Assembly (NCBI GenBank): GCA_903917705.1 | Contig: CAIXBQ010000141.1 | Coordinates: 26,861 to 90,860, forward strand | Length of the DNA stretch: 64,000 nucleotides | Direction of reading: 5' to 3' | Source: an uncultured Verrucomicrobia subdivision 3 bacterium | Lineage (GTDB): Bacteria > Verrucomicrobiota > Verrucomicrobiia > Limisphaerales > UBA11358 | Program-made: the position numbers and the translations under genes | Notes under the pieces: generated by a model | What the model saw: only the letters and a program-made list of their open reading frames with translations | Told to the model about the DNA's origin: nothing | Database searches by the model: none | In this document: one piece after another, positions 1-64,000 of the stretch | How the letters are laid out: each line of letters begins with the position of its first letter | Position numbering within the stretch: the first letter of the stretch is position 1

Positions 1-2833
1 TCACGATGTCCGACCCCTCGGTCCGGGCGGCCAGGGAAACCTCCGTGGCATGCGCATGCTTGAGCGCGTTGTTCAAGGCCTCCTTGACGACGAGGAACAG
101 GTGGTGGCGCATCTCGGGCGGGAGCGGCAACTCGGGCAGGTTCCCGTCAACCTGGAACCGGCAATGGACCTCGGTGTTTTCAAACAGCTCGCGGGCGAGC
201 TGGGTCAGGTATTCCACGAGACTGCGCAGGGAATCGTTGCGCGGATTCACGGCCCAGACGATTTCATCCAGCGCCCGCGCAGTACGAACGGCGAAGGCGG
301 AGATCCGGGCCACGCGCTGCTTCAACGATTCCGCGCTGGTTTCCCGCGACTGCCCGATATCCGTGATGGACATGGAGATATAGGTGAGACTCGAACCCAA
401 CTCATCGTGCAGATCCCGCGCGATGCGGACCCGCTCCCGCTCCATGGCCTGCTCGGATTCAATGCGCCGGAGCCGCGCGCGGTAACGGCGGCGCTCCACC
501 AGCCGGATGCCGGCGGCGATGAGGCCGACCAGAGCGAACACCAGCAGCGCCGCGAACCACGGCCGCTGCCAGAAAAACGGCAGCACCGCGAACGCCATGC
601 CCGCGCCCGGCTCGTCGAACTGGCCGTTGAGATTGCAGGCCTGCACCCGGAAGCGATACGAGCCCGGCGGCAGATAGCTGTAATGCGCCACGCGGACGTC
701 GCTCCATTCCGTCCAGCCGGGGTCCATGCCCTGCAGCCAATAGCGGAACTGAATCCGTTCCGGCGCATCAAACCCGATGCCGGTGAAATGAAAATCAAAG
801 GCATGCCGTCCCGCCGCAATCGTCCCGCCGCGCGCCGGCGCGAACCCCGTTTTCTGCTTATCCACGAGCAAGTCCTCCAGCAGCGCCGCCGGCAGCGGCG
901 CGAGGTGGCTTTGCTGGCGCGGGTCGATCGTCACGATGCCCTTGGCGGTGGCGAAACACAGCAAGCCCGCGCGGGTCTTCAACGCCGCCCCGAAATTGCC
1001 GATGCATTCCTCCGAAGCCATCCCGTCCGGGATGCCAAAGTTCAGCGGGTGCACCGAAGCGGTTTTGCCGGCGGCGACATCATTCAACACGCGCTTGCTG
1101 ACGCGGCAGATGCCGCGGTTGCAGCCCAGCCACAGTGAGCCGTCATCGTCCTCCAGAATTTGCAACACGATATCATCCAGCAATCCCTGACGCGTGGTGA
1201 ATCCGTCCATCCGGCCGGCGGCCCAGCGATTCAGGCCACCACCGTCGGTGCCGATCCACAAAGTTCCGCCCGCCTCGAGACACAGCGTACGGATCAAATC
1301 GCTTTGCAAGCCGTCCCGGGTGGTAAACCCCGTGAGCTTCCCGCCCTGCAAACGGGCCAGGCCGCCGCCCAGGGAACCAATCCACAGCGTCCCATCCCGC
1401 GCCTGCGCCAGCGCGGTCACCGGTTTGCCGGAGAGACCCTTGACCGGGGTGAATCTCCCCTGCTTCAACAACCCCAGCTTGCCGTTGTAAGTGCCCACCC
1501 ACATGCCCCCGGCGACATCCTCGCATAAACTCCAAACACGATCGCCGAGGAGCCACGCGGTGTCGCTGTAATGAGAGATCAAGCGGCCGTTCCGCCATTG
1601 ATACAGGGCCGGGCCGGCCCCCCACCACACACTGCCGTCGCGGCCCGCGAGCACCGCCTCCAGCAGCACATGGCCGCGAAACGATTCGCTCATCATCTGC
1701 CCGGGCGACTGGCCGTCCGCCCAATGATACAGCCCCTGGCCGTAGGTGCCCGTCCAGAATTCCCCGTTGGTCGTCTGAGCGAGCGAACGCAACTGACATT
1801 CCGAAGCACCGTCCATCAGGTGCAGCACGGAAAGTTTCCCGGGGCCGATGCGGTTCAAGCCGCCGGACTGCGTGCCCACCCAAAGAAACCGGTCGCGCCC
1901 GGCAAAGGATGACAGGATGGCGTCATCGGACAAACCGTCCTTTTTTTGCAGGGAGCCAAGCCAGCCGGCATTGGTTTGAAAATAGTAAAGGCCCTCGTTC
2001 AAAGAACCGGCCCAGATGGTGCCGTCCGAAGTTTCCGCGAGGCGGTAGGTGACCACCTCCGGGAATCCCTCATTCGTGCCGTAGGTCGTCCAAACCCCAT
2101 TCTCGCCGCACAGGATTTTCCGCTCGCGAAGGCCGGCCCAGACACGATTCCGGCTGTCCACGATGACGCAGCGGGGATTGTTGGTGATGGTGCCCGTCTC
2201 CCCGTCCGCCACCGAATTGGTTTCACCGTGAAAACGCAGGAGGCCGTTGTGCAGCGTGGCGGCCAGGATGTCGCCATCGCGGTCATGGGCCAGATCAAAG
2301 ACGAGCATCGGCCCCAGCTCCCGGGCCACCGGCTCGAACCGGCCGCCGTGCCAGCGGCTCAAGCCGGTGTGGGTGCCGATCCACACATCGCCGTTGGTGG
2401 CCTCCACAAAACTGCTGATGGAGTCGCCGGCCAGGCCGTCCGCCACCGTGTAATTTTTAATTTCGCCGCAGACCAGCCGCGCCACGCCGCCGCCGGAGGT
2501 GCCGATCCACAGGCCGCCCGAATGATCCTCCAGCAACGCCGAGATCTGCAGGTTCTTCAGGCCGTCCGCGAGCCCGAACACCCGGCAATGGACACCGTCG
2601 AAACGAGCCAGACCCTCATCCGTGCCGAGCCAGAGGTAGCCATCGCGCGTCTGCGTGACCGCGGTAACGGTGTTGTTCGGCAAACCCTGCTCCGTCTGCC
2701 AGGTCCGCACCAGAAACGGGGCTGCGGGCGGAACGGGAACCGATTCCGCCAACACCGCCAAATCAAAACCGATCAGCCACACGAGCAGTTGCCCGAGGCA
2801 GCGGCGGGGAAAGGGAAAAGCCATCGCATCCAT
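1..2833 (-). CDS. Sensor histidine kinase with an extracytoplasmic beta-propeller (Reg_prop/Y_Y_Y-type) domain, a TM helix, HisKA_3 and HATPase_c. The C-terminus lies beyond the window edge.
   Basis: Own minus-strand translation; the frame is absent from the ORF track because it has no stop inside the window. N-terminus M(DAM)AFPFPRRCLGQLLVWLIG. Repeated DG.LW.GT..GL propeller motifs. TM FFWQRPWFAALLVFALVGLIAAGI. H-box RIARDLHDELGSSLT. N-box EALNNALKHAHATEV at positions 2..70. The reading frame is consistent at both ends, and no other minus ORF is listed in this frame. The + ORFs 50..1138 and 1946..2920 are antisense shadows. Confidence 0.8.
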   Translation of the reverse strand, partial: MDAMAFPFPRRCLGQLLVWLIGFDLAVLAESVPVPPAAPFLVRTWQTEQGLPNNTVTAVTQTRDGYLWLGTDEGLARFDGVHCRVFGLADGLKNLQISALLEDHSGGLWIGTSGGGVARLVCGEIKNYTVADGLAGDSISSFVEATNGDVWIGTHTGLSRWHGGRFEPVARELGPMLVFDLAHDRDGDILAATLHNGLLRFHGETNSVADGETGTITNNPRCVIVDSRNRVWAGLRERKILCGENGVWTTYGTNEGFPEVVTYRLAETSDGTIWAGSLNEGLYYFQTNAGWLGSLQKKDGLSDDAILSSFAGRDRFLWVGTQSGGLNRIGPGKLSVLHLMDGASECQLRSLAQTTNGEFWTGTYGQGLYHWADGQSPGQMMSESFRGHVLLEAVLAGRDGSVWWGAGPALYQWRNGRLISHYSDTAWLLGDRVWSLCEDVAGGMWVGTYNGKLGLLKQGRFTPVKGLSGKPVTALAQARDGTLWIGSLGGGLARLQGGKLTGFTTRDGLQSDLIRTLCLEAGGTLWIGTDGGGLNRWAAGRMDGFTTRQGLLDDIVLQILEDDDGSLWLGCNRGICRVSKRVLNDVAAGKTASVHPLNFGIPDGMASEECIGNFGAALKTRAGLLCFATAKGIVTIDPRQQSHLAPLPAALLEDLLVDKQKTGFAPARGGTIAAGRHAFDFHFTGIGFDAPERIQFRYWLQGMDPGWTEWSDVRVAHYSYLPPGSYRFRVQACNLNGQFDEPGAGMAFAVLPFFWQRPWFAALLVFALVGLIAAGIRLVERRRYRARLRRIESEQAMERERVRIARDLHDELGSSLTYISMSITDIGQSRETSAESLKQRVARISAFAVRTARALDEIVWAVNPRNDSLRSLVEYLTQLARELFENTEVHCRFQVDGNLPELPLPPEMRHHLFLVVKEALNNALKHAHATEVSLAARTEGSDIV

Positions 2834-3452
2834 GCCAGCAAAAGCCACGGTTTAACACAAGGGGAAAACGCGGCGACCAAGGACGACGGAACGCACCCAA
2901 GGATGGGGCTTGAGACCTGAAAGGGGTCGCGCGAAGACCGCGAAGGAGGGCGAAGGGGGGACAGTAATCAGTCGTCACCCATTAGCGTGAGCGGTCAATT
3001 GCAAAAATAGATTATCGTCAGCCAGCCTTTTTATTAAAAGCTGTCTTTGTCTTTCCGGGCCGTTGCGGGCGGCGTCCAAGGTGCAATTCGTGCCTGTCAT
3101 TTCAGTTGTTGATTCAGATCTATCACTCCCTCGCAGGAGGGTGATCCGTTCAGTCACCCATCTGGTTCCAGCGTGTCGCGTCCGTTCTGGGTGACAGACC
3201 GGTCTGCCACCCGCAGACTTTCGTCTGTCGGCGGCGCACGCCCTCCTCCCGGCATGCCGGGAGCCAGAAAACATTCAGTGCCAAACCAGGTTCATTCAGT
3301 GGGTAATGACTTGTGGCTCGCACAGCCTTGCGGCCGTGCGTCCAACCTGTCGCAGACTCTTGGTTTGGTCGAATCACCATAATCTTTTTTACTTGGGCCA
3401 TTTCCGCTTCAGCGGTATCGGGGTCGGGCGGAGGGAGACCCGCCGCGCCCAT

Positions 3453-4541
3453 TCAGTTGGATTGGCTCGGAGGTCCAGACGACTGCGCTGGTTCACGGCC
3501 GGTCTCCCCAAAATCTTTCTTTCCCGGCCCGAAGACGCGGGTGGCGTCATAGGGCACATTCGCCACCATCACATGCCAGGAGGCTTTGGCCAGTTTGCAG
3601 GCCAGCGACTTGGTCGCAATGACGGGATTGGTCTTCTGCTTCTTCCGGTCATAAAAGCGGCGGCATGGCTCATCGTGGCGGCAGGCAAAATGAGCCGCCT
3701 CCACAAACGCCCAGGCCAGATACTTGTTGCCGCATTTGCGGTTGTTCTCCCCTTTCTTCTTGTGGTTGCTCTGCCGAACACTTTTCACGCAGCGACAGTA
3801 GCTGGCAAAGTGCCCCGCGTCGGCGAAGCGTTCGGCGTCGCCGGTCTCCAAGGCGATGGTCAGCCCGAGGATCTTGCCGATGCCGGGCATTTCCTGCAGG
3901 CGCTGGTAGGCCGGCGATTTCTCCGCAACCTCCAGGATGTGCTTTTCAAGCTTCGTGATCGAGTCGGTGTAGTGGTCCATCAGGGTGATCTGCTCGCCGG
4001 CCAGCAGTTGATCGGCGGCCGCCGTGAACCGGGCTTGCGCCGCCTCCGGACTCATCGCCTTGACGCGCGCCAGCGGCACCCGCTGGCCCAGCGTCCGTTC
4101 GTTGAGGCTCTTGAAACTCAAGATCAGCGTGGTGCGCTGGCGCACCAGCAGCATCCGGCGGCGCAGCAGGTCGCGCACAGGCCGAAGCTTGCGGTCGTAA
4201 ATGTGGCCGGTGGGCAGGAGGTTCAGTCGCAGCAGTTCCGCCAGAAAGTAAGCATCCGAGACATCGTCGGTGTGCTTCTTGCCACTGTAGGGCTGCATGG
4301 CGGCAGGATTAGCCAGAACAACGTGATAGCCGTGATCCTGGAGTCCATCCACCAGCCAATACCAGTTGTAGGTGGACTCGACAGCGATTGTGTCGATGCG
4401 CTTTTTGTAAGGCTTGAGCAGTTGCAGGATGGCGGACAGGTCGCAAGCCAATTGCTTGTGCAGGAGGCGACGGCCGCTTTCATCCATGAGGCCGCATACG
4501 GCGTTGTTGCTGTGCAGGTCAATTCCGACCATAATCTTCAT
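3453..4541 (-). CDS. IS110-family (DEDD) transposase/recombinase
   Basis: Motifs MKIMVGIDLHSNN...IAVESTYNWYWL...VVLANPAA...MPGIGKILGLTIALETGDAERF...GKRQSNHKK-like C-terminal Transposase_20 region. The internal Met at 4541 is preceded by GGAGAA. The 35-codon upstream extension of the listed ORF is probably not translated. Confidence 0.85.
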   Translation of the reverse strand: MKIMVGIDLHSNNAVCGLMDESGRRLLHKQLACDLSAILQLLKPYKKRIDTIAVESTYNWYWLVDGLQDHGYHVVLANPAAMQPYSGKKHTDDVSDAYFLAELLRLNLLPTGHIYDRKLRPVRDLLRRRMLLVRQRTTLILSFKSLNERTLGQRVPLARVKAMSPEAAQARFTAAADQLLAGEQITLMDHYTDSITKLEKHILEVAEKSPAYQRLQEMPGIGKILGLTIALETGDAERFADAGHFASYCRCVKSVRQSNHKKKGENNRKCGNKYLAWAFVEAAHFACRHDEPCRRFYDRKKQKTNPVIATKSLACKLAKASWHVMVANVPYDATRVFGPGKKDFGETGREPAQSSGPPSQSN

Positions 4542-4720
4542 AGTGGTTCTCCGGTGGGTTAAGGTTGGTTCTTGGTGTTTGCTAACACACCTCAAACTAA
4601 CCGCCCGCCTGCCGGATAACCACGCTTTGCTTAAACGCCAGCTCACGCTTAATGTTCTACAGTTGTCAGTGGGCAGTGGGCGTAGTAAACAAATAATCGG
4701 AATGCGGAATGCATAAATTT
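3453..4720 (-). mobile_element. IS110-family insertion sequence. True ends cannot be determined from a single copy.
   Basis: Contains a DEDD-type transposase ORF plus about 180 nt of non-coding sequence upstream of it. No terminal inverted repeats were seen, as expected for IS110-family elements. Confidence 0.5.
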
Positions 4721-4917
4721 AACACAAAGACACCAAGGGGGAACAGAGTTCAGAGATCAGAAGTCAGAGGTCGGAACCACGGACCACGAACCACGAGAAC
4801 AAAGCGAAAATCGGAAAGCGGAAGAGAACAACCAAGGAACAAAGAAACAAAGATTTTTAACCACGAAAGACAAAAAATAACACGAAAATGGAAAACAAAC
4901 GAGGTGAAATCCAATAG

Positions 4918-4946
4918 TTTGAGCCTCCTGACGTCGGCTGCTACAA
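4918..4946. repeat. 29-bp direct repeat, copy 1 (TTTGAGCCTCCTGACGTCGGCTGCTACAA)
   Basis: Identical at 28 of 29 positions to copy 2 at 5020..5048, with a 102-bp period. Confidence 0.8.
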
Positions 4947-5019
4947 GGGCCTAGCGAACGGGCCCGTTACATAACTACGGCTCGCGAGGACGCTCGCCCC
5001 ACCACCAGCATATTTTCCA

Positions 5020-5048
5020 TTTGAGCCTCCTGACGTCGGCTGCCACAA
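5020..5048. repeat. 29-bp direct repeat, copy 2 (TTTGAGCCTCCTGACGTCGGCTGCCACAA)
   Basis: See copy 1. It abuts the nrdJ terminator. Confidence 0.8.
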
Positions 5049-5052
5049 ACGT

Positions 5053-5085
5053 AAAAAAAAGCCGGGGAATCCGAAGATTCCCCGG
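5053..5085 (-). terminator. Rho-independent terminator of nrdJ
   Basis: On the minus strand: GCCGGGGAATC-TTCG-GATTCCCCGGC followed by TTTTTTTT, 23 nt after the nrdJ stop. Confidence 0.85.
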
Positions 5086-5107
5086 CCAAGCTGTTACGAC
5101 TGACCGA

Positions 5108-8194
<3,087 letters not shown>

Positions 8195-8683
8195 GGTGTA
8201 ATTCAGTTTAATTTTAAACAGTTATCCCGACGCCCCTCCAAGTATCAAAAGTACGCCAGGGTTCAAAAAGCAACCAGTTTTCCAAGAAAAACCGACTTTC
8301 CGGGAAAACTGAAGTTCCCCTACTAATTGGGGAACGGTCTCCATCATGCTACCACCGGTTGTATCTTTCAAGAAAATTTTACAAAAAAGTTACGCGAACG
8401 ATAATCACAAATAAAATCAACGGTTTTATCATGACGTCGACGAAGAAATCAGGCTGGTTTGCCGGTTGCGGGGAGGTTTCTGAACCCAAAACTGACCCAA
8501 TTAATCACCCATAACCATCTCAACATAAAAAAAGAATACCTCCAACGTGAAAAGTCGATATTTGAGAGATTGTGCCTTTGAAAAGTTTGCCAAAGGGCGG
8601 CGGCTTGGACTCCCTCTCCCCGTCCAAACGGGGATGGCGTGATGGGCATTGAATTTGAATCATTCTTGGCCTCCTCACCCCAA

Positions 8684-8711
8684 CCCTCTCCTCCTTTAAG
8701 GGAGGAGAGGG
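8684..8711. repeat. REP-like GC-rich hairpin (CCCTCTCCTCC-TTTAAG-GGAGGAGAGGG)
   Basis: Perfect 11-bp stem. It shares arm sequences (TCACCCC..CCCTCTCC / GGAGAGGGAGAAA) with the hairpin at 12840..12872. Confidence 0.7.
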
Positions 8712-9049
8712 AGAAAGACTTGTCAGCGGTATAATCCCGGATATTTGACGAAATTTTTGGTGCCAGTTCGAGAGATGGAGCAGGCAATAAAAATCGAGTA
8801 TTAACACGTTCCCGATGAGGCTTGCCGGAAAGGGTAAAAATAGCCATCACGAGCGCGGCCCCGGGAGGACGCGGACAAACATATTTGTGCCGGTGAGCGG
8901 GAAGGAGAAGGTCATCACCGGAGCGCTGTTCTCACTTTGGAAATGCCGGGCCCGATGCCGGCGCGGTTGAACCGGCAATGGAACCAGAAGACCCAGCACG
9001 ATAACCCCCAACAGCGCCACTGCAATCCATCGGACAGGCAGATTGGTCA

Positions 9050-9234
9050 TTAGAGCATTTTCATAAATATTGCAGCCGTCCGGCTGGGACCAAAATGAAG
9101 GCGGTCTTTTCGAGTTTGGGCTTCGTTTCGGCTCAGTCGCAGGGTTACTTGGAACCTACTCCTTCGCCAAAGCCTCGCCAAAACTCGAAAATCCCTGCTC
9201 CGAACGGCTCCACTATTTCCTCAAACGCTCCAGC
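9050..9234 (+). mobile_element. MITE-like repeat, copy 1 (short variant with an internal deletion of about 63 bp)
   Basis: Aligns end to end with 33108..33355 (TTAGAGCATTTTCATAAATATTGCAGCC...GGCTCCACTATTTCCTCAAACGCTCCAGC). It lacks the central GACTTCCCAAGTCC...CATTGCAG segment. Confidence 0.7.
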
Positions 9235-9288
9235 CATTGACAGCAAAGGCGCTCATAATGGTCAAAAATAATTGAACACCAAGGCAGC

Positions 9289-12138
9289 TCAGGGCGACCG
9301 GCCGGATTGCAACAGCTGCACCGGGCCAAACAGGCCCGCCGGTTCCAGCGGAGACCGGGCCGTGAGCTTGCGGATATTGGTGCGGGTAAAACGCTGAGCT
9401 TTCGGCAGGCGGGCATCGCCGATGAGGCGGTTGGGCCAGAAGTTCACAACCTCGATCTGCAATTTGTTTTCGCCCGACTGCACCGCGGCTGTCACGTCCA
9501 CCCGCCACGGCGGGCACCAGAGGATGCCGCAGGATTTGCCATTCAACTTCACTTCGGCCAGTTCGCGCACATCGCCCAAGTCCAAAATTAATTTTGAGTT
9601 ATTAGTTTTGAGTTTTGAGGTGTCCAGGTGGAATGATTTTTCATACGTCGCCGTGCCGGAAAAATATTTAATGCCCGGCTCCGGCCGCGCCGGCCAGCTG
9701 ACCAGCGAATCAAACTGCGCGGTTTCCGGCCCGCCCCATTTCGGGTCGAAGTGCAGAGTCCACGCGCCGGAGATAGCTTGAGACGGTCTCAAATCCGGCG
9801 CATTGGACCGGGCGATGGCCGGATGCGCGGCGGCGGGTTCGCGAAAGACCACAAACCACGAACCGCACGGCGGGAAATCGAGCGGCACAAAAGTACGACC
9901 AGCCTGCTCCTCATAGGCAGCGGCAAACTGGTGCTCGCCGGTAACCGGGTTCCACAATTCCGGCACCCGGCCGGCCACACGAAAAGCAATGCGCGCGCCG
10001 GCAGAAAAGTTCGTGCGATTGGCGACGAAATATATTTCCGCGCCAGCCGCCGACCGGTGGACATAATCAAAATCACCCGCGCCAGGCGGGAATTCGCAAT
10101 CAGGTTTCAGGCCATCCGCCAAGAGCACTTCACGCGCGGATTTGCCGGCGATAACGCGGCCCCGGCCGACCCGGCCATCCCACAATTCATCGGCGAGGCG
10201 CTTCACCGCAGCATCGGTAGCCGCCATGTTTTCCAGCGTTTCGCCGCGGACCGGCCGAGGGCCAATGACCGTAGCGCCCGCGGCGACGAGTTCCTTGATC
10301 TTCTTCAACACCGGCAAGGAAATCTCGTCACGAACCGGCAAAACCAGCACGCGATAGCTGACGCCATCGGGCAAAACGATTTTTCCATCCTTGACGCCGG
10401 CGCGCTCAATCAGCGCCTCCGCCGTGATGACATCGTAATCGTAGCCGGGACCCACCTGCGCCGGGTCGGTGCGCTTATGCTGCGTGAAATTCGGAACATG
10501 GTCGCCGTAGTAATACAACACATCGGCGGAAAAAAGTCCCTGCTGCAGCATGAACTGGCAGCGGTCAATGTAGCTGAAAAACGGCGCGGATTTCTCCCAC
10601 CACGTCACCTTCGGATTCAAGTGGGTGCCGGCGAAATACTGCTGACCGGGAATCCCCGTTTCGTCCGGCGAACAGACGAACGCATGCCAAACGAGGACGT
10701 TCAAGCCTTCGCACAGCGCCTGGTCAAAGGCCGGCTTGAGATTGTCCCAGATTTTTTCCTGCCAGTGCGGCCCGATGGTGGTGAAGCCCTCGGCAAAAAC
10801 ATATTCGCGGCCGTACGTGTGAGCGGCGGACGCGGGCTGCTTGACGAAGAAACGGTTCGCGTCGCCGATGCGATGCGTCCACGACCACGCCCAAAACTCG
10901 CTCATCGGCGCGTCGTCCATGCCGAGGCAACGCTGGGCGTCAATCAGCACCGCGTGGGGCCCGCCGCTTTCGGGATGAAGGCCAACGCCGTGCCGGTGCG
11001 CAAGGTCGCGGAACAGGCGGTAATGATGGTCAATCGCCAGGTCGCCGAGGGTCTGGCGGTAATCAAAAAGAAAACGGTCGCTCTCGGCGCGCGAATTCAC
11101 GAGGCGCCCGGCAAGCACGGGGAGCCACGGAACCATAGAATAGCCCCGGCGCTTTTTGAATTCCTCGCGCAGATCGGGCGTCCAGTTGGCCAGTTCGATC
11201 TCCCAACTGTCGGTGTGCAGATACTTCAACGACTTTCCCGCAAGCGGGCCGGCGTCCTGCAACAGCGGCTCGACAATTTTGTCCCAATAATTTTGAAACG
11301 CCGTCGCGCTGTAAACATCGAGCGCAAAGCCGCCCCAGCCGTCGCTGCCGGTCGAGACATAGGCGTGGTCGCCGATGGTGTAGCCGAAACGCAGGATCTG
11401 CCACTCACCGGGTGGCGCATCCCAGCGCAGCGTGCCATCGGGGCCGACCAGTCCAGTCACATCGCGCACCCCGGAAACCTCCGCATCGGCTTCGCCGGCC
11501 TGCGCCGGGATCTCCGCGAACAAGGCCGACGACACCGGCGCGGAGAACGGCTGAAGCGATTCCTGCAGCGCCTTTTGCCTCCAGTTCTTCAGCGGCGCCG
11601 GCCGGGGCGCGGCTGGGATGGGATAAGCCACGATGGCGGCATCGCGGTAGAAGTTTTCCCGCGCCGGCGGCGCCGGCAGCCGGACGACCACATTGGAACC
11701 GCCGGAAATCGCCAGCTCCGACCAGACGTATTTCTTGGCGGCATCCTCCCGGGACACCACCGGGCCGCCCAGATTCCAGCCACTTTGGAGGTTCAGGCTG
11801 ATCTCCAGGCCCAGCCGGTCCGCTTCGCGCAGCGTGTGCTTATAAAGCTCGCGCCATGCCGGCGAGAAAAAAGCCGGGCCGGGCGGCACCGGATCATTGC
11901 CATCCTGCGCCGCGCCGTTAGCGTCGAAAATCACCGCCCCGCCGAACCCCTTGGCCCGCATCTGCTCCAGGTCATGCGTGATCGAAGCCCTGGTCACATT
12001 GCCGTTGAGCCACCACCAGTAGGCGCGGAGCTTCGCGGCATCAGGCGGATGCTGCCAGCCGTCGTCCAGCGATTCGGCGGCGGCGCGGCCCAGCGCCAGG
12101 GCAAACAGCACCGCGCAAAGTATCCGGGAATTTTTCAT
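9289..12138 (-). CDS. Secreted glycoside hydrolase, GH106-like (putative alpha-L-rhamnosidase-type family, often annotated as GH2 sugar-binding)
   Basis: 949-aa ORF. Signal peptide MKNSRILCAVLFALALGRAAA. N-terminal motif YWWWLNGNVT..ITHDLEQMRAKGFGG. C-terminal motif FSGTATYEKSF...AEVKLNG...NFWPNRLIGD. The family was assigned from memory of motifs only. Confidence 0.6.
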   Translation of the reverse strand: MKNSRILCAVLFALALGRAAAESLDDGWQHPPDAAKLRAYWWWLNGNVTRASITHDLEQMRAKGFGGAVIFDANGAAQDGNDPVPPGPAFFSPAWRELYKHTLREADRLGLEISLNLQSGWNLGGPVVSREDAAKKYVWSELAISGGSNVVVRLPAPPARENFYRDAAIVAYPIPAAPRPAPLKNWRQKALQESLQPFSAPVSSALFAEIPAQAGEADAEVSGVRDVTGLVGPDGTLRWDAPPGEWQILRFGYTIGDHAYVSTGSDGWGGFALDVYSATAFQNYWDKIVEPLLQDAGPLAGKSLKYLHTDSWEIELANWTPDLREEFKKRRGYSMVPWLPVLAGRLVNSRAESDRFLFDYRQTLGDLAIDHHYRLFRDLAHRHGVGLHPESGGPHAVLIDAQRCLGMDDAPMSEFWAWSWTHRIGDANRFFVKQPASAAHTYGREYVFAEGFTTIGPHWQEKIWDNLKPAFDQALCEGLNVLVWHAFVCSPDETGIPGQQYFAGTHLNPKVTWWEKSAPFFSYIDRCQFMLQQGLFSADVLYYYGDHVPNFTQHKRTDPAQVGPGYDYDVITAEALIERAGVKDGKIVLPDGVSYRVLVLPVRDEISLPVLKKIKELVAAGATVIGPRPVRGETLENMAATDAAVKRLADELWDGRVGRGRVIAGKSAREVLLADGLKPDCEFPPGAGDFDYVHRSAAGAEIYFVANRTNFSAGARIAFRVAGRVPELWNPVTGEHQFAAAYEEQAGRTFVPLDFPPCGSWFVVFREPAAAHPAIARSNAPDLRPSQAISGAWTLHFDPKWGGPETAQFDSLVSWPARPEPGIKYFSGTATYEKSFHLDTSKLKTNNSKLILDLGDVRELAEVKLNGKSCGILWCPPWRVDVTAAVQSGENKLQIEVVNFWPNRLIGDARLPKAQRFTRTNIRKLTARSPLEPAGLFGPVQLLQSGRSP

Positions 12139-12207
12139 TTGATTGGCCGGAGCATACCGCAGCCGGAAAAATTGTACCAGCCACGATCACCGCGCCGGCT
12201 TCCGGAT

Positions 12208-12455
12208 TTAGAGCCTATCCATCAAATATGTAGCGATGCGCTGAGGTCCCCAGCGGACAGCGGTCTTTTTGGTTTTTGGCTTCGTTTCCGCTCAGTTTGA
12301 CTTCCCAAGTCCGGCGAGGATGATGCCCTGATCCGCCGATGCGCTCGCGCGCATTGCAGTCAGGGTTACTGGGAACCGGCGCCTTCCCGGAACCCTCGCC
12401 CAAAAGCAAAAATCCTCGCTGCCCATCGCCACATCTTTCCTGTCAATGCTTTATC
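12208..12455 (+). mobile_element. MITE-like repeat, copy 2 (full-length, with diverged ends)
   Basis: The central core of about 110 bp is nearly identical to copy 3 (GGCTTCGTTTCCGCTCAGTTTGACTTCCCAAGTCCGGCGAGGATGATGCCCTGAT..GCCGATGCGCTCGCGCGCATTGCAGTCAGGGTT). Same orientation as copies 1 and 3. Confidence 0.65.
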
Positions 12456-12487
12456 TCCGGGACAGGCTGAACTATTGTTTGCGGCGC

Positions 12488-12727
12488 ATGCCCGACAAAC
12501 ATTATCGCAGTCTCGTCAAAGCCGTCTCCTGGCGGCTCACCGGCAGTATGGACACCCTGCTCATCTCCTTCCTCATCACCGGGCAATTGCGATGGGCGCT
12601 GACCATCAGCGGCGTGGAATTGTTCACTAAAGTCGGGCTGTATTACGTGCACGAGCGCGTCTGGGAAAATCTGTCATTCGGCCGAGTGAAACAGCCCCCC
12701 AAAGACCGGCCCACCTTCGACATCTGA
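12488..12727 (+). CDS. DUF2061-family small membrane protein
   Basis: RSLVKAVSWRLTGSMDTLLISFLITG...GVELFTKVGLYYVHERVW matches the DUF2061 signature as I remember it. The start was taken at the internal Met (MPDKHYRS). Confidence 0.6.
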   Translation: MPDKHYRSLVKAVSWRLTGSMDTLLISFLITGQLRWALTISGVELFTKVGLYYVHERVWENLSFGRVKQPPKDRPTFDI

Positions 12728-12839
12728 ATCCTTCCGGACTCCTTGCGGAGGGTCACCAGTCCGTGCCGGACGGGCCATCAGGGACTCCGTGGGAGGTGAA
12801 TGGGGCTGCGCATAATCTGACAGCCCTACCTCACCCCGG

Positions 12840-12872
12840 CCCTCTCCCTCCCGCTTTGCGGGCCGGAGAGGG
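12840..12872. repeat. REP-like GC-rich hairpin (CCCTCTCC..CCCGC-TTT-GCGGG..GGAGAGGG)
   Basis: Nested stems seen directly. Related to the hairpin at 8684..8711. Confidence 0.65.
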
Positions 12873-13068
12873 AGAAATTACGTGATCGTCTATACCCCGG
12901 GTGGCGTCGGCCTGACAGCCGACTTACCCGGGGCTACTATCTGGTCGCCCCTCCAGGGCTGCGCGGGCCGGAAGGGGTCCGTGCCGGACGGGCCAAGATT
13001 GCAGACGCGAGAAACACGCGTCAACGGATCAAAGCCGGCGCGGCGGACCGCGGGCGGCGTTAATCCGA

Positions 13069-15930
13069 TTGTCAATTTGGAAGCCGGCCGTTAACCTCGG
13101 GGCCGTGCTTTCCACCCAACAGATGGCGGCGCTGAATGCGGCGAGCTGCGAGGTCGCTTTCGACAACCGGACGCGGCAACTCTATGCGACGGACGCCTCC
13201 ATCTACCAGCTCGTTCCCCTGGCGGTGGCTTTCCCCAAAACTTCCCGCGAGGCAGCCAACCTCATCCAAGCGGCGCTGTCCGCGGGCCTGCCGGTGACGC
13301 CGCGCGGCGCGGGCACGGGCCTGAGCGGCGGCGCGCTGGGCGACGGACTGGTGGTGGATTTCGCCAGGCACAACCGCCAGATCTTCGAGTTCGACCCGGA
13401 GCGCCGCACGGTGCGGGTGGCGGCGGGCGTGGTGCTGGACCAGCTGAACCATTTTTTAAAGCCGGCCGGGTTCCGCTTCGGGCCGGATGTGGCCACGGGC
13501 TCGCGGGCAACGCTGGGCGGGATGATCGCCAACGATTCCTCGGGCTCGCACACGCCGGTCTACGGCTCGACGTCGCAGCATGTGAACGAGCTGGAGATCG
13601 TGATGGCGGACGGCAAGGTGGTGCAGGTGGGGGCGGGCCACGCGACGCTCCAGCGGCAGCGCAACCTGATCGAGGATCTGGTGATGCTGAATTCGCTGCA
13701 GATCGCGGAGCAATTTCCGCCGGGCCTGCTGAAACGCTGGCCGGGGTACGGGCTGGCGCGCGCGCTGGAGCGGCCGGGCAGCATGATCCCGATCCTGTGC
13801 GGGAGCGAAGGGACGCTGGCAGGAATCTTCTCGGCGGAATTGAGCCTCGTACCCCTGCCCCCCGAGCGGGGCATGGCGGTGCTGTGCTTCGCCTCAGTAG
13901 CAGAGGCGCTGCAGGTGGCGCCGACGCTGCTGGACCTGCAGCCGGCGGCGGTGGAGCACGTGGACCGGCTATTGTTCGACCAGACGCGGGGCCAGCGCGA
14001 GTTCCAAGCCGTGCGCGCCCTGCTGGACCTGGACGCGCAGCCGTGCGAGGCGATGCTGATCGTCGAATTTTTCGAGCACGCGAAGGACAAGCTCGCGCAA
14101 CTGCGGCAGCGCAAGCACGGCCTGCGCCAGCTGACGCTGCGCAAGGCAGCGGAGGCGGAGCTGGTGTGGGCGATGCGCAAGGCGGGCCTCTCGCTGCTCA
14201 CCAGCCGGCCGGGCGACGCAAAGCCGGCGTGCTTCATCGAGGACGCGGCGGTGCGGCCGCAGGACCTGCCAGCGTATTATGCAGGGCTGGACGAGCTGAT
14301 GCGGCGGGCGGACGTGGAGGCGTCGTTCTACGGCCACGCGGCGGCGGGCCTGCTGCATGTGCGGCCGGTGCTGGACCTGCATCAGCCGGAGGACTTGAAG
14401 AAGTTCCGGCTGATCGCGGACGAGGTGGCAGCACTGATCCGGCAGTTCAAGGGTTCGCTGGCGGGCGAACACGGCGTGGGCATCGCGCGCACGGAATTCC
14501 TCAAGGCGCAGGTCGGCGAGGAACTGTACCGCCTGATGCGCGAGATCAAGCAGTCATTCGACCCGGGCAACCTGTTCAACCCCGGCAAGATCATCGGCGA
14601 CGGCCGCTACCAGATTGACAAGCAGCTGCGGCAGGGCGCGGAGCCGAAGCCGGCATTGCCCTTCGAACCGAGGCTGGCGTTTGCGAAGCGCGACGAGTCG
14701 TTCATCGCCAACCTGGAACAATGCAACGGCTGCGGCGGCTGCATCAAACAGACGCCCACGATGTGCCCGACGTATCTGGCCACCGGCGAGGAGGGCATGT
14801 CCACGCGCGGCCGCGCCAATCTGATCCGGGCCGCGCTGGAGCAGCGCGAAATCCCCGACCCGCTCCGCGCGGAGGAGCTGGAGTACGCGCTGTCCAACTG
14901 CCTGGGCTGCCGCGCCTGCGTGAGCGAGTGCCCGTCGAACGTGGACCTGCCGCTGCTCAAGGCGGAATTGCTCCACGCCCGCAACCGCGCCCGCAAACGC
15001 CTCACACTGCAGCAGCGGCTGGTCAGCAACGTGGATTTACTGGGCCGAATCGGCTGCGCGCTGCCGTGGCTGGCGAACCGGCTGTTCGATTCGCGGTCGG
15101 TGCGCCACATGTTCGCCCGGATGTCCGGCCTCACCGACCAGCGGGCCATACCGGAGATCGCGCGGCAACGGTTCGACCACTGGTTTGCGCGGCATCAGAA
15201 CGCCACGATGCCGCGGCGCGGGAGCGTGGTCCTGTGGGACGACACGTTCGTGCGCTATCACGAGCCGCACATCGGCAAGGCGGCGGTGGCCGTGCTGGAA
15301 GCCGCGGGCTACGCCGTAACGCTGCCCGCGAAACGGAAATGCTGCGGCCGCCCGGCGTTCAGCGTGGGCAACCTCGACGCGGCGGAGCAGCTGGGCCGCC
15401 ACAACCTCGCGCTGCTGGCCGCCACGGCGGGCAACGCGCCGATCCTCTTCCTCGAGCCGTCCTGCTACTCGATGTTCGTGCAGGATTACCGCGAATTGAA
15501 GCTGCCGGACGCGGAGCGCATCGCCGCACAGTGCGTGCTGTTTGAAAAGTTCATCGCCGACCTGCTCGCCCGCGAGCCGGACGCGATCCGGTTCAAGCCC
15601 GCCGCCGGGCGCATGGTCATCCACGCGCATTGCCACATCAAATCCCTGATGGATCCCGGCTTCATGCAGCAACTGGGCGCGCGGCTGCCGGGCCGCCAGG
15701 CAGCGCTGCTGGACACGGGCTGCTGCGGGATGGCCGGCTCGTTCGGCATGATGGAATCGAAATACGAACTTTCGCTGAAGGTGGCCGAGCCGCTCCTCCA
15801 ACAGATCAAGCAGCAGCCGTACGGCACCACGGTGGTGGTCTCCGGCACGAGCTGCCGGCACCAGGTGAAAGACCTCGCCATGGTCCGCACCTGCCACATG
15901 GCCGAAGTCCTGGCGGACGCGCTGGCATGA
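13069..15930 (+). CDS. dld: FAD-binding oxidase fused to 4Fe-4S and CCG (cysteine-rich) domains; Dld-II-type D-lactate dehydrogenase
   Basis: 953-aa ORF. FAD-binding PCMH-type N-terminus (PRGAGTGLSGGA). 4Fe-4S motifs CNGCGGCIKQTPTMCP and CLGCRACVSECP. C-terminal CCG motifs (KRKCCGRP, DTGCCGMAGSFG). It sits next to lutABC, as in the Shewanella dld-II/lldEFG arrangement. The exact start is uncertain. Confidence 0.75.
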   Translation: MSIWKPAVNLGAVLSTQQMAALNAASCEVAFDNRTRQLYATDASIYQLVPLAVAFPKTSREAANLIQAALSAGLPVTPRGAGTGLSGGALGDGLVVDFARHNRQIFEFDPERRTVRVAAGVVLDQLNHFLKPAGFRFGPDVATGSRATLGGMIANDSSGSHTPVYGSTSQHVNELEIVMADGKVVQVGAGHATLQRQRNLIEDLVMLNSLQIAEQFPPGLLKRWPGYGLARALERPGSMIPILCGSEGTLAGIFSAELSLVPLPPERGMAVLCFASVAEALQVAPTLLDLQPAAVEHVDRLLFDQTRGQREFQAVRALLDLDAQPCEAMLIVEFFEHAKDKLAQLRQRKHGLRQLTLRKAAEAELVWAMRKAGLSLLTSRPGDAKPACFIEDAAVRPQDLPAYYAGLDELMRRADVEASFYGHAAAGLLHVRPVLDLHQPEDLKKFRLIADEVAALIRQFKGSLAGEHGVGIARTEFLKAQVGEELYRLMREIKQSFDPGNLFNPGKIIGDGRYQIDKQLRQGAEPKPALPFEPRLAFAKRDESFIANLEQCNGCGGCIKQTPTMCPTYLATGEEGMSTRGRANLIRAALEQREIPDPLRAEELEYALSNCLGCRACVSECPSNVDLPLLKAELLHARNRARKRLTLQQRLVSNVDLLGRIGCALPWLANRLFDSRSVRHMFARMSGLTDQRAIPEIARQRFDHWFARHQNATMPRRGSVVLWDDTFVRYHEPHIGKAAVAVLEAAGYAVTLPAKRKCCGRPAFSVGNLDAAEQLGRHNLALLAATAGNAPILFLEPSCYSMFVQDYRELKLPDAERIAAQCVLFEKFIADLLAREPDAIRFKPAAGRMVIHAHCHIKSLMDPGFMQQLGARLPGRQAALLDTGCCGMAGSFGMMESKYELSLKVAEPLLQQIKQQPYGTTVVVSGTSCRHQVKDLAMVRTCHMAEVLADALA

Positions 15931-16014
15931 ACCGCCCGGGCGATACTTTTTTAATGACACGACGACCCGCGGCGTCAAGAATACCGGTTTGAATCCGCCG
16001 CCGAATCACAACGC

Positions 16015-16728
16015 ATGACCGTCACCCTTTTCATCCCGTGCTTCGTGGACGCGCTGTATCCGCGCGCGGGCATCAGCATGGTGGAAATCCTCGAACGCCT
16101 GGGCCACACCGTGATCTGCCCGGAGGCAATCGCCTGCTGCGGCCAGCCGCCCTTCAATTCCGGCTACTGGGACGAGGCCCGCACCATCGCCCGGCCGGTG
16201 CTGGAATCATTGAAGGCGGCGGAAGCGGTGGTCATCGGCTCCGGCTCCTGCGGCGCGATGGTGAAGAAGTTTTACCCCGAGCTGTTCGCCAACACGGATC
16301 ACGCCGAACTGGCGAAGCAGGTGTCGGCCCGGACGTGGGAGTTCTCGGATTTCCTGGTCAACAAGCTCGGAGCGACCGACCTCGGGGCGACGTTTCCGCA
16401 CAAGGTCACGTTCCACGACGGCTGCCACGGCCTGCGCGAGCTCGGCATCCAGAAACAACCGCGCGCGCTGCTGGCCAGCGTCCGCGGCCTGGAACTGGTC
16501 GAGATGGGCGAGGTGTCGTGCTGCGGCTTCGGGGGGACGTTCGCCGCGAAGTTTCCGATGATCTCCACCGCGATGGGCGAGGTGAAATGCGCGGCCGCGG
16601 CCGAGACGAACGCGGAATACATCGTCTCCAGCGATTCGAGCTGCCTGATGCACATCCAAGGACTGCTGTCGCGCCAGGGCAAGCCGACCAAAACCATCAG
16701 CCTGGCCGAGGTGCTGAACCACAAATAA
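16015..16728 (+). CDS. lutA: L-lactate dehydrogenase complex, Fe-S oxidoreductase subunit LutA/LldE (CCG domains)
   Basis: MTVTLFIPCFVDALYP...CCGQPPFNSGY...CCGFGGTF. Typical LutA/YkgE protein. Confidence 0.9.
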   Translation: MTVTLFIPCFVDALYPRAGISMVEILERLGHTVICPEAIACCGQPPFNSGYWDEARTIARPVLESLKAAEAVVIGSGSCGAMVKKFYPELFANTDHAELAKQVSARTWEFSDFLVNKLGATDLGATFPHKVTFHDGCHGLRELGIQKQPRALLASVRGLELVEMGEVSCCGFGGTFAAKFPMISTAMGEVKCAAAAETNAEYIVSSDSSCLMHIQGLLSRQGKPTKTISLAEVLNHK

Positions 16729-16775
16729 TTTTTGCCACAGATGGACACAGATGGAACACAGAAGGGCATCAGCGC

Positions 16776-18176
16776 ATGAGCTTTGTCTCCCAATTCAAGG
16801 CGCAGGCCGGCGAGAAGACGCGCGACCTACGGCACCGACAGTTCATCCGCACGGCGCTGCGAGGCTATGAAACCGCCCGCGACAAGCGCAAAGGCGCGTT
16901 CCAAAGCTGGGAGTCGGCGCGGCAAGCCGCCGCCGAGACAAAATGGGAGGCCATCAACCACCTCGACGAACACCTGGTCGCGCTGACCCGCCAACTCGAG
17001 GCGCGCGGGACGAAAGTCCACTGGGCCAGCACCGGCGCGCAAGCCCGCGAAATCATCGCGCAGATCCTCCGCGACAAGCAGGCACGCTGCATCATCAAGT
17101 CCAAGGCGATGACATCGGAGGAGATCCATTTGAACGACGCGCTGGAAAAGGAAGGCTTCACCGTAGTCGAGTCGGACCTGGGCGAATTCATCGTGCAACT
17201 CCGGCACGAGACGCCGTATCACATCGTCTTCCCCTCGATGCACCTGACGCGCGGCGAAATCCGCGAGCTATTCCAGCGCGAACTCGGCGACGCGCCGTCG
17301 GACACCCCCGAAGATCTGACGATGGTGGCGCGCCGCGTGATGCGGCAGAAATACATCACCGCCGACGTGGGGTTCACCGGGGCGAACTTCGCCATCGCCG
17401 AGACCGGCATGATTTCCATCACGGAAAACGAAGGCAACTCGCGCCTCACCGCCGCGCTGCCCAAGACGATGGTCACGCTCATCGGCATCGAGAAGGTGCT
17501 GCCGCGGTTCGCCGACCTGGCGCTGTTCCTGCCGATGCTGGCCACCGCCGGAGCCGGCCAGCCGATGACGTGCTACAACACGATGTACTCCGGCCCGCGC
17601 CAGCCCGGCGAAGCGGACGGCCCGGAAGAATGGCACGTGGTGCTGCTGGACAACCGCCGCACGGAACTCCTGGCCGACACCGAGCAGCGCGACGCCCTGC
17701 ACTGCATCCGCTGCGGCGCGTGCCTGAACGTCTGCCCGATTTTCCGCAATGTCGGCGGCCACACCTACGGCACCACCTACAGCGGGCCGGTCGGCGCGGT
17801 GATCACGCCGCACCTGCGCGGGCTGCAGGAGTGGAAGCATCTTTCCAACGCCTCGTCGCTCTGCGGCGTCTGCACCGAGGCCTGCCCGGTGAAAATTGAC
17901 CTGCACCATCACCTGCTGCAAAACCGGCGGAATGCCTCCGCCAGCCAACCCGCCTTCCTGGAAAAGCTGGCGTACAAGATTTTCGGCATCGTGGCGAACG
18001 AGCCGGCGTTCTGGTCGCTGGCGAAGAAACTTGGCTGGCTCACGCAGCCACTGCACGACGCGGTGAAAGGCTCGGCGCTCGACCCGGCCAGGGCATGGAC
18101 CAAGACGCGCGACCTGCCGCCAATGCCCCGGGAAACATTCAAAGACTGGTGGCGGAAAAGGATGAAGGCAGAATGA
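16776..18176 (+). CDS. lutB: L-lactate dehydrogenase complex, iron-sulfur subunit LutB/LldF
   Basis: Starts at the in-frame ATG MSFVSQFKAQAGEK. Has a LUD domain plus CIRCGACLNVCP and CGVCTEACP ferredoxin motifs. The first 246 codons of listed ORF 16038..18176 are an out-of-frame overlap of lutA. Confidence 0.9.
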   Translation: MSFVSQFKAQAGEKTRDLRHRQFIRTALRGYETARDKRKGAFQSWESARQAAAETKWEAINHLDEHLVALTRQLEARGTKVHWASTGAQAREIIAQILRDKQARCIIKSKAMTSEEIHLNDALEKEGFTVVESDLGEFIVQLRHETPYHIVFPSMHLTRGEIRELFQRELGDAPSDTPEDLTMVARRVMRQKYITADVGFTGANFAIAETGMISITENEGNSRLTAALPKTMVTLIGIEKVLPRFADLALFLPMLATAGAGQPMTCYNTMYSGPRQPGEADGPEEWHVVLLDNRRTELLADTEQRDALHCIRCGACLNVCPIFRNVGGHTYGTTYSGPVGAVITPHLRGLQEWKHLSNASSLCGVCTEACPVKIDLHHHLLQNRRNASASQPAFLEKLAYKIFGIVANEPAFWSLAKKLGWLTQPLHDAVKGSALDPARAWTKTRDLPPMPRETFKDWWRKRMKAE

Positions 18177-18880
18177 AGAAGGCAGAAACAATTTTGAACG
18201 AGCGTGACAATATCCTTGGCCGCATCCGCGAGGCATTGAAAGCGAGCGCCCCCCTGCCCGGCTCGCATGGCGGCAGCCATGAACACACACCAGCCGGACC
18301 GCCCGCCAGCCACGCGCGCGAATGGCTACCAGCCGTCGGTACGAGCGCGGCGGAACAATTTGAATTGTTCGCGAGAAATGCCGCCGACTTGAAGGCGGAT
18401 TTTCAACTGCTGGCCAGCCGCGAGGAATTGAAAGCCGCGCTCATCAAGCTGCGCGACGCCGGGAAATGGCAGCGGATCGCCAGCCACGGCGGCGAACTGA
18501 CCGACTTCGCCGGCAAGTCCCTCGGCCTGCCAGTGACGCTCACCGACCGCGGCTATGACGTGCAGGAAATGGAGCAGTGCGACGCGGGCATCACCGAATG
18601 CGACGCGCTGATCGCCCAGACTGGCAGCGTGGCGGTGACCAGCCGCAGCGCGGGCGGCCGCGCACTGTCGGTGCTGCCGCCGCATCACGTCGTCATCGCG
18701 CGGCGCGACCAACTCGTCGCGGACCTGCCTGCCGCGTTCGCGCGGCTGCAGGAGAAATACGCGCCGGATTTTCCTAGCATGATCTCCTTCATCACCGGCC
18801 CCAGCCGCACCGGCGACATTGAGCGCATCCTGGTTTTGGGGGCGCACGGGCCGAAGAAGCTGACGATTTTGTGTATATAA
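18173..18880 (+). CDS. lutC: Lactate utilization protein LutC/LldG (LUD domain)
   Basis: The start MKKAETILNERDNILGRIREAL overlaps the lutB stop (ATGA). C-terminal motif GPSRTGDIE..LVLGAHGP. Confidence 0.85.
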   Translation: MKKAETILNERDNILGRIREALKASAPLPGSHGGSHEHTPAGPPASHAREWLPAVGTSAAEQFELFARNAADLKADFQLLASREELKAALIKLRDAGKWQRIASHGGELTDFAGKSLGLPVTLTDRGYDVQEMEQCDAGITECDALIAQTGSVAVTSRSAGGRALSVLPPHHVVIARRDQLVADLPAAFARLQEKYAPDFPSMISFITGPSRTGDIERILVLGAHGPKKLTILCI

Positions 18881-19024
18881 TGACAAGACACCGGTTCGAT
18901 CAGCCTTGAAAACTTTTGGGAGGGGAAGAACAGCGACCAGGGCCAGACGAACTTTGGCCACAGCCAGTGGGCGACAAGCCCCAACCAGACAGACAATTTT
19001 CCATCAAACACCGCCCGCTGCCGG

Positions 19025-20773
19025 TCAGTAGGCAAGGTTCTTGTGGTCCTTGCCGTGGCAACTCAAGGTGCAATTGCCATGGTTCATGCCGGTGGAGGAA
19101 TAGTTGATCACGCCATGGAGGGGCTGGACATAGGCAGTGTTAAAATTGATCAAGTGAGGCTGGGTGGCGGCGTGGGAATCATGGCAGGTTGTGCAGGCGG
19201 CCTTATAGTCTTCGATATGCGTCCGATGATTCGGCCAGCTCGTGGCAAGGGAACTGTCCACCACGGAACTGCTGTGGCATTTATAGCACAGAGCGAAATT
19301 CGCGGGATTGTAGGGGCTGCCATCAGTCAGGAGCAACATCCGCTCAAGCAACGGCGCAAAGGCCGACCCGTGCGGGCCATTCGCACCGGCACCGCCGGTG
19401 GCCGACCCCTGATCATTGTTATGACAATCGCCGCAGCCGACCAGGCTGGAAGTCGTCAAGGGCGGGATGAGGCTGGGCACGCCGGCATTTTTGCCGACGC
19501 TTTCCAGCGGATGGAACGAGGTGCTGCCGGGATTAAATTCCAGGCGGGTGTTGGTCTGCACAAACTGGCGCGGGACAAGGGCGGGGCCGCGACCGGCACT
19601 GTCGCCGTGGCAGCGAAAGCATAATTCATATTCGTGAATAACGGCGGGGAGCCGGCCACCACCCGCGCTGACGCCGGCGACGCCGGCCAAGGCGCCGGCG
19701 ACCTGAGTTTTCGCACCGGGAGCGCCACTGGAGGCATGCGGATTATGGCAATCCACGCATGTCACGTGACGAACCGGCGGGTTCACCAAATCCTCGCGCG
19801 CATTATGCGCGTCCGGCTCCATCGAAACAGGATGGGCGCTAAGCTTCTTCAAATCCACCGAAACATTCTTCCCAGGACCATCACCGGCATGACAGTCAAT
19901 ACAGTTTTTTTCCGGGGTGGAAAACCGCATCAACTCGAGTTTGGCGCCGGCGGCATGGGGCACATGGCAACTGGCGCAGGCGGTGTGCGCCACCGAGGCG
20001 GATACGGAAGCCTTGATAAGGTTGCCGTTTTTTGCCGGCCCAACTTGAACCGCGAGAGCCACCGGCAGCAGTTTACTGGAAACCGCATGGGCAGAGCCCG
20101 ACCAGTCGGGCAAGGTGTGACAAGTCAAGCAGAGCGCCGAACCAGTATTATCCCTGACCAGAAAACTTCCGTATTGATTGTTATGCGGGTCATGGCAGGT
20201 GGTGCATTGGAGCTGGCCGTTGCGATCCAAGGCGACTTCAGGCGGGAGGGTTCCGGGATCAACCAAATCGCCGGCGGCGGTGGCAAGGGGCGCATCATAA
20301 GTGAAGGAAACCGGATGATCCGAAGAAAGGTCAGTGCCCAAATTGTCCAGGCCGGCCGGCATGGCGGCGGTGTTCATGGAAATGCCACCCGCGCGGCTCC
20401 CAACCAGCCCCAGGGCAACCGTGCCATCGTGGCAGCTCAAGCAAAGGCGGGACGAACCGTTCGGCTGGCCGATGGTCACGTTCAAAGCCGTCAGCGTAGC
20501 GCTGCTATAGGGCGTGTAAGCCGCCGCGGACATCTGGTGATTCCAAAGCGGGCCGTCGGTGGCAGAGGCCCCGTGCGGCGCATGGCAAAACACACACACG
20601 TCCGACTCCGTGGTCGCGTGAACCGGGCCGGGACTGCTGACCGAAAGATTGTGGCGTGAATAAATGATGCTATTGGGATTGTCGGCAAAGGCGGCAAGAG
20701 CCAGGAAGACCAGACCGACCACCACCGCGGAAAGACGCTGGCGGCCCGAAACAAATTGCGGCGCGCGATTCAT
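19025..20773 (-). CDS. Secreted dodecahaem c-type cytochrome (11 CXXCH plus 1 CX3CH), built from three tetrahaem modules
   Basis: Signal peptide LVFLALAAFA/DN. Motifs CVFCH, CLSCH, CTTCH, CLTCH, CASCH, CIDCH, CVDCH, CFRCH, CGDCH, CYKCH, CTTCH and CTLSCH. The start overlaps the stop of the upstream NHL gene (20770..20773). Confidence 0.85.
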   Translation of the reverse strand: MNRAPQFVSGRQRLSAVVVGLVFLALAAFADNPNSIIYSRHNLSVSSPGPVHATTESDVCVFCHAPHGASATDGPLWNHQMSAAAYTPYSSATLTALNVTIGQPNGSSRLCLSCHDGTVALGLVGSRAGGISMNTAAMPAGLDNLGTDLSSDHPVSFTYDAPLATAAGDLVDPGTLPPEVALDRNGQLQCTTCHDPHNNQYGSFLVRDNTGSALCLTCHTLPDWSGSAHAVSSKLLPVALAVQVGPAKNGNLIKASVSASVAHTACASCHVPHAAGAKLELMRFSTPEKNCIDCHAGDGPGKNVSVDLKKLSAHPVSMEPDAHNAREDLVNPPVRHVTCVDCHNPHASSGAPGAKTQVAGALAGVAGVSAGGGRLPAVIHEYELCFRCHGDSAGRGPALVPRQFVQTNTRLEFNPGSTSFHPLESVGKNAGVPSLIPPLTTSSLVGCGDCHNNDQGSATGGAGANGPHGSAFAPLLERMLLLTDGSPYNPANFALCYKCHSSSVVDSSLATSWPNHRTHIEDYKAACTTCHDSHAATQPHLINFNTAYVQPLHGVINYSSTGMNHGNCTLSCHGKDHKNLAY

Positions 20774-21834
20774 GGTTTGCTGAGATAGCGAAACATCTGG
20801 AGCCGATGATTGTAGGCATCAGCCACGAAAATTTCATTTTTGGAATTGATTACGATGGCATTGGGGAGGCAGAACTGGCCGGCGGCGGATCCCGCCCCGC
20901 CCCAGTCCAGCAACAACTGGCCAGCCTCGTCAAAAATCTGCACATTATTAAAAACACCGTCCACGACATAAACGTGCCCGTCGCGGTCCACGGCCACGCC
21001 CTTGGGCCGGCTGAAACACCCCGGTCCGTCGCCCGCGCTGCCGAAGGCGCGCAGGAAGCGACCATCCGGGTCAAAGACCTGAATGCGGCAATTCAAAGAA
21101 TCCGTGACATAGATGCGGCGATGGCCGTCCACGCTGACGTGCGTGGGGAAATTGAATTCGCCCGGCCCAAGCCCCCGGCGGCCAAACCGGGAAATGAATT
21201 CGCCTTGCAGCCCGCAGACAACAATCTGGTGGCGCTGCGAGTCCGCGATCAGCAAATGGTCGCCGGCCAGCGCCAGACCGGCGGGCCGCTCGAGACCGTT
21301 GGTGATGGCAAACCGAATTTTCCCCTGCTCGTCAAAGGCCAGCACCTTGCCCAAGCCGGAGTCAGCGACAAAAAATGTCGGCCCGCGCCGGACGGCGGAC
21401 ACCGGCGACAAGAAGGGGGTGCCGCCAACCGATGACCAGCGCAGCCATTTTTTACGGGCGAAGTCCAGATAACAAACCGTGGCGGAACCGGTGTCGGCGA
21501 CCAGAAGATTGCCCGCCTCGTCCAGGGAAAGTCCGAAAGGCCGATTCAATTTCTGCCGGCCATTGTTGACCCCGGTGATCCAGTTGGCGAACCGGAGCAA
21601 CGCCGCCGGGCGGACCCCGATATCCGGCGGCCCGGAAATATCCCGCACATAAACCACGCGCGGTTCGGCGGGCGGCGGCGGCCAGGCGGGGGCCGGTTTA
21701 GACCCGGCGAGCGCAGACAGCGGGAAGAGCAGACCGAGCCACGCCGCAAAAACAAAAATGCTCCGGAACCGCAAACCACCGGGGCACGGTGGCGACGGCG
21801 ACGCGGAGGGAGATGATTTCAGCAAACGTGACAT
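20770..21834 (-). CDS. Secreted NHL-repeat six-bladed beta-propeller protein
   Basis: Repeated NHL units (G.F..P.G(V/I)AVD..G..YV(A/V)D..N.R(I/L)Q(V/M)F). N-terminal hydrophobic signal FVFAAWLGLLFPLSALAG. Confidence 0.8.
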   Translation of the reverse strand: MSRLLKSSPSASPSPPCPGGLRFRSIFVFAAWLGLLFPLSALAGSKPAPAWPPPPAEPRVVYVRDISGPPDIGVRPAALLRFANWITGVNNGRQKLNRPFGLSLDEAGNLLVADTGSATVCYLDFARKKWLRWSSVGGTPFLSPVSAVRRGPTFFVADSGLGKVLAFDEQGKIRFAITNGLERPAGLALAGDHLLIADSQRHQIVVCGLQGEFISRFGRRGLGPGEFNFPTHVSVDGHRRIYVTDSLNCRIQVFDPDGRFLRAFGSAGDGPGCFSRPKGVAVDRDGHVYVVDGVFNNVQIFDEAGQLLLDWGGAGSAAGQFCLPNAIVINSKNEIFVADAYNHRLQMFRYLSKP

Positions 21835-21835
21835 A

Positions 21836-23857
21836 TCAGAAAGATCGCCTCAGATAGGTGAAGAATCGATGTTTAATGCGTTCTTCCGACCAACCGCCGG
21901 CCGCGGTTGACTGGGAGTTAAATTCATAGCCGGCGCGCAGGCTCAATTTGCCGCGCGTCCAGCCCAGACCGGTACGCGCCATGCCCTGAACCAGCTGGTT
22001 GCCAGCCACCTGCTGCACCAGGCCGCCGCCCTCGACATACCACTTGATGGACATCGGCAGCAAGGTATTGTAGCGGGCCATGAACTGGTATTGCGACTGG
22101 TCCGGACTGCCGGGGTAAGTGTAAAACGATTGGCTGAAATCCAAACTCAACGAGGACACGCCGGTCAGGTCGAACTCAAAATTCTGGAATAAACGCAGCG
22201 ACTGATACCGGGTAAAATTGGAATCGTAGCTTTCAAGTTCCGCGCCGGTGCGGAACCACTTGCGATGATAATCCACACCGCCGACCAGATCGGTGAGCGT
22301 CTGGGTGAGCACCACCGGCGGCGCATTGTTATCGAGCCAGTTCACCCGACCGTAAACACCGAATCGATTGAACAAATCCAGCCGGAACTGGCCATTAGCA
22401 CTGAAGGTGTCGTAGGAGCTGCTCCCCACCGGATCGCTCTGGTAGGTAACCGTGACCGAAAGATTGTCATTCGTTTGCAACAGGCCCTGAAGATGACTGC
22501 CGGGCGGAACCACCAGTTTGATTTCCGTCAATTCACCGGAATGAACGATCGTGTAGTCCGCCGGATTGGCGAGCGTATCAGCTCCGGCGCTGACGACAAT
22601 GGTGGAATCAACGACCCGGGGACGGTTTAAATAGACCGGGTGGTAGCCGAGGCTGGTGGACAGATAAAGCTGATGCGGCTCCGCGAACGTCGTAAGCATG
22701 GCGCCGGAGGAATCCTGATCCTGATGGTCGACCACGAGTCCGGTTCCCACCGCCAGCCGGCCCCACGATTGCAAGCGCTTGGTATAATTTTCAGACAGCC
22801 CGAGCCCATATTGATCAAAAGTGGAACCGCCCCCGGCCGCAGTGTCCTCCTGATGCGTGCCATGGCCTTCGAGACTGGACGTGAGACTTTCGTAAAGCTG
22901 ATGACGGACACCGGCGGTGCCCTGCACCCGCGAAGAAACAATGGGATTCAACTCACTGCGGTTGAAATTCATCATCAGGTAGCTGTCCAGATTGGGCCGG
23001 TGGTTGACGAGCAGGTTTTCACTCGCGTTCAAGGTGTCAATCTGCTGCCCGGAATAATCGGACTGGCTGTAACTCAAGCCGGTGCCGGCATTGATCTGCT
23101 TCCGATGGCCGAACGTTTCTGAATCGGAAAGGCCCGCCGACCAGTTGCTGGTATCCAGGCGGCTGCCATAATTCAAAACATTTTCCAACTCGCTGGCATG
23201 CAAACTCAAAGTCGTCTGGCCGGATTTCCGCTGATGGATGCCAAGGAAATTAAAATATGTTTCGGTGATCTGCGAGGAATCCGTCAGGCCGGAAGCCGTC
23301 TCGTCGCGATACCCCAAATCCGCGTTCAGGCTGAACTCGCCCGCATTGCAATTAATGCGTCCGCCGTAACGATTCGCGTCCACCGTGTAGGTATTGAAGG
23401 TGCCGTAGTCGCGGAAGGTGTGGTCTTGCGCGGCGAAGACGGAGACATTGTAAGGCTTGGCCGAAAGCAGATTGAACTGGGCCAGATAACGGAGCAATTC
23501 CGCGCTCTCATTGCGGGTCTGCCCAGAGCCCGGACCACCGGACGTCATGTTGTCCCAGCCCCACCCCAAGTCGCCGCTCAAATCAAACGCCAGGAGGTTG
23601 GGATGATAAATCGAACCGGTGGTATGGAGTCCCACCAACGGCGTAACGGAAGTATGATCGTAGGTGCTGCTGCCACCGCTGACCCGCGTCTGTTCCGTGG
23701 AACCTTCCGCCTCGACGCCCACGCTCACCTCGGGCAGGCCGTTCAACTTGAACCACTCGGGGTCTTCCGCCCGAACCGCGGGGGCAATACCCGCCGCAAA
23801 ACCGAGGACGGACAGGCCGGCGAACCAGCGATAGCGATGGAAACACCCCAAATTCAT
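21836..23857 (-). CDS. Large outer-membrane beta-barrel protein (porin-like, family unknown)
   Basis: 673 aa. Signal peptide ...GIAPAVRA/EDP. Long runs of alternating polar/hydrophobic Y/G/S/T/N-rich strands. C-terminal ...FFTYLRRSF ends in an aromatic residue, as in BAM substrates. Its start overlaps the stop of the 15-haem gene. Confidence 0.7.
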   Translation of the reverse strand: MNLGCFHRYRWFAGLSVLGFAAGIAPAVRAEDPEWFKLNGLPEVSVGVEAEGSTEQTRVSGGSSTYDHTSVTPLVGLHTTGSIYHPNLLAFDLSGDLGWGWDNMTSGGPGSGQTRNESAELLRYLAQFNLLSAKPYNVSVFAAQDHTFRDYGTFNTYTVDANRYGGRINCNAGEFSLNADLGYRDETASGLTDSSQITETYFNFLGIHQRKSGQTTLSLHASELENVLNYGSRLDTSNWSAGLSDSETFGHRKQINAGTGLSYSQSDYSGQQIDTLNASENLLVNHRPNLDSYLMMNFNRSELNPIVSSRVQGTAGVRHQLYESLTSSLEGHGTHQEDTAAGGGSTFDQYGLGLSENYTKRLQSWGRLAVGTGLVVDHQDQDSSGAMLTTFAEPHQLYLSTSLGYHPVYLNRPRVVDSTIVVSAGADTLANPADYTIVHSGELTEIKLVVPPGSHLQGLLQTNDNLSVTVTYQSDPVGSSSYDTFSANGQFRLDLFNRFGVYGRVNWLDNNAPPVVLTQTLTDLVGGVDYHRKWFRTGAELESYDSNFTRYQSLRLFQNFEFDLTGVSSLSLDFSQSFYTYPGSPDQSQYQFMARYNTLLPMSIKWYVEGGGLVQQVAGNQLVQGMARTGLGWTRGKLSLRAGYEFNSQSTAAGGWSEERIKHRFFTYLRRSF

Positions 23858-25209
23858 CTGGCCGGCGGCGGCGCCTGGCCGCCCGTTTTATTCACCGCAC
23901 CGGCCTTGAGCAAATACTTGTCACCGCCGACATGCGGATCATGACACGCCGTGCAAGATTTTCCCGCGGCGCCGGCATGACCCTTGACCGCCTGCAAATC
24001 CTTATCGTCATGGCAGTCGCCGCAGAGCTTCAAAATGTTTTTGGCGAGCAAATGGGACTCCGCCGACTGGTGCGGCTTGTGGCAGCCGGTGCAGTCCTCG
24101 ACCACATCGTGCTTGAACCTGGCCTTCTCCAAAAAATTGTCGTGGCATTCCCAGCACAGGGCCGGCGGGGATTTCTTCACCATGGCCTTTTTGTCGGTCG
24201 CATGGGGGTTGTGGCAGGCCGTGCAATCGCCGTCGGCCACGGGCTGATGGACGACCTTGGCGGTCTTGGACGGAAGGTCGTCGTGGCAACCCGCACACGT
24301 CTCCTTGACCGGCTTTTTCAGCAGGCCTTTGATGTTTCCCGCGTGGGGATTGTGACACTCCAGACAATCACCGTCGCCGACCGGCTGATGCACAACTTTT
24401 TTGGTCCCAATAAGGTCGTCATGACAGCCCAAGCAGGTCTCCTTGACAGGTTTTTTGAGGAGCTTCTTGATTTTGCCGGCATGCGGCGTGTGACATTCCA
24501 GGCAGTCCCCATCGCCCACGGGCTGGTGAACCTTTTTTTTGTTTCCGATCAGGTCATCATGACATTCAAGACAGGTGTCCTTGACAGATTTTTTCAGCAG
24601 ACTTTTGAAATTGGTGGAGTGAGGCGCGTGGCAGTCGGTGCATTCGCCCGCCTCAACCGCCTGATGCCTGACCTTACCGGCGGCGAGCGGGTCATCGTGG
24701 CAAGTCAGGCAGAGCGCCGGGACGGGTTTCTGCAGAAGTTTTTTGTTCGGCGAATGGTGCGGATTGTGACAACTCTTGCAATCGCCCTCATCCACGGGCT
24801 GATGCTTGATCTTGCCGGCCAGAAAATTCGTATGCAGCACCGTGTGGCAGACGAAGCAGGCCTCGCCCGGCTTGCCCCGCATGGCATTGGAAAATTGGGA
24901 TTCGTGGCAGGCGGTGCAATTCCGCGCCGCGAACGGCGGGTGCATGACCTCTTTTGGCATCGGCGGCCGAGCCACCACCGGCGCCGGAGCATTGGTTGCC
25001 TGCGGGGCGCGCGGATCCCCGGCGACAACGACCGGGGCGTTGGTGACGCCGCCCAGCGGCGGAACGCCGTCAAAGAAAACCGACAGCCACGCATGCCGCT
25101 TCTCCGTGCTGCAACCGAACAGCAGCGACAGGGCGCAAAGCACAAGGCAGCCCCCCCCCGCCCGGCGCCAAGCCCGGCGGTAAATAGATTTTGAAAGTGG
25201 CAAACTCAT
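23854..25209 (-). CDS. Lipoprotein pentadecahaem c-type cytochrome with tandem 46-aa dihaem modules
   Basis: Lipobox LLFGC. 15 CXXCH motifs. Repeated unit VHQPVGDGDC.ECH.PHAG.IK.LLKKPVKETC.GCHDDL. Confidence 0.85.
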   Translation of the reverse strand: MSLPLSKSIYRRAWRRAGGGCLVLCALSLLFGCSTEKRHAWLSVFFDGVPPLGGVTNAPVVVAGDPRAPQATNAPAPVVARPPMPKEVMHPPFAARNCTACHESQFSNAMRGKPGEACFVCHTVLHTNFLAGKIKHQPVDEGDCKSCHNPHHSPNKKLLQKPVPALCLTCHDDPLAAGKVRHQAVEAGECTDCHAPHSTNFKSLLKKSVKDTCLECHDDLIGNKKKVHQPVGDGDCLECHTPHAGKIKKLLKKPVKETCLGCHDDLIGTKKVVHQPVGDGDCLECHNPHAGNIKGLLKKPVKETCAGCHDDLPSKTAKVVHQPVADGDCTACHNPHATDKKAMVKKSPPALCWECHDNFLEKARFKHDVVEDCTGCHKPHQSAESHLLAKNILKLCGDCHDDKDLQAVKGHAGAAGKSCTACHDPHVGGDKYLLKAGAVNKTGGQAPPPAR

Positions 25210-25233
25210 TCTTCCCTGAAAAAACCCCCAGCC

Positions 25234-26325
25234 TCAAGGTGTGGCCGGCTTTTTTAGAAACCCATAAACGCTGACCTTGTTCGGGCCGAACTGGCTGGTA
25301 ACCAGAATCAAGTAGTCACACTGGCAACCCGGCGCGAGGTATTTCTGAAAATACCCAAGGTGGTCGTAATCCACCTTGATGGACGCCGGCAGCGTCAGTT
25401 GACCGCGCGTGCTGGTGCCCGGCTGGCCGAAATACATAAGCAGCCGGCCCTCCGCATCAAAGATCTGCACCACCTGCGTGGCGGCATCCACCACATAAGC
25501 CCGGCCCTGATGATCCACCGCCACGCCTTTGGGGCGGGCAAAGCTTCCCGGCGCCAAGCCCTGCCGCCCGAGCGTTCGCAGATATTTTCCGTCTAGGTCA
25601 TAGACCTGGACCACAAACCCGCCGACATCGGACACCAGCAACCGGCCGTTCTGGTCCAGCGCCAGGTTGGCGGGGGAATAAAGGGTTCCCGCGTTGGTCG
25701 CGGCGCTATTGGCGGCCGGGATGGTGAACAAGAGTTGCTGATCCGCCTTGCTATAAACCCGGACGACATGATTGAGCATGTCGCCCACATAAATCCGGTT
25801 GGTCGAAACCGCCACGTCCGCCGGCTTCATCTCGTCTTTTTTCCCGATGGCACTTAAAAAATTGCCGTCGTTGTCATAGATCACCACCTGATTCCGGCCG
25901 GTATCGGCCACATACCGCGTGCCGTCGGCATCAATGGTGAGATTAATCGGCGTCCGGAGTTTCCCCTCGCCCGGCGGAGCGAAGTAAGCCGCCCGGTGTT
26001 TGTTCAGGTCAAACACCTGGATCATGCTGCCCACGGTGTCGCAAACATAGATTTTGCCGCCATGCAACGCCAAACCGTAAGGCTTGACGAGACTGCCCAC
26101 CGGCTGTTGCCCGGTGATAAAATCGCCAAAAGTCCTGGTGCGCCCCAGCTCAGCATCAGAGGAGAACGAAGTCAGAAATTGAATCCGCGGCTCATCCGGA
26201 GACGGCGGGAAAAAAGTGTAACTCGTCCTGGCGGCGGGCTTGGTGGCGGCGCAGCCAGCCAGCAACCACAGCAAAAGGCAGCTGCCGGACATCCAAACAA
26301 GCCCGCGTTTAATCATGAAGATCAT
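25234..26325 (-). CDS. NHL-repeat beta-propeller lipoprotein
   Basis: Start taken at MIFMIKRGLVWMSGSCLLLWLLAGC (lipobox LLAGC). NHL units such as GRNQVVIYDNDG, LNHVVRVYS and ATQVVQIFDAEG. Confidence 0.8.
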   Translation of the reverse strand: MIFMIKRGLVWMSGSCLLLWLLAGCAATKPAARTSYTFFPPSPDEPRIQFLTSFSSDAELGRTRTFGDFITGQQPVGSLVKPYGLALHGGKIYVCDTVGSMIQVFDLNKHRAAYFAPPGEGKLRTPINLTIDADGTRYVADTGRNQVVIYDNDGNFLSAIGKKDEMKPADVAVSTNRIYVGDMLNHVVRVYSKADQQLLFTIPAANSAATNAGTLYSPANLALDQNGRLLVSDVGGFVVQVYDLDGKYLRTLGRQGLAPGSFARPKGVAVDHQGRAYVVDAATQVVQIFDAEGRLLMYFGQPGTSTRGQLTLPASIKVDYDHLGYFQKYLAPGCQCDYLILVTSQFGPNKVSVYGFLKKPATP

Positions 26326-26616
26326 GGGTAAATTCGTATTATAAATCAGCTCGAAGGCCGCGTTCGGCGCTCCAAGAATGGCCAACAAAGTTACACGCCC
26401 AAGCCAGAAAAACCAAGCGTCTTTTCCCGCCGAGTTATCAAGCCTGGCCCGGTTTTCCGCACATTCAGGTGCCGGCAATCAAACCGGCGCAAAAAATAGT
26501 CCGTTAAAACCGCCCCGAGACCCGGTCCCGTTTGCCAGGCCCGATAAAAAGCGGGCTTTGGTCAACCGATTTGACCAAAGCCCGCGCGATTCCAATCAAG
26601 CAACGAGACCTAACGA

Positions 26617-29004
26617 TTACTGAACCAAGATAAACTTGGTGCGGGTCAACGGCGAACCGTCAACCGTGCAGGTCACCGAGTAAAGACCCGGAGTGTTGTA
26701 GATATATGTCGGGTTGGCGCCAGTGGTGGATCCGCCATCCCCGAAAGTCCAATTATACACACCGCCGCTGCCGTAGCTATTGCTGAACGACACCGACAAC
26801 GGAGCGGAACCCGAGACCACGCTGGCCGAGAACGCGGCCGGATAGTTGCTGGTGACAAACTGGTTCATCACCCGGCTTTCCGCATCCGCGAGCAGCGATT
26901 TCACATAGGTCGGATTATGGACACCATAGCTCTGGTCTTCATAAATCCAATAGAGGCTAAAACGCGCCGTGCGAATGTCCTGCGGAACCGTTGACAACTG
27001 GAGGTTGTCATTGGTGCCGGACGGGACAAGGCCGAACGCGGGATTGTAGGCCTTGGGCGGGCCGACGCTGAACACCTTGCCGGCACCATTGGTAGATTTA
27101 GCGCCGAAATAAGCGAGCGGGCTGGGGTACTCCCAGGCGCACGTCCCGTAATTCGTCCGGAGGATAGCCGGAGCCACGGTGCTGCCCCATTGCTTCAACA
27201 GGGAGACCACGCGGTCCATGCTATTGGACACGGCGGCCTTGGAGTTGAAGGTCTTGGCCACCAACTGCGGCGCGGTCAAAGCGGAATGGCACGAGGCCAG
27301 ACAGCCGGCGTTATCCGAAACGAACGAGTGACCGGTGACATTGGTGCCGGCATTGACCGCGTAGCCCGGCACATGGCAGTCGGCACACTGGTTGGGTGCC
27401 AGGGTGTGAGGATCCGTGAGCACGTTTGCGGGACCGCCGCGCGCAGCCAGGTCATCATTCAACTGGCCGATGACCACGTTGTACTGCACGGGATAGTGCG
27501 GCGCATAATCGCCGGCGCTATTGCTGCTGTAATAAACCGTGCCACCATTGGTGTAGGCAATGAGCGGATAATAGATCCCCACGCCAACCACCGGATTGGT
27601 TGAGGTCGAAACAACATAGGATTGGTAGGTCACAGGATTACCCTGGATATTGGTGAACACCTGGCCGTATATGTTGGTATAAACCACGCTGTTCGTGGTA
27701 TACGCACTCACCAGATTGGTCGTTGTGATGGCCACCAGGTTGGTCACATAACCATAGGTCGAACCATCCCAGCGCGGACCGGCTCCGCCGATACCGCCGC
27801 CGCCACTATGGCACTGGCCACAGACCTGAACCTTGGGATTATAATACTGATCAAACACATTGTTCAGGGTGAGAGTATTAGTGGTAAACGTCCCGTTGTA
27901 ATTTGTGATGACCGCCGTGGTTGTCAGCAAAAGCGGCACCACATGGCTATAGTTGGTGGAGAAGGTAGGATAACGCAACTGGGCGACATAATTGGACGAA
28001 TGCGGGTCATGGCAGGTCGCACAGGCGGCCGCCCCGACCGAACCCATAGCCCCCGCGAATGAACCGGGGAACAAGGTCAGCGGATGCGGGCTGCCCGCCT
28101 TGTTGTCATAATATTCCTTGACCATGACCATGCGCTGGTCGGCCAAATGGCAAACCTGACAAGCTCCACTGTGGCTACCGACGCTATGGCCCACGCTGCC
28201 TTTGATAATGCCCATGGGCAGATTGGTAACACTGCTGGCAATAATATTGGTGTACTCCTGGAAGGTGGGATGCAGACTGCCCTGATGGCAACTGCCGCAG
28301 ATGTTCGGATCCAAGCTGACCACCGGAAGGATCAGGGCGTGGTCGCTGTTCTTGTGCCAGCCAGCCGGGCCGTGGCAGTTTTCGCAGCCTACGTTCTCCA
28401 GGTTGGGGGTGGTCGCGGGATCCACAAAACCGGTCTGCTGGCCATAGCCAACGGTCAGGCACGCCAGCGAGAACCGGTTGGAAACAGCCGGATTGCTATA
28501 AACCCCCGAATGCGTGGTCTTTTTATATGGGGTGTATTTGTTACCGTGACAACCGGCACACTGGTCAGAGCCGGCATAGCTGTTGGCCTGGGCCAACCGG
28601 AAGCTATAACTGTTGGTCGGATCGGGCTTGGGTGCGGTGAAGGTCCCGGCAAAACTCGACGAGATCACGGTGCCAAGGGTGAGCCAAGGTCCTGTGACGA
28701 TATTCGTGGTAGCCTGGATGCTATACCACCCGTTCACGCCAAACCATTTCAAGGTGAAATTGGTCGGGGTGTTGGTCGGGGTAAATGTGACCGTGGGGTT
28801 CTGATAGGCCGCAGCGCACACGCCGCCACCGGAGTTAAACGGGGCCAGGGTGCCCGCCACGTAATTGGAGGCCAGCCCGTATTGATTCGTCTGCGGCGGC
28901 AGCGACAGCGACTGTGCCGTGGCCGCAAACACACCGCCCAGCAGCAAACCCGTCGCCAAGACGGATTGTGCGCGGCGCATGAGATTATGGTTCATTAGTT
29001 TCAT
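26617..29004 (-). CDS. Secreted multihaem c-type cytochrome (7 CXXCH plus 1 CX3CH) with a C-terminal PKD domain
   Basis: Start at MKLMNHNLMRRAQSVLATGLLLGGVFAATAQS. Motifs CAGCH, CENCHGP, CGSCH, CQVCH, CATCHDPH, CGQCH, CADCH and CLASCH. C-terminal PKD signature YNWTFGDGGSTTGANPTYIYNTPGLYSVTCTV. Confidence 0.8.
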   Translation of the reverse strand: MKLMNHNLMRRAQSVLATGLLLGGVFAATAQSLSLPPQTNQYGLASNYVAGTLAPFNSGGGVCAAAYQNPTVTFTPTNTPTNFTLKWFGVNGWYSIQATTNIVTGPWLTLGTVISSSFAGTFTAPKPDPTNSYSFRLAQANSYAGSDQCAGCHGNKYTPYKKTTHSGVYSNPAVSNRFSLACLTVGYGQQTGFVDPATTPNLENVGCENCHGPAGWHKNSDHALILPVVSLDPNICGSCHQGSLHPTFQEYTNIIASSVTNLPMGIIKGSVGHSVGSHSGACQVCHLADQRMVMVKEYYDNKAGSPHPLTLFPGSFAGAMGSVGAAACATCHDPHSSNYVAQLRYPTFSTNYSHVVPLLLTTTAVITNYNGTFTTNTLTLNNVFDQYYNPKVQVCGQCHSGGGGIGGAGPRWDGSTYGYVTNLVAITTTNLVSAYTTNSVVYTNIYGQVFTNIQGNPVTYQSYVVSTSTNPVVGVGIYYPLIAYTNGGTVYYSSNSAGDYAPHYPVQYNVVIGQLNDDLAARGGPANVLTDPHTLAPNQCADCHVPGYAVNAGTNVTGHSFVSDNAGCLASCHSALTAPQLVAKTFNSKAAVSNSMDRVVSLLKQWGSTVAPAILRTNYGTCAWEYPSPLAYFGAKSTNGAGKVFSVGPPKAYNPAFGLVPSGTNDNLQLSTVPQDIRTARFSLYWIYEDQSYGVHNPTYVKSLLADAESRVMNQFVTSNYPAAFSASVVSGSAPLSVSFSNSYGSGGVYNWTFGDGGSTTGANPTYIYNTPGLYSVTCTVDGSPLTRTKFILVQ

Positions 29005-29121
29005 ATTATTTTTTGTTGGTTCATGCGCCGTCACGAGGACCGCCCGGCCAGCCGCCGCCCCAACGGGCGGTCGACAGGCACGGGCAATCGATTCATAAGC
29101 GGGCACAGCGGACGTAGCTGA

Positions 29122-29853
29122 TTACTTGTTATGGCAACTGCGGCAGAGCAAGCTGCCGACGCCACCGGCGGTGCCGTTAATTTTGACGAGGTGCGGATTG
29201 TTAACAATGTTATACGGCGAACCTTCCTGGTTGTGCACGTCGTGGCAGGAATTGCACTCCAGATTGCCCTGCTGATTGAGCAAGAAACCCCTGATGCTCA
29301 TGTCGTTGCCGGGCGTGAAACCGGGCGAATTGGCGTCCGGGGCCAACACGGGGTTCGCGGAGTCATAGATCCACTTGTCCTGGCCCGGGCCCGTTCCAAC
29401 GATGGACTGGTAGTTGAAGGAGATCGGATGCGAGTGGGTCAGATTTTTGCTGTTTTCGGAGATGGCGGCACCGTTGGTGATATATTCCGAACTCGCGACA
29501 CTGCCATAGGCATTGACCGCGATGGAGCCGTCATGGCAGCTCAAGCACGCCAGGGAACTGCCGGTCGGAGCCGACGCCGGAGTATATTTGATGTTGGCTC
29601 CCGGAGAAGCGCCATTGGCATACATCTGCCATCCCGAGGCGGAAATTGCCGTATGACCCCAGAGCGGGCCGGTGTTGGGATCGGCATGGTGGGGCGTGTG
29701 ACACACAGCACAGACCGTGGCCGGATTGGCCGGGTCGTTATTCCACGCACGGGAGTGGAAATCATGCGGACTGCCAAGGATGCCCGCCCGGGCGGTCAAG
29801 GTCAGCAGGGAGCCTGCGACCACGGTCAGAGTGAGGAGGTGTGTGTTTTTCAT
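29122..29853 (-). CDS. Small secreted tetrahaem c-type cytochrome
   Basis: 243 aa. Signal peptide LTLTARAG. Motifs CAVCHTPHH, CLSCHDG, CNSCHDVH and CRSCHNK. Collinear with the first module of the dodecahaem protein. Confidence 0.85.
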   Translation of the reverse strand: MKNTHLLTLTVVAGSLLTLTARAGILGSPHDFHSRAWNNDPANPATVCAVCHTPHHADPNTGPLWGHTAISASGWQMYANGASPGANIKYTPASAPTGSSLACLSCHDGSIAVNAYGSVASSEYITNGAAISENSKNLTHSHPISFNYQSIVGTGPGQDKWIYDSANPVLAPDANSPGFTPGNDMSIRGFLLNQQGNLECNSCHDVHNQEGSPYNIVNNPHLVKINGTAGGVGSLLCRSCHNK

Positions 29854-30062
29854 ATAATTTTCAGGTAACTACGCGCGTTGTGTTTGTTGTTGTTCTTGTC
29901 TGTTCGGTTCTGTTTATACGCGGGCGGATATCGACGCCGCGCATTGTATAATCCGACAATCTTTTGATGCCGGTTTTCCGACAGCAGACGCGCTCAGCGG
30001 CAAACCTGCCGTATCGAATCCACTGTCAAAATTGTTAAAAAATTTCATGTCCTTCATCGGTC

Positions 30063-31148
30063 TCAAGCACGACAAACCGAGGCCCCATCAATCGTCCAGC
30101 CGGGCGCGGTCTCAACCGCGACCGGGGCACGCCGGGCATAGGGCGAATTAAATCGCTCCATCAATTCCATCACGTGTTCGGCAATGATCTGCCGGCACAC
30201 CGCGAGCTCCTGCTCGCGATTTTTGGTGTTTTCGCGAACGACGGCTTCCAGATCATCGATATCATAAAGGTAGACGTCCGGAAGTTCCGCCACCGCCGGG
30301 TCGATGTCGCGCGGCACCGCGATGTCCACCAGCACCAGCGGCCGGTGCCGGCGCGCGGGCAAAATCTTCGCCACATCCTCGCGTTTCAAGACAAGGTCGG
30401 GGCTGCCGGTCGAGCTGACGAGAATGTCCGCCTCGGTCATCGCCGCCGCCGAATCCTCGATCCGCACGGCGCGGCCGCCAAATTCCGCCGCCAGCCTCTC
30501 CGCGCGCTCGAACGAGCGGTTGGAAACGAGGACGGTTTTGGCTCCGCGCTTGGCCAGATGTTTCACGCAAGCCTCACCCATCTTGCCCGCGCCCAAAATC
30601 ATCACGGTCTTCTTGCTCAAATCCCGGTCGAACACTTTTTCCGCAAGTTCCACCGCCACACTGCCCACCGAGGTCGCACCGCGGCCGATGCCGGTGTTCG
30701 TGCGGACGGCCTTCACCACCGACAAGGCGGTCTGGAACAGCCGGTTCATCTTCTTACCCACGAGGCCGGCGTCCTTCGCCGCCTGATACGCGGTCTTGAC
30801 CTGGCCGGTGATCTCCGTTTCGCCGATCACCAGCGAGTCCAAACCGCTGGCCACCGCAAAGAGATGTTCCGCCGCCGCGGCGCCTTCCTTGACGTAGAGA
30901 TGCGGGGTGAAATCGAAATCGCTGCCGGTAAGCTCCTGAAACAGCCGCTGAACGCGGCCCTGAATCCACGGGGCCACGCCATAGATCTCGACGCGGTTGC
31001 AGGTGGAGAGCAGGACGACCTCGGCGAGATTGCCGCGCAGCTTGAGGCGGCAGCCGCAGCATTGCAAGCGCGAGCGGTGGACCGCGAGTTTCTCGCGCAC
31101 CTCCACCGGCGTGGTCTTGTAGCTCAAGCCTGCAACAAAGATATTCAT
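30063..31148 (-). CDS. hemA: Glutamyl-tRNA reductase
   Basis: MNIFVAGLSYKTTPVEVREKLA...LSTCNRVEIY...ILGAGKMGE. Canonical HemA. Confidence 0.9.
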   Translation of the reverse strand: MNIFVAGLSYKTTPVEVREKLAVHRSRLQCCGCRLKLRGNLAEVVLLSTCNRVEIYGVAPWIQGRVQRLFQELTGSDFDFTPHLYVKEGAAAAEHLFAVASGLDSLVIGETEITGQVKTAYQAAKDAGLVGKKMNRLFQTALSVVKAVRTNTGIGRGATSVGSVAVELAEKVFDRDLSKKTVMILGAGKMGEACVKHLAKRGAKTVLVSNRSFERAERLAAEFGGRAVRIEDSAAAMTEADILVSSTGSPDLVLKREDVAKILPARRHRPLVLVDIAVPRDIDPAVAELPDVYLYDIDDLEAVVRENTKNREQELAVCRQIIAEHVMELMERFNSPYARRAPVAVETAPGWTIDGASVCRA

Positions 31149-31214
31149 GCCTCGATAATATTCAGACGACCTGCTGATGATGAACTTAAACCGCCGCCAA
31201 AAACGCGCTTACCA

Positions 31215-31250
31215 TATCTTGTCATTTACCGAACAACATTTGGCAAGATA
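31215..31250. promoter_or_regulatory. Imperfect inverted repeat TATCTTGTCA-N16-TGGCAAGATA between the cbcL-like gene and hemA
   Basis: The 10-bp arms match at 9 of 10 positions, seen directly. Function unknown (operator or RNA hairpin). Confidence 0.35.
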
Positions 31251-31279
31251 AAAGTTAGATTATAGGCTTACTTACTCGA

Positions 31280-33004
31280 TTAGATTTCCTTACCGCTCTC
31301 GAGGGTGCCCGGCGGGTCAGCGCGGAGCTGTTCCGCCGCGGGTTCCAGCGGATGTTCATGCAACTGAAACTCCTCGGAAATGCGCCCGTCCAGGCAGGCG
31401 GTATTAAGCGGGTAAACCTCCGGATCAAAGATGACGTGATAGAAATGCCAGACGATGATGGCCAGGCAGGCCAAAACCGCCTCGTAATAGTGGATGGTCG
31501 TCGCCACGGTCACCACCCACCGCGGCAGCCATTGCGTCACGTCAATCTTCAGCCAGATGGCCAAGCCGGTCGCGCCCATGATGATCGTGCCCCAGACCAC
31601 CGCCCAGTACTCCATCTTCTCGGCATAACCGAAACGGCCGATTTTTGGTTTCGATTTCGTGAAGCCACCCAGGTAACAAACGGCGTGCCACACGTCAGCC
31701 GCATCTTTTTTTACCGGGAACAGGTCGGCCACCAGTTTCCGTCCGTCACGGGTGGCGAGGAGATAAATCACGTGATACAAGCCGACCCCGAGCAGGATGA
31801 TGCCGGCGATGCGGTGCGTCCAGCGGCGGAACGGCTCGCTCGAACACATCACTTTCGCCAGCCAGGAATCGGGGAATTTCAGGGCGAAGCCCGTGATGGC
31901 CAGCACGATGAAGCTGGAGGCCAGCAGAAAATGCTGCCAGCGCTGCGACGCCGTCATCCGCACCACGGGTCGCTCCGTCATGCGCAGCCGCGCGGCCGTC
32001 TTCTTGAGGAACAAAATTCCGTTGTGGGCCAGCATGCCGCCGATGGTGCCGAAAATGAGAAGCATATAGATGTTCCGCACCCAGCGGTTCAACCGGCTGC
32101 CAAAATCAACCCCGCCCGCCTGTCCGTCCGGCGCGACGTGGATTTTGCCCAAGGAGAACTCGGTGTTCGCGCCCGGATGACATTTGCCGCACGTGGTCAC
32201 CAAGTTTGCCTTGCTGATGGTCGAGTTGGTGTCCGACGACGGCAGAATCTTATGGTAGCTGTGGCAACTGGCGCAATTCGCCGCGACGGTGGAACCATAT
32301 TGCGCTGCGAGGCCGTGGTAACTTTCAAAAAAGGTTTTCACCCGGTCCGCCGGCAGATTGTATTTGGTGTTCAACCGCTCGGACGAATGGCAGCGGCTGC
32401 ACACATCCTCGGAAATGGTCATGGTTGAACTCGTCTTGAGCGAACGGATTTTATGGTCGTCATGGCAGCCCGTGCAGGTCGGCGCGTCCTGCGAGCCGGC
32501 GGCCACCGCCTTGCCGTGGACGCTCGCCTGCCATTCGCGCGCCTCCTTGTCATGGCACGCGCCGCAGGTTTCCGCCTGACGCGCAAAATAGATCGGCGAG
32601 GTGGGCGAACGATCGCTAATGATCTCATGGGTATCATGGCAGTCGCGGCACGTGGCCGCGTCATCATGGCCGGATTTCAAGGCCAGGCCGTGAACGCTCG
32701 AATTGTAGCTTTCCGTCTGCCGCGCGTGGCACAAGCCGCAATTGACCGGGGCCAACGGCTTGCCGTCGTCGGGATGCTTGGTCGTGAGGTCCGCATGGCA
32801 ACTGATGCAGGAGTTGGTCTTGTGGGCGGACAATTTCAATTTGGCCGCATCCACGAACAATGAAATGGCCTTGCCGGCGGAATTGGTCTTGAACAGCGTG
32901 TTATCGCCATGGCAGTCAAGGCAGTCGCTATTTTTCAAGCCGGCCAGGGCCGGCAGCGCCGCGAGCATGAACAAGGTGAACAAAATGGGGAGACAGCGTT
33001 TCAT
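31280..33004 (-). CDS. Inner-membrane nonahaem c-type cytochrome fused to an FdnI/HydC-like dihaem cytochrome b (CbcL-like quinol oxidoreductase)
   Basis: Signal peptide plus 9 CXXCH motifs (CLDCH, CISCH, CGLCH, CRDCH, CGACH, CTGCH, CSRCH, CASCH, CGKCH). These are followed by about 5 TM helices carrying conserved His residues (RWQHFLLASSF, THRIAGIILLGVGLYHVIY, TTIHYYEAV...VWHFYHVIF). Confidence 0.8.
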   Translation of the reverse strand: MKRCLPILFTLFMLAALPALAGLKNSDCLDCHGDNTLFKTNSAGKAISLFVDAAKLKLSAHKTNSCISCHADLTTKHPDDGKPLAPVNCGLCHARQTESYNSSVHGLALKSGHDDAATCRDCHDTHEIISDRSPTSPIYFARQAETCGACHDKEAREWQASVHGKAVAAGSQDAPTCTGCHDDHKIRSLKTSSTMTISEDVCSRCHSSERLNTKYNLPADRVKTFFESYHGLAAQYGSTVAANCASCHSYHKILPSSDTNSTISKANLVTTCGKCHPGANTEFSLGKIHVAPDGQAGGVDFGSRLNRWVRNIYMLLIFGTIGGMLAHNGILFLKKTAARLRMTERPVVRMTASQRWQHFLLASSFIVLAITGFALKFPDSWLAKVMCSSEPFRRWTHRIAGIILLGVGLYHVIYLLATRDGRKLVADLFPVKKDAADVWHAVCYLGGFTKSKPKIGRFGYAEKMEYWAVVWGTIIMGATGLAIWLKIDVTQWLPRWVVTVATTIHYYEAVLACLAIIVWHFYHVIFDPEVYPLNTACLDGRISEEFQLHEHPLEPAAEQLRADPPGTLESGKEI

Positions 33005-33107
33005 GCCCCATCTTCCGGCGAAACCGCGGGCAAAGACTCACCTTTTATTGCCAACTATTCGCCAAATATTGATGCGATGTAAAACAATTCTTGTCCAATT
33101 CCCCTCG

Positions 33108-33355
33108 TTTAGAGCATTTTTATAAATATTGTAGCCGCCCGGCCGAGACCAAAATGAGGGCGGTCTTTTTTGGTTTTGGCTTCGTTTCGGCTCAGTTTGA
33201 CTTCCCAAGTCCTGCGAGGATGATGCCCTGATGTGCCGATGCGCTCGCGCACATTGCAGTCAGGGTTGCTTGGAACCTGCTTCTTCGCCAAAGCCTCGCC
33301 AAAACCCAAAAATCCTCGCTCCGAGCGGCTACACTATTTCTTCAAACGCTCAAGC
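33108..33355 (+). mobile_element. MITE-like repeat, copy 3 (full-length reference copy, 248 bp)
   Basis: Imperfect 31-bp terminal inverted repeats (23 of 31 match): TTTAGAGCATTTTTATAAATATTGTAGCCGC / GCGGCTACACTATTTCTTCAAACGCTCAAGC. Internal hairpin plus T-tract and a nested central stem. Lies about 100 bp upstream of the cbcL-like start. Confidence 0.7.
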
Positions 33356-33427
33356 TGAATCGCCGGTTCAATTTAAATCCCCAATCCCGCAAGAGGTGCG
33401 GTGCGCTAAAAGGCCGCCCCATCGCCG

Positions 33428-33976
33428 TCATCCAGCGCGGGAGGTGATGGGAGAAGGCAGGTGAATCGTCCGACCGGCCACCATGAACACGCCTTCACCC
33501 TGATGATGAATCGTTCGCGGACGTTTTCGCGACGGTTCAACCCAAGCCTGGACGACCTCAAGAATGAAGAAATTGTATTTGGTTACCATCGTTGCATCCA
33601 CGACTTTGCATTCCAGGCTGGCGTAGCACTCGGCGATGAGCGGGGCCTGCACGGAAACCGCTGTCTCGGGCGTGAGGCCGAAGGCCTTAAACTTGTCCAC
33701 CCGCCGGCCGGAAGCGTTTCCACAGGCGACCACCTGCTTCGCCAGCTCCACCGTCGGCAGGTTGATCACGCATTCCCCGGTCGCCCGCAAGGTGGCGAAC
33801 GAGCCGTTCCGGCTGCTGATCACGCAGCCCACCAAGGGCGGTTCAAATTCCATCATCGTATGCCACGACATGGGCATGACGTTCGCGCGCCCGGCGCGGG
33901 CCGTCGTGACCAGCACAACCGGACCGGGTTCAAGCAACCGGTAGACTTCGGACAAGGGGAAACTTTTTTTCTTCAT
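33428..33976 (-). CDS. Flavin reductase-like (FMN-binding split-barrel) protein
   Basis: LLEPGPVVLVTT...ANVMPMSWHTMMEFEPPLVGCVIS...IAECYASLECKV. Typical flavin reductase domain. Confidence 0.8.
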   Translation of the reverse strand: MKKKSFPLSEVYRLLEPGPVVLVTTARAGRANVMPMSWHTMMEFEPPLVGCVISSRNGSFATLRATGECVINLPTVELAKQVVACGNASGRRVDKFKAFGLTPETAVSVQAPLIAECYASLECKVVDATMVTKYNFFILEVVQAWVEPSRKRPRTIHHQGEGVFMVAGRTIHLPSPITSRAG

Positions 33977-34328
33977 ACCAGTGATTCCTTTTAAATGATT
34001 TTATAACCGTAACCGCGGGCTGGCACGGCCCGACCGGACAAAAGGCCGCCGAAACAACTTTGCATGGAGGAAGCTTCACCACCCGAATGGCGCGACCCTT
34101 TCATTTTGAATCCTGCGGTGGTCATGGACGGAAGTGTGCGCGGGAAAATTGCCAGCGTCAATTCCGGGACGAAACCCCGGCCCGGCTCCCGATGCCGCCG
34201 GCATCCGGCCAAAGGGCCGGTCGGTTCTGCCTCCTGCCCCAGCCATGTCGTGACCAGGAATAGCTTGCAGCGCGATAGCAATGAACATTGAAAACCTATG
34301 GAAGTGTGGCAAAGTTTCGCCAGCCACC

Positions 34329-35048
34329 ATGAAAAGCGCCAGCTTGATAGTCCTGTTCCTCGTATTCGCCGCCGGGTCGATTTCGGCGCAGACGAATCAA
34401 ACCATGTTCTGTTCCCGCCATCCGCTCCGGATTTTCGGCGACCATTCAACCGTCAATCTGACGCCGCTATTCCAATGGTGGACGCGTCACGAGCGGGCCA
34501 CCCGCACGGACCCGGTCCGGCCACTGGCCGCCTGGCAGCGGATCACCGGCACCAAGGTCGCCGACCTGGAATTCAACTGGGTGGTGGACGCCGTCATCTA
34601 TACCAGCCCCTCCACCCGCACCAACGCGCGCATCATCCTGAAGAATCCGCCCGTGGCGGAGGAGCAGGCGTTTTACAATTTGAAAGCCCAGCTCGCCGAA
34701 GCCGGGCCGCGAATCGCGAACGACCAGCGCGCCAGCCAGGCCAACACGAAGGCGGCGCAAAAAGCGGAGTCCCGCGCCCAGGCAGACCAGCGCTCCCGCA
34801 ACGCGCGGACCCGGGTGAACGGCAACAACTATTCGCAGCAGGCGGAACAGGAACGCGCCGCCGCCGCCGCCGCGCTCAACGACCAGAAAGAGGTGGAACA
34901 GGCGCGCGCCCTCGCGGAAAAGCAGCTCGCCGCCATTCCCACCGTGAACGGCAAATATCAGATCGACTGGTTCGGCATGGAGATCGGCCGGAACAAGCAG
35001 GGGCAGCTCATCTATGACCTGGGCGTGCTGGACGCCAATTCACCCTGA
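34329..35048 (+). CDS. Secreted hypothetical protein with a Q/A/R-rich coiled-coil segment
   Basis: Signal peptide MKSASLIVLFLVFAAGSISA. I recognise no family. Confidence 0.5.
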   Translation: MKSASLIVLFLVFAAGSISAQTNQTMFCSRHPLRIFGDHSTVNLTPLFQWWTRHERATRTDPVRPLAAWQRITGTKVADLEFNWVVDAVIYTSPSTRTNARIILKNPPVAEEQAFYNLKAQLAEAGPRIANDQRASQANTKAAQKAESRAQADQRSRNARTRVNGNNYSQQAEQERAAAAAALNDQKEVEQARALAEKQLAAIPTVNGKYQIDWFGMEIGRNKQGQLIYDLGVLDANSP

Positions 35049-35117
35049 CCGCAGATTCGCGACGACCAAAGCATTTCCTGATTTGAAACCGGGGCGGTTC
35101 GCGCTAAAATACCGGCG

Positions 35118-35726
35118 ATGAAAGGCAAAATCCTGCTCTCCGTGGTGCTCGTGGCAACGTTCGCGTTGTCACGGATTCCCGGCCTGCTGCCGCCGAACTT
35201 CAGTCCGGCGTATGCGTTTGCCTTTTGCGCGGGGGTTTATTTCCGGGGCCCGCTGGCCTGGGCCCTGCCGCTCGGCGTGATGCTGACAACGGACGTGGCG
35301 CTGAACCTCTTTTATTACAACGCAGCGCCGGTCGGCGGGTACATGCTCCTGAACTATGCGGTCTACGCCCTCCTCATCGGGCTGGGCAGGATATTCGGGC
35401 GGAAGGCTTCACTGCTCAAACTGATTCTGGGCGGGCTGGGCGGCGCGGTGGTTTTTTACCTGGTCACCAACACCCTGTCGTGGATCCAGGATGCGGCCTA
35501 CGCCAAGACCATTGCCGGCTGGATCCAGGCGCTGACATCAGGGCGGCCGGACTTTCATCCGACGACCTGGGAAATGTTCCGCAACACCCTGGTCAGCGGC
35601 GGCCTGTTCACCGCCCTTTTTGGCGCGGCGGAAAAGCTGACCGCTGAATCCCCCGCCGACAAGACCGCCGGGGCGCGCGCCCCGGAACCCAAGGACGAGG
35701 CCGAACCGGAGGAGGCCAAGGCTTGA
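35118..35726 (+). CDS. Polytopic membrane protein (DUF6580-like, putative transporter S-component-like)
   Basis: About five hydrophobic helices and an N-terminal NFSPAYAFAFCAG motif. The family call is from memory. Confidence 0.55.
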   Translation: MKGKILLSVVLVATFALSRIPGLLPPNFSPAYAFAFCAGVYFRGPLAWALPLGVMLTTDVALNLFYYNAAPVGGYMLLNYAVYALLIGLGRIFGRKASLLKLILGGLGGAVVFYLVTNTLSWIQDAAYAKTIAGWIQALTSGRPDFHPTTWEMFRNTLVSGGLFTALFGAAEKLTAESPADKTAGARAPEPKDEAEPEEAKA

Positions 35727-35808
35727 GCCGGTTCTCCGCCAGACGAACCATCTGGATGGCCGCCCATCACCGCAACCCCCGCCCGCTGATTAACCCGCTC
35801 CTCGCACC

Positions 35809-36270
35809 ATGAAGATTGGCGTCATCTCCGACACGCACGGCTATCTCGACCCGCGCGTGGAAAAGATCTTTGCCGGGGTGGACCACATCCTCCACGCGGG
35901 CGACATCGGTTTCGCCTCGATCATTCTCGAGCTCGAATTCATCGCGCCGGTCACCGCCGTCCTGGGCAACACGGACAGCGAAATGCAATTCCGCCTCACC
36001 GAGACCGTCGAACTCGCGCGTAAAAAATTCCTCGTCCACCACATCGTCAACCCGTGGGCGCTGTCCGACAACGTCGCGGCGGACATCGCCCGCGAAAATC
36101 CGTTCGCCGTCGTCTTCGGCCACACGCACAAGCGGTTTGCGGAAACGGTGAACGGCGTGTTCTTCTTCAATCCCGGCTACTCGGGACGCGCCAAGTTCGG
36201 CATGGAACGCAGCGTGGCCCTGCTGCATGGCGACGGCAAAGGTTTCCGGCACGAATTCATCCCCCTGTAA
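35809..36270 (+). CDS. YfcE/MJ0936-family metallophosphoesterase
   Basis: MKIGVISDTHG...HAGDIG...VFGHTHK motifs. Confidence 0.85.
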   Translation: MKIGVISDTHGYLDPRVEKIFAGVDHILHAGDIGFASIILELEFIAPVTAVLGNTDSEMQFRLTETVELARKKFLVHHIVNPWALSDNVAADIARENPFAVVFGHTHKRFAETVNGVFFFNPGYSGRAKFGMERSVALLHGDGKGFRHEFIPL

Positions 36271-36323
36271 GCCGCCCGCCGCGGCCGCCCCTGCCCTTTC
36301 CGCCGCCCGCAAGCGGGCGCGGC

Positions 36324-37130
36324 TCAAGCCTTGGAATGGAACGGATTCGCTTTCTCCGCGGGCAGGACGCGATTGAGAAAAAGCGGGCTGAGGAAGAGAT
36401 ATATCCAGCCGATGACGAGGTGCATCCCGAAGGCGAAACAGAATTGCACCACGTCGAAAGCGCCCAGCTCATAAAGCACCAGCGACAGCGACAGCAACAA
36501 TGCGCCCGGCATCAGGGCCGCGCCGGCCAGCCGCCAGCTCGCGCGGAAGTTCAGATCGCGATTGCTGAAGAAGCAGATCAGCCAGACCGGCAGGAAATAA
36601 ACCGTCGCGAGCACCGCCCAGACCAGCAGGAGTCCCAGAAAAGTCCCGATGGCCGCCAGCGCGATCAAGTCCGGCGCCCAGGCGCCCCACACCGGCCGCG
36701 CGTCGATCCGGTTGAGGGCGATCTGGTAACCGCCCGGATATTCCATCATGCCCTCGCCGAACAGGGAGAACACGCGGACCGAATCGTTGCCCAATTCAAA
36801 CTGGAAGTCCGCCGGCGAACGCAGCGAGCCGCCGTGTTCCAGGTCCACGCTGAAGGCCAGCCGGTTTCCCTCCGCCAGCAACACCGGCGATTCCCCCCGC
36901 CAGTCCAGCCGGCCGCCACGGATTCCCCCCGCGTCCGGCAGCTGGCCGATGGCGGCGCTGATGGTGGGTTCGATGCCGTCGGAGATAAACCACGCCACGG
37001 AGAGGGCCGCGATCAGGGCAATGACCCCCTGCACGACCAGAAGCCGCTCGAACGATGCGCGGGCGAATGCCGCCACGCCCCGCGGCGTGATCGGTTCCCA
37101 GGCAAAAGATGGTTCGGTGAAGGCGCTCAC
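36324..37130 (-). CDS. Hypothetical membrane protein
   Basis: 268-aa ORF with one N-terminal and about 4 C-terminal hydrophobic helices. No family recognised. Confidence 0.5.
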   Translation of the reverse strand: MSAFTEPSFAWEPITPRGVAAFARASFERLLVVQGVIALIAALSVAWFISDGIEPTISAAIGQLPDAGGIRGGRLDWRGESPVLLAEGNRLAFSVDLEHGGSLRSPADFQFELGNDSVRVFSLFGEGMMEYPGGYQIALNRIDARPVWGAWAPDLIALAAIGTFLGLLLVWAVLATVYFLPVWLICFFSNRDLNFRASWRLAGAALMPGALLLSLSLVLYELGAFDVVQFCFAFGMHLVIGWIYLFLSPLFLNRVLPAEKANPFHSKA

Positions 37131-37268
37131 CTGTTGGAGCTTAACAAATCGGATGCGGCGACAGAAGCCTCATTTCCCCCGCACCAAGATCAATATGGCG
37201 ACCGCCGGCGGCGTCACCACCGTTCCAGCGATGGCGACCAAGCTCGCGCCGGCGAACCGGCCGCCGGA

Positions 37269-37718
37269 TCAGGCCGTCTTCCCCGTCGTCGGATTCGACT
37301 CCGGCATCGGCGCATGGACGACCGGCAGCGGATAGCGCAGCTTCATCACGTCATCCACGAGGACCTCGACGTAATAAGTGCCGGCCACCTCAAACTTGAC
37401 GTTGCCGAAGAACATCACATTCGTCGCCGACAGCGCGGGGTCGCGCAGCTCGAACTTCATCTCGCCCTTGCTGATCACGGTGGTCTGGTCCGGGGCGATG
37501 AGCCGGACATTCTCGTTGAACTGGCCGATGCCCGCGGCCCAGCGGTTGAAGACGCAGATGCGGCCGGCGACGATGGGAATCTGCGGCACGCGCAGGACGC
37601 TCACGACGCCGATGATGAACAGGTTGCCGTTCACTTCCTGGCGGACTTCTTCGCACAGGAGCGAGCATTGCAGGTCGGGTAGGATTCGGGTGGCTTGCAT
37701 AAAAATATGAAATGTCAT
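37269..37718 (-). CDS. Hypothetical protein (beta-rich, no recognised family)
   Basis: ORF of 149 aa. An alternative start exists at Met7 (37700). Coding-like composition. Confidence 0.45.
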   Translation of the reverse strand: MTFHIFMQATRILPDLQCSLLCEEVRQEVNGNLFIIGVVSVLRVPQIPIVAGRICVFNRWAAGIGQFNENVRLIAPDQTTVISKGEMKFELRDPALSATNVMFFGNVKFEVAGTYYVEVLVDDVMKLRYPLPVVHAPMPESNPTTGKTA

Positions 37719-37787
37719 CCTGCCCGAAATCCACCGGATGTCAGGGAAAAAATGGAAACATTTGCGGCCGGTGGCCCGGCGGGCGCG

Positions 37788-38360
37788 TCACGGCCGCCAC
37801 GCTTGCAGCTCCCCGCGCAGCTCTTCCACCGGCAAGCCCACCACGTTGCTGTAGGAGCCGGAGATTTCGGAGATGATCTTCTCGCCGGATTCCTGGATGG
37901 CATACGCGCCGGCCTTGTCCAGGGGGTGGACCTTCTCCAGGTAATCGCGGATCTGCTCCCGGTCCAGCGGGTGAAACAGCACATCCGTGCTGACCGCGAA
38001 CATCCGCTCGCGGTGCCCGCGCAGATGGATCAGGCTCACGCCCGTCACCACCTGGTGCGTGCGGCCCTGCAGGCGGCCGAGCATCTTTTCCGCCTCGGCC
38101 AGGTCGCGGGGCTTGCCGAGGATTTCATTGTCGAGGAAGACCAGCGTGTCCGCCCCGAGGACCAGCGCGTCGGGAATCTTTTTGGCCACGGCGCGGGCCT
38201 TGCGATGGGCGTTGAGCTGGCAGATTTCCAGCGGGGAGAGATGTTCGTGGGCCGCTTCATCCGCATCGCTGGGCATCACTTTGAAGTCCAGCTTCAGCAG
38301 CTTGAGCAGGTCCGCGCGGCGCGGCGAGGCCGAAGCCAGGATTAGCAGCGGCAATTTCAC
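37788..38360 (-). CDS. maf: Maf-like nucleoside triphosphate pyrophosphatase
   Basis: GTG start at 38360 (VKLPLLILASASPRRADLL...GADT...KAGAYAIQ). The longer listed ORF (to 38957) is an antisense extension over aroK. Confidence 0.85.
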   Translation of the reverse strand: MKLPLLILASASPRRADLLKLLKLDFKVMPSDADEAAHEHLSPLEICQLNAHRKARAVAKKIPDALVLGADTLVFLDNEILGKPRDLAEAEKMLGRLQGRTHQVVTGVSLIHLRGHRERMFAVSTDVLFHPLDREQIRDYLEKVHPLDKAGAYAIQESGEKIISEISGSYSNVVGLPVEELRGELQAWRP

Positions 38361-38447
38361 GCTGTCAGGATACCCAAATACCCCCGCCCTGTCGAGAGCC
38401 TGAATTTGAGGCGTGCGTCCGCCCCCTTTTTCCGCTAATCCATCGCC

Positions 38448-38987
38448 ATGCAGAGCGATCGTCATCCGTCGAATCTCGCGCTCATCGGCTTCATGGGCAC
38501 GGGCAAGACCTCCGTGGGCCGGCTCGTCGCCGAATCGCTCGGCTTTGAATTCATCGACACCGACGAATTCGTCCAGCAGCTCACGAACCGAACCATCGCC
38601 GACATCTTCGCCCAGGAAGGGGAACCCGCCTTCCGCGAGCTGGAACGCCAGGCCGTCCGCGAGCTGGCCGGCCGCGAAAAGACCGTCATCGCCACCGGCG
38701 GCGGGCTCCCGGCCCACGGCGACAATCTCGCCACCCTGAAATCCTTTGCCCTGGTCATCTGCCTCTGGGCCTCGCCCGAAAAGATCTGGGAGCGCGTGCG
38801 CCACCAGTCGCACCGTCCCCTGCTCCACGATGCCGACCCGCAGAAAAAGATCCGCGACCTGCTCGCCCTGCGCGCCCCGTTCTACCGCCAGGCCGATGTG
38901 CTCATCAACACCGATCTGCGCTCCCTCCGCGAGGTGGCCGGACAGATCACCCTCCAATACAAGCTCGCCGACCGGAAAAGACGATGA
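38448..38987 (+). CDS. aroK: Shikimate kinase
   Basis: LIGFMGTGKTSVGR...DTD...GGG motifs. Confidence 0.9.
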   Translation: MQSDRHPSNLALIGFMGTGKTSVGRLVAESLGFEFIDTDEFVQQLTNRTIADIFAQEGEPAFRELERQAVRELAGREKTVIATGGGLPAHGDNLATLKSFALVICLWASPEKIWERVRHQSHRPLLHDADPQKKIRDLLALRAPFYRQADVLINTDLRSLREVAGQITLQYKLADRKRR

Positions 38988-40012
38988 AGCCGGCCCTCCG
39001 TCAGCGCGCGGCGGAACTCGGGTTTGACGACTGCCGCATCACCGCCGCCGCTCCGCCCGCCAGCGCGGAACATCTCCGCCGCTGGCTCGAACAGAATCAG
39101 CACGGCGAAATGGCCTGGCTCGCGCGCAACGCGGACAAGCGCGCCGACCCGCAAAAAGTCCTGCCCGGGGCCAGGAGCCTCCTCTGCCTCGCCGTCAGCT
39201 ACGCGCCGGAAAATCCGCCCGACCCGCCGCTCGGCGCCCGCGCCGGCGTCATCGCCCGCTATGCCCGGTATGCCGATTACCATGACATCCTCGCCGGCCG
39301 GCTGAAATCGCTGACGCAATATCTCGCCGAACTCGGCGGCGCGGACACCCGCTCGCTCTGGTATGTGGACACCGGGCCGTTTCTCGAGCGCGACCTCGCC
39401 CAGCGCGCCGGCCTCGGCTTTGTCGGCAAGCACACCAATCTCATCAGCCGCCGCCTCGGCAACTGGATCTTTCTCGCCGAAATCCTGACCACCCTGGAGC
39501 TAGAGCCCGACACCCCGGAGTCCAACCATTGCGGCAGCTGCACGCGCTGCCTCGCCGCCTGCCCCACCGCCGCCATCACCGCCCCGTTCCAGCTCGATGC
39601 GCGCCGATGCATCTCCTACCTCACGATTGAATTGAAAGGTTCCATCCCGGTTGAATTCCGCCCCGCCATCGGCAGCCGCATCTACGGCTGCGACGACTGC
39701 CTGGCCGCCTGTCCGTGGAACCGGTTTGCCCGCGCCGGCCGCCTCATGCAGCCGCACGCCCGGCCGGACCTGTCGGCCCCCGACCTCCTTGAGCTGCTGC
39801 AGCTCGACGCGGCCGGGTTCAAGGCGCGGTTTGCCGGCTCCCCCGTGCTGCGGACCAAGCGGCGCGGCTTCTTGCGCAATGTCGCCGTGGCGCTTGGCAA
39901 TGTGGGCGATGCCGCCGCGCTGCCTGCCCTCGCGAAAGCGGCCGCCGACCCCGAGCCGCTCATCGCCGAACACGCGCAATGGGCCATCGGCCAGATCCAG
40001 TCGCGGCGCTGA
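38984..40012 (+). CDS. queG: Epoxyqueuosine reductase
   Basis: HGEMAWL...CGSCTRCLAACPTAAI...CISYLTIE...CDDCLAACPWN. The start overlaps the aroK stop. Confidence 0.9.
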   Translation: MKPALRQRAAELGFDDCRITAAAPPASAEHLRRWLEQNQHGEMAWLARNADKRADPQKVLPGARSLLCLAVSYAPENPPDPPLGARAGVIARYARYADYHDILAGRLKSLTQYLAELGGADTRSLWYVDTGPFLERDLAQRAGLGFVGKHTNLISRRLGNWIFLAEILTTLELEPDTPESNHCGSCTRCLAACPTAAITAPFQLDARRCISYLTIELKGSIPVEFRPAIGSRIYGCDDCLAACPWNRFARAGRLMQPHARPDLSAPDLLELLQLDAAGFKARFAGSPVLRTKRRGFLRNVAVALGNVGDAAALPALAKAAADPEPLIAEHAQWAIGQIQSRR

Positions 40013-40216
40013 GCCTCCCGGCGCATTCACCCCGCCGGCCGGGCGGCCGGTCAACAATCGTTGACGGCGACGGGGCAAAGTCATAAAGTCGGTCAACCCT
40101 GACACGCTTAGCTTTTGGCCGACCGCCACGGGTGCGGTTGCGCCGGGGCGGTCCCCGCGATCAGACGGCGGCGGCCCGGCTTGCGCGGTTGGCGAACAAC
40201 CTCATTTTTGGGTTTT

Positions 40217-40603
40217 ATGCGCTGCTATTATCATCCGGAAAAAGAAGCCGTCGGGATTTGCAAATGTTGCGGCAAGGGTTTATGCCCGGATTGTGCCGCG
40301 GACATCGGCAAGGGGCTCGCCTGCCGCGGACAATGCGAGGAGGATGTCCGCGCGGTCGTCGCGCTCATCGACCGCAACATCCAGCTCGCGCCGAAGACCG
40401 GCCAGATCCTGGAGTCCAGCCGGAAAATCCGGTCGGGGGCGGCCACCTTCAACCTGGTCATCGGCGCGGTCTTCGTGGCCTGGGGTTTTTCCAACCTGGA
40501 CCACTTGGGCTTCGTCGTGATTCTCGGGACCTGTTTTCTGATCTATGGAATTTACGGGCTGATGCAGGCCCGCAAAGCAGCGAAAGATAAACCGCCGGCC
40601 TGA
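40217..40603 (+). CDS. B-box-type zinc-finger protein with two C-terminal TM helices
   Basis: MRCYYHPEKEAVGICKCCGKGLCPDCA followed by hydrophobic segments. Confidence 0.6.
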   Translation: MRCYYHPEKEAVGICKCCGKGLCPDCAADIGKGLACRGQCEEDVRAVVALIDRNIQLAPKTGQILESSRKIRSGAATFNLVIGAVFVAWGFSNLDHLGFVVILGTCFLIYGIYGLMQARKAAKDKPPA

Positions 40604-40629
40604 CCGCAGGGCCCAGCCGGCCCAGCGCC

Positions 40630-40977
40630 ATGTCCAAGCCATTCATCATTGTTTTAGCCGTCACCTCCGCGGTCTGCCTGGCGGTTGGCATCCCCAACTT
40701 CATCCGGGCGCGCTCCCAGTCATCCGCTGCCCCCTGTGTGAACACCCTGCGGGTGATCGACGCCGCGAAGCATCAGTGGGCGCTTGAGGCGCACAAGACC
40801 ACCGCTGACATGCCCACCTGGGCCGACCTCCGGCCGTTCCTGCCGGATTCGTGGACGAACAGTCTTTGGAAAAATGGGAAGGTCAATTGCCCCGCCGGCG
40901 GCACCTTTACCATCGGACGGGTTGGCAAGTCGCCCAGTTGTTCCATGGGCGGAGACCTGCACACCGTTCCGCAATGA
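40630..40977 (+). CDS. Pseudopilin-like small protein lacking the prepilin cleavage motif
   Basis: N-terminal helix, then IPNFIRARSQSSAAPCVNTLRVIDAAKHQWALE (GspG/PulG-like head start). No G/FTLIE motif. Confidence 0.5.
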   Translation: MSKPFIIVLAVTSAVCLAVGIPNFIRARSQSSAAPCVNTLRVIDAAKHQWALEAHKTTADMPTWADLRPFLPDSWTNSLWKNGKVNCPAGGTFTIGRVGKSPSCSMGGDLHTVPQ

Positions 40978-41243
40978 GGCCCTCGCTGAAATACACCGTT
41001 CTGGCCGGCGCGCTGATCATCGCCGCCCAGTATTGGGCCCTCGCCACTTATTCCTGCTGGCTCACTCGCGATGATTCCAAGGCGGTAGAGGATTTCTCAC
41101 ACGCGCACAGGTTGCTGTCAGCCTTGGCCGCGGGCTTTTGGGTAACCGATTCGCTGGGCGGCCGGTATCTCGTCATCGTGGCACTGGGCATCCTCTGTTG
41201 GTGGATGCTCAAACCCCAGAAACATGAGCCGCACGACTCTTAA
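40974..41243 (+). CDS. Small membrane protein (hypothetical)
   Basis: Its ATG overlaps the upstream stop (ATGA). Three hydrophobic segments. Confidence 0.4.
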   Translation: MRPSLKYTVLAGALIIAAQYWALATYSCWLTRDDSKAVEDFSHAHRLLSALAAGFWVTDSLGGRYLVIVALGILCWWMLKPQKHEPHDS

Positions 41244-41339
41244 CCCGATTGCGACGCGCCGTTCTAAGTCGCTCGCCAGCCGGGCCCGCGTTCCCCTAGA
41301 TGGCGTGGAAATGCAAACCTGTGACCCCGCCCATCGCAC

Positions 41340-41414
41340 TGTAGCGGCGCTCTATGAGCGCCGAAGACTGTTGAAATTGCCAGTGAACCACGACGGTCAT
41401 AGACCGCCGCTACA
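41340..41414. repeat. REP-type inverted pair (TGTAGCGGCGCTCTATGA ... TCATAGACCGCCGCTACA)
   Basis: The 18-bp arms match at 17 of 18 positions and are separated by 39 bp. Confidence 0.7.
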
Positions 41415-41504
41415 AAGAAAAGCAGCTTCTGCAGCGGACTCAACCTGTGAAAGAACGCCCTCCTTCAGCGGATCACCCGTTGAGCGGCGACGCAGGCCTC
41501 ATCC

Positions 41505-41906
41505 ATGAACCGCTCCTGCCTGAAAATAATCCGGTTGCTTCTCGTTGCCGCGGTCGCGGCCGGCTGTCAGACGGCGCCTCCCACCGGACCGGCTCAGCGG
41601 CAGGCGGAAGCCAAGATCCAGTTCCGGCTGGCGGACATCCGGCCCGACGGATTGCGCGGACCGCCGGACGGCTTGGTGTCGGTGGCCTATGAATTTTGCG
41701 TGCCGGCGAACGACCGGGTGTATCAGGAAGTGCGGCGGATAGATCCCGGCATCCAAATCTGTCCCGGTTCAACCGGCCGCATCGGCTGCACCAAAGTCCA
41801 GACACTGTGCCTGGGCAACACGCATCAGCCGCATTGGCGCGAAGTGTTGCTGCGGCTGGCGTCGCTGCCCTATGTCACGGAAATACGCGAGTGTTTCTTT
41901 GAGTGA
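41505..41906 (+). CDS. Hypothetical lipoprotein
   Basis: Lipobox LLVAAVAAGC. No family recognised. Confidence 0.5.
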   Translation: MNRSCLKIIRLLLVAAVAAGCQTAPPTGPAQRQAEAKIQFRLADIRPDGLRGPPDGLVSVAYEFCVPANDRVYQEVRRIDPGIQICPGSTGRIGCTKVQTLCLGNTHQPHWREVLLRLASLPYVTEIRECFFE

Positions 41907-42236
41907 CAATTCTGAAGCCGGCGGCCCCTCAAAGCACCGCAGGTGCGGAATCTCTGTAGAACAACCCTGCCAAAGGGTTCAAGCCCCATCGGGGCGGCAT
42001 ATTCCGGTGATGTCGCCCCTGACGGAGCTTGGTTATCTTTGGGTTCTCAATCTACAAATATGCCGCACCTAACGGCGCTCCCGGGTCCGTGCCGGACTTG
42101 TTTTCAAAAGCTGGCCTGCCGTCTAAAATCATCAGGAACAATAGGGAAAACATTGTAAAATAAGGGCGAAAGGCCAATCCAGTAGCTCCGCTGCCAATCT
42201 GCCAAAATGCGCGCCAATGGGGTGTAAAAAGTCATT

Positions 42237-42545
42237 TGTGGCAACCTGTGGCAACCGAGTTCGTATCAATTTAGTGTCTAAACGAGGATCTTTATCGAAG
42301 AACTGCAACGAGGGTTCTGGGCTTGCTTCGAAAAAAACAGACAGTGAAATCGAGTCATTTGGTTAGTTGTTTTTGGATTCGAAGTCAACTGGGGAAAGAA
42401 AGTTAAGGGCACCATGAAGGCGCTTGGGATTTTTGAAACATTCGATTGTAATCGAAGATGGCGGTGCGGGCTTCTTGGTGTGTGGCGAACTCCCGGCGAT
42501 AAACCAGTTCCCATTACTCCTGTCAGGCTTTTGGCATGATGCTTA
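42237..42545 (-). pseudogene. 3' remnant of an IS3-family element (frameshifted C-terminal integrase fragment plus putative end)
   Basis: Minus-strand frames read ...ELVYRREFATHQEARTAIFDY / IECFKNPKRLHGALNFLSPVDFESK, the typical C-terminus of an IS3 OrfB. A tandem TGTGGCAACC x2 at 42237..42256 may be the element end. Confidence 0.55.
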
Positions 42546-43504
42546 GAGTCCGTCTGAAAAATCATGAATGATGAGGAATCAAGCGAGTCGGCGGAGTTGA
42601 ATTCGGATCATCGCGATATAGATCCACGCCACGGCGCTGGACTCGGTGGTTTCGTAATCGCGCACGAGTCGCCGCTGATGCATCAACCAGCCGAAAGTTC
42701 GCTCGACCACCCAGCGGCGCGCCAATACTTTGAAGCCCTTGGCCGTGTCGGAGCGTTTAATGACCTCAACGGCGAGTTTGGGGTGGAGTCCTTTGACCCA
42801 ATGGGCAAAGGCATCGCCGGTATAACCCCCATCCACCCAGAGGATGCGCAGCCAGGTGAACCAGCCCAGGACACGGCCCAAAAGCAATTGGGCACCGGCG
42901 CGTTCGGTGGTGTTGGCTGGAGTCACGGCCACGCCGAGCACCAGCCCCAACGTATCCACCAGCAGATGCCGCTTGCGGCCTTTGATCCGTTTGCCAGCGT
43001 CATAACCCACGGGGCCGCCGTGCCCCGCCGATTTCACACTTTGACTGTCCAGAATCGCGGCCGTGGGCCGGCTGCGCTTGTCATAAGTTCGGCGCACGAG
43101 CGTGCGCAGCGCGTCGTTGAGGGCCGCCCACTGGTGGTTGAGCGTCCATTGCCGGAAGATATGATAGACGGTTTTCCACGGGGGAAAGTCGGTGGGTAGA
43201 TACCGCCACGGGCAGCCACATTTGACGACATAGAGGATGGCATCCAGGATACGCCGCCGGTCGGTGGGCGGGCGTCCACGTTTGGCGGGTTTGGGGAGCA
43301 GCGGTGGGAGGTAAGCCCATTGGGCGTCGGTGAGGCTGGTTTCGTATATGGCGTTTTTCACGCCCCAACTGAAGCTGCGCTTAAAATGAGCCGCCCCAAC
43401 CCAGGCCAGATGTCAACCCATTCCTCATTTTTCTTTCACTCGTCTTCCAGCAGACCACCCGAATCTCAACGTTTTTCCCAAAAACCGATTATTCAGACGG
43501 ACTC
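42546..43504 (-). mobile_element. Intact IS5-family insertion sequence (959 bp) with a 3-bp TTA target duplication
   Basis: Inverted repeats GAGTCCGTCTGAA(A/T)AATC at both ends. TTA at 42543..42545 and 43505..43507. Confidence 0.8.
42579..43361 (-). CDS. IS5-family DDE transposase
   Basis: LTDAQWAYLPPLLP...GRPPTDRRRILDAILYVVKCGCPWRYLP...DSQSVK...VDGGYTG...RWVVERTFGWL. Confidence 0.9.
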   Translation of the reverse strand: MKNAIYETSLTDAQWAYLPPLLPKPAKRGRPPTDRRRILDAILYVVKCGCPWRYLPTDFPPWKTVYHIFRQWTLNHQWAALNDALRTLVRRTYDKRSRPTAAILDSQSVKSAGHGGPVGYDAGKRIKGRKRHLLVDTLGLVLGVAVTPANTTERAGAQLLLGRVLGWFTWLRILWVDGGYTGDAFAHWVKGLHPKLAVEVIKRSDTAKGFKVLARRWVVERTFGWLMHQRRLVRDYETTESSAVAWIYIAMIRIQLRRLA

Positions 43505-44710
43505 TTAGACTCTCTGGCCTTGCTTCCGGTAGTCTGTCGGACTCATGCCTTCTTTGAGTCGGAAGAAGCGGGCGAAAGAGTTGCTGTCGGAAAAACCGCA
43601 GCATTCCGAAATGCTGGTCATGGAAATTTTGGTGCTGGCCAGCAACCGGCGCGCTTCCTCCAGTTTCCGCTGTTCGATGGCCTCAAGCGGCGTGACGCCA
43701 GTGGCCGCCTTGAAGTGGGTGTAGAACGTCTTCTCCGAAACATGCTGGGTTTCCCGGATCACCTGGTTGACCGTGATGTGTTGGCAGGCATGCTTCTGAA
43801 TGTAATCCTTGGCGGCGTTGATGTCGCAAATTTCAACCGGCATCTGCCCGGTGGATTCGCGCACGCGCAGCTCCATCGCTTCGACTTTTGTGGAGGCCGG
43901 CGGGGGAAGGTCGCCTTTCAGCACCTTGCGGAGCAACTCCATTGCCGTTCGGCCGATTTCATGAGTATCGCTCTGCACGGTGGTCAAGGTGGGGCTGCTG
44001 AGCAGCGACGTCTGAAAATCATCATACCCTATCACGGCGATATCTTCCGGCACCCGCAAACCCAGTTTTTGGCAAACTCGGATGAGATAACCGCCGCCAC
44101 CGGTGGTGGTGCAGACGATTCCACTCGGCTTGGGAAGCCGCTCCAGCCACCGGCGAAGCCGCTCCGGAATTCGCCCAATGGGTTCGTCGAAGTGTTCCAG
44201 CAGTTTGGGATCCACCACTTCACACAAGCTGGCAGCGGACGGATTGGCCGGGAGGACAACTTGATTGAAAGCCCTCCGCCTGAGTTCGTGCAGCGGCGGA
44301 TCCTCCAAATCAAGGAAAGCGATGGACTTCAACCCCAGTTGCCGTAGATGTTGGGCGCTGACGGCAAACATGCCTGGCGTGCTGCCCGCCACGACCATCA
44401 CCGGCGGCTGGTGTCGGGCGGCAAACATGTTTACCGTTGGTTTAGGCTGCGGCAGCGCCTGGACCAATTCATTCAAGGCCTGCGCGTTCAGCGCGCAGAG
44501 CAAGCCATCGGGATTCCAGCGCAACAAACTGTTCAATTCCGACTGATAGGCTGCCCCCGCATCTGATGTCAGCGTTCTGTCGGGGAGCCGAAAGTCGCGG
44601 CACACGAGCTTGGGCCGGCCGGCGACCACCGACAGCGCGCCGAGCATGAGCTGGTGGATATACGGCGAGCTGATAAAGGTCACCAAGGCGACTTTGTAAG
44701 TATTGGCCAC
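43505..44710 (-). CDS. XylR-like regulator (LacI-type sugar-binding domain plus AraC-type HTH)
   Basis: IAVIGYDD periplasmic-binding-like core. C-terminal AraC HTH (...SISECCGFSDSNSFARFFRLKEGMSPTDYRK). Confidence 0.8.
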   Translation of the reverse strand: MANTYKVALVTFISSPYIHQLMLGALSVVAGRPKLVCRDFRLPDRTLTSDAGAAYQSELNSLLRWNPDGLLCALNAQALNELVQALPQPKPTVNMFAARHQPPVMVVAGSTPGMFAVSAQHLRQLGLKSIAFLDLEDPPLHELRRRAFNQVVLPANPSAASLCEVVDPKLLEHFDEPIGRIPERLRRWLERLPKPSGIVCTTTGGGGYLIRVCQKLGLRVPEDIAVIGYDDFQTSLLSSPTLTTVQSDTHEIGRTAMELLRKVLKGDLPPPASTKVEAMELRVRESTGQMPVEICDINAAKDYIQKHACQHITVNQVIRETQHVSEKTFYTHFKAATGVTPLEAIEQRKLEEARRLLASTKISMTSISECCGFSDSNSFARFFRLKEGMSPTDYRKQGQRV

Positions 44711-44723
44711 AGGGTGACGTTTG

Positions 44724-44828
44724 CAGGAATTGCATAAACTAGCAAGGGATGAATTCTTACCTTGCCCGAAGCAATTGCTTCTTCAGGAATTGCATAACGA
44801 TTTACAGGAAGTGCTCTATCCTTTATTC
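44724..44828. promoter_or_regulatory. Divergent control region with CAGGAA half-sites and a conserved element of about 45 bp
   Basis: CAGGAATTGCATAA at 44724 and 44784. CAGGAA at 44805, 21 bp from 44784. The stretch 44783..44828 is about 90 percent identical to 58226..58270. Confidence 0.5.
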
Positions 44829-45021
44829 CTGCCTTGGCAGTAAAATCCCGCGACAGATAAACCAAAACCCGTCTTATGAAATGAAAATCAAGCGGATAAG
44901 CATACTCTTCCTGGTCGACGACATGGCGTCCGGCCTGTTTCAACTCGCCGCCGCTGCGCTCGGAACCACGGCAAGCCCCGCTGAGAAGCATTCCATAAGT
45001 GGAACAACAGGAAGCGCAGAA

Positions 45022-47979
45022 ATGAAGATTCATTTTAGAGCAGTCACGGGCATTGCCTTTTTTTTCGCCGGCTGCCTGCTTTTGAGTGGAAGTCCGGTTT
45101 TGCGTAATCCGGTTAGCTTCGATGACGGTTGGGAGTCGTTCACGGTTCGTCTCAACGAGGCGGACTCCGCCTTCGCCGGGCGCAAGCCAATCCCCTCGGC
45201 GGGCTGGAAAGTTTTGTCCGTCTCCAGTCAGGAAACCCAAAGCGAGTCCGCTCCGGCCGCCAAAGCTTTCGACAATGATCCCGGCACGTTTTGGCACACC
45301 CGCTACACCGGCGGCACCGACAAGATGCCGCATGAACTGGTGATTGATCTCGGGAAAGCGGTCGAGGCTTCCGCGTTTTTTTATCAAGGGCGGCAGGACG
45401 CCAGCAAAAACGGTCTCGTCCGCGACTTTGAAACTTATTTCTCCGAATCCTCTGCCGACTGGGGCGCGCCGGTCGTCAAGGCGGCTTGCTCCGACCGTTC
45501 CGCGCCGCAGGTCTTCGATTTCCAGCAGCCGCGCAAAGGCCGCCACCTTAAATTCGTCGCCAAATCCGCGCTCAACGGCGCTCCTTTCGCCGGTGCCGCT
45601 GAACTCGGACTGCTCGGCATCTCCGCGAAAAGTCTCGGAACTTCCTGGGAATCGCAGTTCACCACCGAACACACCGATCAATCACAGGCCCTCGCTCCGA
45701 TGACGGACGCCGATCTCGTCAAGCTCCGTCCGGGTTTTGCCAAGGCGGATTGGAAACCCGTCATGCTGCCTCATACCGCTGTCATCGAGCCGCGCGAAAT
45801 CAGCAATCCGCAGACGGTGCTCGCCTTCTACCGCAAGACATTTACGCCGCCGGCCGAATGGCAGGGGAAGCGCGTCGCGCTTGAATTTGAAGGCGTCATG
45901 CAGATTTCCGATTACTGGCTCAACGGCGAGCATCTCCATTTCCAAGCTGGCGGTTACATGGGATTCGTCCTCGACCTGTCCGATAAACTTAAATTCGGGC
46001 AACCCAATGAACTAATTGTCCGGGCCGACAACCGCGAGCATCCGCTGGTTCCGCCGGGCAAACCGGTCAAATCCATGGATTTCTGTTACCACTCCGGCAT
46101 CTACCGCGATGTCAACCTGCTGGTGACCGATCCGCTGCACATCACCCATCCGCTCGAAGCCGACACCGTTGCCGGCGGCGGCATCTTCGTCACCTATCCT
46201 GAAGTTTCTGCGGAATCCGCAACCGTCCAAATTAAAGTGCAGATTAAAAACAACCGCCAAAATTCCTCGGACGCGGCAGTTCGTTGTTCACTATCCGACC
46301 GCCCCGATTTGTCCGCCGTCTCCGAGTCCATCCCGCTCGCTTCCGGGGAAACGAAAGAAGTGATCCTTCAAATCAAGGTCCAGAATCCAAAGCTCTGGTA
46401 TCCCGACTCGCCGAACCTTTATTCACTCAAAACCGAACTGATTGCCGATCAGCAAACCGTTGACACCCAATCCCAGCGCATCGGCATCCGCAAATTTGAA
46501 GTCTCCAAAGCCGAAGGTCTCAAGATCAACGGGAAGCCGATCCGCATCGTGGGTGCCAACCGCCATCAGGAATACCCTTGGATCGGCAACGCGCTTTCCA
46601 ACGAGGCAAATTACCGCGATGCGTGGATTATCAAAAACGGCGGATTCAACTTAGTGCGGCTTTGCCACTACACTCAAGACCCATCGTTTTACGAAGCGTG
46701 CGATGAGCTTGGCATCCTCGTCACCGACGAGATTCCTGGCTGGCAGTTCTTTAACAAAAATCCAGAATTCACCAACCGCGTCTTCCGCGATACCCGCGAG
46801 ATGATCCGCCGCGACCGCAATCATCCCTGCGTGCTCTTTTGGGAAACCTCCCTCAACGAGGCCAACCCGCCAGTCGAATTTTCTCGGAAGCTAGTCGTCA
46901 TCGCCCATCAGGAGTTTCCCGGTTGTCTCACTTCCGGTGACAGCAGTTACACCGGACCCAAAAATCCCACCACCTTCGATGTTCCGCACAACACCTTTGT
47001 CCAAACGAAAGACAGCATCACGCGCAAGCAACTTGTTGAGACCAACAACCCCTGCTACAACCGTGAATACGGCGACTATGAGTTCGGCGGCGGCAGCTCC
47101 ACCACCCGCCGCCGTAGAAGTGCCGGTGAACAGGAGCTGCTCAATGCTTGCTGGAACTTCTATTGGGAGGACAACCTGCTCCAGAAAGACTGGCCGCAAA
47201 CCATCGGCAACTGCATCTGGGTCATGTTCGACCATAACCGGGGCTGGGACCCTCGTGTTTCCTGCTGCGGCGCCGCCGACCTCCTCCGCATCCCCAAATT
47301 CACCTACTATTTTTATCAATCCCAGCGCAATCCCGCAGTGGCGTCCGTCGGGCATGGCATCGAGGCCGGTCCGATGGTCTATATCGCCAATTACTGGACG
47401 CCCCGTCCTTCTCCCGCCAAAGTCGTCGTCTTCTCCAACGGCGAGGAAGTCGAGTTGATGCTCAACGGCAAATCCGTTGCCCGCCAGAAACCCGACGAAG
47501 GCCCTGACACGGCGCATCCCCAATTTTCCGACAAACCGGGACTCAGCCGGTGGGACGGCGGGAACTGCCGGAACCTCGATCACCCGGCGTTCACCTTCAA
47601 CATTTCTTTCGAGTCCGGCGAGTTGAAAGCCGTCGCCTACATCAATGGCCGGAAAGTTGCCGAACATGCCGTCAAAACTCCCGGCAAGCCCGCGAAAATC
47701 CGGCTCACGCCCGATCTCGCCGGCAAGCCGCTTGCGAAAGCCGCAAAGGATACGCTTTTCATCCGCGCTGAAATCATTGACGGGAATGGAACCATGATTC
47801 CCGACGCCACCCTGCCGGTGTCCTTCAAACTCGCCAACGCCGAATTGGCCTCGCCGGAAACCGTCCCCGCTGAAGCCGGCATCGCCACCGCCCTTATCAT
47901 CACCCACGGCAACGGCGCGGTTGCCGTCACCGCCACCGCCGAAGGTCTCCCGTCTGCACAAATCACAATCAATCAATAA
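45022..47979 (+). CDS. Glycoside hydrolase family 2 with an N-terminal F5/8 type C (discoidin) domain
   Basis: Start at [18 protein letters not shown]. Discoidin-like [16 protein letters not shown]2 sugar-binding [17 protein letters not shown]...WLNG and a TIM-barrel region ([22 protein letters not shown]). Confidence 0.8.
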
Positions 47980-47989
47980 AGGCTCCATT

Positions 47990-50137
47990 ATGAAAATCAT
48001 CACACTCGCGCTTATTCTCTCCGGGGCGTCGGCATTCGCGTCAGAAAATGTGCTCTGGTATGACAAACCGGCGGCACCCGGCATGAACGAAGCCTTGACT
48101 GTTGGCGGCGGAAAATTCGGGGGACTCATCTATGGCGCGCCCGACCGCGAGCGCGTCGTGCTCAATGAAATCTCGCTGTGGACCGGCAGCGAAATCTCCA
48201 CCAGCGACTACGACAAGATGGGTGCCTACCAGATGCTCGGCGAACTTCTCGTGGAATTGCCCGATCACAAAAACGCCACCAGCTACCGGCGCGCGCTCGA
48301 CATCGGCACGGCGATTCACACCGTCAGCTATAAAATCGGCGATGTGACCTACCGGCGCGAGGCGTTTGCATCGCACGCGGACGGCGTGATGGTGATAAAG
48401 TTATTGGCGGACAAGCCGGGCGCATACACGGGAACGATCCGGCTTGCGGGTGCGCACGCGGAAACGACAAGCGCGGAGAAAAATGCGCTGGGGTTTTCGG
48501 GCGAGCTGAACAATGGGCTGAAATATCGGGCGATGCTCGAAGCAGTGCACGACGGAGGCTCGGTCGAAGCAGGCGACGGAACGCTTGAATTCAAGAACTG
48601 TAACAACATCACGCTGTTGGTCGCCGCAGCGACCGACTATGTGATGGATTATTCCAAGCACTATCGCGACGGCGATCCGCAGGTGATCGTCACTAAAATG
48701 CTGGCTGCGCGAGGAAAAGCGTTTGATGAATTGAAGGCCGCGCACATCAAAGATTATCAATCGTTCTTCAATCGTGTGTCGCTGGATGTCGGGGCGACCC
48801 CGGCAGACCGGCTGGCGTTGCCGACGAACAAACGCAAGGTGCTGGAAAACCAGAAAGGCGGCGACCCGGAGCTGGAAGAACTTCTTTTTCAATATGGCCG
48901 CTACCTGCTGATTTCGTGCTCGCGGCCCGGCGGTTTGCCCGCGAATTTGCAGGGTTTGTGGAACGACAGCAATAATCCGATGTGGCATTCGGATTACCAC
49001 GCGAACATCAACATTCAAATGAACTACTGGCCTGCCGAACCGGCGAATCTCGGCGATTGCCACACGCCGCTGTTCGATTTGATCACCAGCCAGCTTCCCG
49101 CGTGGCGCAAGGCGACTGCGGAAGAAAAGCGTTTCCAGACCGCCGATGGAAAATCGCACGGCTGGGCCGTGCGCACTTCGCACGGCATCCACGGCGATCT
49201 GGGCTGGGAGTGGGACATCTCCGCGAACGCGTGGTATTGCCAACACTTCTGGATGCACTACGAATTTTGCGGCGACAAGGTGTGGCTGAAAAATGTCGCC
49301 TATCCGGTGATCAAGGAAACCTGCGAGTTCTGGGCGGCGCGATTGAAATCGCTGCCCGACGGAAAGCTGGTTGTCCCGAACGGCTGGTCCCCGGAGCACG
49401 GCCCGCACGAAGATGGCGTCAGTTACAACCAGCAAATCGTCTGGGATCTCTTTAACAACTACGTCTCTGCGAGCACGGTGCTTGGCGTTGACGCGGACTA
49501 CCGGCAGAAAATTTCTGCGATGCGCGACCAGCTTCTCGGCCCGGAAATTGGAAAATGGGGTCAGCTTCAAGAATGGACGGTGGATCGCGACGACCCGAAC
49601 GACCACCATCGCCACACCTCGCATTTGTTCGCCGTATTTCCCGGCAAGCAAATCAGCATCGCCAAGACGCCGGAGTTCGCGGCAGCCGCGAAAAAATCGC
49701 TCGATGCGCGCGGCACCGCAGCGGATAGCGACGTGAAAGAATGGTCGTTCGCGTGGCGCTGCGCGCTCTACGCGCGCCTTCACGACGGCGAAAGCGCGCA
49801 CCGCATGCTGCAAATGCTTTTCGCCGACCGCAACACCTGCCACAATCTCTTCGGCCTTCACCCGCCGATGCAGTTGGACGGAAATTTTGGAATCACCGCC
49901 GGTGTTTGCGAAATGCTGTTGCAATCGCACGAAGGCGAAATCAACTTGCTGCCCGCGATTCCCGCCGCCTGGTCCTCCGGCAAAGTCACCGGGCTGCGCG
50001 CGCGCGGCGGATTCACCGTGGACATCGAATGGAAGAACGGCAAGGTCACGAACTATCGCATCGCCTCACTCCGGTCGCAGGAGGTCAAGGTGCGGGTCAA
50101 CGGCGAAACCAAAACCGTCCGTTCCCTCCAACAGTAA
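47990..50137 (+). CDS. Glycoside hydrolase family 95 (alpha-L-fucosidase-type)
   Basis: Signal peptide. [49 protein letters not shown]. Typical GH95. Confidence 0.8.
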
Positions 50138-50254
50138 GGAAACTCCAGGTCAGCCTGTGAATGAAAACCATTGTTATTTTACAGTCGCCGCATTCTTGGC
50201 AGAGAGCTGCTGAATGCTTTGGTAATAGCAGCCTATAACTGAAAGAATTCTGTC

Positions 50255-51382
50255 ATGAACAACATCCCAATCACCGGTCCCTCAATCGCCACGCCGTCCG
50301 TGCGCCTGACCTCAATTGACGCGTTGCGCGGTTTCGACATGCTGTGGATCACCGGCGGCGCGGGAGTCGTCTGCGCGCTTGCGCGGCTGATTTGCCCGGA
50401 CTCATCTTTTTTCAGGGAACAGTTCGAGCATGTGAATTGGGTCGGGATGCGTTTTGAGGATTTGATCATGCCGCTATTCATGTTTCTGGCGGGAGTATCC
50501 CTGCCATTCTCGGTGGCAAGCCGATTGGCAAAGAATCCATCGAAGTGGCATCTCTGGGGCCACATTCTGAAGCGCATCCTGCTGTTGTGGATTTTTGGGA
50601 TGGCGGTTCAGGGAAATCTGCTGAGTTGGAATCCGGACAATTGGGTTTACTACAGCAACACGCTCCAGGCGATTGCCGCCGGATTTTTGATCGCCTGTTT
50701 GTTTCATCTCTATGCGTCGCTGCGGTGGCAGTATATCGGAGCCGCCCTGCTGCTGTTGATAAGTTGGGCGGTCTATGCGTGGATTCCGGCGCCCGGCAGG
50801 CTGGCTGGCGATTATACCGAGGGCGGCAATATCGCGATCTGGATTGACCATTATCTCATGGGGAATCATCAAGACGGAACCCCATATTCTTGGATTTTCA
50901 GCAGTCTCAACTTCGGGGTGACGACCATGCTCGGCATGTTCGCCGGGTGCCTGTTGCGGAGGGCGGACTGGTCGGGCAACCGCAAGACGTTGTGGCTGGC
51001 CGGTGCCGGGACGGCGGCAATTTTGCTTTCACTATGCTGGGCTCCATTTCACCCGATCATCAAACACATTTGGACCGGCTCGTTTACGCTGTTGTCGGGC
51101 GGCATCAGCCTGATGCTGCTGGCGCTTTTCTATTGGGTGATTGATGTGAAGGGGTTTCAGCGGTGGAGTTATTTCTTTGTGGTCATCGGCTCCAATGCGA
51201 TTGCCGCTTACATGTTGAACAGCATCGCGCCCATTGGCCAGTTGAGCGGCCGGCTCTTCAATGGTCTTGACCATTGGCTTTCCGGCGGCACGAAGTCGTT
51301 GGTTCACGCCGCCGGCCCGGTGCTGGTGCTTTGGCTCATTTTGTGGCTCCTGCGCCGGCACAAGATATTCCTGAAGGTGTGA
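50255..51382 (+). CDS. DUF5009/heparan-alpha-glucosaminide N-acetyltransferase-like membrane acyltransferase
   Basis: RLTSIDALRGFDMLWI motif and about 10 TM helices. Confidence 0.65.
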   Translation: MNNIPITGPSIATPSVRLTSIDALRGFDMLWITGGAGVVCALARLICPDSSFFREQFEHVNWVGMRFEDLIMPLFMFLAGVSLPFSVASRLAKNPSKWHLWGHILKRILLLWIFGMAVQGNLLSWNPDNWVYYSNTLQAIAAGFLIACLFHLYASLRWQYIGAALLLLISWAVYAWIPAPGRLAGDYTEGGNIAIWIDHYLMGNHQDGTPYSWIFSSLNFGVTTMLGMFAGCLLRRADWSGNRKTLWLAGAGTAAILLSLCWAPFHPIIKHIWTGSFTLLSGGISLMLLALFYWVIDVKGFQRWSYFFVVIGSNAIAAYMLNSIAPIGQLSGRLFNGLDHWLSGGTKSLVHAAGPVLVLWLILWLLRRHKIFLKV

Positions 51383-51451
51383 TTTCGTGTGGAAGAGGAC
51401 AACGGCGAGACGAAGTTTGAAGGTTTTTAGCAAGCAGAAAGAAATACTCAA

Positions 51452-53458
51452 ATGCGATACCAATTCCTGATCGGTTGTAGCGCATTCCTCCTAATCAATT
51501 CCATCGCATGTGCCGCTTTCCCGGACATCGTGCCCGCGCCGCGCGAATGGATGACCAAGGGCGATGCGCCAGCAACGGTTGCGCTCGACAAGATGGATCA
51601 CCTGGTCATAGACCGCCGGTTCAAAGCGACGTTCGAACCAGTCGGCAAGTTGTATAAGATGCAACGGCGGTCGTTGAAGATGAGTGCGGGCAATGCCGTC
51701 TTCTCTGGATCGGATAAAAAGGTAAACGGGCTTTTCCTCTCGCTTGACAATGCCTTGCCGAAAAGTGGCTATCGTCTGGACATCTCCAACTCCGGCATCA
51801 TCATCTCCGCGCAATCCGCAGAAGGCGCGGTTTATGCGGTCCAGACTTTGATTCAGGTCATGGCCCAAAAGAAGCCTTTGCCGGAAGGCGTTCTTACCGA
51901 TTATCCCGACTTGCCGAAACGCATCCTCATGCTTGATGTCGGACGCAAGCCGGTGACGAAGGAAGAACTCAAAGATTACATCCGCATGATGGCCTGGTAT
52001 AAGTTCAACGAACTGCACCTCCATCTCAACGACGAGGCTTTTGGAAACACCTACGCCGCCTTCCGCATCAAAACCAAAACTTACCCGGAGCTGGCCGCCA
52101 AGGATGTCGCCTACAGTGCCGAAGATCTGCGCGAATTGCAGGATTTTGCCAAGATGTATGCGATCAACATCATGCCCGAGATAGACATCCCTGGCCATTC
52201 GGAAGCCTTCGTCAACCTTTGGCCGGACCTCTCCTTTCGCGGCCAACCGACCTATCTTGATGTCAACAATCCCGAAGTGAAAGTCCGGCTCAAAAAACTG
52301 TTCGACGAGGTGATTCCGATGTTCGATTCATCCGACTTCCACATAGGCACTGATGAATACCGGGTCAAGTGCAACCCGGGCGAGAAAAAAAAGCTGATAG
52401 ATGACTTCATGAATTTCGCCAATGAAATGACCGCCTATGTCGAGTCGAAAGGGAAAACCTGTCGTATGTGGTATGGGGATTATCCCGACCATCGCGTTTC
52501 GGCCATCAAACCCCGTCCCTCGGTCATCCTCGACATCTGGAACATCCACAAAAATGTGAAAGAGGCGACTTACGGCAACCGAATCATTCACTCCGACGAA
52601 AGTTTCACCTATCTCGTCCCCGGAGCGCACTATTACGGCATTGATAATCGCCGTGTCTATCAGGACTGGAATCCGCGAGAAGTCGGCGATTTCGATACTG
52701 TCGGCACCGATCTGCTCGTCGGCGCAAAGGTTCATGTCTGGCCCGATCTTGGTCCCTCTGGTTATTTGAATACAGAAATTGCAGGTTTACTGCTTCCCTC
52801 GTTGCAGGTCTTTGCCGAACGGATGTGGGGGAGTCACGCCTCCTCCGATTATGAGGAATTCCAAAAACGCGCCGCCCGCACCTTGCCGATCCCGGAGGTT
52901 AGATTGCTGGCGCGGATTCCCGCGAATACCGAACTTTACCGGCATGAGCAGCCGGTCGCACTCAACGATGTCAACGCCAGCGAGGCGATCGCTGACGCAA
53001 ACGGCAACAACCTCGAATACCCCTGGACGCTCTCGTTTGAACTCAAAAAAACGCAGGACACCGGCAAGCGCGGCGTCATCCTTTCCTCTGATTGGGTCGA
53101 AATCTGCTCCGACCTTAAAATGAGCGATATTGTCCGAGCCGACGGCGACAAGCCCGGGATTGGGGTGGTGCGTGCCAGCGGCGGCCCAACCGTCAAAGAC
53201 GCCGATCCGACTCAATATTATCTTTCCAAGGATACCAGCTACTCCAGCGGCGAGCTGCTGCCCCTGAACCAATGGGCCAGGTTGACCATCGTTGCAGAGC
53301 AGGGGAAGACGACGTTCTATCTTGACGGTAAAAAGATCGGCGAGACCAACAACCAACTCATCTGTCCCCTCCTCCGATTCGGTAGCCGCAATGGAAACAG
53401 CTTCGTCGGCGAAATTACGAACCTTCACTTGCGGTCCGGCAATCGATCTGATCCGTAG
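51452..53458 (+). CDS. Glycoside hydrolase family 20 beta-N-acetylhexosaminidase with a C-terminal LamG-like domain
   Basis: MLDVGRK...KFNELHLHLNDE...PEIDIPGHSEAF...HIGTDEY. Confidence 0.8.
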   Translation: MRYQFLIGCSAFLLINSIACAAFPDIVPAPREWMTKGDAPATVALDKMDHLVIDRRFKATFEPVGKLYKMQRRSLKMSAGNAVFSGSDKKVNGLFLSLDNALPKSGYRLDISNSGIIISAQSAEGAVYAVQTLIQVMAQKKPLPEGVLTDYPDLPKRILMLDVGRKPVTKEELKDYIRMMAWYKFNELHLHLNDEAFGNTYAAFRIKTKTYPELAAKDVAYSAEDLRELQDFAKMYAINIMPEIDIPGHSEAFVNLWPDLSFRGQPTYLDVNNPEVKVRLKKLFDEVIPMFDSSDFHIGTDEYRVKCNPGEKKKLIDDFMNFANEMTAYVESKGKTCRMWYGDYPDHRVSAIKPRPSVILDIWNIHKNVKEATYGNRIIHSDESFTYLVPGAHYYGIDNRRVYQDWNPREVGDFDTVGTDLLVGAKVHVWPDLGPSGYLNTEIAGLLLPSLQVFAERMWGSHASSDYEEFQKRAARTLPIPEVRLLARIPANTELYRHEQPVALNDVNASEAIADANGNNLEYPWTLSFELKKTQDTGKRGVILSSDWVEICSDLKMSDIVRADGDKPGIGVVRASGGPTVKDADPTQYYLSKDTSYSSGELLPLNQWARLTIVAEQGKTTFYLDGKKIGETNNQLICPLLRFGSRNGNSFVGEITNLHLRSGNRSDP

Positions 53459-53512
53459 CATCGGCATTTAATGACATTTTTCTTAACCATTAAAATAACC
53501 GAAAAAACATTC

Positions 53513-55006
53513 ATGTCCGCCATCATTAAAATACTCGTCCTGGCCGCCGTCATTCCGCTTGCCGGTTACGCCGGCGGTCAGGAATCCCTAATATCCGCGC
53601 CTCGACCAGATTCACTTCGTCAGCCCAACATCATCTACATCCTCTGCGACGACCTCGGCATCGGCGACCTTGGCTGTTACGGTCAAACAAAAATTCGGAC
53701 CCCCAACATTGACCAACTCGCTGCCGAAGGCATGCGCTTTACCAGACACTACTGCGGCTCCGCCGTCTGCGCCCCTTCCCGCTGCACGCTGATGACCGGA
53801 CTTCACACTGGCCATGCTTTTGTCCGCGATAACTTTGAAGTTCCGAACGCTGACGGCCAACTTCCCCTCCCGGCCGGAACCATCACCGTGGCGAAACTGC
53901 TCCAGCAGAACGGTTACGCCACCGCCATCATTGGCAAATGGGGCCTTGGAAATCCCGATTCGGATGGCGCACCGCTAAAACAAGGCTTCGACCACTCCTT
54001 CGGCCCCAACTGTCAGCGGGTCGCCCACTCCTACTACCCCGCCTATACTTGGTGCGATGACAAAATCATTCCTCTCAACCAAGGTTGCTCCGTCTCTACG
54101 GACGGACGTGTGCGAATTGCCCCAAACGACGACTCGAACAACCCTGCCAGCTACCGTCAATTCATCGGCAAGGACTACGTTCCCGACCTCCTGGAAAAAG
54201 ACGCCATCCACTGGATCAAAGCCAATAAAGACAAACCCTTCTTCCTCTATTACCCCACGCCAGTCCCCCATGCCGCCCTGCAAGTGCCGGAGGATTCCGT
54301 CGCCGAATACAAAGATAAGTTGGATGACAAGCCCTATCTCGGTAATCGTGGATACGTCCCCTGCCGCTATCCGCGCGCCACTTATGCCGCCATGATCACC
54401 CGCATGGACCGATCCATCGGCCGCATCCTGCAAACCGTCAAAGAACTTGGCCTCGACGACAACACTGTCATCATGTTCTGCTCTGATAACGGCCCCTCCG
54501 TTGAAGGCGGAGTCGACCCCGCCTATTTCAAATCCGCTCTTGGCCTCCGCGATCTCAAAGGTGCCCTTTACGAAGGCGGCATCCGCGCTCCCTTCATCGC
54601 CCGCTGGCCGGGCAAGATCAAACCCGGAACCACTTCCGACTATCTCTCCGCGATGTGGGATATTCTCCCCACGGCCTGCGAACTAGCCCACATTCAACCA
54701 CCCGCCAACGCTGACGGCCTTTCGCTCCTCCCGACCCTGCTGGCATTGCCCGACCAGAAAAAGCACGACTACCTCTACTGGGAATTCGACAACAAGCGCG
54801 CCATCGTCACCGCCGACGGCTGGAAAGGCATCAAGTTCCATCCCTCGCTCAAATTTGAACTCTACGACCTCAAGGATGATCCCTCGGAAAAGAAAAATGT
54901 CGCCAATGACCATCCCGAACTGGCCGCCAAAATCCAGAAAATGATGGATGAGGCCCACACCGATTCCACCGAGTTCCCCCTCGCCGGCCCCACACAAAAA
55001 AAGTAG
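53513..55006 (+). CDS. Arylsulfatase (formylglycine-dependent sulfatase family)
   Basis: PNIIYILCDDLG and the CAPSRCTLMTG (C-x-P-S-R) motif. Signal peptide from MSAIIKILVLAAVIPLAG. Confidence 0.85.
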   Translation: MSAIIKILVLAAVIPLAGYAGGQESLISAPRPDSLRQPNIIYILCDDLGIGDLGCYGQTKIRTPNIDQLAAEGMRFTRHYCGSAVCAPSRCTLMTGLHTGHAFVRDNFEVPNADGQLPLPAGTITVAKLLQQNGYATAIIGKWGLGNPDSDGAPLKQGFDHSFGPNCQRVAHSYYPAYTWCDDKIIPLNQGCSVSTDGRVRIAPNDDSNNPASYRQFIGKDYVPDLLEKDAIHWIKANKDKPFFLYYPTPVPHAALQVPEDSVAEYKDKLDDKPYLGNRGYVPCRYPRATYAAMITRMDRSIGRILQTVKELGLDDNTVIMFCSDNGPSVEGGVDPAYFKSALGLRDLKGALYEGGIRAPFIARWPGKIKPGTTSDYLSAMWDILPTACELAHIQPPANADGLSLLPTLLALPDQKKHDYLYWEFDNKRAIVTADGWKGIKFHPSLKFELYDLKDDPSEKKNVANDHPELAAKIQKMMDEAHTDSTEFPLAGPTQKK

Positions 55007-55051
55007 GACTGGCTAACGTTCCCAGAAATGGCCCGACCAGCAAACTTGAAT

Positions 55052-58000
55052 ATGAAAGGAATTAAGCAGTCCAAACCAATTCAAATTGCCGTCCTCGTAT
55101 CGGTTCTTTCCTTCTGCACATGTGCCTTGGCGTCGGAAGAACAGGGAGATATCCGGCTTCCTGCCGACGGCCACCCCCGCGAGGAGATTTCCGGCCCACG
55201 ACAACATTTGACGATCAATCGTGAGTGGAAATTTCTGATGCAGGATGTGGCGAACGGCCAGGCACAGGGTTTGAACGATGCCGCTTGGCGTCCGATCAAC
55301 CTCCCGCACTCGTTTTCCATTCCCTACTTCATGCGGGAGAAAGTTTACAATGGTTACGGCTGGTATCGAAAAGAGATTGAAATCCCCGCCGCATGGTCTG
55401 GCAAGCGGATCGCCCTTGAGTTCGAAGGCGTCTTCATCGAATCCGAACTCTTCGTCAACGGCAAAAAAGTCGGCCACCATGTCGGCGGATACACGGGCTT
55501 CGAGTTCGACATCACGCCGTTTGTCATCGTCGGCAAAAACATCATCGCCGTCCGAGTCAACAACCTGTGGAAGCCTGATGTCGCTCCGCGCGCCGGCGAC
55601 CACCAGTTCTCCGGCGGCATCTACCGCGATGCCTACCTCAATGTCACCGACAAACTCCATGTGGACTGGTGCGGCACTTTCGTCACTACGTCCAAATGTT
55701 CCAAAGAATCCGCCATCATCAATGCCCAGACCGAGGTGCGCAACGACTACGCCCAGGACAAGCGTTGCCGTGTGAACACGACCGTTTTTGATCCCGATGG
55801 CAAACCGGTTCTCTCCGCCACCAACGAACTCACCGTCAAGGCCGGCACTGTCGAAACTCTTTCGCAGGATTTCGCCGAACTGAAGAATCCGCGTCTGTGG
55901 TCGCCCAAAATTCCGAACCTCTACCAAGCGACAACCCGCATTTCCAACCTTGAAGGCAAATTGCTCGACACTTGCGAAACCACTTTCGGCATCCGCTTCT
56001 TCGAGTGGACGGCTGACCGGGGATTCTTTCTCAACGGCGAACACCTCTATCTTCTCGGCGCCGATGCCCACCAGGACCACGCCGGCTGGGGCGACGCCGT
56101 TGCCAATGCCGGCTTCGAGCGCGATGTCAAGCTGATGAAAGCGGCGGGCTTCAACTGCATTCGTGGCAGCCATTACCCGCACGATCCGGCCTTCGTGCAA
56201 GCCTGCGACCGCCTCGGCGTCATTTACTTTTCCGAAAACGCCTTCTGGGGCATGGGCGGCGGCTCCGGTGATCGCGATGGCTGGGGCACTCCGTCTTCCA
56301 GTTGCTATCCGGTGCAAACGAAAGACCAGGATCGCTTCGACCAAAGCGTCCTCGACCAGCTTGTCGCCATGATCAAAATCCATCGCAACAGCCCCGCCAT
56401 CATCGCCTGGAGCATGTCGAACGAACCTTTCTTCACCGACGGGCCGACCGTGCCGCGCATGAAAGCCCTGCTGATCAAAGCGACCGAACTGGCCCGCAGA
56501 CAGGATCCCTCCCGGTTCGTCGCCATCGGCGGTGCCCAACGCGCCGGCATTGACAAGCTCGGACAGAACCAGATTGCGTTTTACAACGGCGACGGAGCCA
56601 CCTTCAAGAATCCGGGTGTCCCCAATTTCGTCTCCGAATACGGAAGCTTTTCCTCCAGCCGCCCCGGCAAGTTTGCCCCGCTCTGGGGCGAACTTGGCAA
56701 TGGCTGGGAGCGCCCCACCTGGCGCGGCGGCCAGGCCATCTGGTGCGGTTTCGACCACGGCACCGTCGGCGGCTGGGGTCTCGCGGCCATGGGATTAGTT
56801 GATTATTTCCGTCTCCCTAAACGTCAATACGAATGGTATCGCCAAGCCTACGGACAAGGCATCAAAACGCCGGTTGAACCTGTCTGGCCCGTCTCCGGCA
56901 CTCCCGCTAAACTCAATATCGAAGCCGACAAAATCGTCATCAACTCCACCGACGGCACCGATGACGTCCAAATCATCGTCACCGTTTGCGATCGTAATGG
57001 CAAACACATCAACAACAATGTTCCGGTCACGCTGAAAGTCATCACCGGCCCCGGCGAATTTCCCACCGGCTCCGCCATCACCTTCAAACCGCCCGGCAAC
57101 GGTGATGCCTCCGACATTCAAATTCTTGAAGGCCAATGCGCCATCGAATTCCGTTCCTATTACGCCGGAACCGCAGTCGTCGAAGCCAGTTCTCCCGGCC
57201 TCGAACCCGCCCGCATTTCGCTGACCGTGAATGGATCGCATCCATGGATTGAAGGCAAAACACCCGCCGCGCCGGAACGCCCCTATCACCGTTTCCAAGC
57301 CGCAGACTTGTCTCCCGCAGTCTCCGAAATGCTTCTGGCCGCCAACCGTCCATGCTGGGTCAGTTCCGGAAAGGACAAAAGTGCCGTCAACGACGGTTCC
57401 GCCGCCACCAGTTGGATTCCGAATGCCGACGACACGGAAAAATGGTGGAAACTCGACACGGAGGCCACCTACTCATTCAACCGCATTCAGATCACGTTCC
57501 CCAAACCCGCTATTTATCGCTACGTCATCGAGACTTCGCCCGACGGCAGCCAATGGAAGCAGGTCGTCAACCAAAGCGCCAACGATGAAACGGTTGCCTC
57601 GCAAATGCACGTCGGCGATCTCGGTCGCGATTCCCGTTTCATCCGCGTCAGGTTTCTTTCCCAAGCGGCCGGCATAGCGGAAATCTGTCTCGGTGGCGCC
57701 GGCAGACTGCCGAAGAAAGACGGTCTCCTTTCCGGCACGGTCATCGGCGTCAGCGGTTCCTGGGAGGACGACCCGAAATCCACCCGCGACGCCGCGTTCG
57801 ACTTTGATCCCGAAACCTTTTTCGACGCCCCCGCCGACACCGCTGTTCCTTGGGTTGGACTCGACCTCGGTTCGCCCACCACCGTCGCATTGATCAAATT
57901 TGTTCCCCGGCAAAACCTCCCTGAACGCTGCCGCAACGGCTGTTTCGAGGGAGCCAACCTACCCGACTTTTCCGACGCCGTCACATTGGCTGAAATCACC

Positions 58001-58129
58001 GCCAAACCCAAGACCGGAGAAAACACCATCAAGGTCGAACAGACTCAAAAATTTCGCTATCTCCGCTTCCGTTCCAACAAGAACGGCAACGGCAACATTG
58101 CCGAAATCGAATTCTACGGCGGCCGGTAA
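55052..58129 (+). CDS. Glycoside hydrolase family 2 with C-terminal F5/8 type C domains
   Basis: GH2 motifs (WYRKEIEIP..GKRIALEFEGV, FNCIRGSHYPHD, NSPAIIAWSMSNE). The C-terminus has two discoidin-like segments. An alternative start exists at 55028. Confidence 0.8.
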   Translation: MKGIKQSKPIQIAVLVSVLSFCTCALASEEQGDIRLPADGHPREEISGPRQHLTINREWKFLMQDVANGQAQGLNDAAWRPINLPHSFSIPYFMREKVYNGYGWYRKEIEIPAAWSGKRIALEFEGVFIESELFVNGKKVGHHVGGYTGFEFDITPFVIVGKNIIAVRVNNLWKPDVAPRAGDHQFSGGIYRDAYLNVTDKLHVDWCGTFVTTSKCSKESAIINAQTEVRNDYAQDKRCRVNTTVFDPDGKPVLSATNELTVKAGTVETLSQDFAELKNPRLWSPKIPNLYQATTRISNLEGKLLDTCETTFGIRFFEWTADRGFFLNGEHLYLLGADAHQDHAGWGDAVANAGFERDVKLMKAAGFNCIRGSHYPHDPAFVQACDRLGVIYFSENAFWGMGGGSGDRDGWGTPSSSCYPVQTKDQDRFDQSVLDQLVAMIKIHRNSPAIIAWSMSNEPFFTDGPTVPRMKALLIKATELARRQDPSRFVAIGGAQRAGIDKLGQNQIAFYNGDGATFKNPGVPNFVSEYGSFSSSRPGKFAPLWGELGNGWERPTWRGGQAIWCGFDHGTVGGWGLAAMGLVDYFRLPKRQYEWYRQAYGQGIKTPVEPVWPVSGTPAKLNIEADKIVINSTDGTDDVQIIVTVCDRNGKHINNNVPVTLKVITGPGEFPTGSAITFKPPGNGDASDIQILEGQCAIEFRSYYAGTAVVEASSPGLEPARISLTVNGSHPWIEGKTPAAPERPYHRFQAADLSPAVSEMLLAANRPCWVSSGKDKSAVNDGSAATSWIPNADDTEKWWKLDTEATYSFNRIQITFPKPAIYRYVIETSPDGSQWKQVVNQSANDETVASQMHVGDLGRDSRFIRVRFLSQAAGIAEICLGGAGRLPKKDGLLSGTVIGVSGSWEDDPKSTRDAAFDFDPETFFDAPADTAVPWVGLDLGSPTTVALIKFVPRQNLPERCRNGCFEGANLPDFSDAVTLAEITAKPKTGENTIKVEQTQKFRYLRFRSNKNGNGNIAEIEFYGGR

Positions 58130-58270
58130 AGTTCACAGGAAAATCCTTCTCACCCCACGGCAGTTCACAGGAAACGTGGAATGGTCGGCAACCGACGAAT
58201 TGCTTCCCACCGGAACGCCCCCCTTTCAGGAATTGCATAACGATTTACCGGAAGCGCCATATCTTTTGTT
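58130..58270. promoter_or_regulatory. Second copy of the conserved CAGGAA-containing element, upstream of the giant surface-protein gene
   Basis: AGTTCACAGGAAA at 58130 and 58162. TCAGGAATTGCATAACGATTTACCGGAAGCGCCATATCTTTTGTTC at 58226..58270. Confidence 0.5.
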
Positions 58271-58651
58271 CGGCCCCGGGTGCTAAATTCAACGCAAATG
58301 AAAAGCATATCTCTTGAACCTGGCTCAAGTTCGACGCCTAAATTGGAGCGCTCAACAAAACACCCGGCGCGTCCGGTCAGAAAAGCCAAAGTTGGGAAAA
58401 ACAAAAAGGTTAAGTTGGATGGTCGCCCATTGGCCTCGTTCAAGATCATGGAAACCATGTTGTAGTTGGCCATACTGGCGGCGCTTCTGCTCGGCAACTG
58501 GCGTTAGGACAGTTTTAGTGAAAAAAGACAGCACCGATGCGGTGATAAGAATAAGTGACGGTAAATACAAGTTAATATGAGATATATGCACGGATCCATT
58601 TTGCGTGCCTTTGTTGTTCAACCCAATTGATTTCAAACCATATTAATCCAT

Positions 58652-61600
58652 ATGAAAAAACAAACAGCTTTCTTCCTTTTTGGAATAGCTTCTCTTTTGC
58701 TGCCAGGAATGGTTCATGCCGACGGCCGCAGTTTCAATACCTCCGGCACGCTGGACTGCGTGATGGTGGAGGATCGCCGTCCGTATGCCTGGGGCGGGCA
58801 ATGGAGTCCTTTCGACAGCCAGTGTCCGGTGGTCAGCACCGAAGGCGCGTCCTTCGGCTATTATACCGGGCTGGGCAACGGCGGCAGTTACTGGCACTGG
58901 TCCACCTGGCCCATCGGCAATCCGATCAATTCCGGCGACGTGATTAAAATCTCCTATCTTGGCTCGCAGACGTGGGGCCACGGCGGCAATGGCTCGGAAG
59001 GCACGTCCGCCGGCATGGACGGCATTCCGTCGTTCGTGACGACGAACGTCTGGTATCGGTTTGTGCTGAAGAGCTGGCTGCCGGCGGACGGCACGCCGCA
59101 TCAGGGTTATATCGGCGAATGGGTGCGCGACGGCGTGACGGGCAACTGGTATCATTTTGGAACGTATCAAACGCCGTTTACCGTGAAAGGCGTGACGGGC
59201 GTGAGCGGTTTCATGGAGGTTTTTGCCACTGACACCCAGGCCTTCCGCATTGATCATCGCAACTGCTTTGCGCACCAGTATGGCACGCCGGTTGGCACCT
59301 GGCAGCGGGCCAACACTTGCTATGTGAGCGGCAACTCCGGACCGGATTCCACCTATGGCTATTATGCGTCCCAGATCGAGAGCAACACCGCGACGATGAT
59401 CGAACATTTCGGCACCAACTGTGCCGCCGACCCGCTGGGAACGAACCGCACGAGTTTGGTTTTCAACGCCAACGGCACCACCGTGCCGGTGACGATGACC
59501 AACCAGCCGGCCACGCCGCCCTTTGATCCGATCGTCGTCACGAATTCCACTGCGACCCTTTCCGGCTCGCAGTTGCTCGTGCAATGGCAGTCGCCCGCGA
59601 CGAGTTCGCCGCAGCTCTCTTACAAGATTGAGGTTTTCACCAACGCCGGCTACACCGGATCGCCCGTCGCCACCTGGTTTGACCGCGACACCGAGGCGCA
59701 GCAAAAATTATTGAACATTGCCGGCGTGAGCACACCCTATGTGCGGCTGACGCTGACAGACATTTTCGACAACACCAATACTCCCATTCTCATCACGGCC
59801 ATGACCGCCGTGCTGAATCCAGCAACCAATGTCGTCGGCGCGGTGAACGGCCTGGCCTATCAGTATTACCAGACCAACGGCAGCGGCGTGTGGACCAGCC
59901 TGCCGAACTTCGCGGCGCTCACGCCCGTGTCGCGCGGCGCGGCGGCGTATCCCGACATGAGCCTGCGGCAGCAGCGGTCGGGGTATGCCTTCAATTTCAG
60001 CGGCTTTTTCATGGCTCCGAGCAATGGCGTTTACACGTTCACACTGACCTCCTACGACAGCAGCAAACTCATAATGGACGGTCAGACGGTGATTGATTTC
60101 AACGGCCTGCACCAGCCCGGTTTGAAGTCGGGTTCCATCGCGCTGCAAGCCGGATTGCATCCGGTCAATTTGCAATACGCCTTCTCCGACCAGCGCGGTC
60201 AATGCACCTGGTGGGACGGCGCGTGGCTCGCGTGCGAAGGCCCCGGCGTCATCAACGCCGCGCCGTCGCCGGATATGTTTTGTCCGGGTCTGACTATCGC
60301 CAACAACACCAACAGCGTGCCCGTGCCGCTGAACTTGTGGTATCGCGTGCCCGGCACCAACGAGCCGGTCATCGTCCTGAACGCGCCGGCCAACAACACG
60401 AGTCTCTGCGGCTCGAATGTGGCCGCGACCGTTTTCATCACGGCCAACGGCGCGACAAACATCAGCAAAGTGCAATACTACTGGGCCGGCATTTATCGCG
60501 CGCAGGTCGCGGCCGCGCCGTATGCGACGAATTTGTTTCTCGGCGCAGCCCCGGCGAACTATCTCCGCGCGCGGCTGTTTTACAACAACGGCTGGACCAT
60601 GGATTCCGCGCCGCCGAACGTCGTCGCCGTGACTAACATGAATTTGACGCCGTGGGCGCTCACGGCCATTGGCCAGCAACATTTCTATCCCACCGCTGGC
60701 AAGGTCATCGGCTCGACGATCTCGATTCAGGGCGACTCGTTGAACACCATCAGCCGGCAGATCACGGGCGACTGCACGTTCATCGCGCGGCTGACGGGCC
60801 TCACCAGTTACGGTGCGTTGCCCGACGGCAGCACGCCCGGCGGTGCCGACAAGGCGGGTATTATTTTGCGCGGGAGCCTGAACCCCGAAAACGGCGACCC
60901 GCTCGGCGGCAGCAGTTCCACGCGCTACTGGGCGGTGTTCGGCGAAGTGAACAGCGGTTTTTATTACGAGGACAACACGATGCTCGGCGGCAACAGCGCG
61001 CCCAACCGCACGTCCGGCAATCTCGGCAGTGGCAATAACTGGCTCAAGCTTCAGCGCGTGGGCGATACCTGCACCACCTCGGTTTCGCCCGACGGCGTGA
61101 ACTGGACGGTCGTCAATTCGCAGACCATCAGCGGCATCGGCACCACACTTTACGCGGCGGTGTTTAATTACACTTCCTGGAACCTTCTGCCCTACGTTCC
61201 CTACGCCAGCTTCGACAATGTCAGCCTCACCGGCAACGTCGTCGGCGTGCCCAGCGTCACCGTGTCGCCCGCGTCCGCCTATGCCAGCGTCGGCCAGCGC
61301 GCGACCTTCACCGCCGGCGTGGTGGGCCAGCCGCCGTTCAATTATCAGTGGCAGTTCAACGGCACGAACATTTTTGCCGCCACCAATTTCTCACTGACAC
61401 TGACGAATGTGCAATTGACGAACAACGGCAGTTACTCCGTGGTCTTGACGACCGGTAATGGCACCAACCTCAGCAACCCGGGAATTCTGACGGTGGTGGC
61501 GCCGTTGACCTGGGATGCGAACACTGCTTCCACCGGCGCGCAGGACGGCAGCGGCAACTGGGGCGGCGCGCAGACGAACTGGTTTAACACGGCTGCCAAC

Positions 61601-64000
61601 GTCGCGTGGGCGGACAACAACACCGCCATCTTCGGCGCGGGCGGCAGCGGTAACTACACCGTCACGATCACCAACGACGTGATGCCGTTGAGCCTCGCGT
61701 TTAACAACCCCGGCGGCAGCTATACGCTGGCCGGCAGCGGCACAATCTGGGCGCAAGGCACGCCGTTGCCGGTTGTTTGCAATGGCAACGCCACCATCAG
61801 CGGCGTGGTGAACGGCAACGGCGGCGTGAGCAAGAGCGGCAGCGGCACGCTGACCTTCAGCGGCGCGAACAGCTACGCCGGCACTGGCCCGATTTATGTC
61901 AACGGCGGCACGCTGGTGCTGAACACGCCGAGTTACAATGTTTACAACGGCGGCGGCATTTACATCAACAACGGCTCGACTTTCAGGGTGACGCAGACCG
62001 GCGGCTCGACGCGCTACGACTTTTACAGTGGCACGTTCACGTTTGATGCGAACGGAGGCGGAACGCTGGACGATGCCAGCGGCGTCAATTTTGTGTTCAC
62101 CGGCGGCAACACCTTCGCCACCACCGGCGGCGCGCAGGACATTTTGACCGGCAGCAGCGGTCTTAATTTGAATGGCAACACCGCCACCTTCAACCTCACG
62201 CGTGGCACCAACGCGGGTAGCGATCTAAAAGTGGCGACGAGAATCTGGAACAGCGGCGCGGTGACGCTCAATGGCAACGGCATTTTGGAACTGGCCGCGA
62301 CCAACACCTACTCCGGCGCAACGACGGTGAATTGCGGCACGCTCTGGGTCAATGGCATCACCGCCGGCGGCGCGGTCACCGTGACCAACGCCACGCTGGG
62401 CGGCACCGGCATCATCGGCGGCGTGACGACCATCAATCCCAGCGCGACGCTTTCGCCCGGCACGACGAACATTGGCAAGCTCACCATCAACAACACGCTG
62501 ACGCTCGCAGGCAACGCGCTGATGAGCATTAACAAAACGCTCGCCACCGCTGACAAGGTTCAAGGCGTCAGCACACTGACCAGCGGCGGCACGCTCACGC
62601 TGACCAATCTTTCCGGCACGCTGACCAATGGCGACACGTTCATGCTGTTCGCCGCGACGAATTACAGCGGCAGTTTTGCCAGCGCCGTTCTGCCGACCCT
62701 CGCCACCAATCTGGCGTGGGATTTGTCCAATCTGTCTGTGAATGGCAGCCTTACCATCGCCGCGTTCACCGACGTCAACCCGCCCGTGACCTGGCCCGCG
62801 ACTCTCACCGCCACCCCCGTGGCGACGAATCAAGTCGCTGTTTCGTGGTCGGCGGTTTCCGGCGCGACGAGCTATGTGTTGACCCGCGACGGCGTGGCGA
62901 TTGCGACGCTGACCGGCACGAGTTGGACGGACAACGGATTGAATCCGCTGACGACATATTGTTATGCCGTCACCGCCGTCAACACCGGCGGCAGTTCTAG
63001 CAGCAGCCCTAGCGCGTGCGCCACCACGCCCATCACCGGCGCGACCTTTACTTGGGATGCCAATGCGGTTTCCGCCAACGCCCAGGATGGCAACGGCAAC
63101 TGGGGCAGCGCTCCGGCCAACTGGCTTTACAACACAAGCAACGTGGCTTGGTTCGACGGCAACCTTGCCAGTTTCGGCGTCAGCACCACCACCAACTGCA
63201 CCGTGACGCTTACCAATGTCGTGACGCCGACGGGCATTATTTTCAATGCCACTGGCGGCGGCACCTACACGATTGCCGGCAGCACCAACCTCAATCTGGC
63301 CAGTGTCGTAACCGTGACCACCAGCAACAACGCGACCATCAGCGCGGGCATTCAGGGTGGCGGTTTGCTGGTCAAGGCGGGCAACGGCACGCTTACCTTC
63401 AGTTCACGGAAAACCTACAGCGGCGGCACGACCATCAACGCCGGGGTGCTCGATCTGACGGGCGGCGGCGGTTCCAGCGGCACGATTCGCGGCACGGTGA
63501 CCGTTAACGCTGGCGGCACGCTGCGTTTGAGCACCGGCGACGCCACCGGCTACAACGCCGACAGCACGGTGATCAATCCGTTGAACCTCGTGGGCGGCAC
63601 GCTGAATGTGAACAGCAGCGCCAATCAAACACTGGGCAATGCGACCATCAACCTGACCGGCGGCGCCATTACGGGGGTCAGCAACGGCAACCTTGATTTT
63701 TTCCAGGGCGGCTCGACGCTCGTCACCTGGCCGGCCTCCACCACGGCAACGATTAGCGGCCTGGCCTTGTCCCCCATGCGTCAGGGCAGCACGACGTTCA
63801 CGGTGGCCGACGGCAGCACGCCATCAGGAATTGATTTGGACATCCAGTCGGTGATTCGCACCTCGCCCGCTGGCGACAACGGCAGTTCGACCTTGTTCAA
63901 AGCCGGAGCGGGGACGCTGCAGTTGAGTGCCACGAACACCTGCGTGCGGCCGATGGTGGTGAGCGCCGGGACATTGCTGGTCAAAGGCAGGGCGGCCTTC
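58652..64000 (+). CDS. Giant secreted surface protein with DUF3472-like, PA14, Ig-like and FN3 domains and multiple autotransporter-associated beta-strand (PATR) repeats. The C-terminus lies beyond the window.
   Basis: Own codon-by-codon translation found no stop from 58652 to the window end. Signal peptide MKKQTAFFLFGIASLLLPGMVHA. PA14-like LAYQYYQTNGSG...FSGFFMAPSNGVYTF. Ig-like QPPFNYQWQFNG..NNGSYSV. Three WDAN...AQDG.GNWG PATR heads and GSGTLTFSGANSYAG-type repeats. FN3 segment VAVSWSAVSGATSYVLTRDG. Confidence 0.8.
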   Translation, partial: MKKQTAFFLFGIASLLLPGMVHADGRSFNTSGTLDCVMVEDRRPYAWGGQWSPFDSQCPVVSTEGASFGYYTGLGNGGSYWHWSTWPIGNPINSGDVIKISYLGSQTWGHGGNGSEGTSAGMDGIPSFVTTNVWYRFVLKSWLPADGTPHQGYIGEWVRDGVTGNWYHFGTYQTPFTVKGVTGVSGFMEVFATDTQAFRIDHRNCFAHQYGTPVGTWQRANTCYVSGNSGPDSTYGYYASQIESNTATMIEHFGTNCAADPLGTNRTSLVFNANGTTVPVTMTNQPATPPFDPIVVTNSTATLSGSQLLVQWQSPATSSPQLSYKIEVFTNAGYTGSPVATWFDRDTEAQQKLLNIAGVSTPYVRLTLTDIFDNTNTPILITAMTAVLNPATNVVGAVNGLAYQYYQTNGSGVWTSLPNFAALTPVSRGAAAYPDMSLRQQRSGYAFNFSGFFMAPSNGVYTFTLTSYDSSKLIMDGQTVIDFNGLHQPGLKSGSIALQAGLHPVNLQYAFSDQRGQCTWWDGAWLACEGPGVINAAPSPDMFCPGLTIANNTNSVPVPLNLWYRVPGTNEPVIVLNAPANNTSLCGSNVAATVFITANGATNISKVQYYWAGIYRAQVAAAPYATNLFLGAAPANYLRARLFYNNGWTMDSAPPNVVAVTNMNLTPWALTAIGQQHFYPTAGKVIGSTISIQGDSLNTISRQITGDCTFIARLTGLTSYGALPDGSTPGGADKAGIILRGSLNPENGDPLGGSSSTRYWAVFGEVNSGFYYEDNTMLGGNSAPNRTSGNLGSGNNWLKLQRVGDTCTTSVSPDGVNWTVVNSQTISGIGTTLYAAVFNYTSWNLLPYVPYASFDNVSLTGNVVGVPSVTVSPASAYASVGQRATFTAGVVGQPPFNYQWQFNGTNIFAATNFSLTLTNVQLTNNGSYSVVLTTGNGTNLSNPGILTVVAPLTWDANTASTGAQDGSGNWGGAQTNWFNTAANVAWADNNTAIFGAGGSGNYTVTITNDVMPLSLAFNNPGGSYTLAGSGTIWAQGTPLPVVCNGNATISGVVNGNGGVSKSGSGTLTFSGANSYAGTGPIYVNGGTLVLNTPSYNVYNGGGIYINNGSTFRVTQTGGSTRYDFYSGTFTFDANGGGTLDDASGVNFVFTGGNTFATTGGAQDILTGSSGLNLNGNTATFNLTRGTNAGSDLKVATRIWNSGAVTLNGNGILELAATNTYSGATTVNCGTLWVNGITAGGAVTVTNATLGGTGIIGGVTTINPSATLSPGTTNIGKLTINNTLTLAGNALMSINKTLATADKVQGVSTLTSGGTLTLTNLSGTLTNGDTFMLFAATNYSGSFASAVLPTLATNLAWDLSNLSVNGSLTIAAFTDVNPPVTWPATLTATPVATNQVAVSWSAVSGATSYVLTRDGVAIATLTGTSWTDNGLNPLTTYCYAVTAVNTGGSSSSSPSACATTPITGATFTWDANAVSANAQDGNGNWGSAPANWLYNTSNVAWFDGNLASFGVSTTTNCTVTLTNVVTPTGIIFNATGGGTYTIAGSTNLNLASVVTVTTSNNATISAGIQGGGLLVKAGNGTLTFSSRKTYSGGTTINAGVLDLTGGGGSSGTIRGTVTVNAGGTLRLSTGDATGYNADSTVINPLNLVGGTLNVNSSANQTLGNATINLTGGAITGVSNGNLDFFQGGSTLVTWPASTTATISGLALSPMRQGSTTFTVADGSTPSGIDLDIQSVIRTSPAGDNGSSTLFKAGAGTLQLSATNTCVRPMVVSAGTLLVKGRAAF

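Follow-up and report, generated by a model that had tools for sequence, protein, structure and literature searches.

A multihaem cytochrome, beta-barrel and NHL-propeller locus with the parts of an OmcE-type cluster in a subdivision-3 Verrucomicrobium

Gene content and layout of the locus

The window, a 64,000-nt stretch of a contig from an uncultured Verrucomicrobia subdivision 3 bacterium, carries nine minus-strand ORFs (g1 to g9 in transcription order) between positions 19025 and 33004, at the coordinates given in the original prediction, which was made from the sequence alone. A script count reproduced its totals of 46 CXXCH motifs (9, 0, 4, 7, 0, 15, 0, 0 and 11 from g1 to g9) and two CX3CH motifs (residue 602 of g4 and residue 568 of g9). 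The tight junctions were also recovered, with overlaps of 4 nt between g6 and g7 and between g8 and g9 and a gap of 1 nt between g7 and g8, and the domain calls for g1, g2, g4, g5 and g8 agreed with the Pfam and NCBIfam profile results. Hydropathy analysis found a single N-terminal hydrophobic signal segment in every exported product, and signal peptides or lipoboxes were present on all exported parts, contrary to the possibility that the cytochromes lack export signals. Because the barrel protein g7 has 1311 representative homologues (50% clustering) and synteny of the block extends to 75 genome loci, these are real genes and chance ORFs are excluded.

The first gene, g1 (31280-33004), encodes a CbcL/MtoC/MtrH-type inner-membrane cytochrome composed of a signal peptide, nine CXXCH motifs and a HydC/FdnI-like cytochrome b domain with approximately five TM segments. 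It matched PF01292 (54.3 bits; cut-off 30.1), the FdnI-like TIGR01583 and PDB 1kqf_C (E = 9e-7), and a g1-like gene was found in approximately 20 of the 75 related loci. The following gene, g2 (30063-31148; 361 aa), is hemA, encoding glutamyl-tRNA reductase (TIGR01035, 375.7 bits over model positions 1-335 of 416). Its product lacks the C-terminal dimerisation domain, Pfam giving only GlutR_N and Shikimate_DH. In 37 of the 75 loci, including those of Omnitrophota and Pontiella, hemA lies ahead of the module.

The 15-haem lipoprotein expected at g6 (23854-25209) was confirmed by 15 CXXCH motifs, one per approximately 23 residues, and the lipobox LLFGC. The protein is MtrA/DmsE-like, matching PF09699 in eight copies (292 bits), MtrA itself (PDB 6r2q_A, E = 1.9e-15) and TIGR03508 at 185 bits, below the cut-off of 192.2; the number of haems in homologues at this position ranges from 3 to 23. 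It is a candidate periplasmic or barrel-inserted haem rod. The adjacent gene, g7 (21836-23857; 673 aa), encodes a protein that has an SPI signal, ends in Phe and was confidently modelled by AF2 (pLDDT 82.9) as a very large outer-membrane beta-barrel, with approximately 28-30 strands and with residues 399-474 as an insert, rather than as a small or non-membrane fold. Its Foldseek neighbours included LptD, MtrB (6r2q_B, TMq 0.41), SlpA and two usher pores, FimD and PapC; the profile search gave no Pfam or NCBIfam family match.

Two paralogous NHL beta-propellers flank this pair. The first, g5 (25234-26478, with a likely true start at approximately 26325), matched PF01436, PF17170 and PF08450 and is a lipoprotein, as predicted, with the lipobox LLAGC followed by the motif FFPPSPDEPRI; a lipobox was found in 47 of 61 homologues. 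The second, g8 (20770-21834; PF01436, 100 bits; PF17170, 78 bits), has an SPI-type signal rather than a lipobox, and the motif AWPPPPAEPRV. An N-terminal WPPxPxxPR motif is common to the NHL proteins here and in Geobacter-type omcE clusters. In comparison with one bona fide cluster of that type (L077; purD-resB-ccsA context; OmcE 78% identical to that of G. sulfurreducens), g8 matched the NHL protein at E = 1e-50 and the MtrA-like protein matched its counterpart at E = 5e-36.

OmcE-like cytochromes and a conserved terminator

The original prediction had recognised no Mtr or Ext signature in the locus, which does not hold: apart from the MtrA/DmsE-like g6, two further proteins have known relatives. 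The gene g3 (29122-29853) encodes a secreted OmcE-like tetrahaem cytochrome with an SPI signal, which matched the G. sulfurreducens OmcE filament (7tfs_A, E = 3.8e-10) and 9yuq_N (E = 9e-10), both at near full length. Among 58 homologues, the four CXXCH motifs and four distal His were kept in at least 97%, and an extra His67 in 92%. The last gene, g9 (19025-20773), encodes a secreted 12-haem cytochrome with 11 CXXCH motifs and a conserved CX3CH (C568, C572 and H573 invariant in 44 homologues). A complete OmcE-like tetrahaem module occupies residues 17-219 (7tfs_A, residues 5-230 of 232, E = 5.3e-26; 9yuq, E = 7.7e-22) and is followed by a region with eight further haems; the AF2 model of the protein had a pLDDT of 36. 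The same OmcE-like N-terminus was present in 66 homologous 10-12-haem proteins from the loci. As judged from sequence, both g3 and the first approximately 200 residues of g9 are homologous to the Geobacter nanowire subunit OmcE, and all eight haem-ligand His were retained in g3 and the g9 N-terminus.

Two features of these proteins are new. The fusion of an OmcE module to a haem-rich region, as in g9, is absent from Geobacter-type clusters, and in the OmcE-like proteins described here a ninth His (motif PLWxH) is conserved at the position where both filament-forming OmcEs of solved structure carry Arg. On sequence grounds, g3 is a candidate extracellular or filament subunit. A 9-His, 4-haem OmcE-like protein has been argued to cap rather than extend the filament (Petersen et al. 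2025, bioRxiv 10.1101/2025.10.22.684050), and because of the extra conserved His we give the formation of long filaments by g3 somewhat less than an even chance.

The gene after g3 is g4 (26617-29106, with a likely true start at 29004), which encodes an octahaem cytochrome (seven CXXCH and one CX3CH) with a C-terminal PKD domain. It matched PF02335 (Cytochrom_C552), PF18911, PF00801 and the UshA-like domain NF041198 (E = 4.5e-17), and weakly OcwA (6i5b) and cytochrome c554. Only 22 of the 75 loci contain it, every one in Verrucomicrobiota, and it is probably a surface-exposed accessory multihaem cytochrome.

A hairpin resembling an intrinsic terminator (26551-26585, minus strand; 15-bp stem with nine G-C pairs, then TTTTT) lies 32 nt downstream of the g4 stop codon. 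An equivalent hairpin (dG <= -18 plus a T-run) precedes the gene of the first NHL protein in 32 of 54 loci and in 0 of 54 shuffled controls, while hairpin and T-run occurred in 3 of 37 loci after hemA, 6 of 68 after g5 and 0 of 61 after g9. This strong terminator, conserved across loci and also new here, marks the boundary between a g3/g4 unit and a g5-g9 unit; the nine genes, which had been taken as one operon, are therefore probably not a single one. Its placement fits an abundant secreted subunit upstream and a lower-level assembly or conduit operon downstream.

Distribution, host and relation to known clusters

The order OmcE-like, (g4), NHL, multihaem cytochrome, barrel, NHL, 11-haem cytochrome was collinear in 46 of the 75 genome loci. 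The collinear loci come from Verrucomicrobiota, Omnitrophota, Myxococcota, Planctomycetota, Acidobacteriota, Spirochaetes and Pontiella, at least seven phyla in all. The closest loci belonged to Limisphaerales/subdivision-3 MAGs of palsa, bog and boreal lakes, in line with the Verrucomicrobia-like host originally proposed. The window also encodes GH106, GH2, GH95, GH20, a sulfatase and LutABC, and the host, from peat or lake water, is a heterotroph that degrades polysaccharides and has genes for lactate utilisation adjoining the locus. Limisphaera isolates reduce ferrihydrite. The freshwater Verrucomicrobia porin-cytochrome clusters mentioned in the original prediction are indeed published (He 2017; EET3/EET4), but they are of a different type, in which an MtrA-like protein with eight haems accompanies a PF11854 or PEP-CTERM porin; the present cluster type has not been reported for Verrucomicrobiota in the literature.

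The minimal omcE cluster has been described as OmcE, a large barrel and a pair each of multihaem cytochromes and propeller lipoproteins (bioRxiv 10.1101/2025.10.22.684050), and the parts of the present locus are the standard kit of this cluster type, described around the Geobacter OmcE nanowire. Shared with the Desulfuromonadia clusters (OmcE 7tfs; D. soudanensis OmcE 9yuq) are an OmcE-type tetrahaem cytochrome with four CXXCH and four distal His, two NHL proteins with the WPPxPxxPR motif, MtrA-like paired-CXXCH cytochromes, a large barrel with a C-terminal Phe and no Pfam family, and adjoining haem or cytochrome-maturation genes. The gene order differs (MHC9-MHC8-NHL-OmcE-NHL-barrel in the Geobacter type; OmcE-like-NHL-MHC15-barrel-NHL-12-haem here), the glycosylation island of omcE clusters is absent, and Verrucomicrobiota lie outside the five phyla reported for them. 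Profile-profile comparison detected no similarity between the g7 family and the Desulfuromonadia barrel (hhalign probability 0.1%), so the two barrels are treated here as analogous parts.

Similar parts recur elsewhere. Uet of 'Ca. Tenderia electrophaga' and some Gallionella, expressed on cathodes and read as a porin-cytochrome conduit with proposed inward flow (bioRxiv 10.1101/2022.05.06.490989; PMC10734462), resembles the locus in its parts list (UetA tetrahaem, UetC barrel with a predicted approximately 28 strands, UetH/UetI NHLs and secreted 11-CXXCH UetJ). Missing here are the UetB prolyl isomerase, the trihaem c7 proteins UetD/E/G, the UetF cupredoxin and the ccsAB-nrfG-batABD tail; instead, there are one 15-haem MtrA-like lipoprotein, CbcL, hemA and the octahaem-PKD protein. 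The Acidobacteriota EET1 cluster, transcribed in peat (porin, NHL and 13-haem OmcE-like protein; Fiorito et al. 2026, bioRxiv 10.64898/2026.05.27.727921), is the equivalent of g7-g8-g9: its multihaem cytochrome matches OmcE 7tfs and its habitat is peat, both as here, and its porin matches MtrB at the fold level only (TM 0.48 versus 0.41 here). EET1 was described for Acidobacteriota only, as a three-gene core only. The verrucomicrobial EET3/EET4 of the same study are another type, and within the window g4 alone resembles the UshA-like/OcwA-like extracellular multihaem cytochrome reported there.

In Shewanella MtrCAB (6r2q), as here, the gene of a paired-CXXCH haem rod lies directly upstream of, and overlaps, that of a large barrel; g6 matches MtrA (E = 2e-15) and the barrel folds are alike. 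Unlike MtrA, g6 is a lipoprotein with 15 haems that scores slightly under the TIGR03508 cut-off, and g7 differs from MtrB in having more strands and no PF11854 match. The locus lacks an MtrC/OmcA-type decahaem protein, and Mtr has neither NHL propellers nor OmcE modules. By description, Desulfovibrio ferrophilus also clusters multihaem cytochromes with NHL beta-propellers (DFE_0448-0451/DFE_0461-0465), which were proposed to stabilise an outer-membrane cytochrome complex, and deletion of the clusters left Fe(III) oxide reduction unimpaired (PMC5815863; PMC9769857); unlike the present locus, no barrel or porin was reported for them. The osc (omcS-companion) cluster of G. sulfurreducens, as outlined in PMC13194489 after Shen et al. 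2025, likewise combines a nanowire cytochrome with channel-like and beta-propeller-like assembly proteins, but its cytochrome is of another family (hexahaem OmcS) and, in that outline, it includes a prolyl-isomerase chaperone. With the same parts published for omcE, Uet and EET1 clusters, the composition is not unusual, contrary to the first claim; the earlier interpretation is partly supported, being right in kind and overstated in novelty.

Proposed working and alternative readings

One candidate for each envelope layer had been predicted, and a CbcL-type protein, a multihaem lipoprotein, a barrel and secreted cytochromes were found. We consider it reasonably probable that the products of the locus form a multihaem cytochrome apparatus of the OmcE/Uet/'EET1' kind at the outer membrane, with its own inner-membrane entry and haem supply, and we infer that it moves respiratory electrons across the envelope. 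In such an apparatus, g1 would draw electrons from the menaquinol pool via its nine c-haems and cytochrome b domain, and the lipid-anchored 15-haem rod g6 would carry them across the periplasm, into or up to the g7 barrel. The g5 lipoprotein and g8 may serve as a scaffold holding the cytochromes on the barrel, and g9, its N-terminus a whole OmcE unit, would be the outer end of the conduit. Secreted from their separate, terminator-closed transcription unit, g3 and g4 might bind to the OmcE module of g9, or build a polymer out from it, and hand electrons on to extracellular acceptors; hemA could supply the need for 48 haems per protein set. The topology and the direction of electron flow are likewise inferred. 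Most likely, the flow is outward, to humic or particulate organic matter or Fe(III), as favoured by a polysaccharide-degrading peat or lake heterotroph with neighbouring lactate-utilisation genes. Counting against the preferred reading are the ninth conserved His, the absence of profile similarity between the g7 family and the Desulfuromonadia barrel, and the unimpaired Fe(III) oxide reduction after deletion of the D. ferrophilus clusters.

The same hardware might instead run inwards, as has been proposed for Uet and for the D. ferrophilus clusters, and draw its electrons from a partner cell, from Fe(II) or from humics in the reduced state. The direction is not fixed by g1, since CbcL/MtoC/MtrH-family members are also known from Fe(II) oxidisers; the tetrahaem, barrel, two NHL and undecahaem proteins of Uet are expressed in a cathode-oxidising autotroph and occur in Gallionella too, and the D. 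ferrophilus clusters were up under electron-donor limitation, alongside electrode uptake (PMC5815863; PMC9769857). However, the window has the gene content of an organotroph, and the neighbourhood of the locus contains no genes for carbon fixation or a high-potential oxidase. Related peat lineages, moreover, have been reconstructed as heterotrophs short of electron acceptors. Together, these points make uptake unlikely. We give a similarly low probability to the barrel and two propellers being an usher-like secretion or assembly machine for OmcE-like subunits that receive electrons otherwise. The translational coupling of the MtrA-like g6 to the barrel gene, as of mtrA to mtrB, and of the 12-haem g9 to the second propeller gene argue against it, as does the lack of an ATPase, chaperone or prolyl isomerase within or adjoining the locus. 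Nevertheless, the omcE-cluster barrel has been called a putative secretion or anchor part (Petersen et al., bioRxiv 10.1101/2025.10.22.684050), and in the part of the osc work outlined above, channel-like OscEFG, propeller-like OscD and the prolyl isomerase OscH were proposed for secretion, morphology and folding. The FimD, PapC and LptD neighbours of g7 point the same way, as does a terminator that, much as in pilus loci, puts the genes for the subunits ahead of a machinery operon expressed at a lower level, and the secretion and conduit roles are compatible with each other.

A periplasmic respiratory enzyme, with g4 as a g1-fed octahaem reductase of a soluble N or S oxyanion and the barrel importing its substrate, is very improbable. 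The g4 protein does match Cytochrom_C552 (NrfA family, E = 7.5e-11) and cytochrome c554, and it is weakly similar to OcwA, a reducer of oxyanions as well as solids. Nonetheless, 53 of the 75 loci keep the rest of the module without g4, which lacks CXXCK, gives no NrfA, Otr, MccA or HAO equivalog above threshold and has a PKD domain of the sort usual in surface proteins; the conserved core of the module is made up of electron carriers that resemble OmcE and MtrA, and no known periplasmic reductase system was found in the locus.

The reading as an OmcE/Uet/'EET1'-kind apparatus is the one we prefer. Also new is an OmcE-type cluster in a Verrucomicrobium of peat or lake water, a member of a phylum without an earlier report of this cluster type.

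Gene content of the cytochrome-barrel-NHL locus

The nine minus-strand ORFs of the locus (19025-33004) were recovered exactly at their predicted coordinates: a CbcL-like cytochrome (g1, 31280..33004), hemA (g2, 30063..31148), an OmcE-like tetrahaem cytochrome (g3, 29122..29853), an octahaem cytochrome with a PKD domain (g4, 26617..29106), an NHL lipoprotein (g5 or NHL1, 25234..26478), a 15-haem cytochrome (g6, 23854..25209), a barrel (g7, 21836..23857), a second NHL protein (g8 or NHL2, 20770..21834) and a 12-haem cytochrome (g9, 19025..20773). A scripted count reproduced the predicted 46 CXXCH plus two CX3CH motifs (9/0/4/7+1/0/15/0/0/11+1 in g1-g9), and the tight junctions g6/g7, g7/g8 and g8/g9 measured -4, +1 and -4 nt. 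Pfam and NCBIfam upheld the domain calls for g1, g2 (hemA), g4 (NrfA-family and PKD matches), g5 and g8 (NHL propellers, with Pfam NHL and DUF5128 matches). Each exported product carries a single N-terminal signal segment, with lipoboxes in g5 and g6; the likely true starts of g4 and g5 are 29004 and about 26325, respectively. The clustered hemA (30063-31148) encodes 361 aa without the C-terminal GlutR dimerisation domain, and TIGR01035 positions 1-335 of 416 were aligned.

The g1 product contains nine CXXCH motifs in residues 28-276, a cytochrome b domain at 349-528 (PF01292, 54 bits) and about five C-terminal transmembrane segments. It thus resembles CbcL/MtoC/MtrH in architecture, with a nonahaem periplasmic domain joined to a HydC/FdnI-type dihaem cytochrome b (PMC6295460). 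In g4, the UshA-like region NF041198 scored 61.8 bits (cut-off 275). The original prediction had recognised no Mtr signature in any product; however, g6, with 15 haems and a lipobox, reached 185 bits on TIGR03508 (DmsE/MtrA; cut-off 192.2) and matched the MtrA chain of the Shewanella MtrCAB structure (6r2q_A, E 1.9e-15). Its haem motifs are spaced by about 23 residues, which would suit a linear rod whose length can vary, and the cytochrome directly upstream of the barrel has 3 to 23 haems across related loci.

No Pfam or NCBIfam family, including PF11854 and TIGR03016, matched g7. An AF2 model built with 40 homologues (mean pLDDT 82.9) consisted almost wholly of long antiparallel strands, about 28-30 in number, with an insert at residues 399-474. 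Foldseek against the PDB returned only large outer-membrane barrels, namely LptD, TonB-dependent receptors, usher pores, SlpA and MtrB (6r2q_B, TMq 0.41), all at approximately 10% sequence identity or less, and the C-terminal residue is Phe. The model and these matches bear out the predicted barrel, which is modelled as neither small nor of a non-membrane fold. Its large family, which has no name, counts 1311 representatives when a library clustered at 50% identity is searched at E <= 1e-3.

Neither a prolyl isomerase gene nor any ccs/ccm, glycosylation or regulator gene with a clear tie to the locus was found in the flanks. Convergent with the 3' end of the cluster, plus-strand genes at 13069-18880 encode LutABC and a 935-953-aa FAD-oxidase/Fe-S/CCG fusion resembling glycolate/D-lactate oxidases. 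A flavin reductase-like gene (PF01613; 33428-33976, minus strand) lies 424 nt upstream of g1 on the same strand. Genes for a GH106 rhamnosidase, two GH2 enzymes with F5/8 type C domains, GH95, GH20 and a sulfatase are densely packed at 9289-12138 and 44749-58129, a gene set typical of Verrucomicrobiota glycan degraders. Between housekeeping genes and this glycoside hydrolase island, an IS4/IS5-family DDE transposase stands beside an AraC-type HTH plus periplasmic-binding-protein-like regulator (42579-43361 and 43505-44710, both minus strand). Additionally, a class II (B12-dependent) ribonucleotide reductase with a C-terminal TSCPD domain is encoded at 5108-8194 on the minus strand.

OmcE-like cytochromes and NHL propellers

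Two products of the locus are related to OmcE. The tetrahaem g3 is an OmcE homologue, matching the G. sulfurreducens filament (7tfs_A, E 3.8e-10) and D. soudanensis OmcE (9yuq, E 9e-10). In g9, which has 11 CXXCH and one conserved CX3CH, residues 17-219 align with nearly the entire OmcE subunit (7tfs_A residues 5-230 of 232, E 5e-26; 9yuq, E 8e-22), and a 10-12-haem protein with an OmcE-like N-terminus was found in 66 related loci. In an alignment of 62 sequences, with 58 tetrahaems of related loci and the two solved OmcEs among them, the four CXXCH motifs and four extra haem-ligand His residues were kept in at least 97%. On three metagenome contigs (L136, L138 and L146), cytochromes of approximately 1020 aa with 24 CXXCH lie beside 5-haem OmcE-like proteins, NHLs and 11-haem OmcE fusions; the 5-haem type fits the "possible new nanowire family" of Petersen et al. 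(bioRxiv 10.1101/2025.10.22.684050).

Of the OmcE-like tetrahaems in clusters of this type, 92% carry a ninth conserved His within the motif PLW[GN]H (His67 in g3), and the N-terminal OmcE module of g9 has it too (His79). The same column is Arg (PLWNR) in both OmcEs solved as filaments. Petersen et al. described a 4-haem, 9-His OmcE-like protein as an ideal filament stopper, and in view of this remark and the ninth His, long-filament formation by g3 is rated at somewhat less than even odds. For g9, AF2 with 44 aligned sequences gave no usable model (pLDDT 36.5). Speculatively, and with a clearly smaller chance of being right, g9 might be a built-in anchor for a cytochrome filament outside the cell: its haem-rich C-terminal part would sit in or on the barrel, and its N-terminal OmcE unit would nucleate or cap a g3 polymer. 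If so, g9 would connect nanowire and cell both electrically and mechanically, a missing link for which the omcE operons of Geobacter encode no candidate (Petersen et al.), and the anchor apparatus would be widespread, extending over at least eight phyla, including the dominant peat Verrucomicrobiota and Acidobacteriota.

The motif [FW]WPPxPxxPR[IV]x[WY] follows straight after the signal peptide or lipobox in both g5 (25234-26325) and g8 (20770-21834), and is common to the NHL proteins of Geobacter-type omcE clusters (L077, L088, L100, L103 and L125). Low-scoring generic NHL matches in the same loci were without it. The g8 product, which has an SPI signal and no lipobox, matched the NHL protein of the reference omcE locus L077 at E 1e-50. 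NHL1 and NHL2 are separate paralogues of ancient divergence, each keeping its position across loci.

Conservation of the block and its terminator

The barrel-relative scan, with one genome per species, yielded 75 loci, and their six-frame ORFs were compared with the proteins g1-g9. The collinear order OmcE-like tetrahaem-(g4)-NHL1-multihaem cytochrome-barrel-NHL2-11-haem cytochrome was found in 46 of the 75, and the majority of the loci without the full block were interrupted by contig ends. The block is hosted by Verrucomicrobiota (35 loci), Omnitrophota, Myxococcota, Planctomycetota, Acidobacteriota, Spirochaetes and Pontiella, and occurs rearranged in one gammaproteobacterial MAG and in Bacteroidia MAGs. 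Of the accessory genes, hemA precedes the block in 37/75 loci from several phyla, a CbcL-like gene is present in about 20/75, and g4 is found in 22/75, all of them Verrucomicrobiota. The nearest relatives come from peat and lakes. The locus is real and conserved. Five MAGs carrying the cluster (L002, L008, L009, L046 and L051, from binchicken co-assemblies) are labelled "uncultured Bifidobacteriaceae"; because their proteins share 53-75% identity with those of Verrucomicrobiota, this label is almost certainly wrong.

The nine genes had been taken for one operon, but a hairpin with a 15-bp stem followed by T5 lies at 26551-26585, 32 nt past the g4 stop, so they probably form more than one. A generic scan of promoter-like (6 vs 5.5 expected) and terminator-like (22 vs 19.3 expected) elements was at chance level, and the evidence drawn from it is limited to this one exceptional hairpin, backed by a cross-locus test. 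In that test, 32/54 related loci had, within 220 nt past the gene preceding NHL1 (g4 if present, otherwise the OmcE-like gene), a hairpin with dG <= -18 kcal/mol and a T-run behind it. The controls gave 0/54 for shuffled sequences, 3/37 after hemA, 6/68 after g5 and 0/61 after g9, and only one of 16 loci had a hairpin after g3 when g4 came next. The stem sequences vary among lineages. In pilus-type loci, a terminator or attenuator separates the subunit gene from the downstream machinery genes, and the arrangement here would fit production of g3 (and g4) in excess over g5-g9.

Relation to known conduits and electron flow

Contexts of omcE clusters have been reported in five phyla, Verrucomicrobiota not among them (Petersen et al.). 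Reference loci were collected by searching metagenome contigs with the OmcE sequence taken from the PDB alignment. In one of them, L077, OmcE shares 78% identity with its G. sulfurreducens counterpart, and the gene order purD-resB-ccsA-MHC9-MHC8-NHL-OmcE is exactly that described by Petersen et al.; five others (L087, L088, L097, L099 and L100) continue with an NHL protein, a Phe-ending protein of approximately 750 aa without Pfam family, and glycosyltransferases. The window shares with this cluster a tetrahaem cytochrome with four CXXCH and four conserved distal His (g3), and two NHL propellers with WPPxPxxPR (g5 and g8), although g8 has no lipobox. The omcE clusters have two MtrA-like 8-9-haem cytochromes upstream of OmcE, whereas in the window g6 alone is homologous (E 5e-36 and 3e-18 against two multihaem cytochromes of the reference loci) and g9 is an OmcE fusion of a kind absent from Geobacter-type loci. 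The barrels have in common only size, lack of a Pfam family, a terminal Phe and the barrel fold; hhalign of the g7 family with the Geobacter-type barrels (from L087, L092, L094, L097 and L099) detected no relation (probability 0.1%, E 0.66). Profile-profile comparison with the smaller barrels of other g9-containing metagenome loci was also negative. Because the NHL proteins and g6 are homologous, the barrel families are not detectably related and the g9 fusion is missing from Geobacter-type loci, the window belongs to a sister architecture, Uet/EET1-like with a fusion cytochrome, and not to the Desulfuromonadia type itself.

The Uet cluster of Ca. Tenderia consists of a tetrahaem cytochrome, a prolyl isomerase, an approximately 28-strand barrel, three trihaem c7 cytochromes, a cupredoxin, two NHL proteins and an undecahaem cytochrome (Eddie et al., bioRxiv 10.1101/2022.05.06.490989), and is also present in some Gallionella. 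Its tetrahaem, barrel, NHL pair and 11-CXXCH cytochrome have counterparts in g3, g7, g5/g8 and g9, a likeness by composition only, and neither 19025-33004 nor its flanks contain the UetB prolyl isomerase, the UetD/E/G trihaem c7 proteins, the UetF cupredoxin or the ccsAB-nrfG-batABD tail. When the barrel of the gammaproteobacterial locus L072 served as query, the relatives recovered were labelled Nitrospinota, Rokubacteria, Methylomirabilis and Alpha-/Gammaproteobacteria, none of them named Tenderia, so membership in Uet is judged on composition only. EET1, a transcribed porin-NHL-13-haem OmcE-like core of peat Acidobacteriota (Fiorito et al., bioRxiv 10.64898/2026.05.27.727921), has an adjacent porin, NHL protein and OmcE-matching multihaem cytochrome corresponding to g7-g8-g9 in that order. 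The Acidobacteriota locus L062 keeps this order, and its barrel matches the HMM of the g7 family at E 3.7e-35, making it an EET1 candidate.

Set against MtrCAB, g6 falls slightly short of the cut-off for the MtrA/DmsE decahaem family (TIGR03508) and has 15 haems and a lipobox, g7 is without PF11854 (MtrB/PioB), and the best score for the MtrC/OmcA decahaem (TIGR03507) was 49.6 bits against a cut-off of 209. The verrucomicrobial EET3/EET4 combine a UshA-like or OcwA-like nonahaem cytochrome, an octahaem MtrA-like protein and a PF11854 or PEP-CTERM porin (Fiorito et al.), a description that the clusters of He et al. 2017 also fit. The sole feature in common is the UshA-like NF041198 region of g4; identity with these clusters was rejected, since g7 lacks PF11854 and TIGR03016 (PEP-CTERM) and g6 has 15 haems, not eight. 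A nitrite, sulfite or tetrathionate reductase system, which the NrfA-family match of g4 might recall, was likewise rejected as the main reading, with no equivalog over threshold and g4 dispensable across loci. The NHL-cytochrome clusters of D. ferrophilus have no reported porin, and deletion of these related clusters gave no Fe(III) oxide phenotype (PMC5815863; PMC9769857). The locus is very probably an extracellular-electron-transfer apparatus. The "unusual composition" of the original prediction gives way to a recurrent and recently described set of parts: this verrucomicrobial locus joins the OmcE/Uet/EET1 kind and is not a categorically new conduit. No report of this kind in Verrucomicrobiota was found in the literature searchable here.

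Electrons would leave the quinol pool through g1 and pass along the lipid-anchored g6; at the outer membrane they would go through the g7 barrel or run beside it, the propellers serving as putative scaffolds. They would emerge at g9, whose OmcE module may interface with secreted g3 and g4. The nearby glycoside hydrolases, sulfatase and LutABC, and the fact that the closest relatives come from peat and lakes, favour an outward direction, with humic or particulate organic matter or Fe(III) as acceptor. The CbcL family (PMC6295460) and Uet (Eddie et al.) have also been linked to electron uptake. Ferrihydrite reduction was just shown in cultured Limisphaera, with other cytochrome loci.

The locus adds four things: a family spread broadly over phyla, a candidate nanowire anchor in the g9 fusion, a terminator kept across loci, and the puzzling ninth His. 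Subdivision 3/Limisphaerales are abundant polysaccharide degraders of bogs, palsas and humic lakes, habitats poor in inorganic electron acceptors and with CO2:CH4 ratios that lack an explanation. A complete, conserved OmcE-type apparatus with its own CbcL-type quinol entry offers them a concrete genetic route to the respiration of humic or particulate organic matter, which competes with methanogenesis. The known range of OmcE-type clusters is thereby extended well past the five reported phyla, and the OmcE fusion of g9, the ninth conserved His and the terminator between subunit and machinery genes provide leads on how nanowires may be made and attached.

Follow-up and report, generated by a model that had tools for sequence, protein, structure and literature searches.

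Two NHL propellers probably form the conserved propeller pair of an OmcE-type cytochrome cluster in a Verrucomicrobiota genome

We analyzed a 64,000-nucleotide stretch of DNA, here termed the window, from a Verrucomicrobiota (Limisphaerales-like) genome. Two of its genes encode NHL propellers, named NHL1 and NHL2, that very probably represent the propeller pair conserved in extracellular-electron-transfer clusters of the OmcE type (uet-like). Because a 243-aa cytochrome and the N-terminus of a 582-aa cytochrome match OmcE, the window presents the parts list of the published minimal omcE cluster. The cluster encodes a CbcL-like cytochrome of the inner membrane, HemA, a tetrahaem subunit of the OmcE family and a surface cytochrome specific to this lineage. 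A tightly packed unit follows, comprising NHL2, a lipoprotein cytochrome with 15 haems, the large barrel, NHL1 and an 11/12-haem cytochrome whose N-terminus is OmcE-like. The features are as follows:

19025..20773, minus strand: multihaem cytochrome, 582 aa, 11 CXXCH and a C-terminal CX3CH; residues 17-219 OmcE-like
20770..21834, minus strand: NHL1, 354 aa, six-bladed NHL propeller with a signal-peptidase-I-type signal peptide
21836..23857, minus strand: putative large outer-membrane beta-barrel (inferred fold), 673 aa, with signal peptide
23854..25209, minus strand: cytochrome, 451 aa, 15 CXXCH in c7-type/doubled-CXXCH repeats, lipobox LLFGC (Cys33), downstream of NHL2
25234..26325, minus strand: NHL2, 363 aa from ATG, six-bladed NHL propeller lipoprotein, lipobox LLAGC (Cys25)
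26551..26585, minus strand: terminator-like hairpin, 15-bp stem then a T-run, separating NHL2 from the 829-aa cytochrome gene
26617..29106, minus strand: cytochrome, 829 aa, 7 CXXCH and a CX3CH, C-terminal PKD domain
29122..29853, minus strand: tetrahaem cytochrome, 243 aa, homologue of the OmcE nanowire subunit
30063..31148, minus strand: short glutamyl-tRNA reductase HemA (haem biosynthesis), TIGR01035 match
31280..33004, minus strand: cytochrome c/membrane b-type cytochrome fusion, 574 aa, nine CXXCH, Ni_hydr_CYTB

A preliminary description of this DNA had reported two NHL propeller genes at these coordinates. Both are exact open reading frames, that of NHL2 being extendable to a TTG at 26478, and Pfam, PDB matches, AlphaFold2 and Foldseek agree on an NHL propeller fold. 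Pfam NHL scored 100.5 bits for NHL1 (E=2.1e-29) and 63.4 bits for NHL2 (E=1.2e-17) against a gathering score of 20 bits, and the best solved-structure sequence match was in both cases the Thin NHL domain (6d69; E=2.8e-52 and E=1.9e-37, respectively). AlphaFold2 models of NHL1 (pLDDT 84.6, pTM 0.79) and NHL2 (pLDDT 86.3, pTM 0.82) consist of six four-stranded blades, with blade 6 completed by an N-terminal strand (59-66 in NHL1) and, in NHL2, containing a helix insert at 323-329. Target-normalised Foldseek TM-scores to the NHL domains of Thin, TRIM2 and TRIM3 were 0.84-0.88 for NHL1 and 0.82-0.87 for NHL2. By sequence, the two propellers are paralogues (30% identity, E=2e-41). Their export signals were likewise confirmed, with a lipobox in NHL2 and a signal-peptidase-I-type signal (LSALA/GSK) that lacks a lipobox Cys in NHL1.

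The link to OmcE was assessed with the structures from G. sulfurreducens (PDB 7TFS) and Desulfuromonas soudanensis (PDB 9YUQ) (bioRxiv 10.1101/2025.10.22.684050). As a single sequence, the 243-aa cytochrome matched 7TFS with E=3.8e-10; the profile of its family did so over its full length with E=1.5e-43, and 9YUQ with E=1.4e-39. Four CXXCH motifs and four further, distal His are invariant in this family. Residues 17-219 of the 582-aa cytochrome matched 7TFS (E=5.3e-26) and 9YUQ (E=7.7e-22). This protein had been called dodecahaem; it carries 11 CXXCH motifs and, at its C-terminus, a CX3CH kept in 61 of 64 orthologues.

The 451-aa cytochrome, presumed to be periplasmic or barrel-inserted, contains eight Paired_CXXCH_1 matches (Pfam, E=4.4e-89) and scored 185 bits against DmsE-family TIGR03508, under the 192.2 cutoff (NCBIfam); its orthologues carry 5-23 haem motifs. 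For the putative barrel, Pfam, NCBIfam and PDB returned no match. It contains no hydrophobic helix and, by a crude count, at least 20 amphipathic alternating segments, and its C-terminal Phe is invariant across 28 orthologues. HemA matched TIGR01035 at model positions 1-335 of 416 with 375.7 bits (cutoff 209.55). The 574-aa fusion carries Ni_hydr_CYTB at residues 349-528 (Pfam, E=1.9e-14) and has an architecture that we take to resemble Geobacter CbcL; it is therefore a probable inner-membrane quinol oxidase. The hairpin upstream of NHL2 is by far the strongest terminator-like site, with terminators overall not above the shuffled expectation (23 vs 19.8).

Within the packed unit, the 451-aa cytochrome and barrel genes overlap by 4 nt, a 1-nt gap separates the barrel gene from NHL1, and the NHL1 stop overlaps the start of the 582-aa cytochrome gene by 4 nt (ATGA). 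The last overlap had been correctly noted; the placement of NHL1 between two cytochrome genes had not, as its upstream neighbor is the putative barrel gene.

The reported co-localization of propellers with multihaem cytochromes proved to be strongly conserved. We compared 80 related loci with the labels Verrucomicrobiota, Kiritimatiellota, Lentisphaerae, Omnitrophota, Nitrospirota, Gammaproteobacteria, Binatia and Syntrophus. A homologue of the 582-aa cytochrome adjoins the NHL1-type gene in 80/80, the latter being preceded by a large barrel gene and followed by an 11-CXXCH cytochrome gene; the NHL2-type gene adjoins an OmcE-like 4-5-haem cytochrome gene. The same NHL-cytochrome pair occurs on one Planctomycetota-labeled contig. 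Among 72 loci where an NHL1-type gene and the cytochrome gene paired with it were recognisable, at least 10 CXXCH were found in 64 of 65 complete genes downstream of the NHL1 type. A barrel gene lies directly upstream of it in 56 of 62 loci, and a second NHL gene is present in each of the 55 loci whose upstream DNA extends far enough. Other parts vary: hemA is embedded in the cluster in 32 of the 80 loci, and the 829-aa PKD cytochrome is a lineage-specific insertion found only in the 20 closest.

NHL1-type and NHL2-type propellers are two ancient orthologous groups, each keeping its own OmcE-fold neighbor. They form two clades in a neighbor-joining tree; both span several phyla, and each has a gene context of its own. 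As an independent check, context-specific HMMs built from Nitrospirota and Syntrophus propellers alone placed propellers of other phyla in agreement with gene context (122 of 122). The ratio of propellers to OmcE-like genes is not strictly 1:1; locus L078, for example, has three small cytochromes and two propellers. A lipobox census identified the NHL2 type as almost always a lipoprotein and the NHL1 type as one in most lineages, with lipoboxes in most orthologues beyond the window's closest clade. The difference between a lipoprotein and a soluble propeller, previously taken to suggest different envelope positions, is thus lineage specific and does not support that proposal. NHL1 has lost its lipid anchor in the window's lineage, so it need not be held at one place in the membrane.

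The best overall explanation, which we consider reasonably probable, is a propeller pair of an OmcE-type cluster with an accessory role. The propellers would contain no redox cofactor and would serve as accessory subunits that bind proteins, either in the periplasm or on the inner side of the outer membrane. Each might bind its cognate OmcE-fold cytochrome and hold it at, or deliver it to, the barrel, in loose analogy to a chaperone-usher system, and might thereby control secretion, anchoring or polymerization rather than electron transport. We offer this specific role, with partners paired from gene adjacency, tentatively and as somewhat less than probable.

Alternatively, no filament is formed, and the propellers are permanent components that stabilise a complex spanning the outer membrane and made up of the barrel with the 15-haem and 11/12-haem cytochromes. 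The same has been proposed for two NHL proteins of Desulfovibrio ferrophilus, as stabilisers of an outer-membrane cytochrome complex (Deng et al., PMC5815863), and a Verrucomicrobia cluster was read as a porin-multihaem-cytochrome conduit (He et al., PMC5615132). The position of NHL1 between the barrel and large cytochrome genes, with overlapping or abutting reading frames, also fits. However, the cluster encodes a full-length OmcE-family subunit with eight invariant His, belonging to a family of known filament formers (7TFS, 9YUQ), and the NHL2 type stays beside the small cytochrome and not beside the barrel. We regard a static scaffold as less likely than the accessory role, although the present evidence fits both readings. 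This is essentially the reading given in the preliminary description, and a scaffold or docking role is speculation already present in published papers on such clusters.

It is very improbable that the propellers are enzymes, either lyase- or lactonase-like or ScyF-like periplasmic ones, that modify cytochromes or an extracellular humic or phenolic substrate. JGI automatic names ('sugar lactone lactonase YvrE', 'streptogramin lyase') and Pfam SGL (SMP-30/gluconolactonase) matches of 32.3 and 42.8 bits (gathering score 26.3) point in this direction, but the latter are partial, spanning roughly one third of the profile, and coincide with far stronger NHL matches of the same clan. NCBIfam ScyF matches (E~1e-37) fell short of the cutoff (130 versus 350 bits). 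Although the NHL1 type has two blade-specific conserved His, H202 and H232, conserved residues are mostly the standard positions of the repeat, present in every blade. The best matches were the non-enzymatic, binding-type NHL domains of the TRIM/Thin kind (E=1e-52 by sequence, E=1e-23 by structure); the lyase PAL reached 1e-8 and 2e-14, respectively. Least probable of all are surface-exposed lipoproteins acting as adhesion or substrate-binding modules, with a surface (a mineral, humic matter or another cell) or an electron acceptor as their target. Lipoprotein signals are present, and NHL domains can serve as extracellular sensors, as in PknD (1rwl). However, no surface-export signal was identified on the propellers, and NHL1 is not lipidated in the window's lineage. 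Moreover, each paralogue is strictly paired with its OmcE-fold gene in habitats that extend from the sea (Gammaproteobacteria) to peat (Verrucomicrobiota), which favors a protein partner over an environmental ligand.

Mtr and Omb/Oma/Omc conduits lack propellers, as previously stated, but the implied novelty does not follow: the window cluster is of another kind, and propellers beside multihaem cytochromes and barrels have been described before. In Trout Bog Verrucomicrobia MAGs, a porin of at least 20 strands lies beside a periplasmic and sometimes an extracellular multihaem cytochrome (He et al. 2017, PMC5615132). Likened by description, this cluster and ours probably belong to the same family, sharing phylum, habitat type and porin-cytochrome set, although propellers and OmcE are unmentioned in that paper ('NHL' and 'propeller' occur 0 times). 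The window cluster further resembles the occ cluster, with an NHL/beta-propeller beside multihaem cytochromes and a barrel (bioRxiv 10.1101/695007), and those of D. ferrophilus IS5 (DFE_0448-0451 and DFE_0461-0465), where two NHL beta-propeller genes are embedded among, and co-expressed with, multihaem cytochrome genes (PMC5815863; PMC9769857); the latter are two separate clusters, likened to ours by description. It also resembles uetABCDEFGHIJ, found in 'Ca. Tenderia electrophaga' and some Gallionella and proposed for electron uptake, in which the NHL proteins UetH and UetI accompany multihaem cytochromes and a barrel (bioRxiv 10.1101/2022.05.06.490989; PMC10734462). Shared parts are a tetrahaem (UetA-like), the barrel (UetC-like), c7-type periplasmic cytochromes, the two NHL proteins and an undecahaem (UetJ-like) directly after an NHL gene. 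In contrast, the window cluster lacks the PPIase (UetB) and cupredoxin (UetF), has one 15-haem protein in place of the trihaem cytochromes and differs in gene order; the Tenderia proteins were likened by description. Two gammaproteobacterial loci (L062, L066) contain uet-like parts with homologous NHL and 11-haem proteins.

OscD, encoded in the OmcS companion (osc) operon, is reportedly propeller-like. According to the citing paper, it has a role in nanowire morphology (Shen 2025, cited in PMC13194489), and GSU2505, an NHL/beta-propeller protein, is encoded beside omcS in G. sulfurreducens (PMC9070056). In this system, accessory non-cytochrome proteins, including propeller-like ones, accompany a filament-forming cytochrome and are implicated in assembly or morphology. 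Differences are a PPIase chaperone and a multi-protein channel, both reported for osc, and the six-haem filament subunit OmcS, which matches the window's tetrahaem profile weakly (E=5e-9). Closest are the minimal omcE clusters of Desulfuromonadia, where OmcE and a large barrel occur together with a pair of multihaem cytochromes and 'two beta-propeller lipoproteins' (bioRxiv 10.1101/2025.10.22.684050). The window has the same parts, its propellers and barrel being likened to those of Geobacter and Desulfuromonas by parts list. It differs in an NHL1 that is not a lipoprotein, in the additional CbcL-like gene, hemA and 829-aa PKD cytochrome, in the OmcE-like N-terminal domain of its large cytochrome and in belonging to Verrucomicrobiota, outside the five phyla listed in that study. 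A beta-propeller pair accompanying OmcE-type cytochrome nanowire clusters was thus already known; new are the Verrucomicrobiota setting and the two ancient propeller groups, each with its own OmcE-fold neighbor.

Both propeller genes of the preliminary description, NHL1 and NHL2, were recovered at exactly the coordinates given there (20770–21834 and 25234–26325, minus strand), and their products match the Pfam NHL family PF01436 above its gathering threshold of 20 bits (NHL1, 100.5 bits, E = 2.1e-29; NHL2, 63.4 bits, E = 1.2e-17). By sequence, the closest solved relative of both is Thin (6d69; E = 2.8e-52 for NHL1 and 1.9e-37 for NHL2), and the two share 30% identity with each other (E = 2e-41). 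AlphaFold2 modeling from alignments of 42 and 45 sequences gave pLDDT 84.6 and pTM 0.79 for NHL1 and pLDDT 86.3 and pTM 0.82 for NHL2. According to the secondary structure of the models, each propeller is closed and has six four-stranded blades, the sixth completed by an N-terminal strand (residues 59–66 in NHL1, 48–54 in NHL2) that follows a conserved W/F-P-x-P-P-x-x-P-R motif in both. Foldseek comparison of both models with the NHL domains of TRIM2, TRIM3 and Thin yielded target-normalized TM-scores of 0.82–0.88.

The propeller genes belong to a group of nine closely spaced minus-strand genes running from 33004 to 19025. Because the genes beyond 19025 are convergent and metabolic, we place the end of the cluster there. 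Its features and flanks are as follows.

31280–33004, minus strand: fusion of a 9-CXXCH cytochrome c and a membrane b-type cytochrome domain (formate-dehydrogenase-gamma-like); heads the cluster
30063–31148, minus strand: HemA, a short glutamyl-tRNA reductase of 361 aa (model positions 1–335 of 416)
29122–29853, minus strand: 243-aa tetrahaem cytochrome, OmcE-like (match to 7TFS and 9YUQ)
26617–29106, minus strand: 829-aa cytochrome with 7 CXXCH plus CX3CH and a C-terminal PKD domain
26551–26585, minus strand: hairpin resembling a terminator (stem of 15 bp with 9 G-C pairs, then a T-run) between the 829-aa gene stop and the NHL2 start
25234–26325, minus strand: NHL2, 363-aa NHL propeller lipoprotein (Pfam NHL, AlphaFold2, Foldseek, lipobox)
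23854–25209, minus strand: 15-CXXCH cytochrome, c7-type, lipobox LLFGC (Cys33)
21836–23857, minus strand: 673-aa putative barrel with a signal peptide and at least 20 amphipathic segments; hydrophobic helices absent
20770–21834, minus strand: NHL1, 354-aa NHL propeller (Pfam NHL, AlphaFold2, Foldseek)
19025–20773, minus strand: 582-aa cytochrome with 11 CXXCH plus CX3CH
16038–18176, plus strand: LutB-like lactate-utilisation protein
13069–15930, plus strand: FAD-linked oxidase fused to Fe-S and CCG domains
9289–12138, minus strand: GH106 alpha-L-rhamnosidase

The rhamnosidase, FAD-linked oxidase and LutB-like genes of the flanks fit a polysaccharide-degrading Verrucomicrobiota genome. Within the cluster, both propellers had been described as lying between cytochrome genes. 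Downstream of NHL1 this is correct, its stop overlapping the start of the 582-aa cytochrome gene in an ATGA present in the sequence, but its upstream neighbor is the putative barrel. The barrel protein had no family match in Pfam or NCBIfam and no PDB match at E ≤ 1 in a profile search; its C-terminal Phe is invariant in 28 orthologues. The fusion protein at 31280–33004 we take to be CbcL-like, an architecture with which the cluster would by itself lead electrons from the quinol pool out of the cell. A terminator scan returned 23 sites versus 19.8 expected, with the hairpin at 26585..26551 alone standing out, and a promoter scan was uninformative (6 sites versus 6.0 expected). Since this strong terminator-like hairpin separates the 829-aa gene from NHL2, transcription of the cluster may be split in two, the five genes from NHL2 through the 582-aa cytochrome making up a unit of their own.

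Two of the cytochromes resemble OmcE, a tetrahaem filament subunit. As a single sequence, the 243-aa protein matched OmcE of G. sulfurreducens (7TFS, E = 3.8e-10) and the D. soudanensis OmcE bundle (9YUQ, E = 9e-10), and a profile of 24 orthologues matched both over the full length (E = 1.5e-43 and 1.4e-39, respectively) and OmcS weakly. Invariant in this family are the four CXXCH motifs (C48/C51/H52, C103/C106/H107, C200/C203/H204 and C237/C240/H241) and four more histidines (H30, H55, H142 and H207). The 582-aa cytochrome is OmcE-like over residues 17–219 (E = 5.3e-26). Its earlier label, dodecahaem, goes beyond the 11 CXXCH motifs counted here, but a C-terminal CX3CH (CTLSCH, residues 568–573) is kept in 61 of 64 orthologues, and CX4CH, sought at the same terminus, occurred in 0 of 64. 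Judged from these motifs, the '11-haem' cytochrome probably binds 12 haems.

A genome scan with NHL1, using one genome per species, identified 340 relatives, and the analysis was continued with the best 80 loci. Titles among these 80 are mostly Verrucomicrobiota or Limisphaerales, with the nearest loci, at 80–81% identity, pointing to a Limisphaerales-like origin of the window; the others name Kiritimatiellota, Lentisphaerae, Omnitrophota, Nitrospirota, Gammaproteobacteria, Binatia, Syntrophus and Aromatoleum. Four loci (L001, L013, L029 and L043) are titled 'uncultured Bifidobacteriaceae' yet carry a Verrucomicrobia-type cluster at 55–81% identity, and their taxonomic labels look wrong. Gene order in the best 80 loci was derived from tblastn and ORF-level blastp. 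In the Planctomycetota-Verrucomicrobiota-Chlamydiota (PVC) group and its relatives, the recurring order is (CbcL-like)–hemA–4-haem OmcE-like–(829-aa cytochrome)–NHL2, followed by periplasmic cytochrome (5–23 haems)–barrel–NHL1–11-haem cytochrome. A hemA homologue at the same place in 32 of the 80 loci suggests joint regulation of haem supply and cytochrome production. Among the same 80, the 829-aa PKD cytochrome is confined to the 20 loci nearest the window and was apparently inserted, in this lineage, between the OmcE-like gene and NHL2. The 5 to 23 haem motifs in orthologues of the 15-CXXCH cytochrome imply modular expansion of its c7-type repeats.

Synteny was counted over the 72 of these best 80 loci with a recognizable pair of an NHL1-type propeller, that is, an NHL1 orthologue, and a cytochrome. 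The complete gene downstream of the propeller has at least 10 CXXCH motifs in 64 of 65 cases, and a barrel gene lies immediately upstream in 56 of 62. Wherever at least 6.5 kb of upstream DNA was available (55 loci), a second NHL gene was present (55/55), adjoining a 4–5-haem OmcE-like gene in 36 and parted from it by just the 829-aa insertion in 16. Non-PVC loci are rearranged but again hold two NHL genes with OmcE-like cytochromes next to each, and a Planctomycetota-labeled contig carries the same NHL–cytochrome pair. The conserved co-localization of propellers with multihaem cytochromes therefore holds, given this synteny across phyla. In two loci, L019 (about 12000–16490) and L058 (downstream of 12690), the standard cluster is extended by a further 10–13-haem cytochrome with an OmcE-like N terminus and, behind it, a third NHL protein of larger size (496–560 aa).

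A neighbor-joining tree of 141 propellers (no bootstrap) splits deeply into two clades. Both span several phyla, and each has a constant context: one after the barrel and before the 11-haem gene, the other beside the 4–5-haem gene. As a check, HMMs trained solely on Nitrospirota and Syntrophus propellers, one per genomic context, classed 122 of 122 propellers of other phyla as their genomic context predicts. BLAST best-match labels, which had made upstream propellers outside PVC 'NHL1-like', are superseded by the tree and this cross-phylum HMM test. The propeller pair thus goes back to an old duplication, after which neither copy parted from its OmcE-fold neighbor, a constancy of which we found no mention in the literature searched and which offers a concrete, testable pairing hypothesis. 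Outside the repeated NHL motif, the blade-specific H202 and H232 of NHL1 are kept in at least 90% of the 72 NHL1-type propellers across phyla.

The signals of the two paralogues differ in the window, as the preliminary description had noted in proposing different anchoring: NHL2 carries a lipobox (LLAGC, Cys25), and NHL1 a signal-peptidase-I-type signal (LSALA/GSK) without a lipobox Cys. The lipobox is near-universal in the NHL2-type group; in the NHL1-type group it is present in most lineages but absent from the window's closest clade, and the contrast between a 'soluble' and a 'lipoprotein' paralogue is therefore a local loss rather than a design principle.

The way in which filaments and conduits of multihaem cytochromes traverse the outer membrane and are fastened to it is still being worked out, and the recurring propellers are among the least-understood parts. 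We infer that NHL1 and NHL2 would act as non-redox accessory subunits that bind protein, each handling one OmcE-fold cytochrome at the barrel in assembly, anchoring or polymerisation control. The earlier interpretation is partly supported. The same data would also fit a static scaffold, to which we give a lower probability. Propellers acting as enzymes or adhesins are less likely. Among enzyme families, the SGL Pfam match exceeds its cutoff of 26.3 bits but is partial (about 73–137 of 246 profile positions) and lies beneath stronger NHL matches, ScyF (NCBIfam) reaches 130 bits, below its cutoff of 350, and similarity to the lyase PAL is remote (E ~ 1e-8 by sequence, TM-score 0.63–0.65 by fold). 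Residues conserved across phyla are mostly canonical repeat positions. Chance co-location of propellers and cytochromes is excluded by the synteny across phyla.

A bolder reading, which we consider quite improbable, would make Verrucomicrobiota, abundant in peat, bogs and lakes, builders of OmcE-type filaments by a chaperone-usher-like route. Every OmcE-fold protein would have its own dedicated propeller escort, and the 11/12-haem cytochrome would serve as base or initiator, its OmcE-like N-terminal domain joining the filament to a barrel-embedded conduit.

Membership in Mtr or Pcc (OmaB-OmbB-OmcB) systems was rejected, with the MtrA/DmsE-family decahaem model TIGR03508 at 185 bits (below its curated cutoff of 192.2), the GSU2203 family at 149.8 (below 325) and no porin family match (MtrB/OmbB-type) for the barrel. 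A Verrucomicrobia porin–cytochrome cluster was described from bog MAGs by He et al. 2017, with no propellers or OmcE mentioned (PMC5615132); the same work raised the idea that carbon could be diverted from methanogenesis when humic substances receive electrons by extracellular transfer. The association of propellers and cytochromes, whose novelty had been implied, is already published for D. ferrophilus, uet, occ, GSU2505 and omcE clusters. In D. ferrophilus, two NHL propellers are co-expressed with multihaem cytochromes (Deng et al. 2018; PMC5815863; PMC9769857) and were suggested to stabilise the complex (PMC5815863). The occ cluster includes '6-NHL repeat proteins' (bioRxiv 10.1101/695007), and the NHL gene GSU2505 adjoins omcS (PMC9070056). 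According to PMC13194489, a role in folding, secreting and shaping OmcS filaments has been proposed for the osc operon; the literature searched on OscD and GSU0613-0619 gave no usable information about the propellers of the Geobacter omcE cluster.

In uet, the NHL proteins UetH and UetI immediately precede the undecahaem UetJ, with a tetrahaem cytochrome, a barrel and trihaem cytochromes as further parts (bioRxiv 10.1101/2022.05.06.490989; PMC10734462). The window similarly has an 11-CXXCH cytochrome next to NHL1, a tetrahaem cytochrome, a putative barrel and a c7-type 15-haem protein; domains like those of the PPIase UetB and the cupredoxin UetF were absent from the nine cluster proteins. A search from the gammaproteobacterial orthologue at locus L062 gave >4000 matches, none Tenderia-named, and the likeness to uet is one of cluster composition.

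The locus reveals no new kind of system: its core is the parts list published for omcE clusters. Like those clusters, the window has an OmcE-family tetrahaem subunit with 4 CXXCH and 4 further His, two propeller genes (NHL1 and NHL2) and two additional multihaem cytochromes (23854–25209 and 19025–20773), and the 673-aa putative barrel would be the counterpart of their large barrel. It differs in that NHL1 is not a lipoprotein, whereas both propellers of omcE clusters are. The five phyla listed for omcE clusters are without Verrucomicrobiota (bioRxiv 10.1101/2025.10.22.684050), and the present locus puts the OmcE-type parts list in Verrucomicrobiota of humic, anoxic habitats.

Follow-up and report, generated by a model that had tools for sequence, protein, structure and literature searches.

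In Geobacter sulfurreducens, reduction of acceptors below −100 mV requires CbcL (GSU0274), which reduces PpcA and has a haem-domain midpoint potential of −194 mV (PMC13591261, PMC9129911); all nine of its haems are bis-His coordinated (PMC9129911). MtoC and MtrH (Dechloromonas Daro_1404, Gallionella Galf_2006 and Rhodoferax Rfer_4073), which we compared by published description, likewise fuse nine CXXCH motifs to a cytochrome b, in proteins of 655 to 673 aa with six predicted transmembrane (TM) helices (PMC6295460). In the survey of Zhong and Shi (2018), homologues of the CbcL family were found in 15 phyla, four of the members being verrucomicrobial; most members had six TM helices, and proteins with five or four were accepted too (PMC6295460). 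The cytochrome b part of these fusions has a stand-alone counterpart in FdnI (cytochrome b556, the gamma subunit of E. coli formate dehydrogenase-N, 1kqf chain C), a 217-aa protein that receives its electrons from FdnGH and reduces menaquinone. Within Verrucomicrobiota, porin–cytochrome clusters were described by He et al. in 2017 (PMC5615132), and a 2026 paper reported a cultured verrucomicrobium that respires Fe(III), together with Limisphaera iron-reduction loci (PMC13608581); extracellular electron transfer was proposed for the clusters of both studies. Cultured Limisphaera respires ferrihydrite and has MK-7 as its only quinone (PMC13608581). Earlier papers already cover the fusion architecture, its occurrence in many phyla and its association with cytochrome clusters, and the locus described here is an incremental addition to this picture.

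We analyzed a 64-kb stretch of DNA (the window), whose host is probably a polysaccharide-degrading member of Verrucomicrobiota. On the minus strand, an ATG-initiated ORF (33004 to 31280) encodes a protein of 574 aa. From the N to the C terminus, it consists of a signal peptide, a nine-haem c domain, a linker helix, a dihaem cytochrome b domain of four helices and a cytoplasmic tail. The features of the gene are as follows.

31280..33004, minus strand: cbcL-like gene, CbcL family, 574 aa (from the ORF and its translation, Pfam, NCBIfam, BLASTP and hhalign)
32942..33004, minus strand: signal peptide, aa 1-21 (MKR, hydrophobic core, ALA before G), read by eye from the sequence
32105..32941, minus strand: periplasmic haem-c domain, aa 22-300, with nine CXXCH, ten further His and a single Met
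32003..32065, minus strand: linker helix TM0, aa 314-334 (helix 301-339 in the AlphaFold2 model), passing from periplasm to cytoplasm, from hydropathy and AlphaFold2
31421..31960, minus strand: FdnI/HydC-type cytochrome b domain, aa 349-528, four TM helices, from PF01292, the 1kqf_C alignment and Foldseek
33054..33083, minus strand: sigma-70-like promoter match (9 of 12 positions) in the 423-bp intergenic region 5′ of the cbcL-like gene

On inspection, the N terminus (MKR-CLPILFTLFMLAALPALA, then G) reads as a Sec signal peptide, with n-, h- and c-regions and an AXA site. A database protein that is 100% identical (P0001) is annotated 12 residues shorter, with M13 as its start; in the longer form, the signal peptide is better and the length agrees with most close homologues (574 aa). 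A homologue with 79% identity is encoded in a Verrucomicrobiales MAG, Verrucomicrobiales being the one taxon label obtained among 16 relatives; the host assignment draws on this protein and on gene content. The promoter match is weak evidence, because three sites were found against 1.8 expected in shuffles; promoter and terminator scans did no better than shuffled sequence, and Rfam and tRNA scans of the whole 64-kb window found nothing.

The CXXCH motifs start at aa 28, 66, 89, 119, 147, 177, 202, 244 and 272, and a motif scan found no CX3-4CH variants in the protein. A rough estimate from residue frequencies, which is not a computed value, puts the chance expectation at ∼0.002 CXXCH per 290 residues. 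The motif count in the ORF thus bears out the first-pass annotation, which had placed a signal peptide and nine CXXCH in the N-terminal ∼290 residues. The non-motif His of the domain are residues 61, 77, 105, 113, 126, 163, 184, 230, 251 and 289, nine of which align with invariant His of CbcL orthologues (alignment and list of invariant residues, read by eye). One distal-His position is shifted relative to these orthologues (H113 here), and their invariant H182 is absent. The domain otherwise resembles that of CbcL in its roughly ten extra His, its near lack of Met and its nine collinear CXXCH.

Five hydrophobic segments follow the haem domain (aa 314-334, 357-379, 397-420, 467-488 and 500-529), matched by five AlphaFold2 helices (301-339, 352-376, 390-417, 460-484 and 495-525), so that the earlier count of about five TM helices in the C-terminal half held. 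The AlphaFold2 model is of moderate quality (pLDDT 64.7, pTM 0.40), and we used it for helix boundaries and the top fold match alone. The motifs that had been quoted as resembling formate dehydrogenase gamma and hydrogenase cytochrome b subunits are all present: RWQHF (H358), THRIAG (H397), LYHVIY (H411), IHYYEAV (H505) and WHFYHVIF (H520 and H523). That resemblance was confirmed by both sequence and predicted fold. Residues 349-528 score 54.3 bits with Pfam PF01292 (Ni_hydr_CYTB), above its gathering score of 30.1 (E 1.9e-14). The best PDB sequence match for the C-terminal half is FdnI (1kqf_C, E 9e-7), whose H18, H57, H155 and H169 correspond to H358, H397, H505 and H520. Foldseek on the AlphaFold2 model also returned 1kqf_C as its top PDB match (probability 1.00, target-normalized TM-score 0.66), followed by the cytochrome b of hydrogenase-1 (4gd3_A). 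The predicted b-haem ligands are H358 with H520 on the cytoplasmic side and H397 with H505 on the periplasmic side, and all four are kept in at least 95% of 128 family sequences. Judged from its sequence, the C-terminal four-helix bundle can bind two b haems. A third b haem held by H327, in the linker helix, and H411 was considered and rejected: H327 is kept in 81% of the 128 sequences and is replaced mostly by Tyr, Trp or Phe, and the two His vary independently, both being present in 84 relatives and a single one in 21 and 20.

The loop after TM0 has six K/R in 22 residues, and the cytoplasmic loops together hold 15 K/R against four in the periplasmic loops. By the positive-inside rule we assign the haem-c domain to the periplasm; a cytoplasmic placement, which would have undercut the first-pass interpretation, does not fit this topology. 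Hydropathy and AlphaFold2 give no sixth, C-terminal TM helix, the 45-residue C-terminal tail being hydrophilic, and the C terminus should therefore be cytoplasmic. This extra helix is also missing in 109 of the 128 related sequences.

The b domain shares its four-helix bundle and equivalent His with FdnI. The protein could be read as the gamma (cytochrome b) anchor of a formate dehydrogenase or [NiFe] hydrogenase. Many homologues are labelled "formate dehydrogenase gamma subunit" by JGI, and both TIGR01583 and PF01292 match the C-terminal half. We nevertheless consider this reading highly improbable. The NCBIfam scores fall below their cutoffs (TIGR01583, 57.9 against 115.85 bits; NF007558, 36.7 against 339; TIGR02125, 19.7 against 121.5), and the FdnI/FdoI equivalogs as a group, with cutoffs of 339-341, reach 30-37 bits. 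The flanking ∼12 kb on each side is free of genes for molybdopterin, Fe-S or hydrogenase subunits, and the covalently fused nine-haem domain occupies the role of the partner. Whereas FdnI stands alone, the b domain is here joined by an extra helix to the nine-haem domain and most likely oxidizes quinol.

For direct comparison with CbcL, two orthologues stood in for GSU0274, one from Geomonas propionica and the other from a Geobacter MAG. GSU0274 fragments from the supplement of PMC9129911 led to four truncated Desulfuromonadia b-domain fragments, and fragment P0401 seeded a genome scan that yielded the full-length orthologues; G. sulfurreducens was absent among the 80 loci listed. The CXXCH positions of the stand-ins (34, 57, 82, 105, 129, 158, 186, 229 and 257) equal the GSU0274 fingerprint (PMC6295460, Table S2). 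Protein P0201, the representative with the most similar haem spacing, proved to be from a Marinimicrobia/Ignavibacteria group. BLASTP aligned aa 28-570 of the 574-aa protein with the two orthologues at 29-30% identity (E 2e-64 and 2e-65); the nine CXXCH were collinear throughout, and hhalign gave a probability of 100% (E 2.1e-77, 516 columns). This end-to-end alignment supports the claim that the protein is built like CbcL, with nine haems in a periplasmic domain joined to a dihaem cytochrome b of the FdnI/HydC type, and the likeness extends to the signal peptide, the linker helix with its conserved His and the four-helix b domain with four ligand His.

On this sequence evidence, the protein is a member of the broad CbcL/MtrH/MtoC family and not a CbcL orthologue. 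Members of the broad family have an exported multihaem domain with 3-23 CXXCH (here nine after a signal peptide), a HydC/FdnI-like b domain with ligand His (here 54.3 against 30.1 bits, with four His) and full-length similarity to a named member (here from BLASTP and hhalign); the six predicted TM helices typical of the family are not found, since five follow the haem domain. CbcL in the strict sense shares at least about 58-65% identity with GSU0274, the level seen within the Geobacter/Desulfuromonas/Syntrophus group (PMC6295460, PMC9129911), against 29-30% here to the fingerprint-matched orthologues. Neither the CbcL motif positions nor its sixth TM helix (∼589-611) is reproduced, the last four spacings alone being similar. 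CbcL is longer (615-619 aa), its first haem spacings are 23, 25 and 23 as opposed to 38, 23 and 30, and its TM2-TM3 loop is longer than that of the 574-aa protein. The spacing of the first two motifs, 38, lies close to the 40-41 of MtoC/MtrH, unlike the 23 of CbcL. The hosts differ as well, CbcL orthologues being from Desulfuromonadia and the 574-aa protein probably from Verrucomicrobiota. The first-pass suggestion of homology to CbcL therefore stands as a full-length family match, but not as orthology at 29-30% identity, and its emphasis on an occurrence outside Desulfuromonadia is true but not new, the family being known from 15 phyla. The role with low-potential acceptors that had been carried over from CbcL is not transferable to this family member, because identity is ∼30%, there is no sixth helix and the haems at the N-terminal end are spaced differently.

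The cbcL-like gene lies upstream of, and is co-directional with, hemA, four multihaem cytochrome genes, two NHL propeller genes and a porin-like ORF.

30063..31148, minus strand: hemA (glutamyl-tRNA reductase), 361 aa, 131 bp downstream of the cbcL-like gene, without the C-terminal dimerization domain
29122..29853, minus strand: four-haem cytochrome c, 243 aa, with signal peptide
26617..29106, minus strand: large multihaem cytochrome with seven CXXCH and one CX3CH, c554/c552-like regions and a C-terminal PKD domain
25234..26478, minus strand: NHL-repeat beta-propeller protein
23854..25209, minus strand: 15-haem cytochrome with a lipobox-like N terminus (LLFGC), resembling the DmsE/MtrA and GSU2203 families
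21836..23857, minus strand: porin candidate, 673 aa, with signal peptide, a C terminus ending in RRSF and a composition rich in Gly, Ser, Thr, Asn and Tyr
20770..21834, minus strand: second NHL-repeat beta-propeller protein
19025..20773, minus strand: multihaem cytochrome, 582 aa, 11 CXXCH and one CX4CH, candidate outer or extracellular cytochrome

A flavin reductase gene is also among the neighbors, and we recognized no gene for a PpcA-type triheme cytochrome in the window. The hemA product matches TIGR01035 at 375.7 bits (cutoff 209.6) over model positions 1-335 of 416 and carries Pfam GlutR_N and Shikimate_DH matches; its adjacency suggests that haem supply is co-expressed with the cytochromes. 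The 15-haem cytochrome has eight stretches of Pfam Paired_CXXCH_1 and scores 185 bits with TIGR03508, just below the cutoff of 192.2; its likeness to the DmsE/MtrA and GSU2203 families makes it a candidate for insertion into a porin. The 673-aa ORF, which overlaps the 15-haem cytochrome gene by 4 nt, is the candidate porin. It has no Pfam, NCBIfam or PDB match even at E 10, and its single-sequence AlphaFold2 model was uninformative (pLDDT 29.5). The gene had been placed at the head of a cytochrome/porin locus; its upstream, co-directional position agrees with this, but hemA lies between and the porin is a candidate without a family match. MtoC and MtrH genes often adjoin outer-membrane conduit genes too (PMC6295460), but they cluster with mtrAB/mtoAB, and this locus lacks mtrAB/mtoAB. 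The verrucomicrobial clusters of 2017 and the Limisphaera loci share with it the phylum (probably), polysaccharide degradation and a porin-like gene with periplasmic and extracellular multihaem cytochromes. For the 2017 clusters, the periplasmic cytochrome was described with eight haems and the inner-membrane step was left unspecified, whereas the neighboring cytochrome here has 15 haems and the locus adds NHL propellers, hemA and an explicit CbcL-family candidate for the inner-membrane step.

In related contigs, the cbcL-like/hemA pair is kept in five of six (L001, L084, L085, L086 and L087); in L083, a close relative, the cbcL-like gene has neither hemA nor cytochrome neighbors. A small four-haem and a large c554/PKD cytochrome lie beside the gene in L084 and L087, and another multihaem cytochrome in L001 and L086; counterparts of the four-haem cytochrome (252-256 aa) are found in L084, L085 and L087. 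The cluster ends after the large cytochrome in L084. L085 and L087 keep the module of NHL protein, cytochrome and ∼674-700-aa ORF, the counterparts of the porin candidate (674 and 700 aa) being in the same position, and the 582-aa cytochrome has a 584-aa counterpart in L085.

Because relatives most often keep hemA and a multihaem cytochrome, and the porin candidate less often, the protein could instead be a quinol dehydrogenase for a periplasmic or cell-surface reductase rather than for a conduit across the outer membrane. Its candidate partner would be the 829-aa c552/c554-like PKD cytochrome, whose true start is probably an internal Met near aa 35 and whose soluble substrate might be, for example, a nitrogen oxide or a sulfur compound. 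The 829-aa protein does match Pfam Cytochrom_C552 (E 7.5e-11) and Cytochrome_C554. We examined whether it reads as a nitrite reductase and found no CXXCK catalytic haem motif, and its c552 match covers only part of the model. Moreover, the genes that come directly next in the window, L085 and L087 overlap or nearly abut and encode a DmsE/MtrA-like cytochrome, a porin-like product and another multihaem cytochrome. We consider a dedicated reductase quite unlikely for these reasons.

We conclude, with better than even but far from firm confidence, that the 574-aa protein is an inner-membrane quinol:cytochrome c oxidoreductase that would feed the neighboring candidate porin–cytochrome conduit; from sequence, it is probably the point at which electrons from quinol enter the periplasm for the adjacent outer-membrane cytochrome cluster. 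By sequence analysis, the Sec signal peptide exports the nine-haem N-terminal domain, and the single linker helix brings the chain back to the cytoplasm. In the proposed route, menaquinol would be oxidized near the cytoplasmic-side haem (H358/H520), a site placed by likeness to FdnI; a conserved YAEKxEYW motif at the start of the third bundle helix aligns with the quinone-site loop of FdnI. Electrons would then traverse the membrane via the two b haems and reach the periplasm over the nine c haems. Soluble or MtrA-like multihaem cytochromes would take them on to the porin–cytochrome module, whose final acceptors would be extracellular, for example Fe(III) oxides or humic substances. If the quinol site lies on the cytoplasmic side, as in FdnI, the step would consume, not build, membrane potential, which would be in keeping with low-potential acceptors.

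Sequence does not reveal which way the electrons flow or at what potential the protein works, and the same chain could run in reverse, as a quinone reductase that receives electrons through the conduit from Fe(II), reduced humics or other donors in the periplasm or outside the cell. Such a role has been proposed for MtoC in Fe(II) oxidizers; CbcL, MtrH and MtoC occur in Fe(III) reducers and Fe(II) oxidizers, and no sequence feature separates the directions (PMC6295460). The spacing of haems 1 and 2 is nearer to that of MtoC/MtrH than to that of CbcL, and FdnI is itself a quinone reductase. The window, however, encodes a heterotrophic polysaccharide degrader (GH2, GH20, GH95, GH106, sulfatase and lactate-utilization genes), and we saw no carbon-fixation or terminal-oxidase genes near the cluster. 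Fe(III) reduction is the sole physiology reported for the phylum (PMC13608581), and moving electrons from high-potential Fe(II) into the menaquinone pool would be uphill. We therefore view reverse flow as fairly improbable and retain quinol oxidation as the preferred direction.

We also entertain, as a doubtful proposal, that the 574-aa proteins are a separate branch of the CbcL family, with five helices and a cytoplasmic C terminus, set within a lineage-specific verrucomicrobial conduit whose parts would be the truncated HemA, the NHL propellers, the DmsE-like 15-haem cytochrome and an unclassified beta-barrel. If so, a haem-supply gene of its own would belong to the conduit, and the energetics or partners of the inner-membrane step may not be those of Geobacter CbcL.

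The CbcL-like family is abundant in metagenomes, with ∼6000 clusters at 50% identity (E up to 0.001), and the branch of the 574-aa protein is represented by many hundreds of near-identical environmental copies. Iron respiration in culture has only just been shown for Verrucomicrobiota. Given this abundance, knowing whether these proteins oxidize or reduce quinone would bear on how much extracellular respiration is attributed to polysaccharide degraders in soils, sediments and humic waters.

The cbcL-like gene is a single minus-strand open reading frame (ORF) running from 33004 to 31280, with an ATG start and a 574-aa product. The first-pass annotation had described this product as a signal peptide and nine c-type haems fused to a cytochrome b, and all nine CXXCH motifs are present, starting at aa 28, 66, 89, 119, 147, 177, 202, 244, and 272; the translation contains no CX3-4CH variants. 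Its N terminus (MKR, a hydrophobic core, and an ALA/G cleavage site) reads as a Sec signal peptide. An identical (100%) database entry is annotated shorter, at 562 aa beginning with M13; we favor the 574-aa start, which gives the better predicted signal peptide and a length shared with most homologues. The haem-c domain holds ten non-motif His and one Met, and nine of the ten pair with His invariant in CbcL orthologues (read from the BLASTP alignment and a list of invariant positions), in keeping with CbcL, where every c haem is bis-His coordinated (PMC9129911). Among solved multihaem cytochromes, the closest match to the N-terminal half of the domain (aa 27-182) was PDB 28pb chain A ("Cytochrome c," 278 aa), with E 1.7e-9.

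About five transmembrane helices had been proposed for the C-terminal half, and this number was borne out: beyond the haem domain lie five hydrophobic segments (314-334, 357-379, 397-420, 467-488, and 500-529), and the AlphaFold2 model puts helices there (301-339, 352-376, 390-417, 460-484, and 495-525), whose boundaries, with the best fold match, are all that we took from it because its mean pLDDT was 64.7. Every His-containing string quoted in support of a dihaem cytochrome b is found in the translation, and homology to that family was detected. PF01292 (Ni_hydr_CYTB) covers aa 349-528 with 54.3 bits (threshold 30.1), the NCBIfam formate dehydrogenase gamma and hydrogenase cytochrome b equivalogs score far under their cutoffs, and a PDB sequence search aligned Escherichia coli FdnI (1kqf_C) to aa 345-552 (E 9e-7). 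Residue counts along this alignment place H358, H397, H505, and H520 opposite FdnI H18, H57, H155, and H169, which we take to be the ligands of the two b haems in the 1KQF structure. When 128 family sequences were aligned with MAFFT (representatives of at least 520 aa among the 150 best matches, plus ten full-length genes from an 80-locus genome scan), the four positions proved 95-98% conserved. Foldseek with the predicted fold also ranked 1kqf_C first in the PDB (probability 1.00, target-normalised TM-score 0.66), followed by hydrogenase-1 cytochrome b.

Lys and Arg number 6 in the loop after the linker helix and 9 between bundle helices 2 and 3, versus 3 and 1 in the remaining two loops. Read with the positive-inside rule, these charges predict a periplasmic haem-c domain, as had been expected, and a bundle with both ends in the cytoplasm, the same orientation as in FdnI. 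Two further His, H327 in the linker helix (window ∼32024-32026) and H411 in bundle helix 2 (∼31772-31774), are invariant in a 39-sequence alignment. Across the 128 relatives each is ∼81% conserved and varies independently of the other, H327 most often giving way to Tyr, Trp, or Phe, which rules them out as an obligate ligand pair of a third haem; they may instead line or act at a quinol site.

The architecture had been likened to Geobacter sulfurreducens CbcL (GSU0274), a protein of 619 aa with CXXCH at 34, 57, 82, 105, 129, 158, 186, 229, and 257 and six transmembrane helices, the sixth at 589-611 (Zhong & Shi 2018, PMC6295460, Table S2). We made this comparison through orthologues carrying the GSU0274 fingerprint, in place of GSU0274 itself. 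The 80 loci came from the genome scan, for which a Desulfuromonadia b-domain fragment served as seed, and the exact fingerprint was found in full-length genes of L006 (Geomonas propionica, 616 aa), L008 (a Geobacter metagenome-assembled genome (MAG), 615 aa), and a third locus, L003; a Geomonas propionica sequence is included in a supplementary alignment of sequences >65% identical to CbcL (Antunes et al. 2022, PMC9129911). The resemblance held as homology but not as orthology. Over aa 28-570, BLASTP gave 29% identity with L006 (E 2e-64) and 30% with L008 (E 2e-65), with the nine CXXCH paired one-to-one and the four b-haem His aligned, and a profile-profile comparison of the alignments of the target's family and of the CbcL orthologues spanned 516 columns (probability 100%, E 2.1e-77). 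However, this identity is far under the 58-100% seen inside the Geobacter/Desulfuromonas/Syntrophus group (PMC6295460), and the first motif spacings differ (38, 23, 30, and 28 versus 23, 25, 23, and 24 in CbcL). Moreover, whereas CbcL, MtoC, and MtrH have a sixth helix, the target ends 45 hydrophilic residues after its final helix. This absence is real and conserved, given the 131-bp gap to the next gene, hemA, and homologues at 77-89% identity that are equally long; the helix is likewise missing in 109 of the 128 sequences compared. On these sequence grounds, we place the target within the broad CbcL/MtrH/MtoC family but outside the CbcL orthologues.

Downstream of the target, the cluster reads as follows, its last four genes overlapping or nearly abutting.

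Genes downstream of the cbcL-like gene, in order
30063-31148, minus strand: hemA (glutamyl-tRNA reductase), 361 aa, 131 bp downstream of the target, clear TIGR01035 match
next after hemA, minus strand: four-haem cytochrome, 243 aa
26617-29106, minus strand: cytochrome, 829 aa, c554/c552-like regions, PKD domain
25234-26478, minus strand: first NHL-repeat beta-propeller
between that propeller and the 673-aa ORF, minus strand: 15-haem cytochrome, 451 aa, DmsE/MtrA-like (185 bits, cutoff 192.2), lipobox-like N terminus
21836-23857, minus strand: porin candidate, 673-aa ORF, signal peptide, C-terminal ...RRSF
20770-21834, minus strand: second NHL-repeat beta-propeller
last of the cluster, minus strand: 12-haem cytochrome, 582 aa

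The hemA product matches TIGR01035 positions 1-335 of 416 and so is missing the C-terminal dimerisation domain; as a gene for haem supply tied to a cytochrome operon, it may have a regulatory role or be a second copy. As called, the 829-aa cytochrome has a GTG start and a leader unlike a signal peptide; its true start is probably an internal Met near aa 35 (MKLMNHNLMRRAQSVLATGLLLGG...), which would give a proper signal peptide. Its counterparts in relatives are much longer (1222-1252 aa), with extra PKD domains. The 673-aa ORF resembles an outer-membrane barrel in composition, but it found no match in Pfam, NCBIfam, or the PDB and gave an uninformative single-sequence AlphaFold2 model. We therefore call it no more than a porin candidate; it may represent an unclassified porin family of a cytochrome conduit.

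We examined synteny in six related contigs.

Genes following each target homologue, in order (protein identity to the target)
L087 (87%): hemA, small cytochrome, large PKD cytochrome, NHL, 446-aa ORF, 700-aa ORF
L085 (83%): hemA, small cytochrome, NHL, 387-aa ORF, 674-aa ORF, NHL, 584-aa cytochrome
L084 (79%): hemA, small cytochrome, large PKD cytochrome, followed by unrelated genes
L001 and L086 (79%): hemA and other multihaem cytochromes; NapC/NirT-like and ResB/CcsA genes upstream
L083 (82%): neither hemA nor the cytochrome cluster; upstream, a single gene for a monohaem cytochrome c

Thus, hemA adjoins the cbcL-like gene in five of the six (357-361 aa each), the 673-aa ORF has counterparts at the same position in L085 (674 aa) and L087 (700 aa), and linkage to the cytochrome cluster is frequent, not obligatory. 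The two NHL propeller genes are interleaved with multihaem cytochrome genes, and both are kept in L085 and L087. L087 also carries a second CbcL-type gene (5546-7690, plus strand; 714 aa, multihaem c with a weak Ni_hydr_CYTB match) ∼2.3 kb upstream of its 574-aa counterpart, so some relatives have two paralogous inner-membrane modules.

The family is large. A word-indexed search with the target returned >5,800 proteins at E ≤1e-5, the best 120 being 77-100% identical and nearly all metagenomic, and exhaustive HMMER over 50%-identity representatives gave 5,997 at E ≤0.001 and 1,008 at E ≤1e-30. Complete-looking members have about 5 to 22 haem motifs, and the only close relative with a taxon label is a Verrucomicrobiales MAG protein (79% identity). 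CbcL/MtrH/MtoC homologues were already known from 15 phyla, with four homologues in Verrucomicrobia, among them the 11-haem Oter_2603 of Opitutus terrae, and many of their genes adjoin cytochrome genes (Zhong & Shi 2018, PMC6295460). Porin-multihaem cytochrome clusters have likewise been described in verrucomicrobial MAGs and Opitutus, with the inner-membrane step left unspecified (He et al. 2017, PMC5615132). Modest novelty lies in the five-helix form and the pairing with a shortened hemA, both conserved, and in the NHL propeller association.

Elsewhere, the window encodes GH2, GH20, GH95, GH106, sulfatase, lactate-utilisation proteins, and a class II ribonucleotide reductase, a predicted content that polysaccharide degraders typically show and that would fit Verrucomicrobiota. 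An IS4/IS5-family DDE transposase (DUF4096 and DDE_Tnp_1; 42579-43361, minus strand), ∼9.6 kb upstream of the target, divides housekeeping genes from a glycoside hydrolase/sulfatase block (44749-58129). On the opposite strand, adjoining the end of the cytochrome cluster, 13069-18176 (plus strand) encodes a D-lactate dehydrogenase-like FAD/Fe-S/CCG protein (953 aa) and a LutB-like protein (712 aa). By oxidising lactate, this pair could act as a module that feeds electrons into the same respiratory chain.

A family-conserved YAEKxEYW motif is the target segment that aligns with the FdnI quinone-site loop, whose location we take from the 1KQF/1KQG structures. The domain order, haem motifs, conserved b-haem ligands, charge-bias topology, homology to CbcL and FdnI, and conserved neighborhood are shown by the sequences. 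Beyond these, we suggest that menaquinol would be oxidised near the cytoplasmic-side b haem, and that electrons would cross the membrane through the two b haems to nine bis-His c haems and pass on to periplasmic and porin-associated cytochromes. The survey found no sequence features separating quinol-oxidising from quinone-reducing members (PMC6295460). CbcL itself serves acceptors between -100 and -210 mV, has a haem-domain midpoint of -194 mV, and passes electrons to PpcA (PMC13591261), values and partners that are not transferable to the target at only 30% identity. If an FdnI-like site ran in reverse, protons would be released into the cytoplasm and charge would move outward, so that membrane potential would be spent, which would fit a low-potential branch such as that of CbcL.

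Follow-up and report, generated by a model that had tools for sequence, protein, structure and literature searches.

A probable IS630-type family of foldback MITEs in an uncultured genus of Verrucomicrobia subdivision 3

Small mobile repeats of bacteria and the present family

Two families of small bacterial repeats come closest to the elements described here. RUP, from S. pneumoniae, has been tied to the insertion sequence IS630-Spn1 by the similarity of their ends and by its TA targets, while the Correia elements of Neisseria (CREE/NEMIS) exist in two forms, of ~155 bp and ~107 bp, the difference being an internal segment of 50 bp (PMC2229807). Effects on neighbouring genes are among the findings that PMC2649163 reports for Correia elements. 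The present repeats, found in a 64,000-nucleotide stretch of DNA (the window), resemble RUP in being small and non-coding, with IS630-like inverted ends, insertion sites that fit TA and many intergenic copies (PMC2229807), and in both families the link to a transposase rests on similarity of the ends. The two have no sequence relation, and RUP measures 107 bp whereas the unit here is ~180 bp long, has nested inverted repeats, a conserved inner module and two end types that go with two candidate transposase lineages, and is hosted by an uncultured genus of Verrucomicrobia subdivision 3. With Correia elements the repeats share the terminal TA, inverted ends around a conserved core, and long and short forms (PMC2229807); no sequence similarity between the two is expected, and an IHF site, a promoter and RNase III roles belong to the Correia side of the comparison, whereas candidate transposases with matching ends are available here.

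Two further groups share parts of this organisation. REP/REPIN sequences also have GTAG beside a hairpin in each arm and an inverted doublet architecture, but REPINs have neither long terminal inverted repeats nor TA flanks and are associated with Y1 transposase genes. The ERIC (IRU) repeats of enterobacteria are intergenic imperfect palindromes of similar size; additional internal segments may be present in ERIC copies at set places, and the copies show unusually high conservation. However, ERIC has very short inverted ends (7 bp; PMC2229807, Table 1) and no sequence relation to the present repeats, and the candidate mobilising transposase named in that survey belongs to RUP, not to ERIC. The family appears new as a family and ordinary as a kind, and is closest to RUP in behaviour and to Correia elements in architecture.

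We consider it highly probable that the repeats are a foldback non-autonomous DNA transposon (MITE) with a unit of ~180 bp that is mobilised in trans by IS630-type transposases. An earlier note, made from the window alone, had already described a MITE-like family, and this description is backed by copy number, inverted ends, TA flanks and the presence of matching IS630-family ISs in the genus. In the mechanism that we propose, the unit would fold back through outer repeats of ~33 bp, a variable left-arm hairpin, a 15-bp inner repeat and a small apical hairpin. IS630-family transposases (HTH + DDE_3) would bind the outer repeats in trans and excise the element, which would then insert at a TA within YTAR, the TA being duplicated. 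The two end types would each go with one of two diverged IS630 lineages found in the genus, with the inner module common to both, and the additional core of the long copies would be an extra segment at the foldback tip, a position that also holds other inserts and deletions.

Structure and neighbourhood of the copies

The window is part of one contig (C141) of an assembly of 3.76 Mb that is 66% complete and has 60% G+C. It contains three copies of the repeat in the same orientation (plus strand), as the earlier note had found, with exact limits, flanking dinucleotides included, of 9051..9232, 12209..12453 and 33110..33353. Copy 1 is a short form of 182 bp with its flanking dinucleotides, a TA on the left (9051-9052) and a degenerate CA on the right (9231-9232). 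Copy 2 is a long form with TA on both sides (12209-12210 and 12452-12453), and copy 3, the reference copy, is a long form flanked by TA on the left (33110-33111) and a degenerate AA on the right (33352-33353). Two end types occur in this genome, type A (TAGAGCATTTTCATAAATACTGTAGCC...) in copies 1 and 3 and type B (TAGAGCATATCCATCAAATATGTAGCG...) in copy 2.

The terminal inverted repeats of copy 3 lie at 33112..33144 (plus strand, beginning GAGCATTTTTATAAATATTGTAGCC) and 33319..33351 (minus strand). They are imperfect, as previously described, but by our own count they match at 26 of 33 positions and not at 23 of 31. The right repeat matches the end of a group-3 IS630-family IS at 23 of 25 positions (L226). 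In the left arm, a GC stem, CCGCCC/GGGCGG (arms 33135-33140 and 33158-33163), encloses a 17-nt loop and is followed by TCTTTTTT, the whole feature spanning 33135..33171 on the plus strand. The block GGCTTCGTTTC(G/C)GCTCAGT is present in all three copies, in agreement with the earlier description. Further inward, the halves of a second inverted repeat (TTTTTTGGTTTTGGC, 33166..33180, and GCCAAAACCCAAAAA, 33298..33312, both given on the plus strand) enclose an inner module, ~95 bp long in the short form, that is common to all subfamilies. Across the family this 15-bp inner repeat reads TTTTTGGGTTTTGGC / GCCAAAACCCAAAAA.

The near-identical core that had been noticed in the two long copies is a segment of 64-66 bp: an optional 64-bp apical insert at 33197..33260 (plus strand) in copy 3, with hairpins GACTT-CCC-AAGTC and ATGCGC-loop-GCGCA, and a 94% identical insert at 12297..12360 (plus strand) in copy 2. 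Copy 1 lacks precisely this segment. CAGT borders the core on both sides, an arrangement compatible with a deletion between short repeats as well as with an insertion.

A combined BLAST and end search of the assembly recovered ~16 complete or almost complete copies, together with fragments, on 14 contigs, far more than would arise by chance. The short form of ~182 bp prevails, a point on which the earlier list was incomplete, and the core is found in only three copies, the two of the window and one on contig C77. It occurs with both end types and, by BLAST of the assembly, exclusively within the MITE. One further copy, on C80, retains just the opening ~21 nt of the core before it runs straight into the right arm, which shows that the long form does undergo internal deletions. 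Copies within the genome diverge by ~8-12%, and therefore give no sign of very recent activity. The earlier observation that the core is better conserved than the termini is explained by copies 2 and 3 belonging to two different end-type subfamilies, and it is this that makes the middle seem the better conserved part.

The elements of the family have terminal inverted repeats, are dispersed in many copies through varied genomic contexts and measure 182-245 bp, under the 300-bp bound for a bacterial MITE, and their open reading frames are mechanical only. The ATG that opens a frame in some copies is absent from end-type B, and indels of 1-2 nt occur in the conserved T-runs. A hidden ORF was rejected, given that no start is conserved and the conservation pattern is not codon-like.

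Copy 1 lies 56 bp downstream of the stop of a 949-aa gene (9289-12138, minus strand), and the ATG of a 67-aa ORF without a Pfam match abuts it. Copy 2 sits between the start of the 949-aa gene (12138, minus strand) and a DUF2061 gene. The first ATG that mechanical calling assigns to this ORF (12446-12727) is at 12446-12448 and falls within the right inverted repeat of the copy; a likelier start is the in-frame ATG at 12488. At other loci, the TAG or CTA of the element ends often terminates adjoining ORFs. Copy 3 is placed 73 bp past the stop of a flavin-reductase gene (33428-33976, minus strand) and 105 bp upstream of the start of a multihaem cytochrome gene (33004, minus strand), the first gene of a cluster, and a promoter-like site at 33083-33054 is 27 bp from its left end. 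The right-hand neighbour is assigned as a minus-strand flavin reductase by Pfam (Flavin_Reduct, E = 4.5e-34); a plus-strand ORF that overlaps it (33461-33994) is not the gene. As copy 3 is directly upstream of the multihaem cytochrome cluster, it may bear on the expression of that cluster.

The 949-aa gene is flanked by two copies in the same orientation, copy 1 (type A) on its left and copy 2 (type B) on its right. This layout resembles a composite transposon, and the same spacing is seen in contigs of other samples. An identical 949-aa gene on another contig has a Pfam match to Glyco_hydro_106.

Ends, target site, distribution and candidate transposases

A profile built from the short copies of this genome matched 93 distinct elements of other genomes from end to end, and across subfamilies the left and right ends of these elements co-vary. 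The element proper is GAGC...GCTC, with sharp ends of the form TA|GAGC...GCTC|TA. Among the 82 elements whose ends could be scored, TA is present on the left of 68, on the right of 66 and on both sides of 58; T or C precedes the left TA in 76/82, and G or A follows the right TA in 80/82. There is no complementarity between these two outer bases (Fisher p = 0.23), and composition beyond them is random. Such a flank pattern is the signature of insertion at a TA within a YTAR target. Duplication of TA is established for IS630-family elements, and these flanks together with that knowledge of the family suggest that TA would be duplicated on insertion here as well.

No empty site was found in two exact-pattern scans of metagenome contigs, and exact-protein look-ups of the flanking genes in contigs of other samples returned filled sites only. 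Orthologous loci in other species, which are only ~80% identical, are non-syntenic. One metagenome contig (L249; ENA ERZ27313589, k141_1060170) appeared to carry a short form at the copy 3 locus and was rejected as an assembly chimera. It joins the flavin-reductase flank of copy 3 to the MITE copy and flank of contig C85 (tail 99.6% identical), and was formed through the shared right arm.

By BLAST, the element is present in 39 of 163 genomes of the uncultured Verrucomicrobia genus, about a quarter, and in none of the 16 genomes searched from other families of the order. A scan with the 19-nt block, using one genome per species, found at least 113 stretches, and nearly all of the matches listed have Verrucomicrobia subdivision 3, Limisphaerales or Pedosphaera labels. 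Complete copies also appear among the listed matches under record titles of other groups (e.g. L056, L057, L062, L080, L086, L119), namely Bifidobacteriaceae, Chitinophaga pinensis, Sulfotelmatobacter, Baltobacteraceae and Dongiaceae. Two readings fit: the assemblies are Verrucomicrobia that were mislabelled or mis-binned, or the element crosses phyla. A match under Rhodocyclaceae (L066) is a chance 19-mer and not the element. Viral contigs were considered as a vehicle and set aside, as the conserved 19-mer had no match there.

A search with a truncated DDE_3 protein fragment identified multi-copy ISs of ~1.0 kb in 50 of the 163 genomes of the genus. They encode HTH_23 + DDE_3 proteins, are flanked by TA in a manner that fits YTAR, and have inverted ends of 26-28 bp that match the ends of the MITE. 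Group 1 IS ends (GAGCATTTCCATAAATCATATAGCG) resemble end-type B and group 3 ends (GAGCGTTTCAATAAATAGTGTAGCCA) resemble end-type A; relative to the group-1-type query fragment, group 3 proteins are ~42-46% identical and group 1 proteins ~75%. Similarity between MITE and IS stops after the ends of ~27 bp. A complete 5.9-Mb chromosome contains ~20 matches to the MITE ends and a truncated DDE_3 gene, the source of the query fragment, whose 3' end runs into a matching inverted end. From the matching ends we infer that these IS630-type transposases mobilise the element.

As the earlier note had said of the window, no transposase with matching ends is encoded there, and none, as a gene or as an IS, was found anywhere in the 66%-complete assembly; candidate parents are found in other genomes of the genus. 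The two DDE_3 genes of the assembly (C18, C118) were rejected as a parent IS because their ends do not match. A copy-rich genome of the genus (G010) has no DDE_3 match at all. Multi-copy elements are often lost from short-read genomes during assembly or binning, so the missing IS in the present assembly means little. The window does encode an IS110-family transposase (4110-4529, minus strand; DEDD_Tnp_IS110, 65 bits) in an open frame of 421 aa, and the rest of the assembly has four more DEDD_Tnp_IS110 matches, one of them weak; none is tied to the MITE.

Annotation of this family gives a clean identity to a recurrent repeat in an uncultured and environmentally common group of Verrucomicrobia, and points to its likely transposases. 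It also accounts for contig breaks, for one chimeric contig and for spurious start and stop codons at gene ends.

The conserved inner module and alternative readings

The short form folds as a single long imperfect hairpin (z = -2.2), and the long form has z = -4.0. Across 74 short elements, conservation extends over the opening six bases and the end of the outer repeat, and variation is greatest in the left-arm stem region. The T-rich inner repeat, the apical hairpin stem and the block CCTTCGCCAAAGCCTCGCCAAAACCCAAAAATCC are conserved in the same elements, where conservation of the 19-nt block is an effect of how the sample was selected. In a genus-wide BLAST search free of this bias, many matches span just positions 51-144 of 182, and across subfamilies the ends are less well conserved than the inner module. 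Simple selfish spread alone does not account for the difference.

In the apical hairpin of the short form, CAGG(G)TT-loop-AACCTG, 95% of cells are paired, and three of the six pairs have changed on both sides, which none of 500 shuffles reaches; these pair changes represent few events among related sequences. Other subfamilies have unrelated hairpins at the apical position, such as CCCGCC-GT-GGCGGG. Near-palindromes can gain matching changes by template switching during replication, without selection. Because the events are few and related, and template switching may have contributed, the data on the apical hairpin show that a hairpin is kept and not why.

The core was compared in 13 sequences from five genomes, the carriers being the present genome (G000, three copies), G132 (five), G006 (two), G180 (three) and the genome of element L142. 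The stem ATGCGC/GCGCAT persists in most sequences. Of the nested core stems that the earlier note had proposed, the outer stem CCCTGA/TCAGGG is disrupted by one-sided changes, and CCAAG/CTTGG is not conserved: it is impossible in G132, which keeps the core but lacks CTTGG. The stem GACTT/AAGTC shows two double compensatory changes and two one-sided breaks. Elsewhere the apical position holds other segments, a different one of 58 bp in G010 and segments of 35 nt to 130 nt in further genomes.

One G010 copy with the 58-bp insert (L116, 2008-3797; contig CAIQEI010000067.1) is split by an IS110-family element of ~1.5 kb that encodes a 448-aa protein (DEDD_Tnp_IS110 + Transposase_20) behind a non-coding leader of ~190 nt, and GGTAG stands at each junction. 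The genome has at least two further copies of this long form that are unsplit (C117, C66), and a third full-length match lies on C111. With one copy split and unsplit copies present, the MITE variant of G010 presents the IS110 with repeated landing sites. A link between the 64-bp core and IS110 was considered and rejected, as the IS110 copies of the present genome are unrelated to either MITE or core.

Several alternative readings attribute a function to all or part of the element. In one, the host has co-opted the element or its inner module, on top of its being a MITE, as a two-way transcription stop or insulator, with an inward-pointing hairpin and T-run in each arm halting transcription from either side. 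Both arms have strongly conserved T-runs of the TCTTTTTGGGTTTTGG type, and the left-arm stem is usually retained although its sequence varies between subfamilies. When genes are called strictly, gene 3' ends make up 60 of the 85 flanks that could be scored, against an expected 50%, and a cruder count found few divergent-promoter contexts (5/67). The 3'-end excess fits either a stop signal or plain selection against promoter hits, however, such a bias being expected of any insertion that is harmful in promoters, and two of the three window copies are directly upstream of gene starts. The hairpin of copy 3, which the earlier note had called terminator-like, does consist of CCGCCC/GGGCGG followed by a T-run, but its 17-nt loop compares with 3-8 nt for an intrinsic terminator, a pattern scan of the relevant strand called no terminator in any window copy, and the right-arm hairpins are weak (-1 to -5 kcal/mol). 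An orientation bias in tandem contexts, 26 versus 11 with a crude gene caller, became 5 versus 6 with stricter calling and was dismissed. On balance we regard co-option as a stop or insulator as rather unlikely. A second reading, in which the core directs transcription out of the right side of the element and long copies are kept where they drive a downstream gene, draws on a promoter-like match, TTGACT-16-GATGAT (9 of 12 consensus positions, plus strand), in both long copies of the window (33197-33224 in copy 3 and 12297-12324 in copy 2). A plausible gene start lies to the right of copy 2, of the C77 copy and of three long copies in relatives (L185, L187 and L040). On the other hand, the right side of copy 3 points at the 3' end of the flavin-reductase gene, only ~5 of the 12 long copies are directed at a genuine gene start by inspection with antisense ORFs excluded, and the -10 part is not conserved in more distant cores (L141, L119, L142). 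We consider a promoter cassette highly unlikely.

That the core or the whole inner module is a structured functional RNA, either a small RNA or a cis-acting element, riding on the MITE is in our judgement very unlikely, despite the folding of the long form far beyond its shuffles, the two-sided changes in GACTT/AAGTC and in the apical hairpin, the persistence of ATGCGC/GCGCAT and the substitution of unrelated hairpins at the apex. Good folding scores are common to any foldback transposon, the lineages that contribute are few, template switching can mimic compensation, and two of the core stems are lost or broken as described above. An Rfam scan of the whole window at the gathering score gave no match, and a scan of the copy 3 region at E <= 10 gave a single chance match (12.5 bits against a gathering score of 50). 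The core is missing from most copies and from most of the genomes that bear the element. The suggestion of the earlier note that the conserved core is a functional RNA or protein-binding module is not supported, and the 64-bp core is an optional segment at the foldback tip with no demonstrated function of its own. What does stand is a weaker form of the idea, as the inner module and an apical hairpin are conserved from one subfamily to another and the elements favour gene 3' ends. A broader version, in which the inner module of ~95 bp, perhaps with the 64-bp insert, is a selected functional unit that has stayed almost unchanged while the ends have diverged along with the IS630 lineages (~45% amino-acid identity to the group-1-type query), seems to us unlikely; on that reading the unit would be an RNA or DNA structure with a role in stopping or processing transcripts or in binding a host protein. 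If it were true, the MITE would be the vehicle of a useful cassette rather than pure junk, and if conservation of the inner module does reflect selection, the family would be a case of a MITE with a functional cassette, as has been proposed for Correia elements. Finally, the GTAG and following hairpin-forming stretch in each arm, and three Y1_Tnp genes in the present genome, could suggest REP/REPIN-type repeats moved by a RAYT (Y1 tyrosine transposase) with GTAG as the recognition tetranucleotide. This is exceedingly improbable and is contradicted by the absence of any repeat copy at the three Y1_Tnp loci (C142, C15, C69), as well as by long terminal inverted repeats and sharp TA-flanked ends that match those of IS630-family ISs. 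We retain the foldback MITE of IS630 type as the preferred reading, and any effect of its copies on neighbouring genes is, like mobilisation itself, inferred.

In addition to the apical segments, extra small palindromic inserts are found in the conserved right block of some subfamilies (L108, L114, L128, L129, L145, L160 and L166; also L142 and L176). Examples include GGCCGATGATCGGCACCGCTC, and CCGGGCCGGACGGGCC immediately before the A-run. The element seems to accumulate, at set positions, short inserts that can form hairpins.
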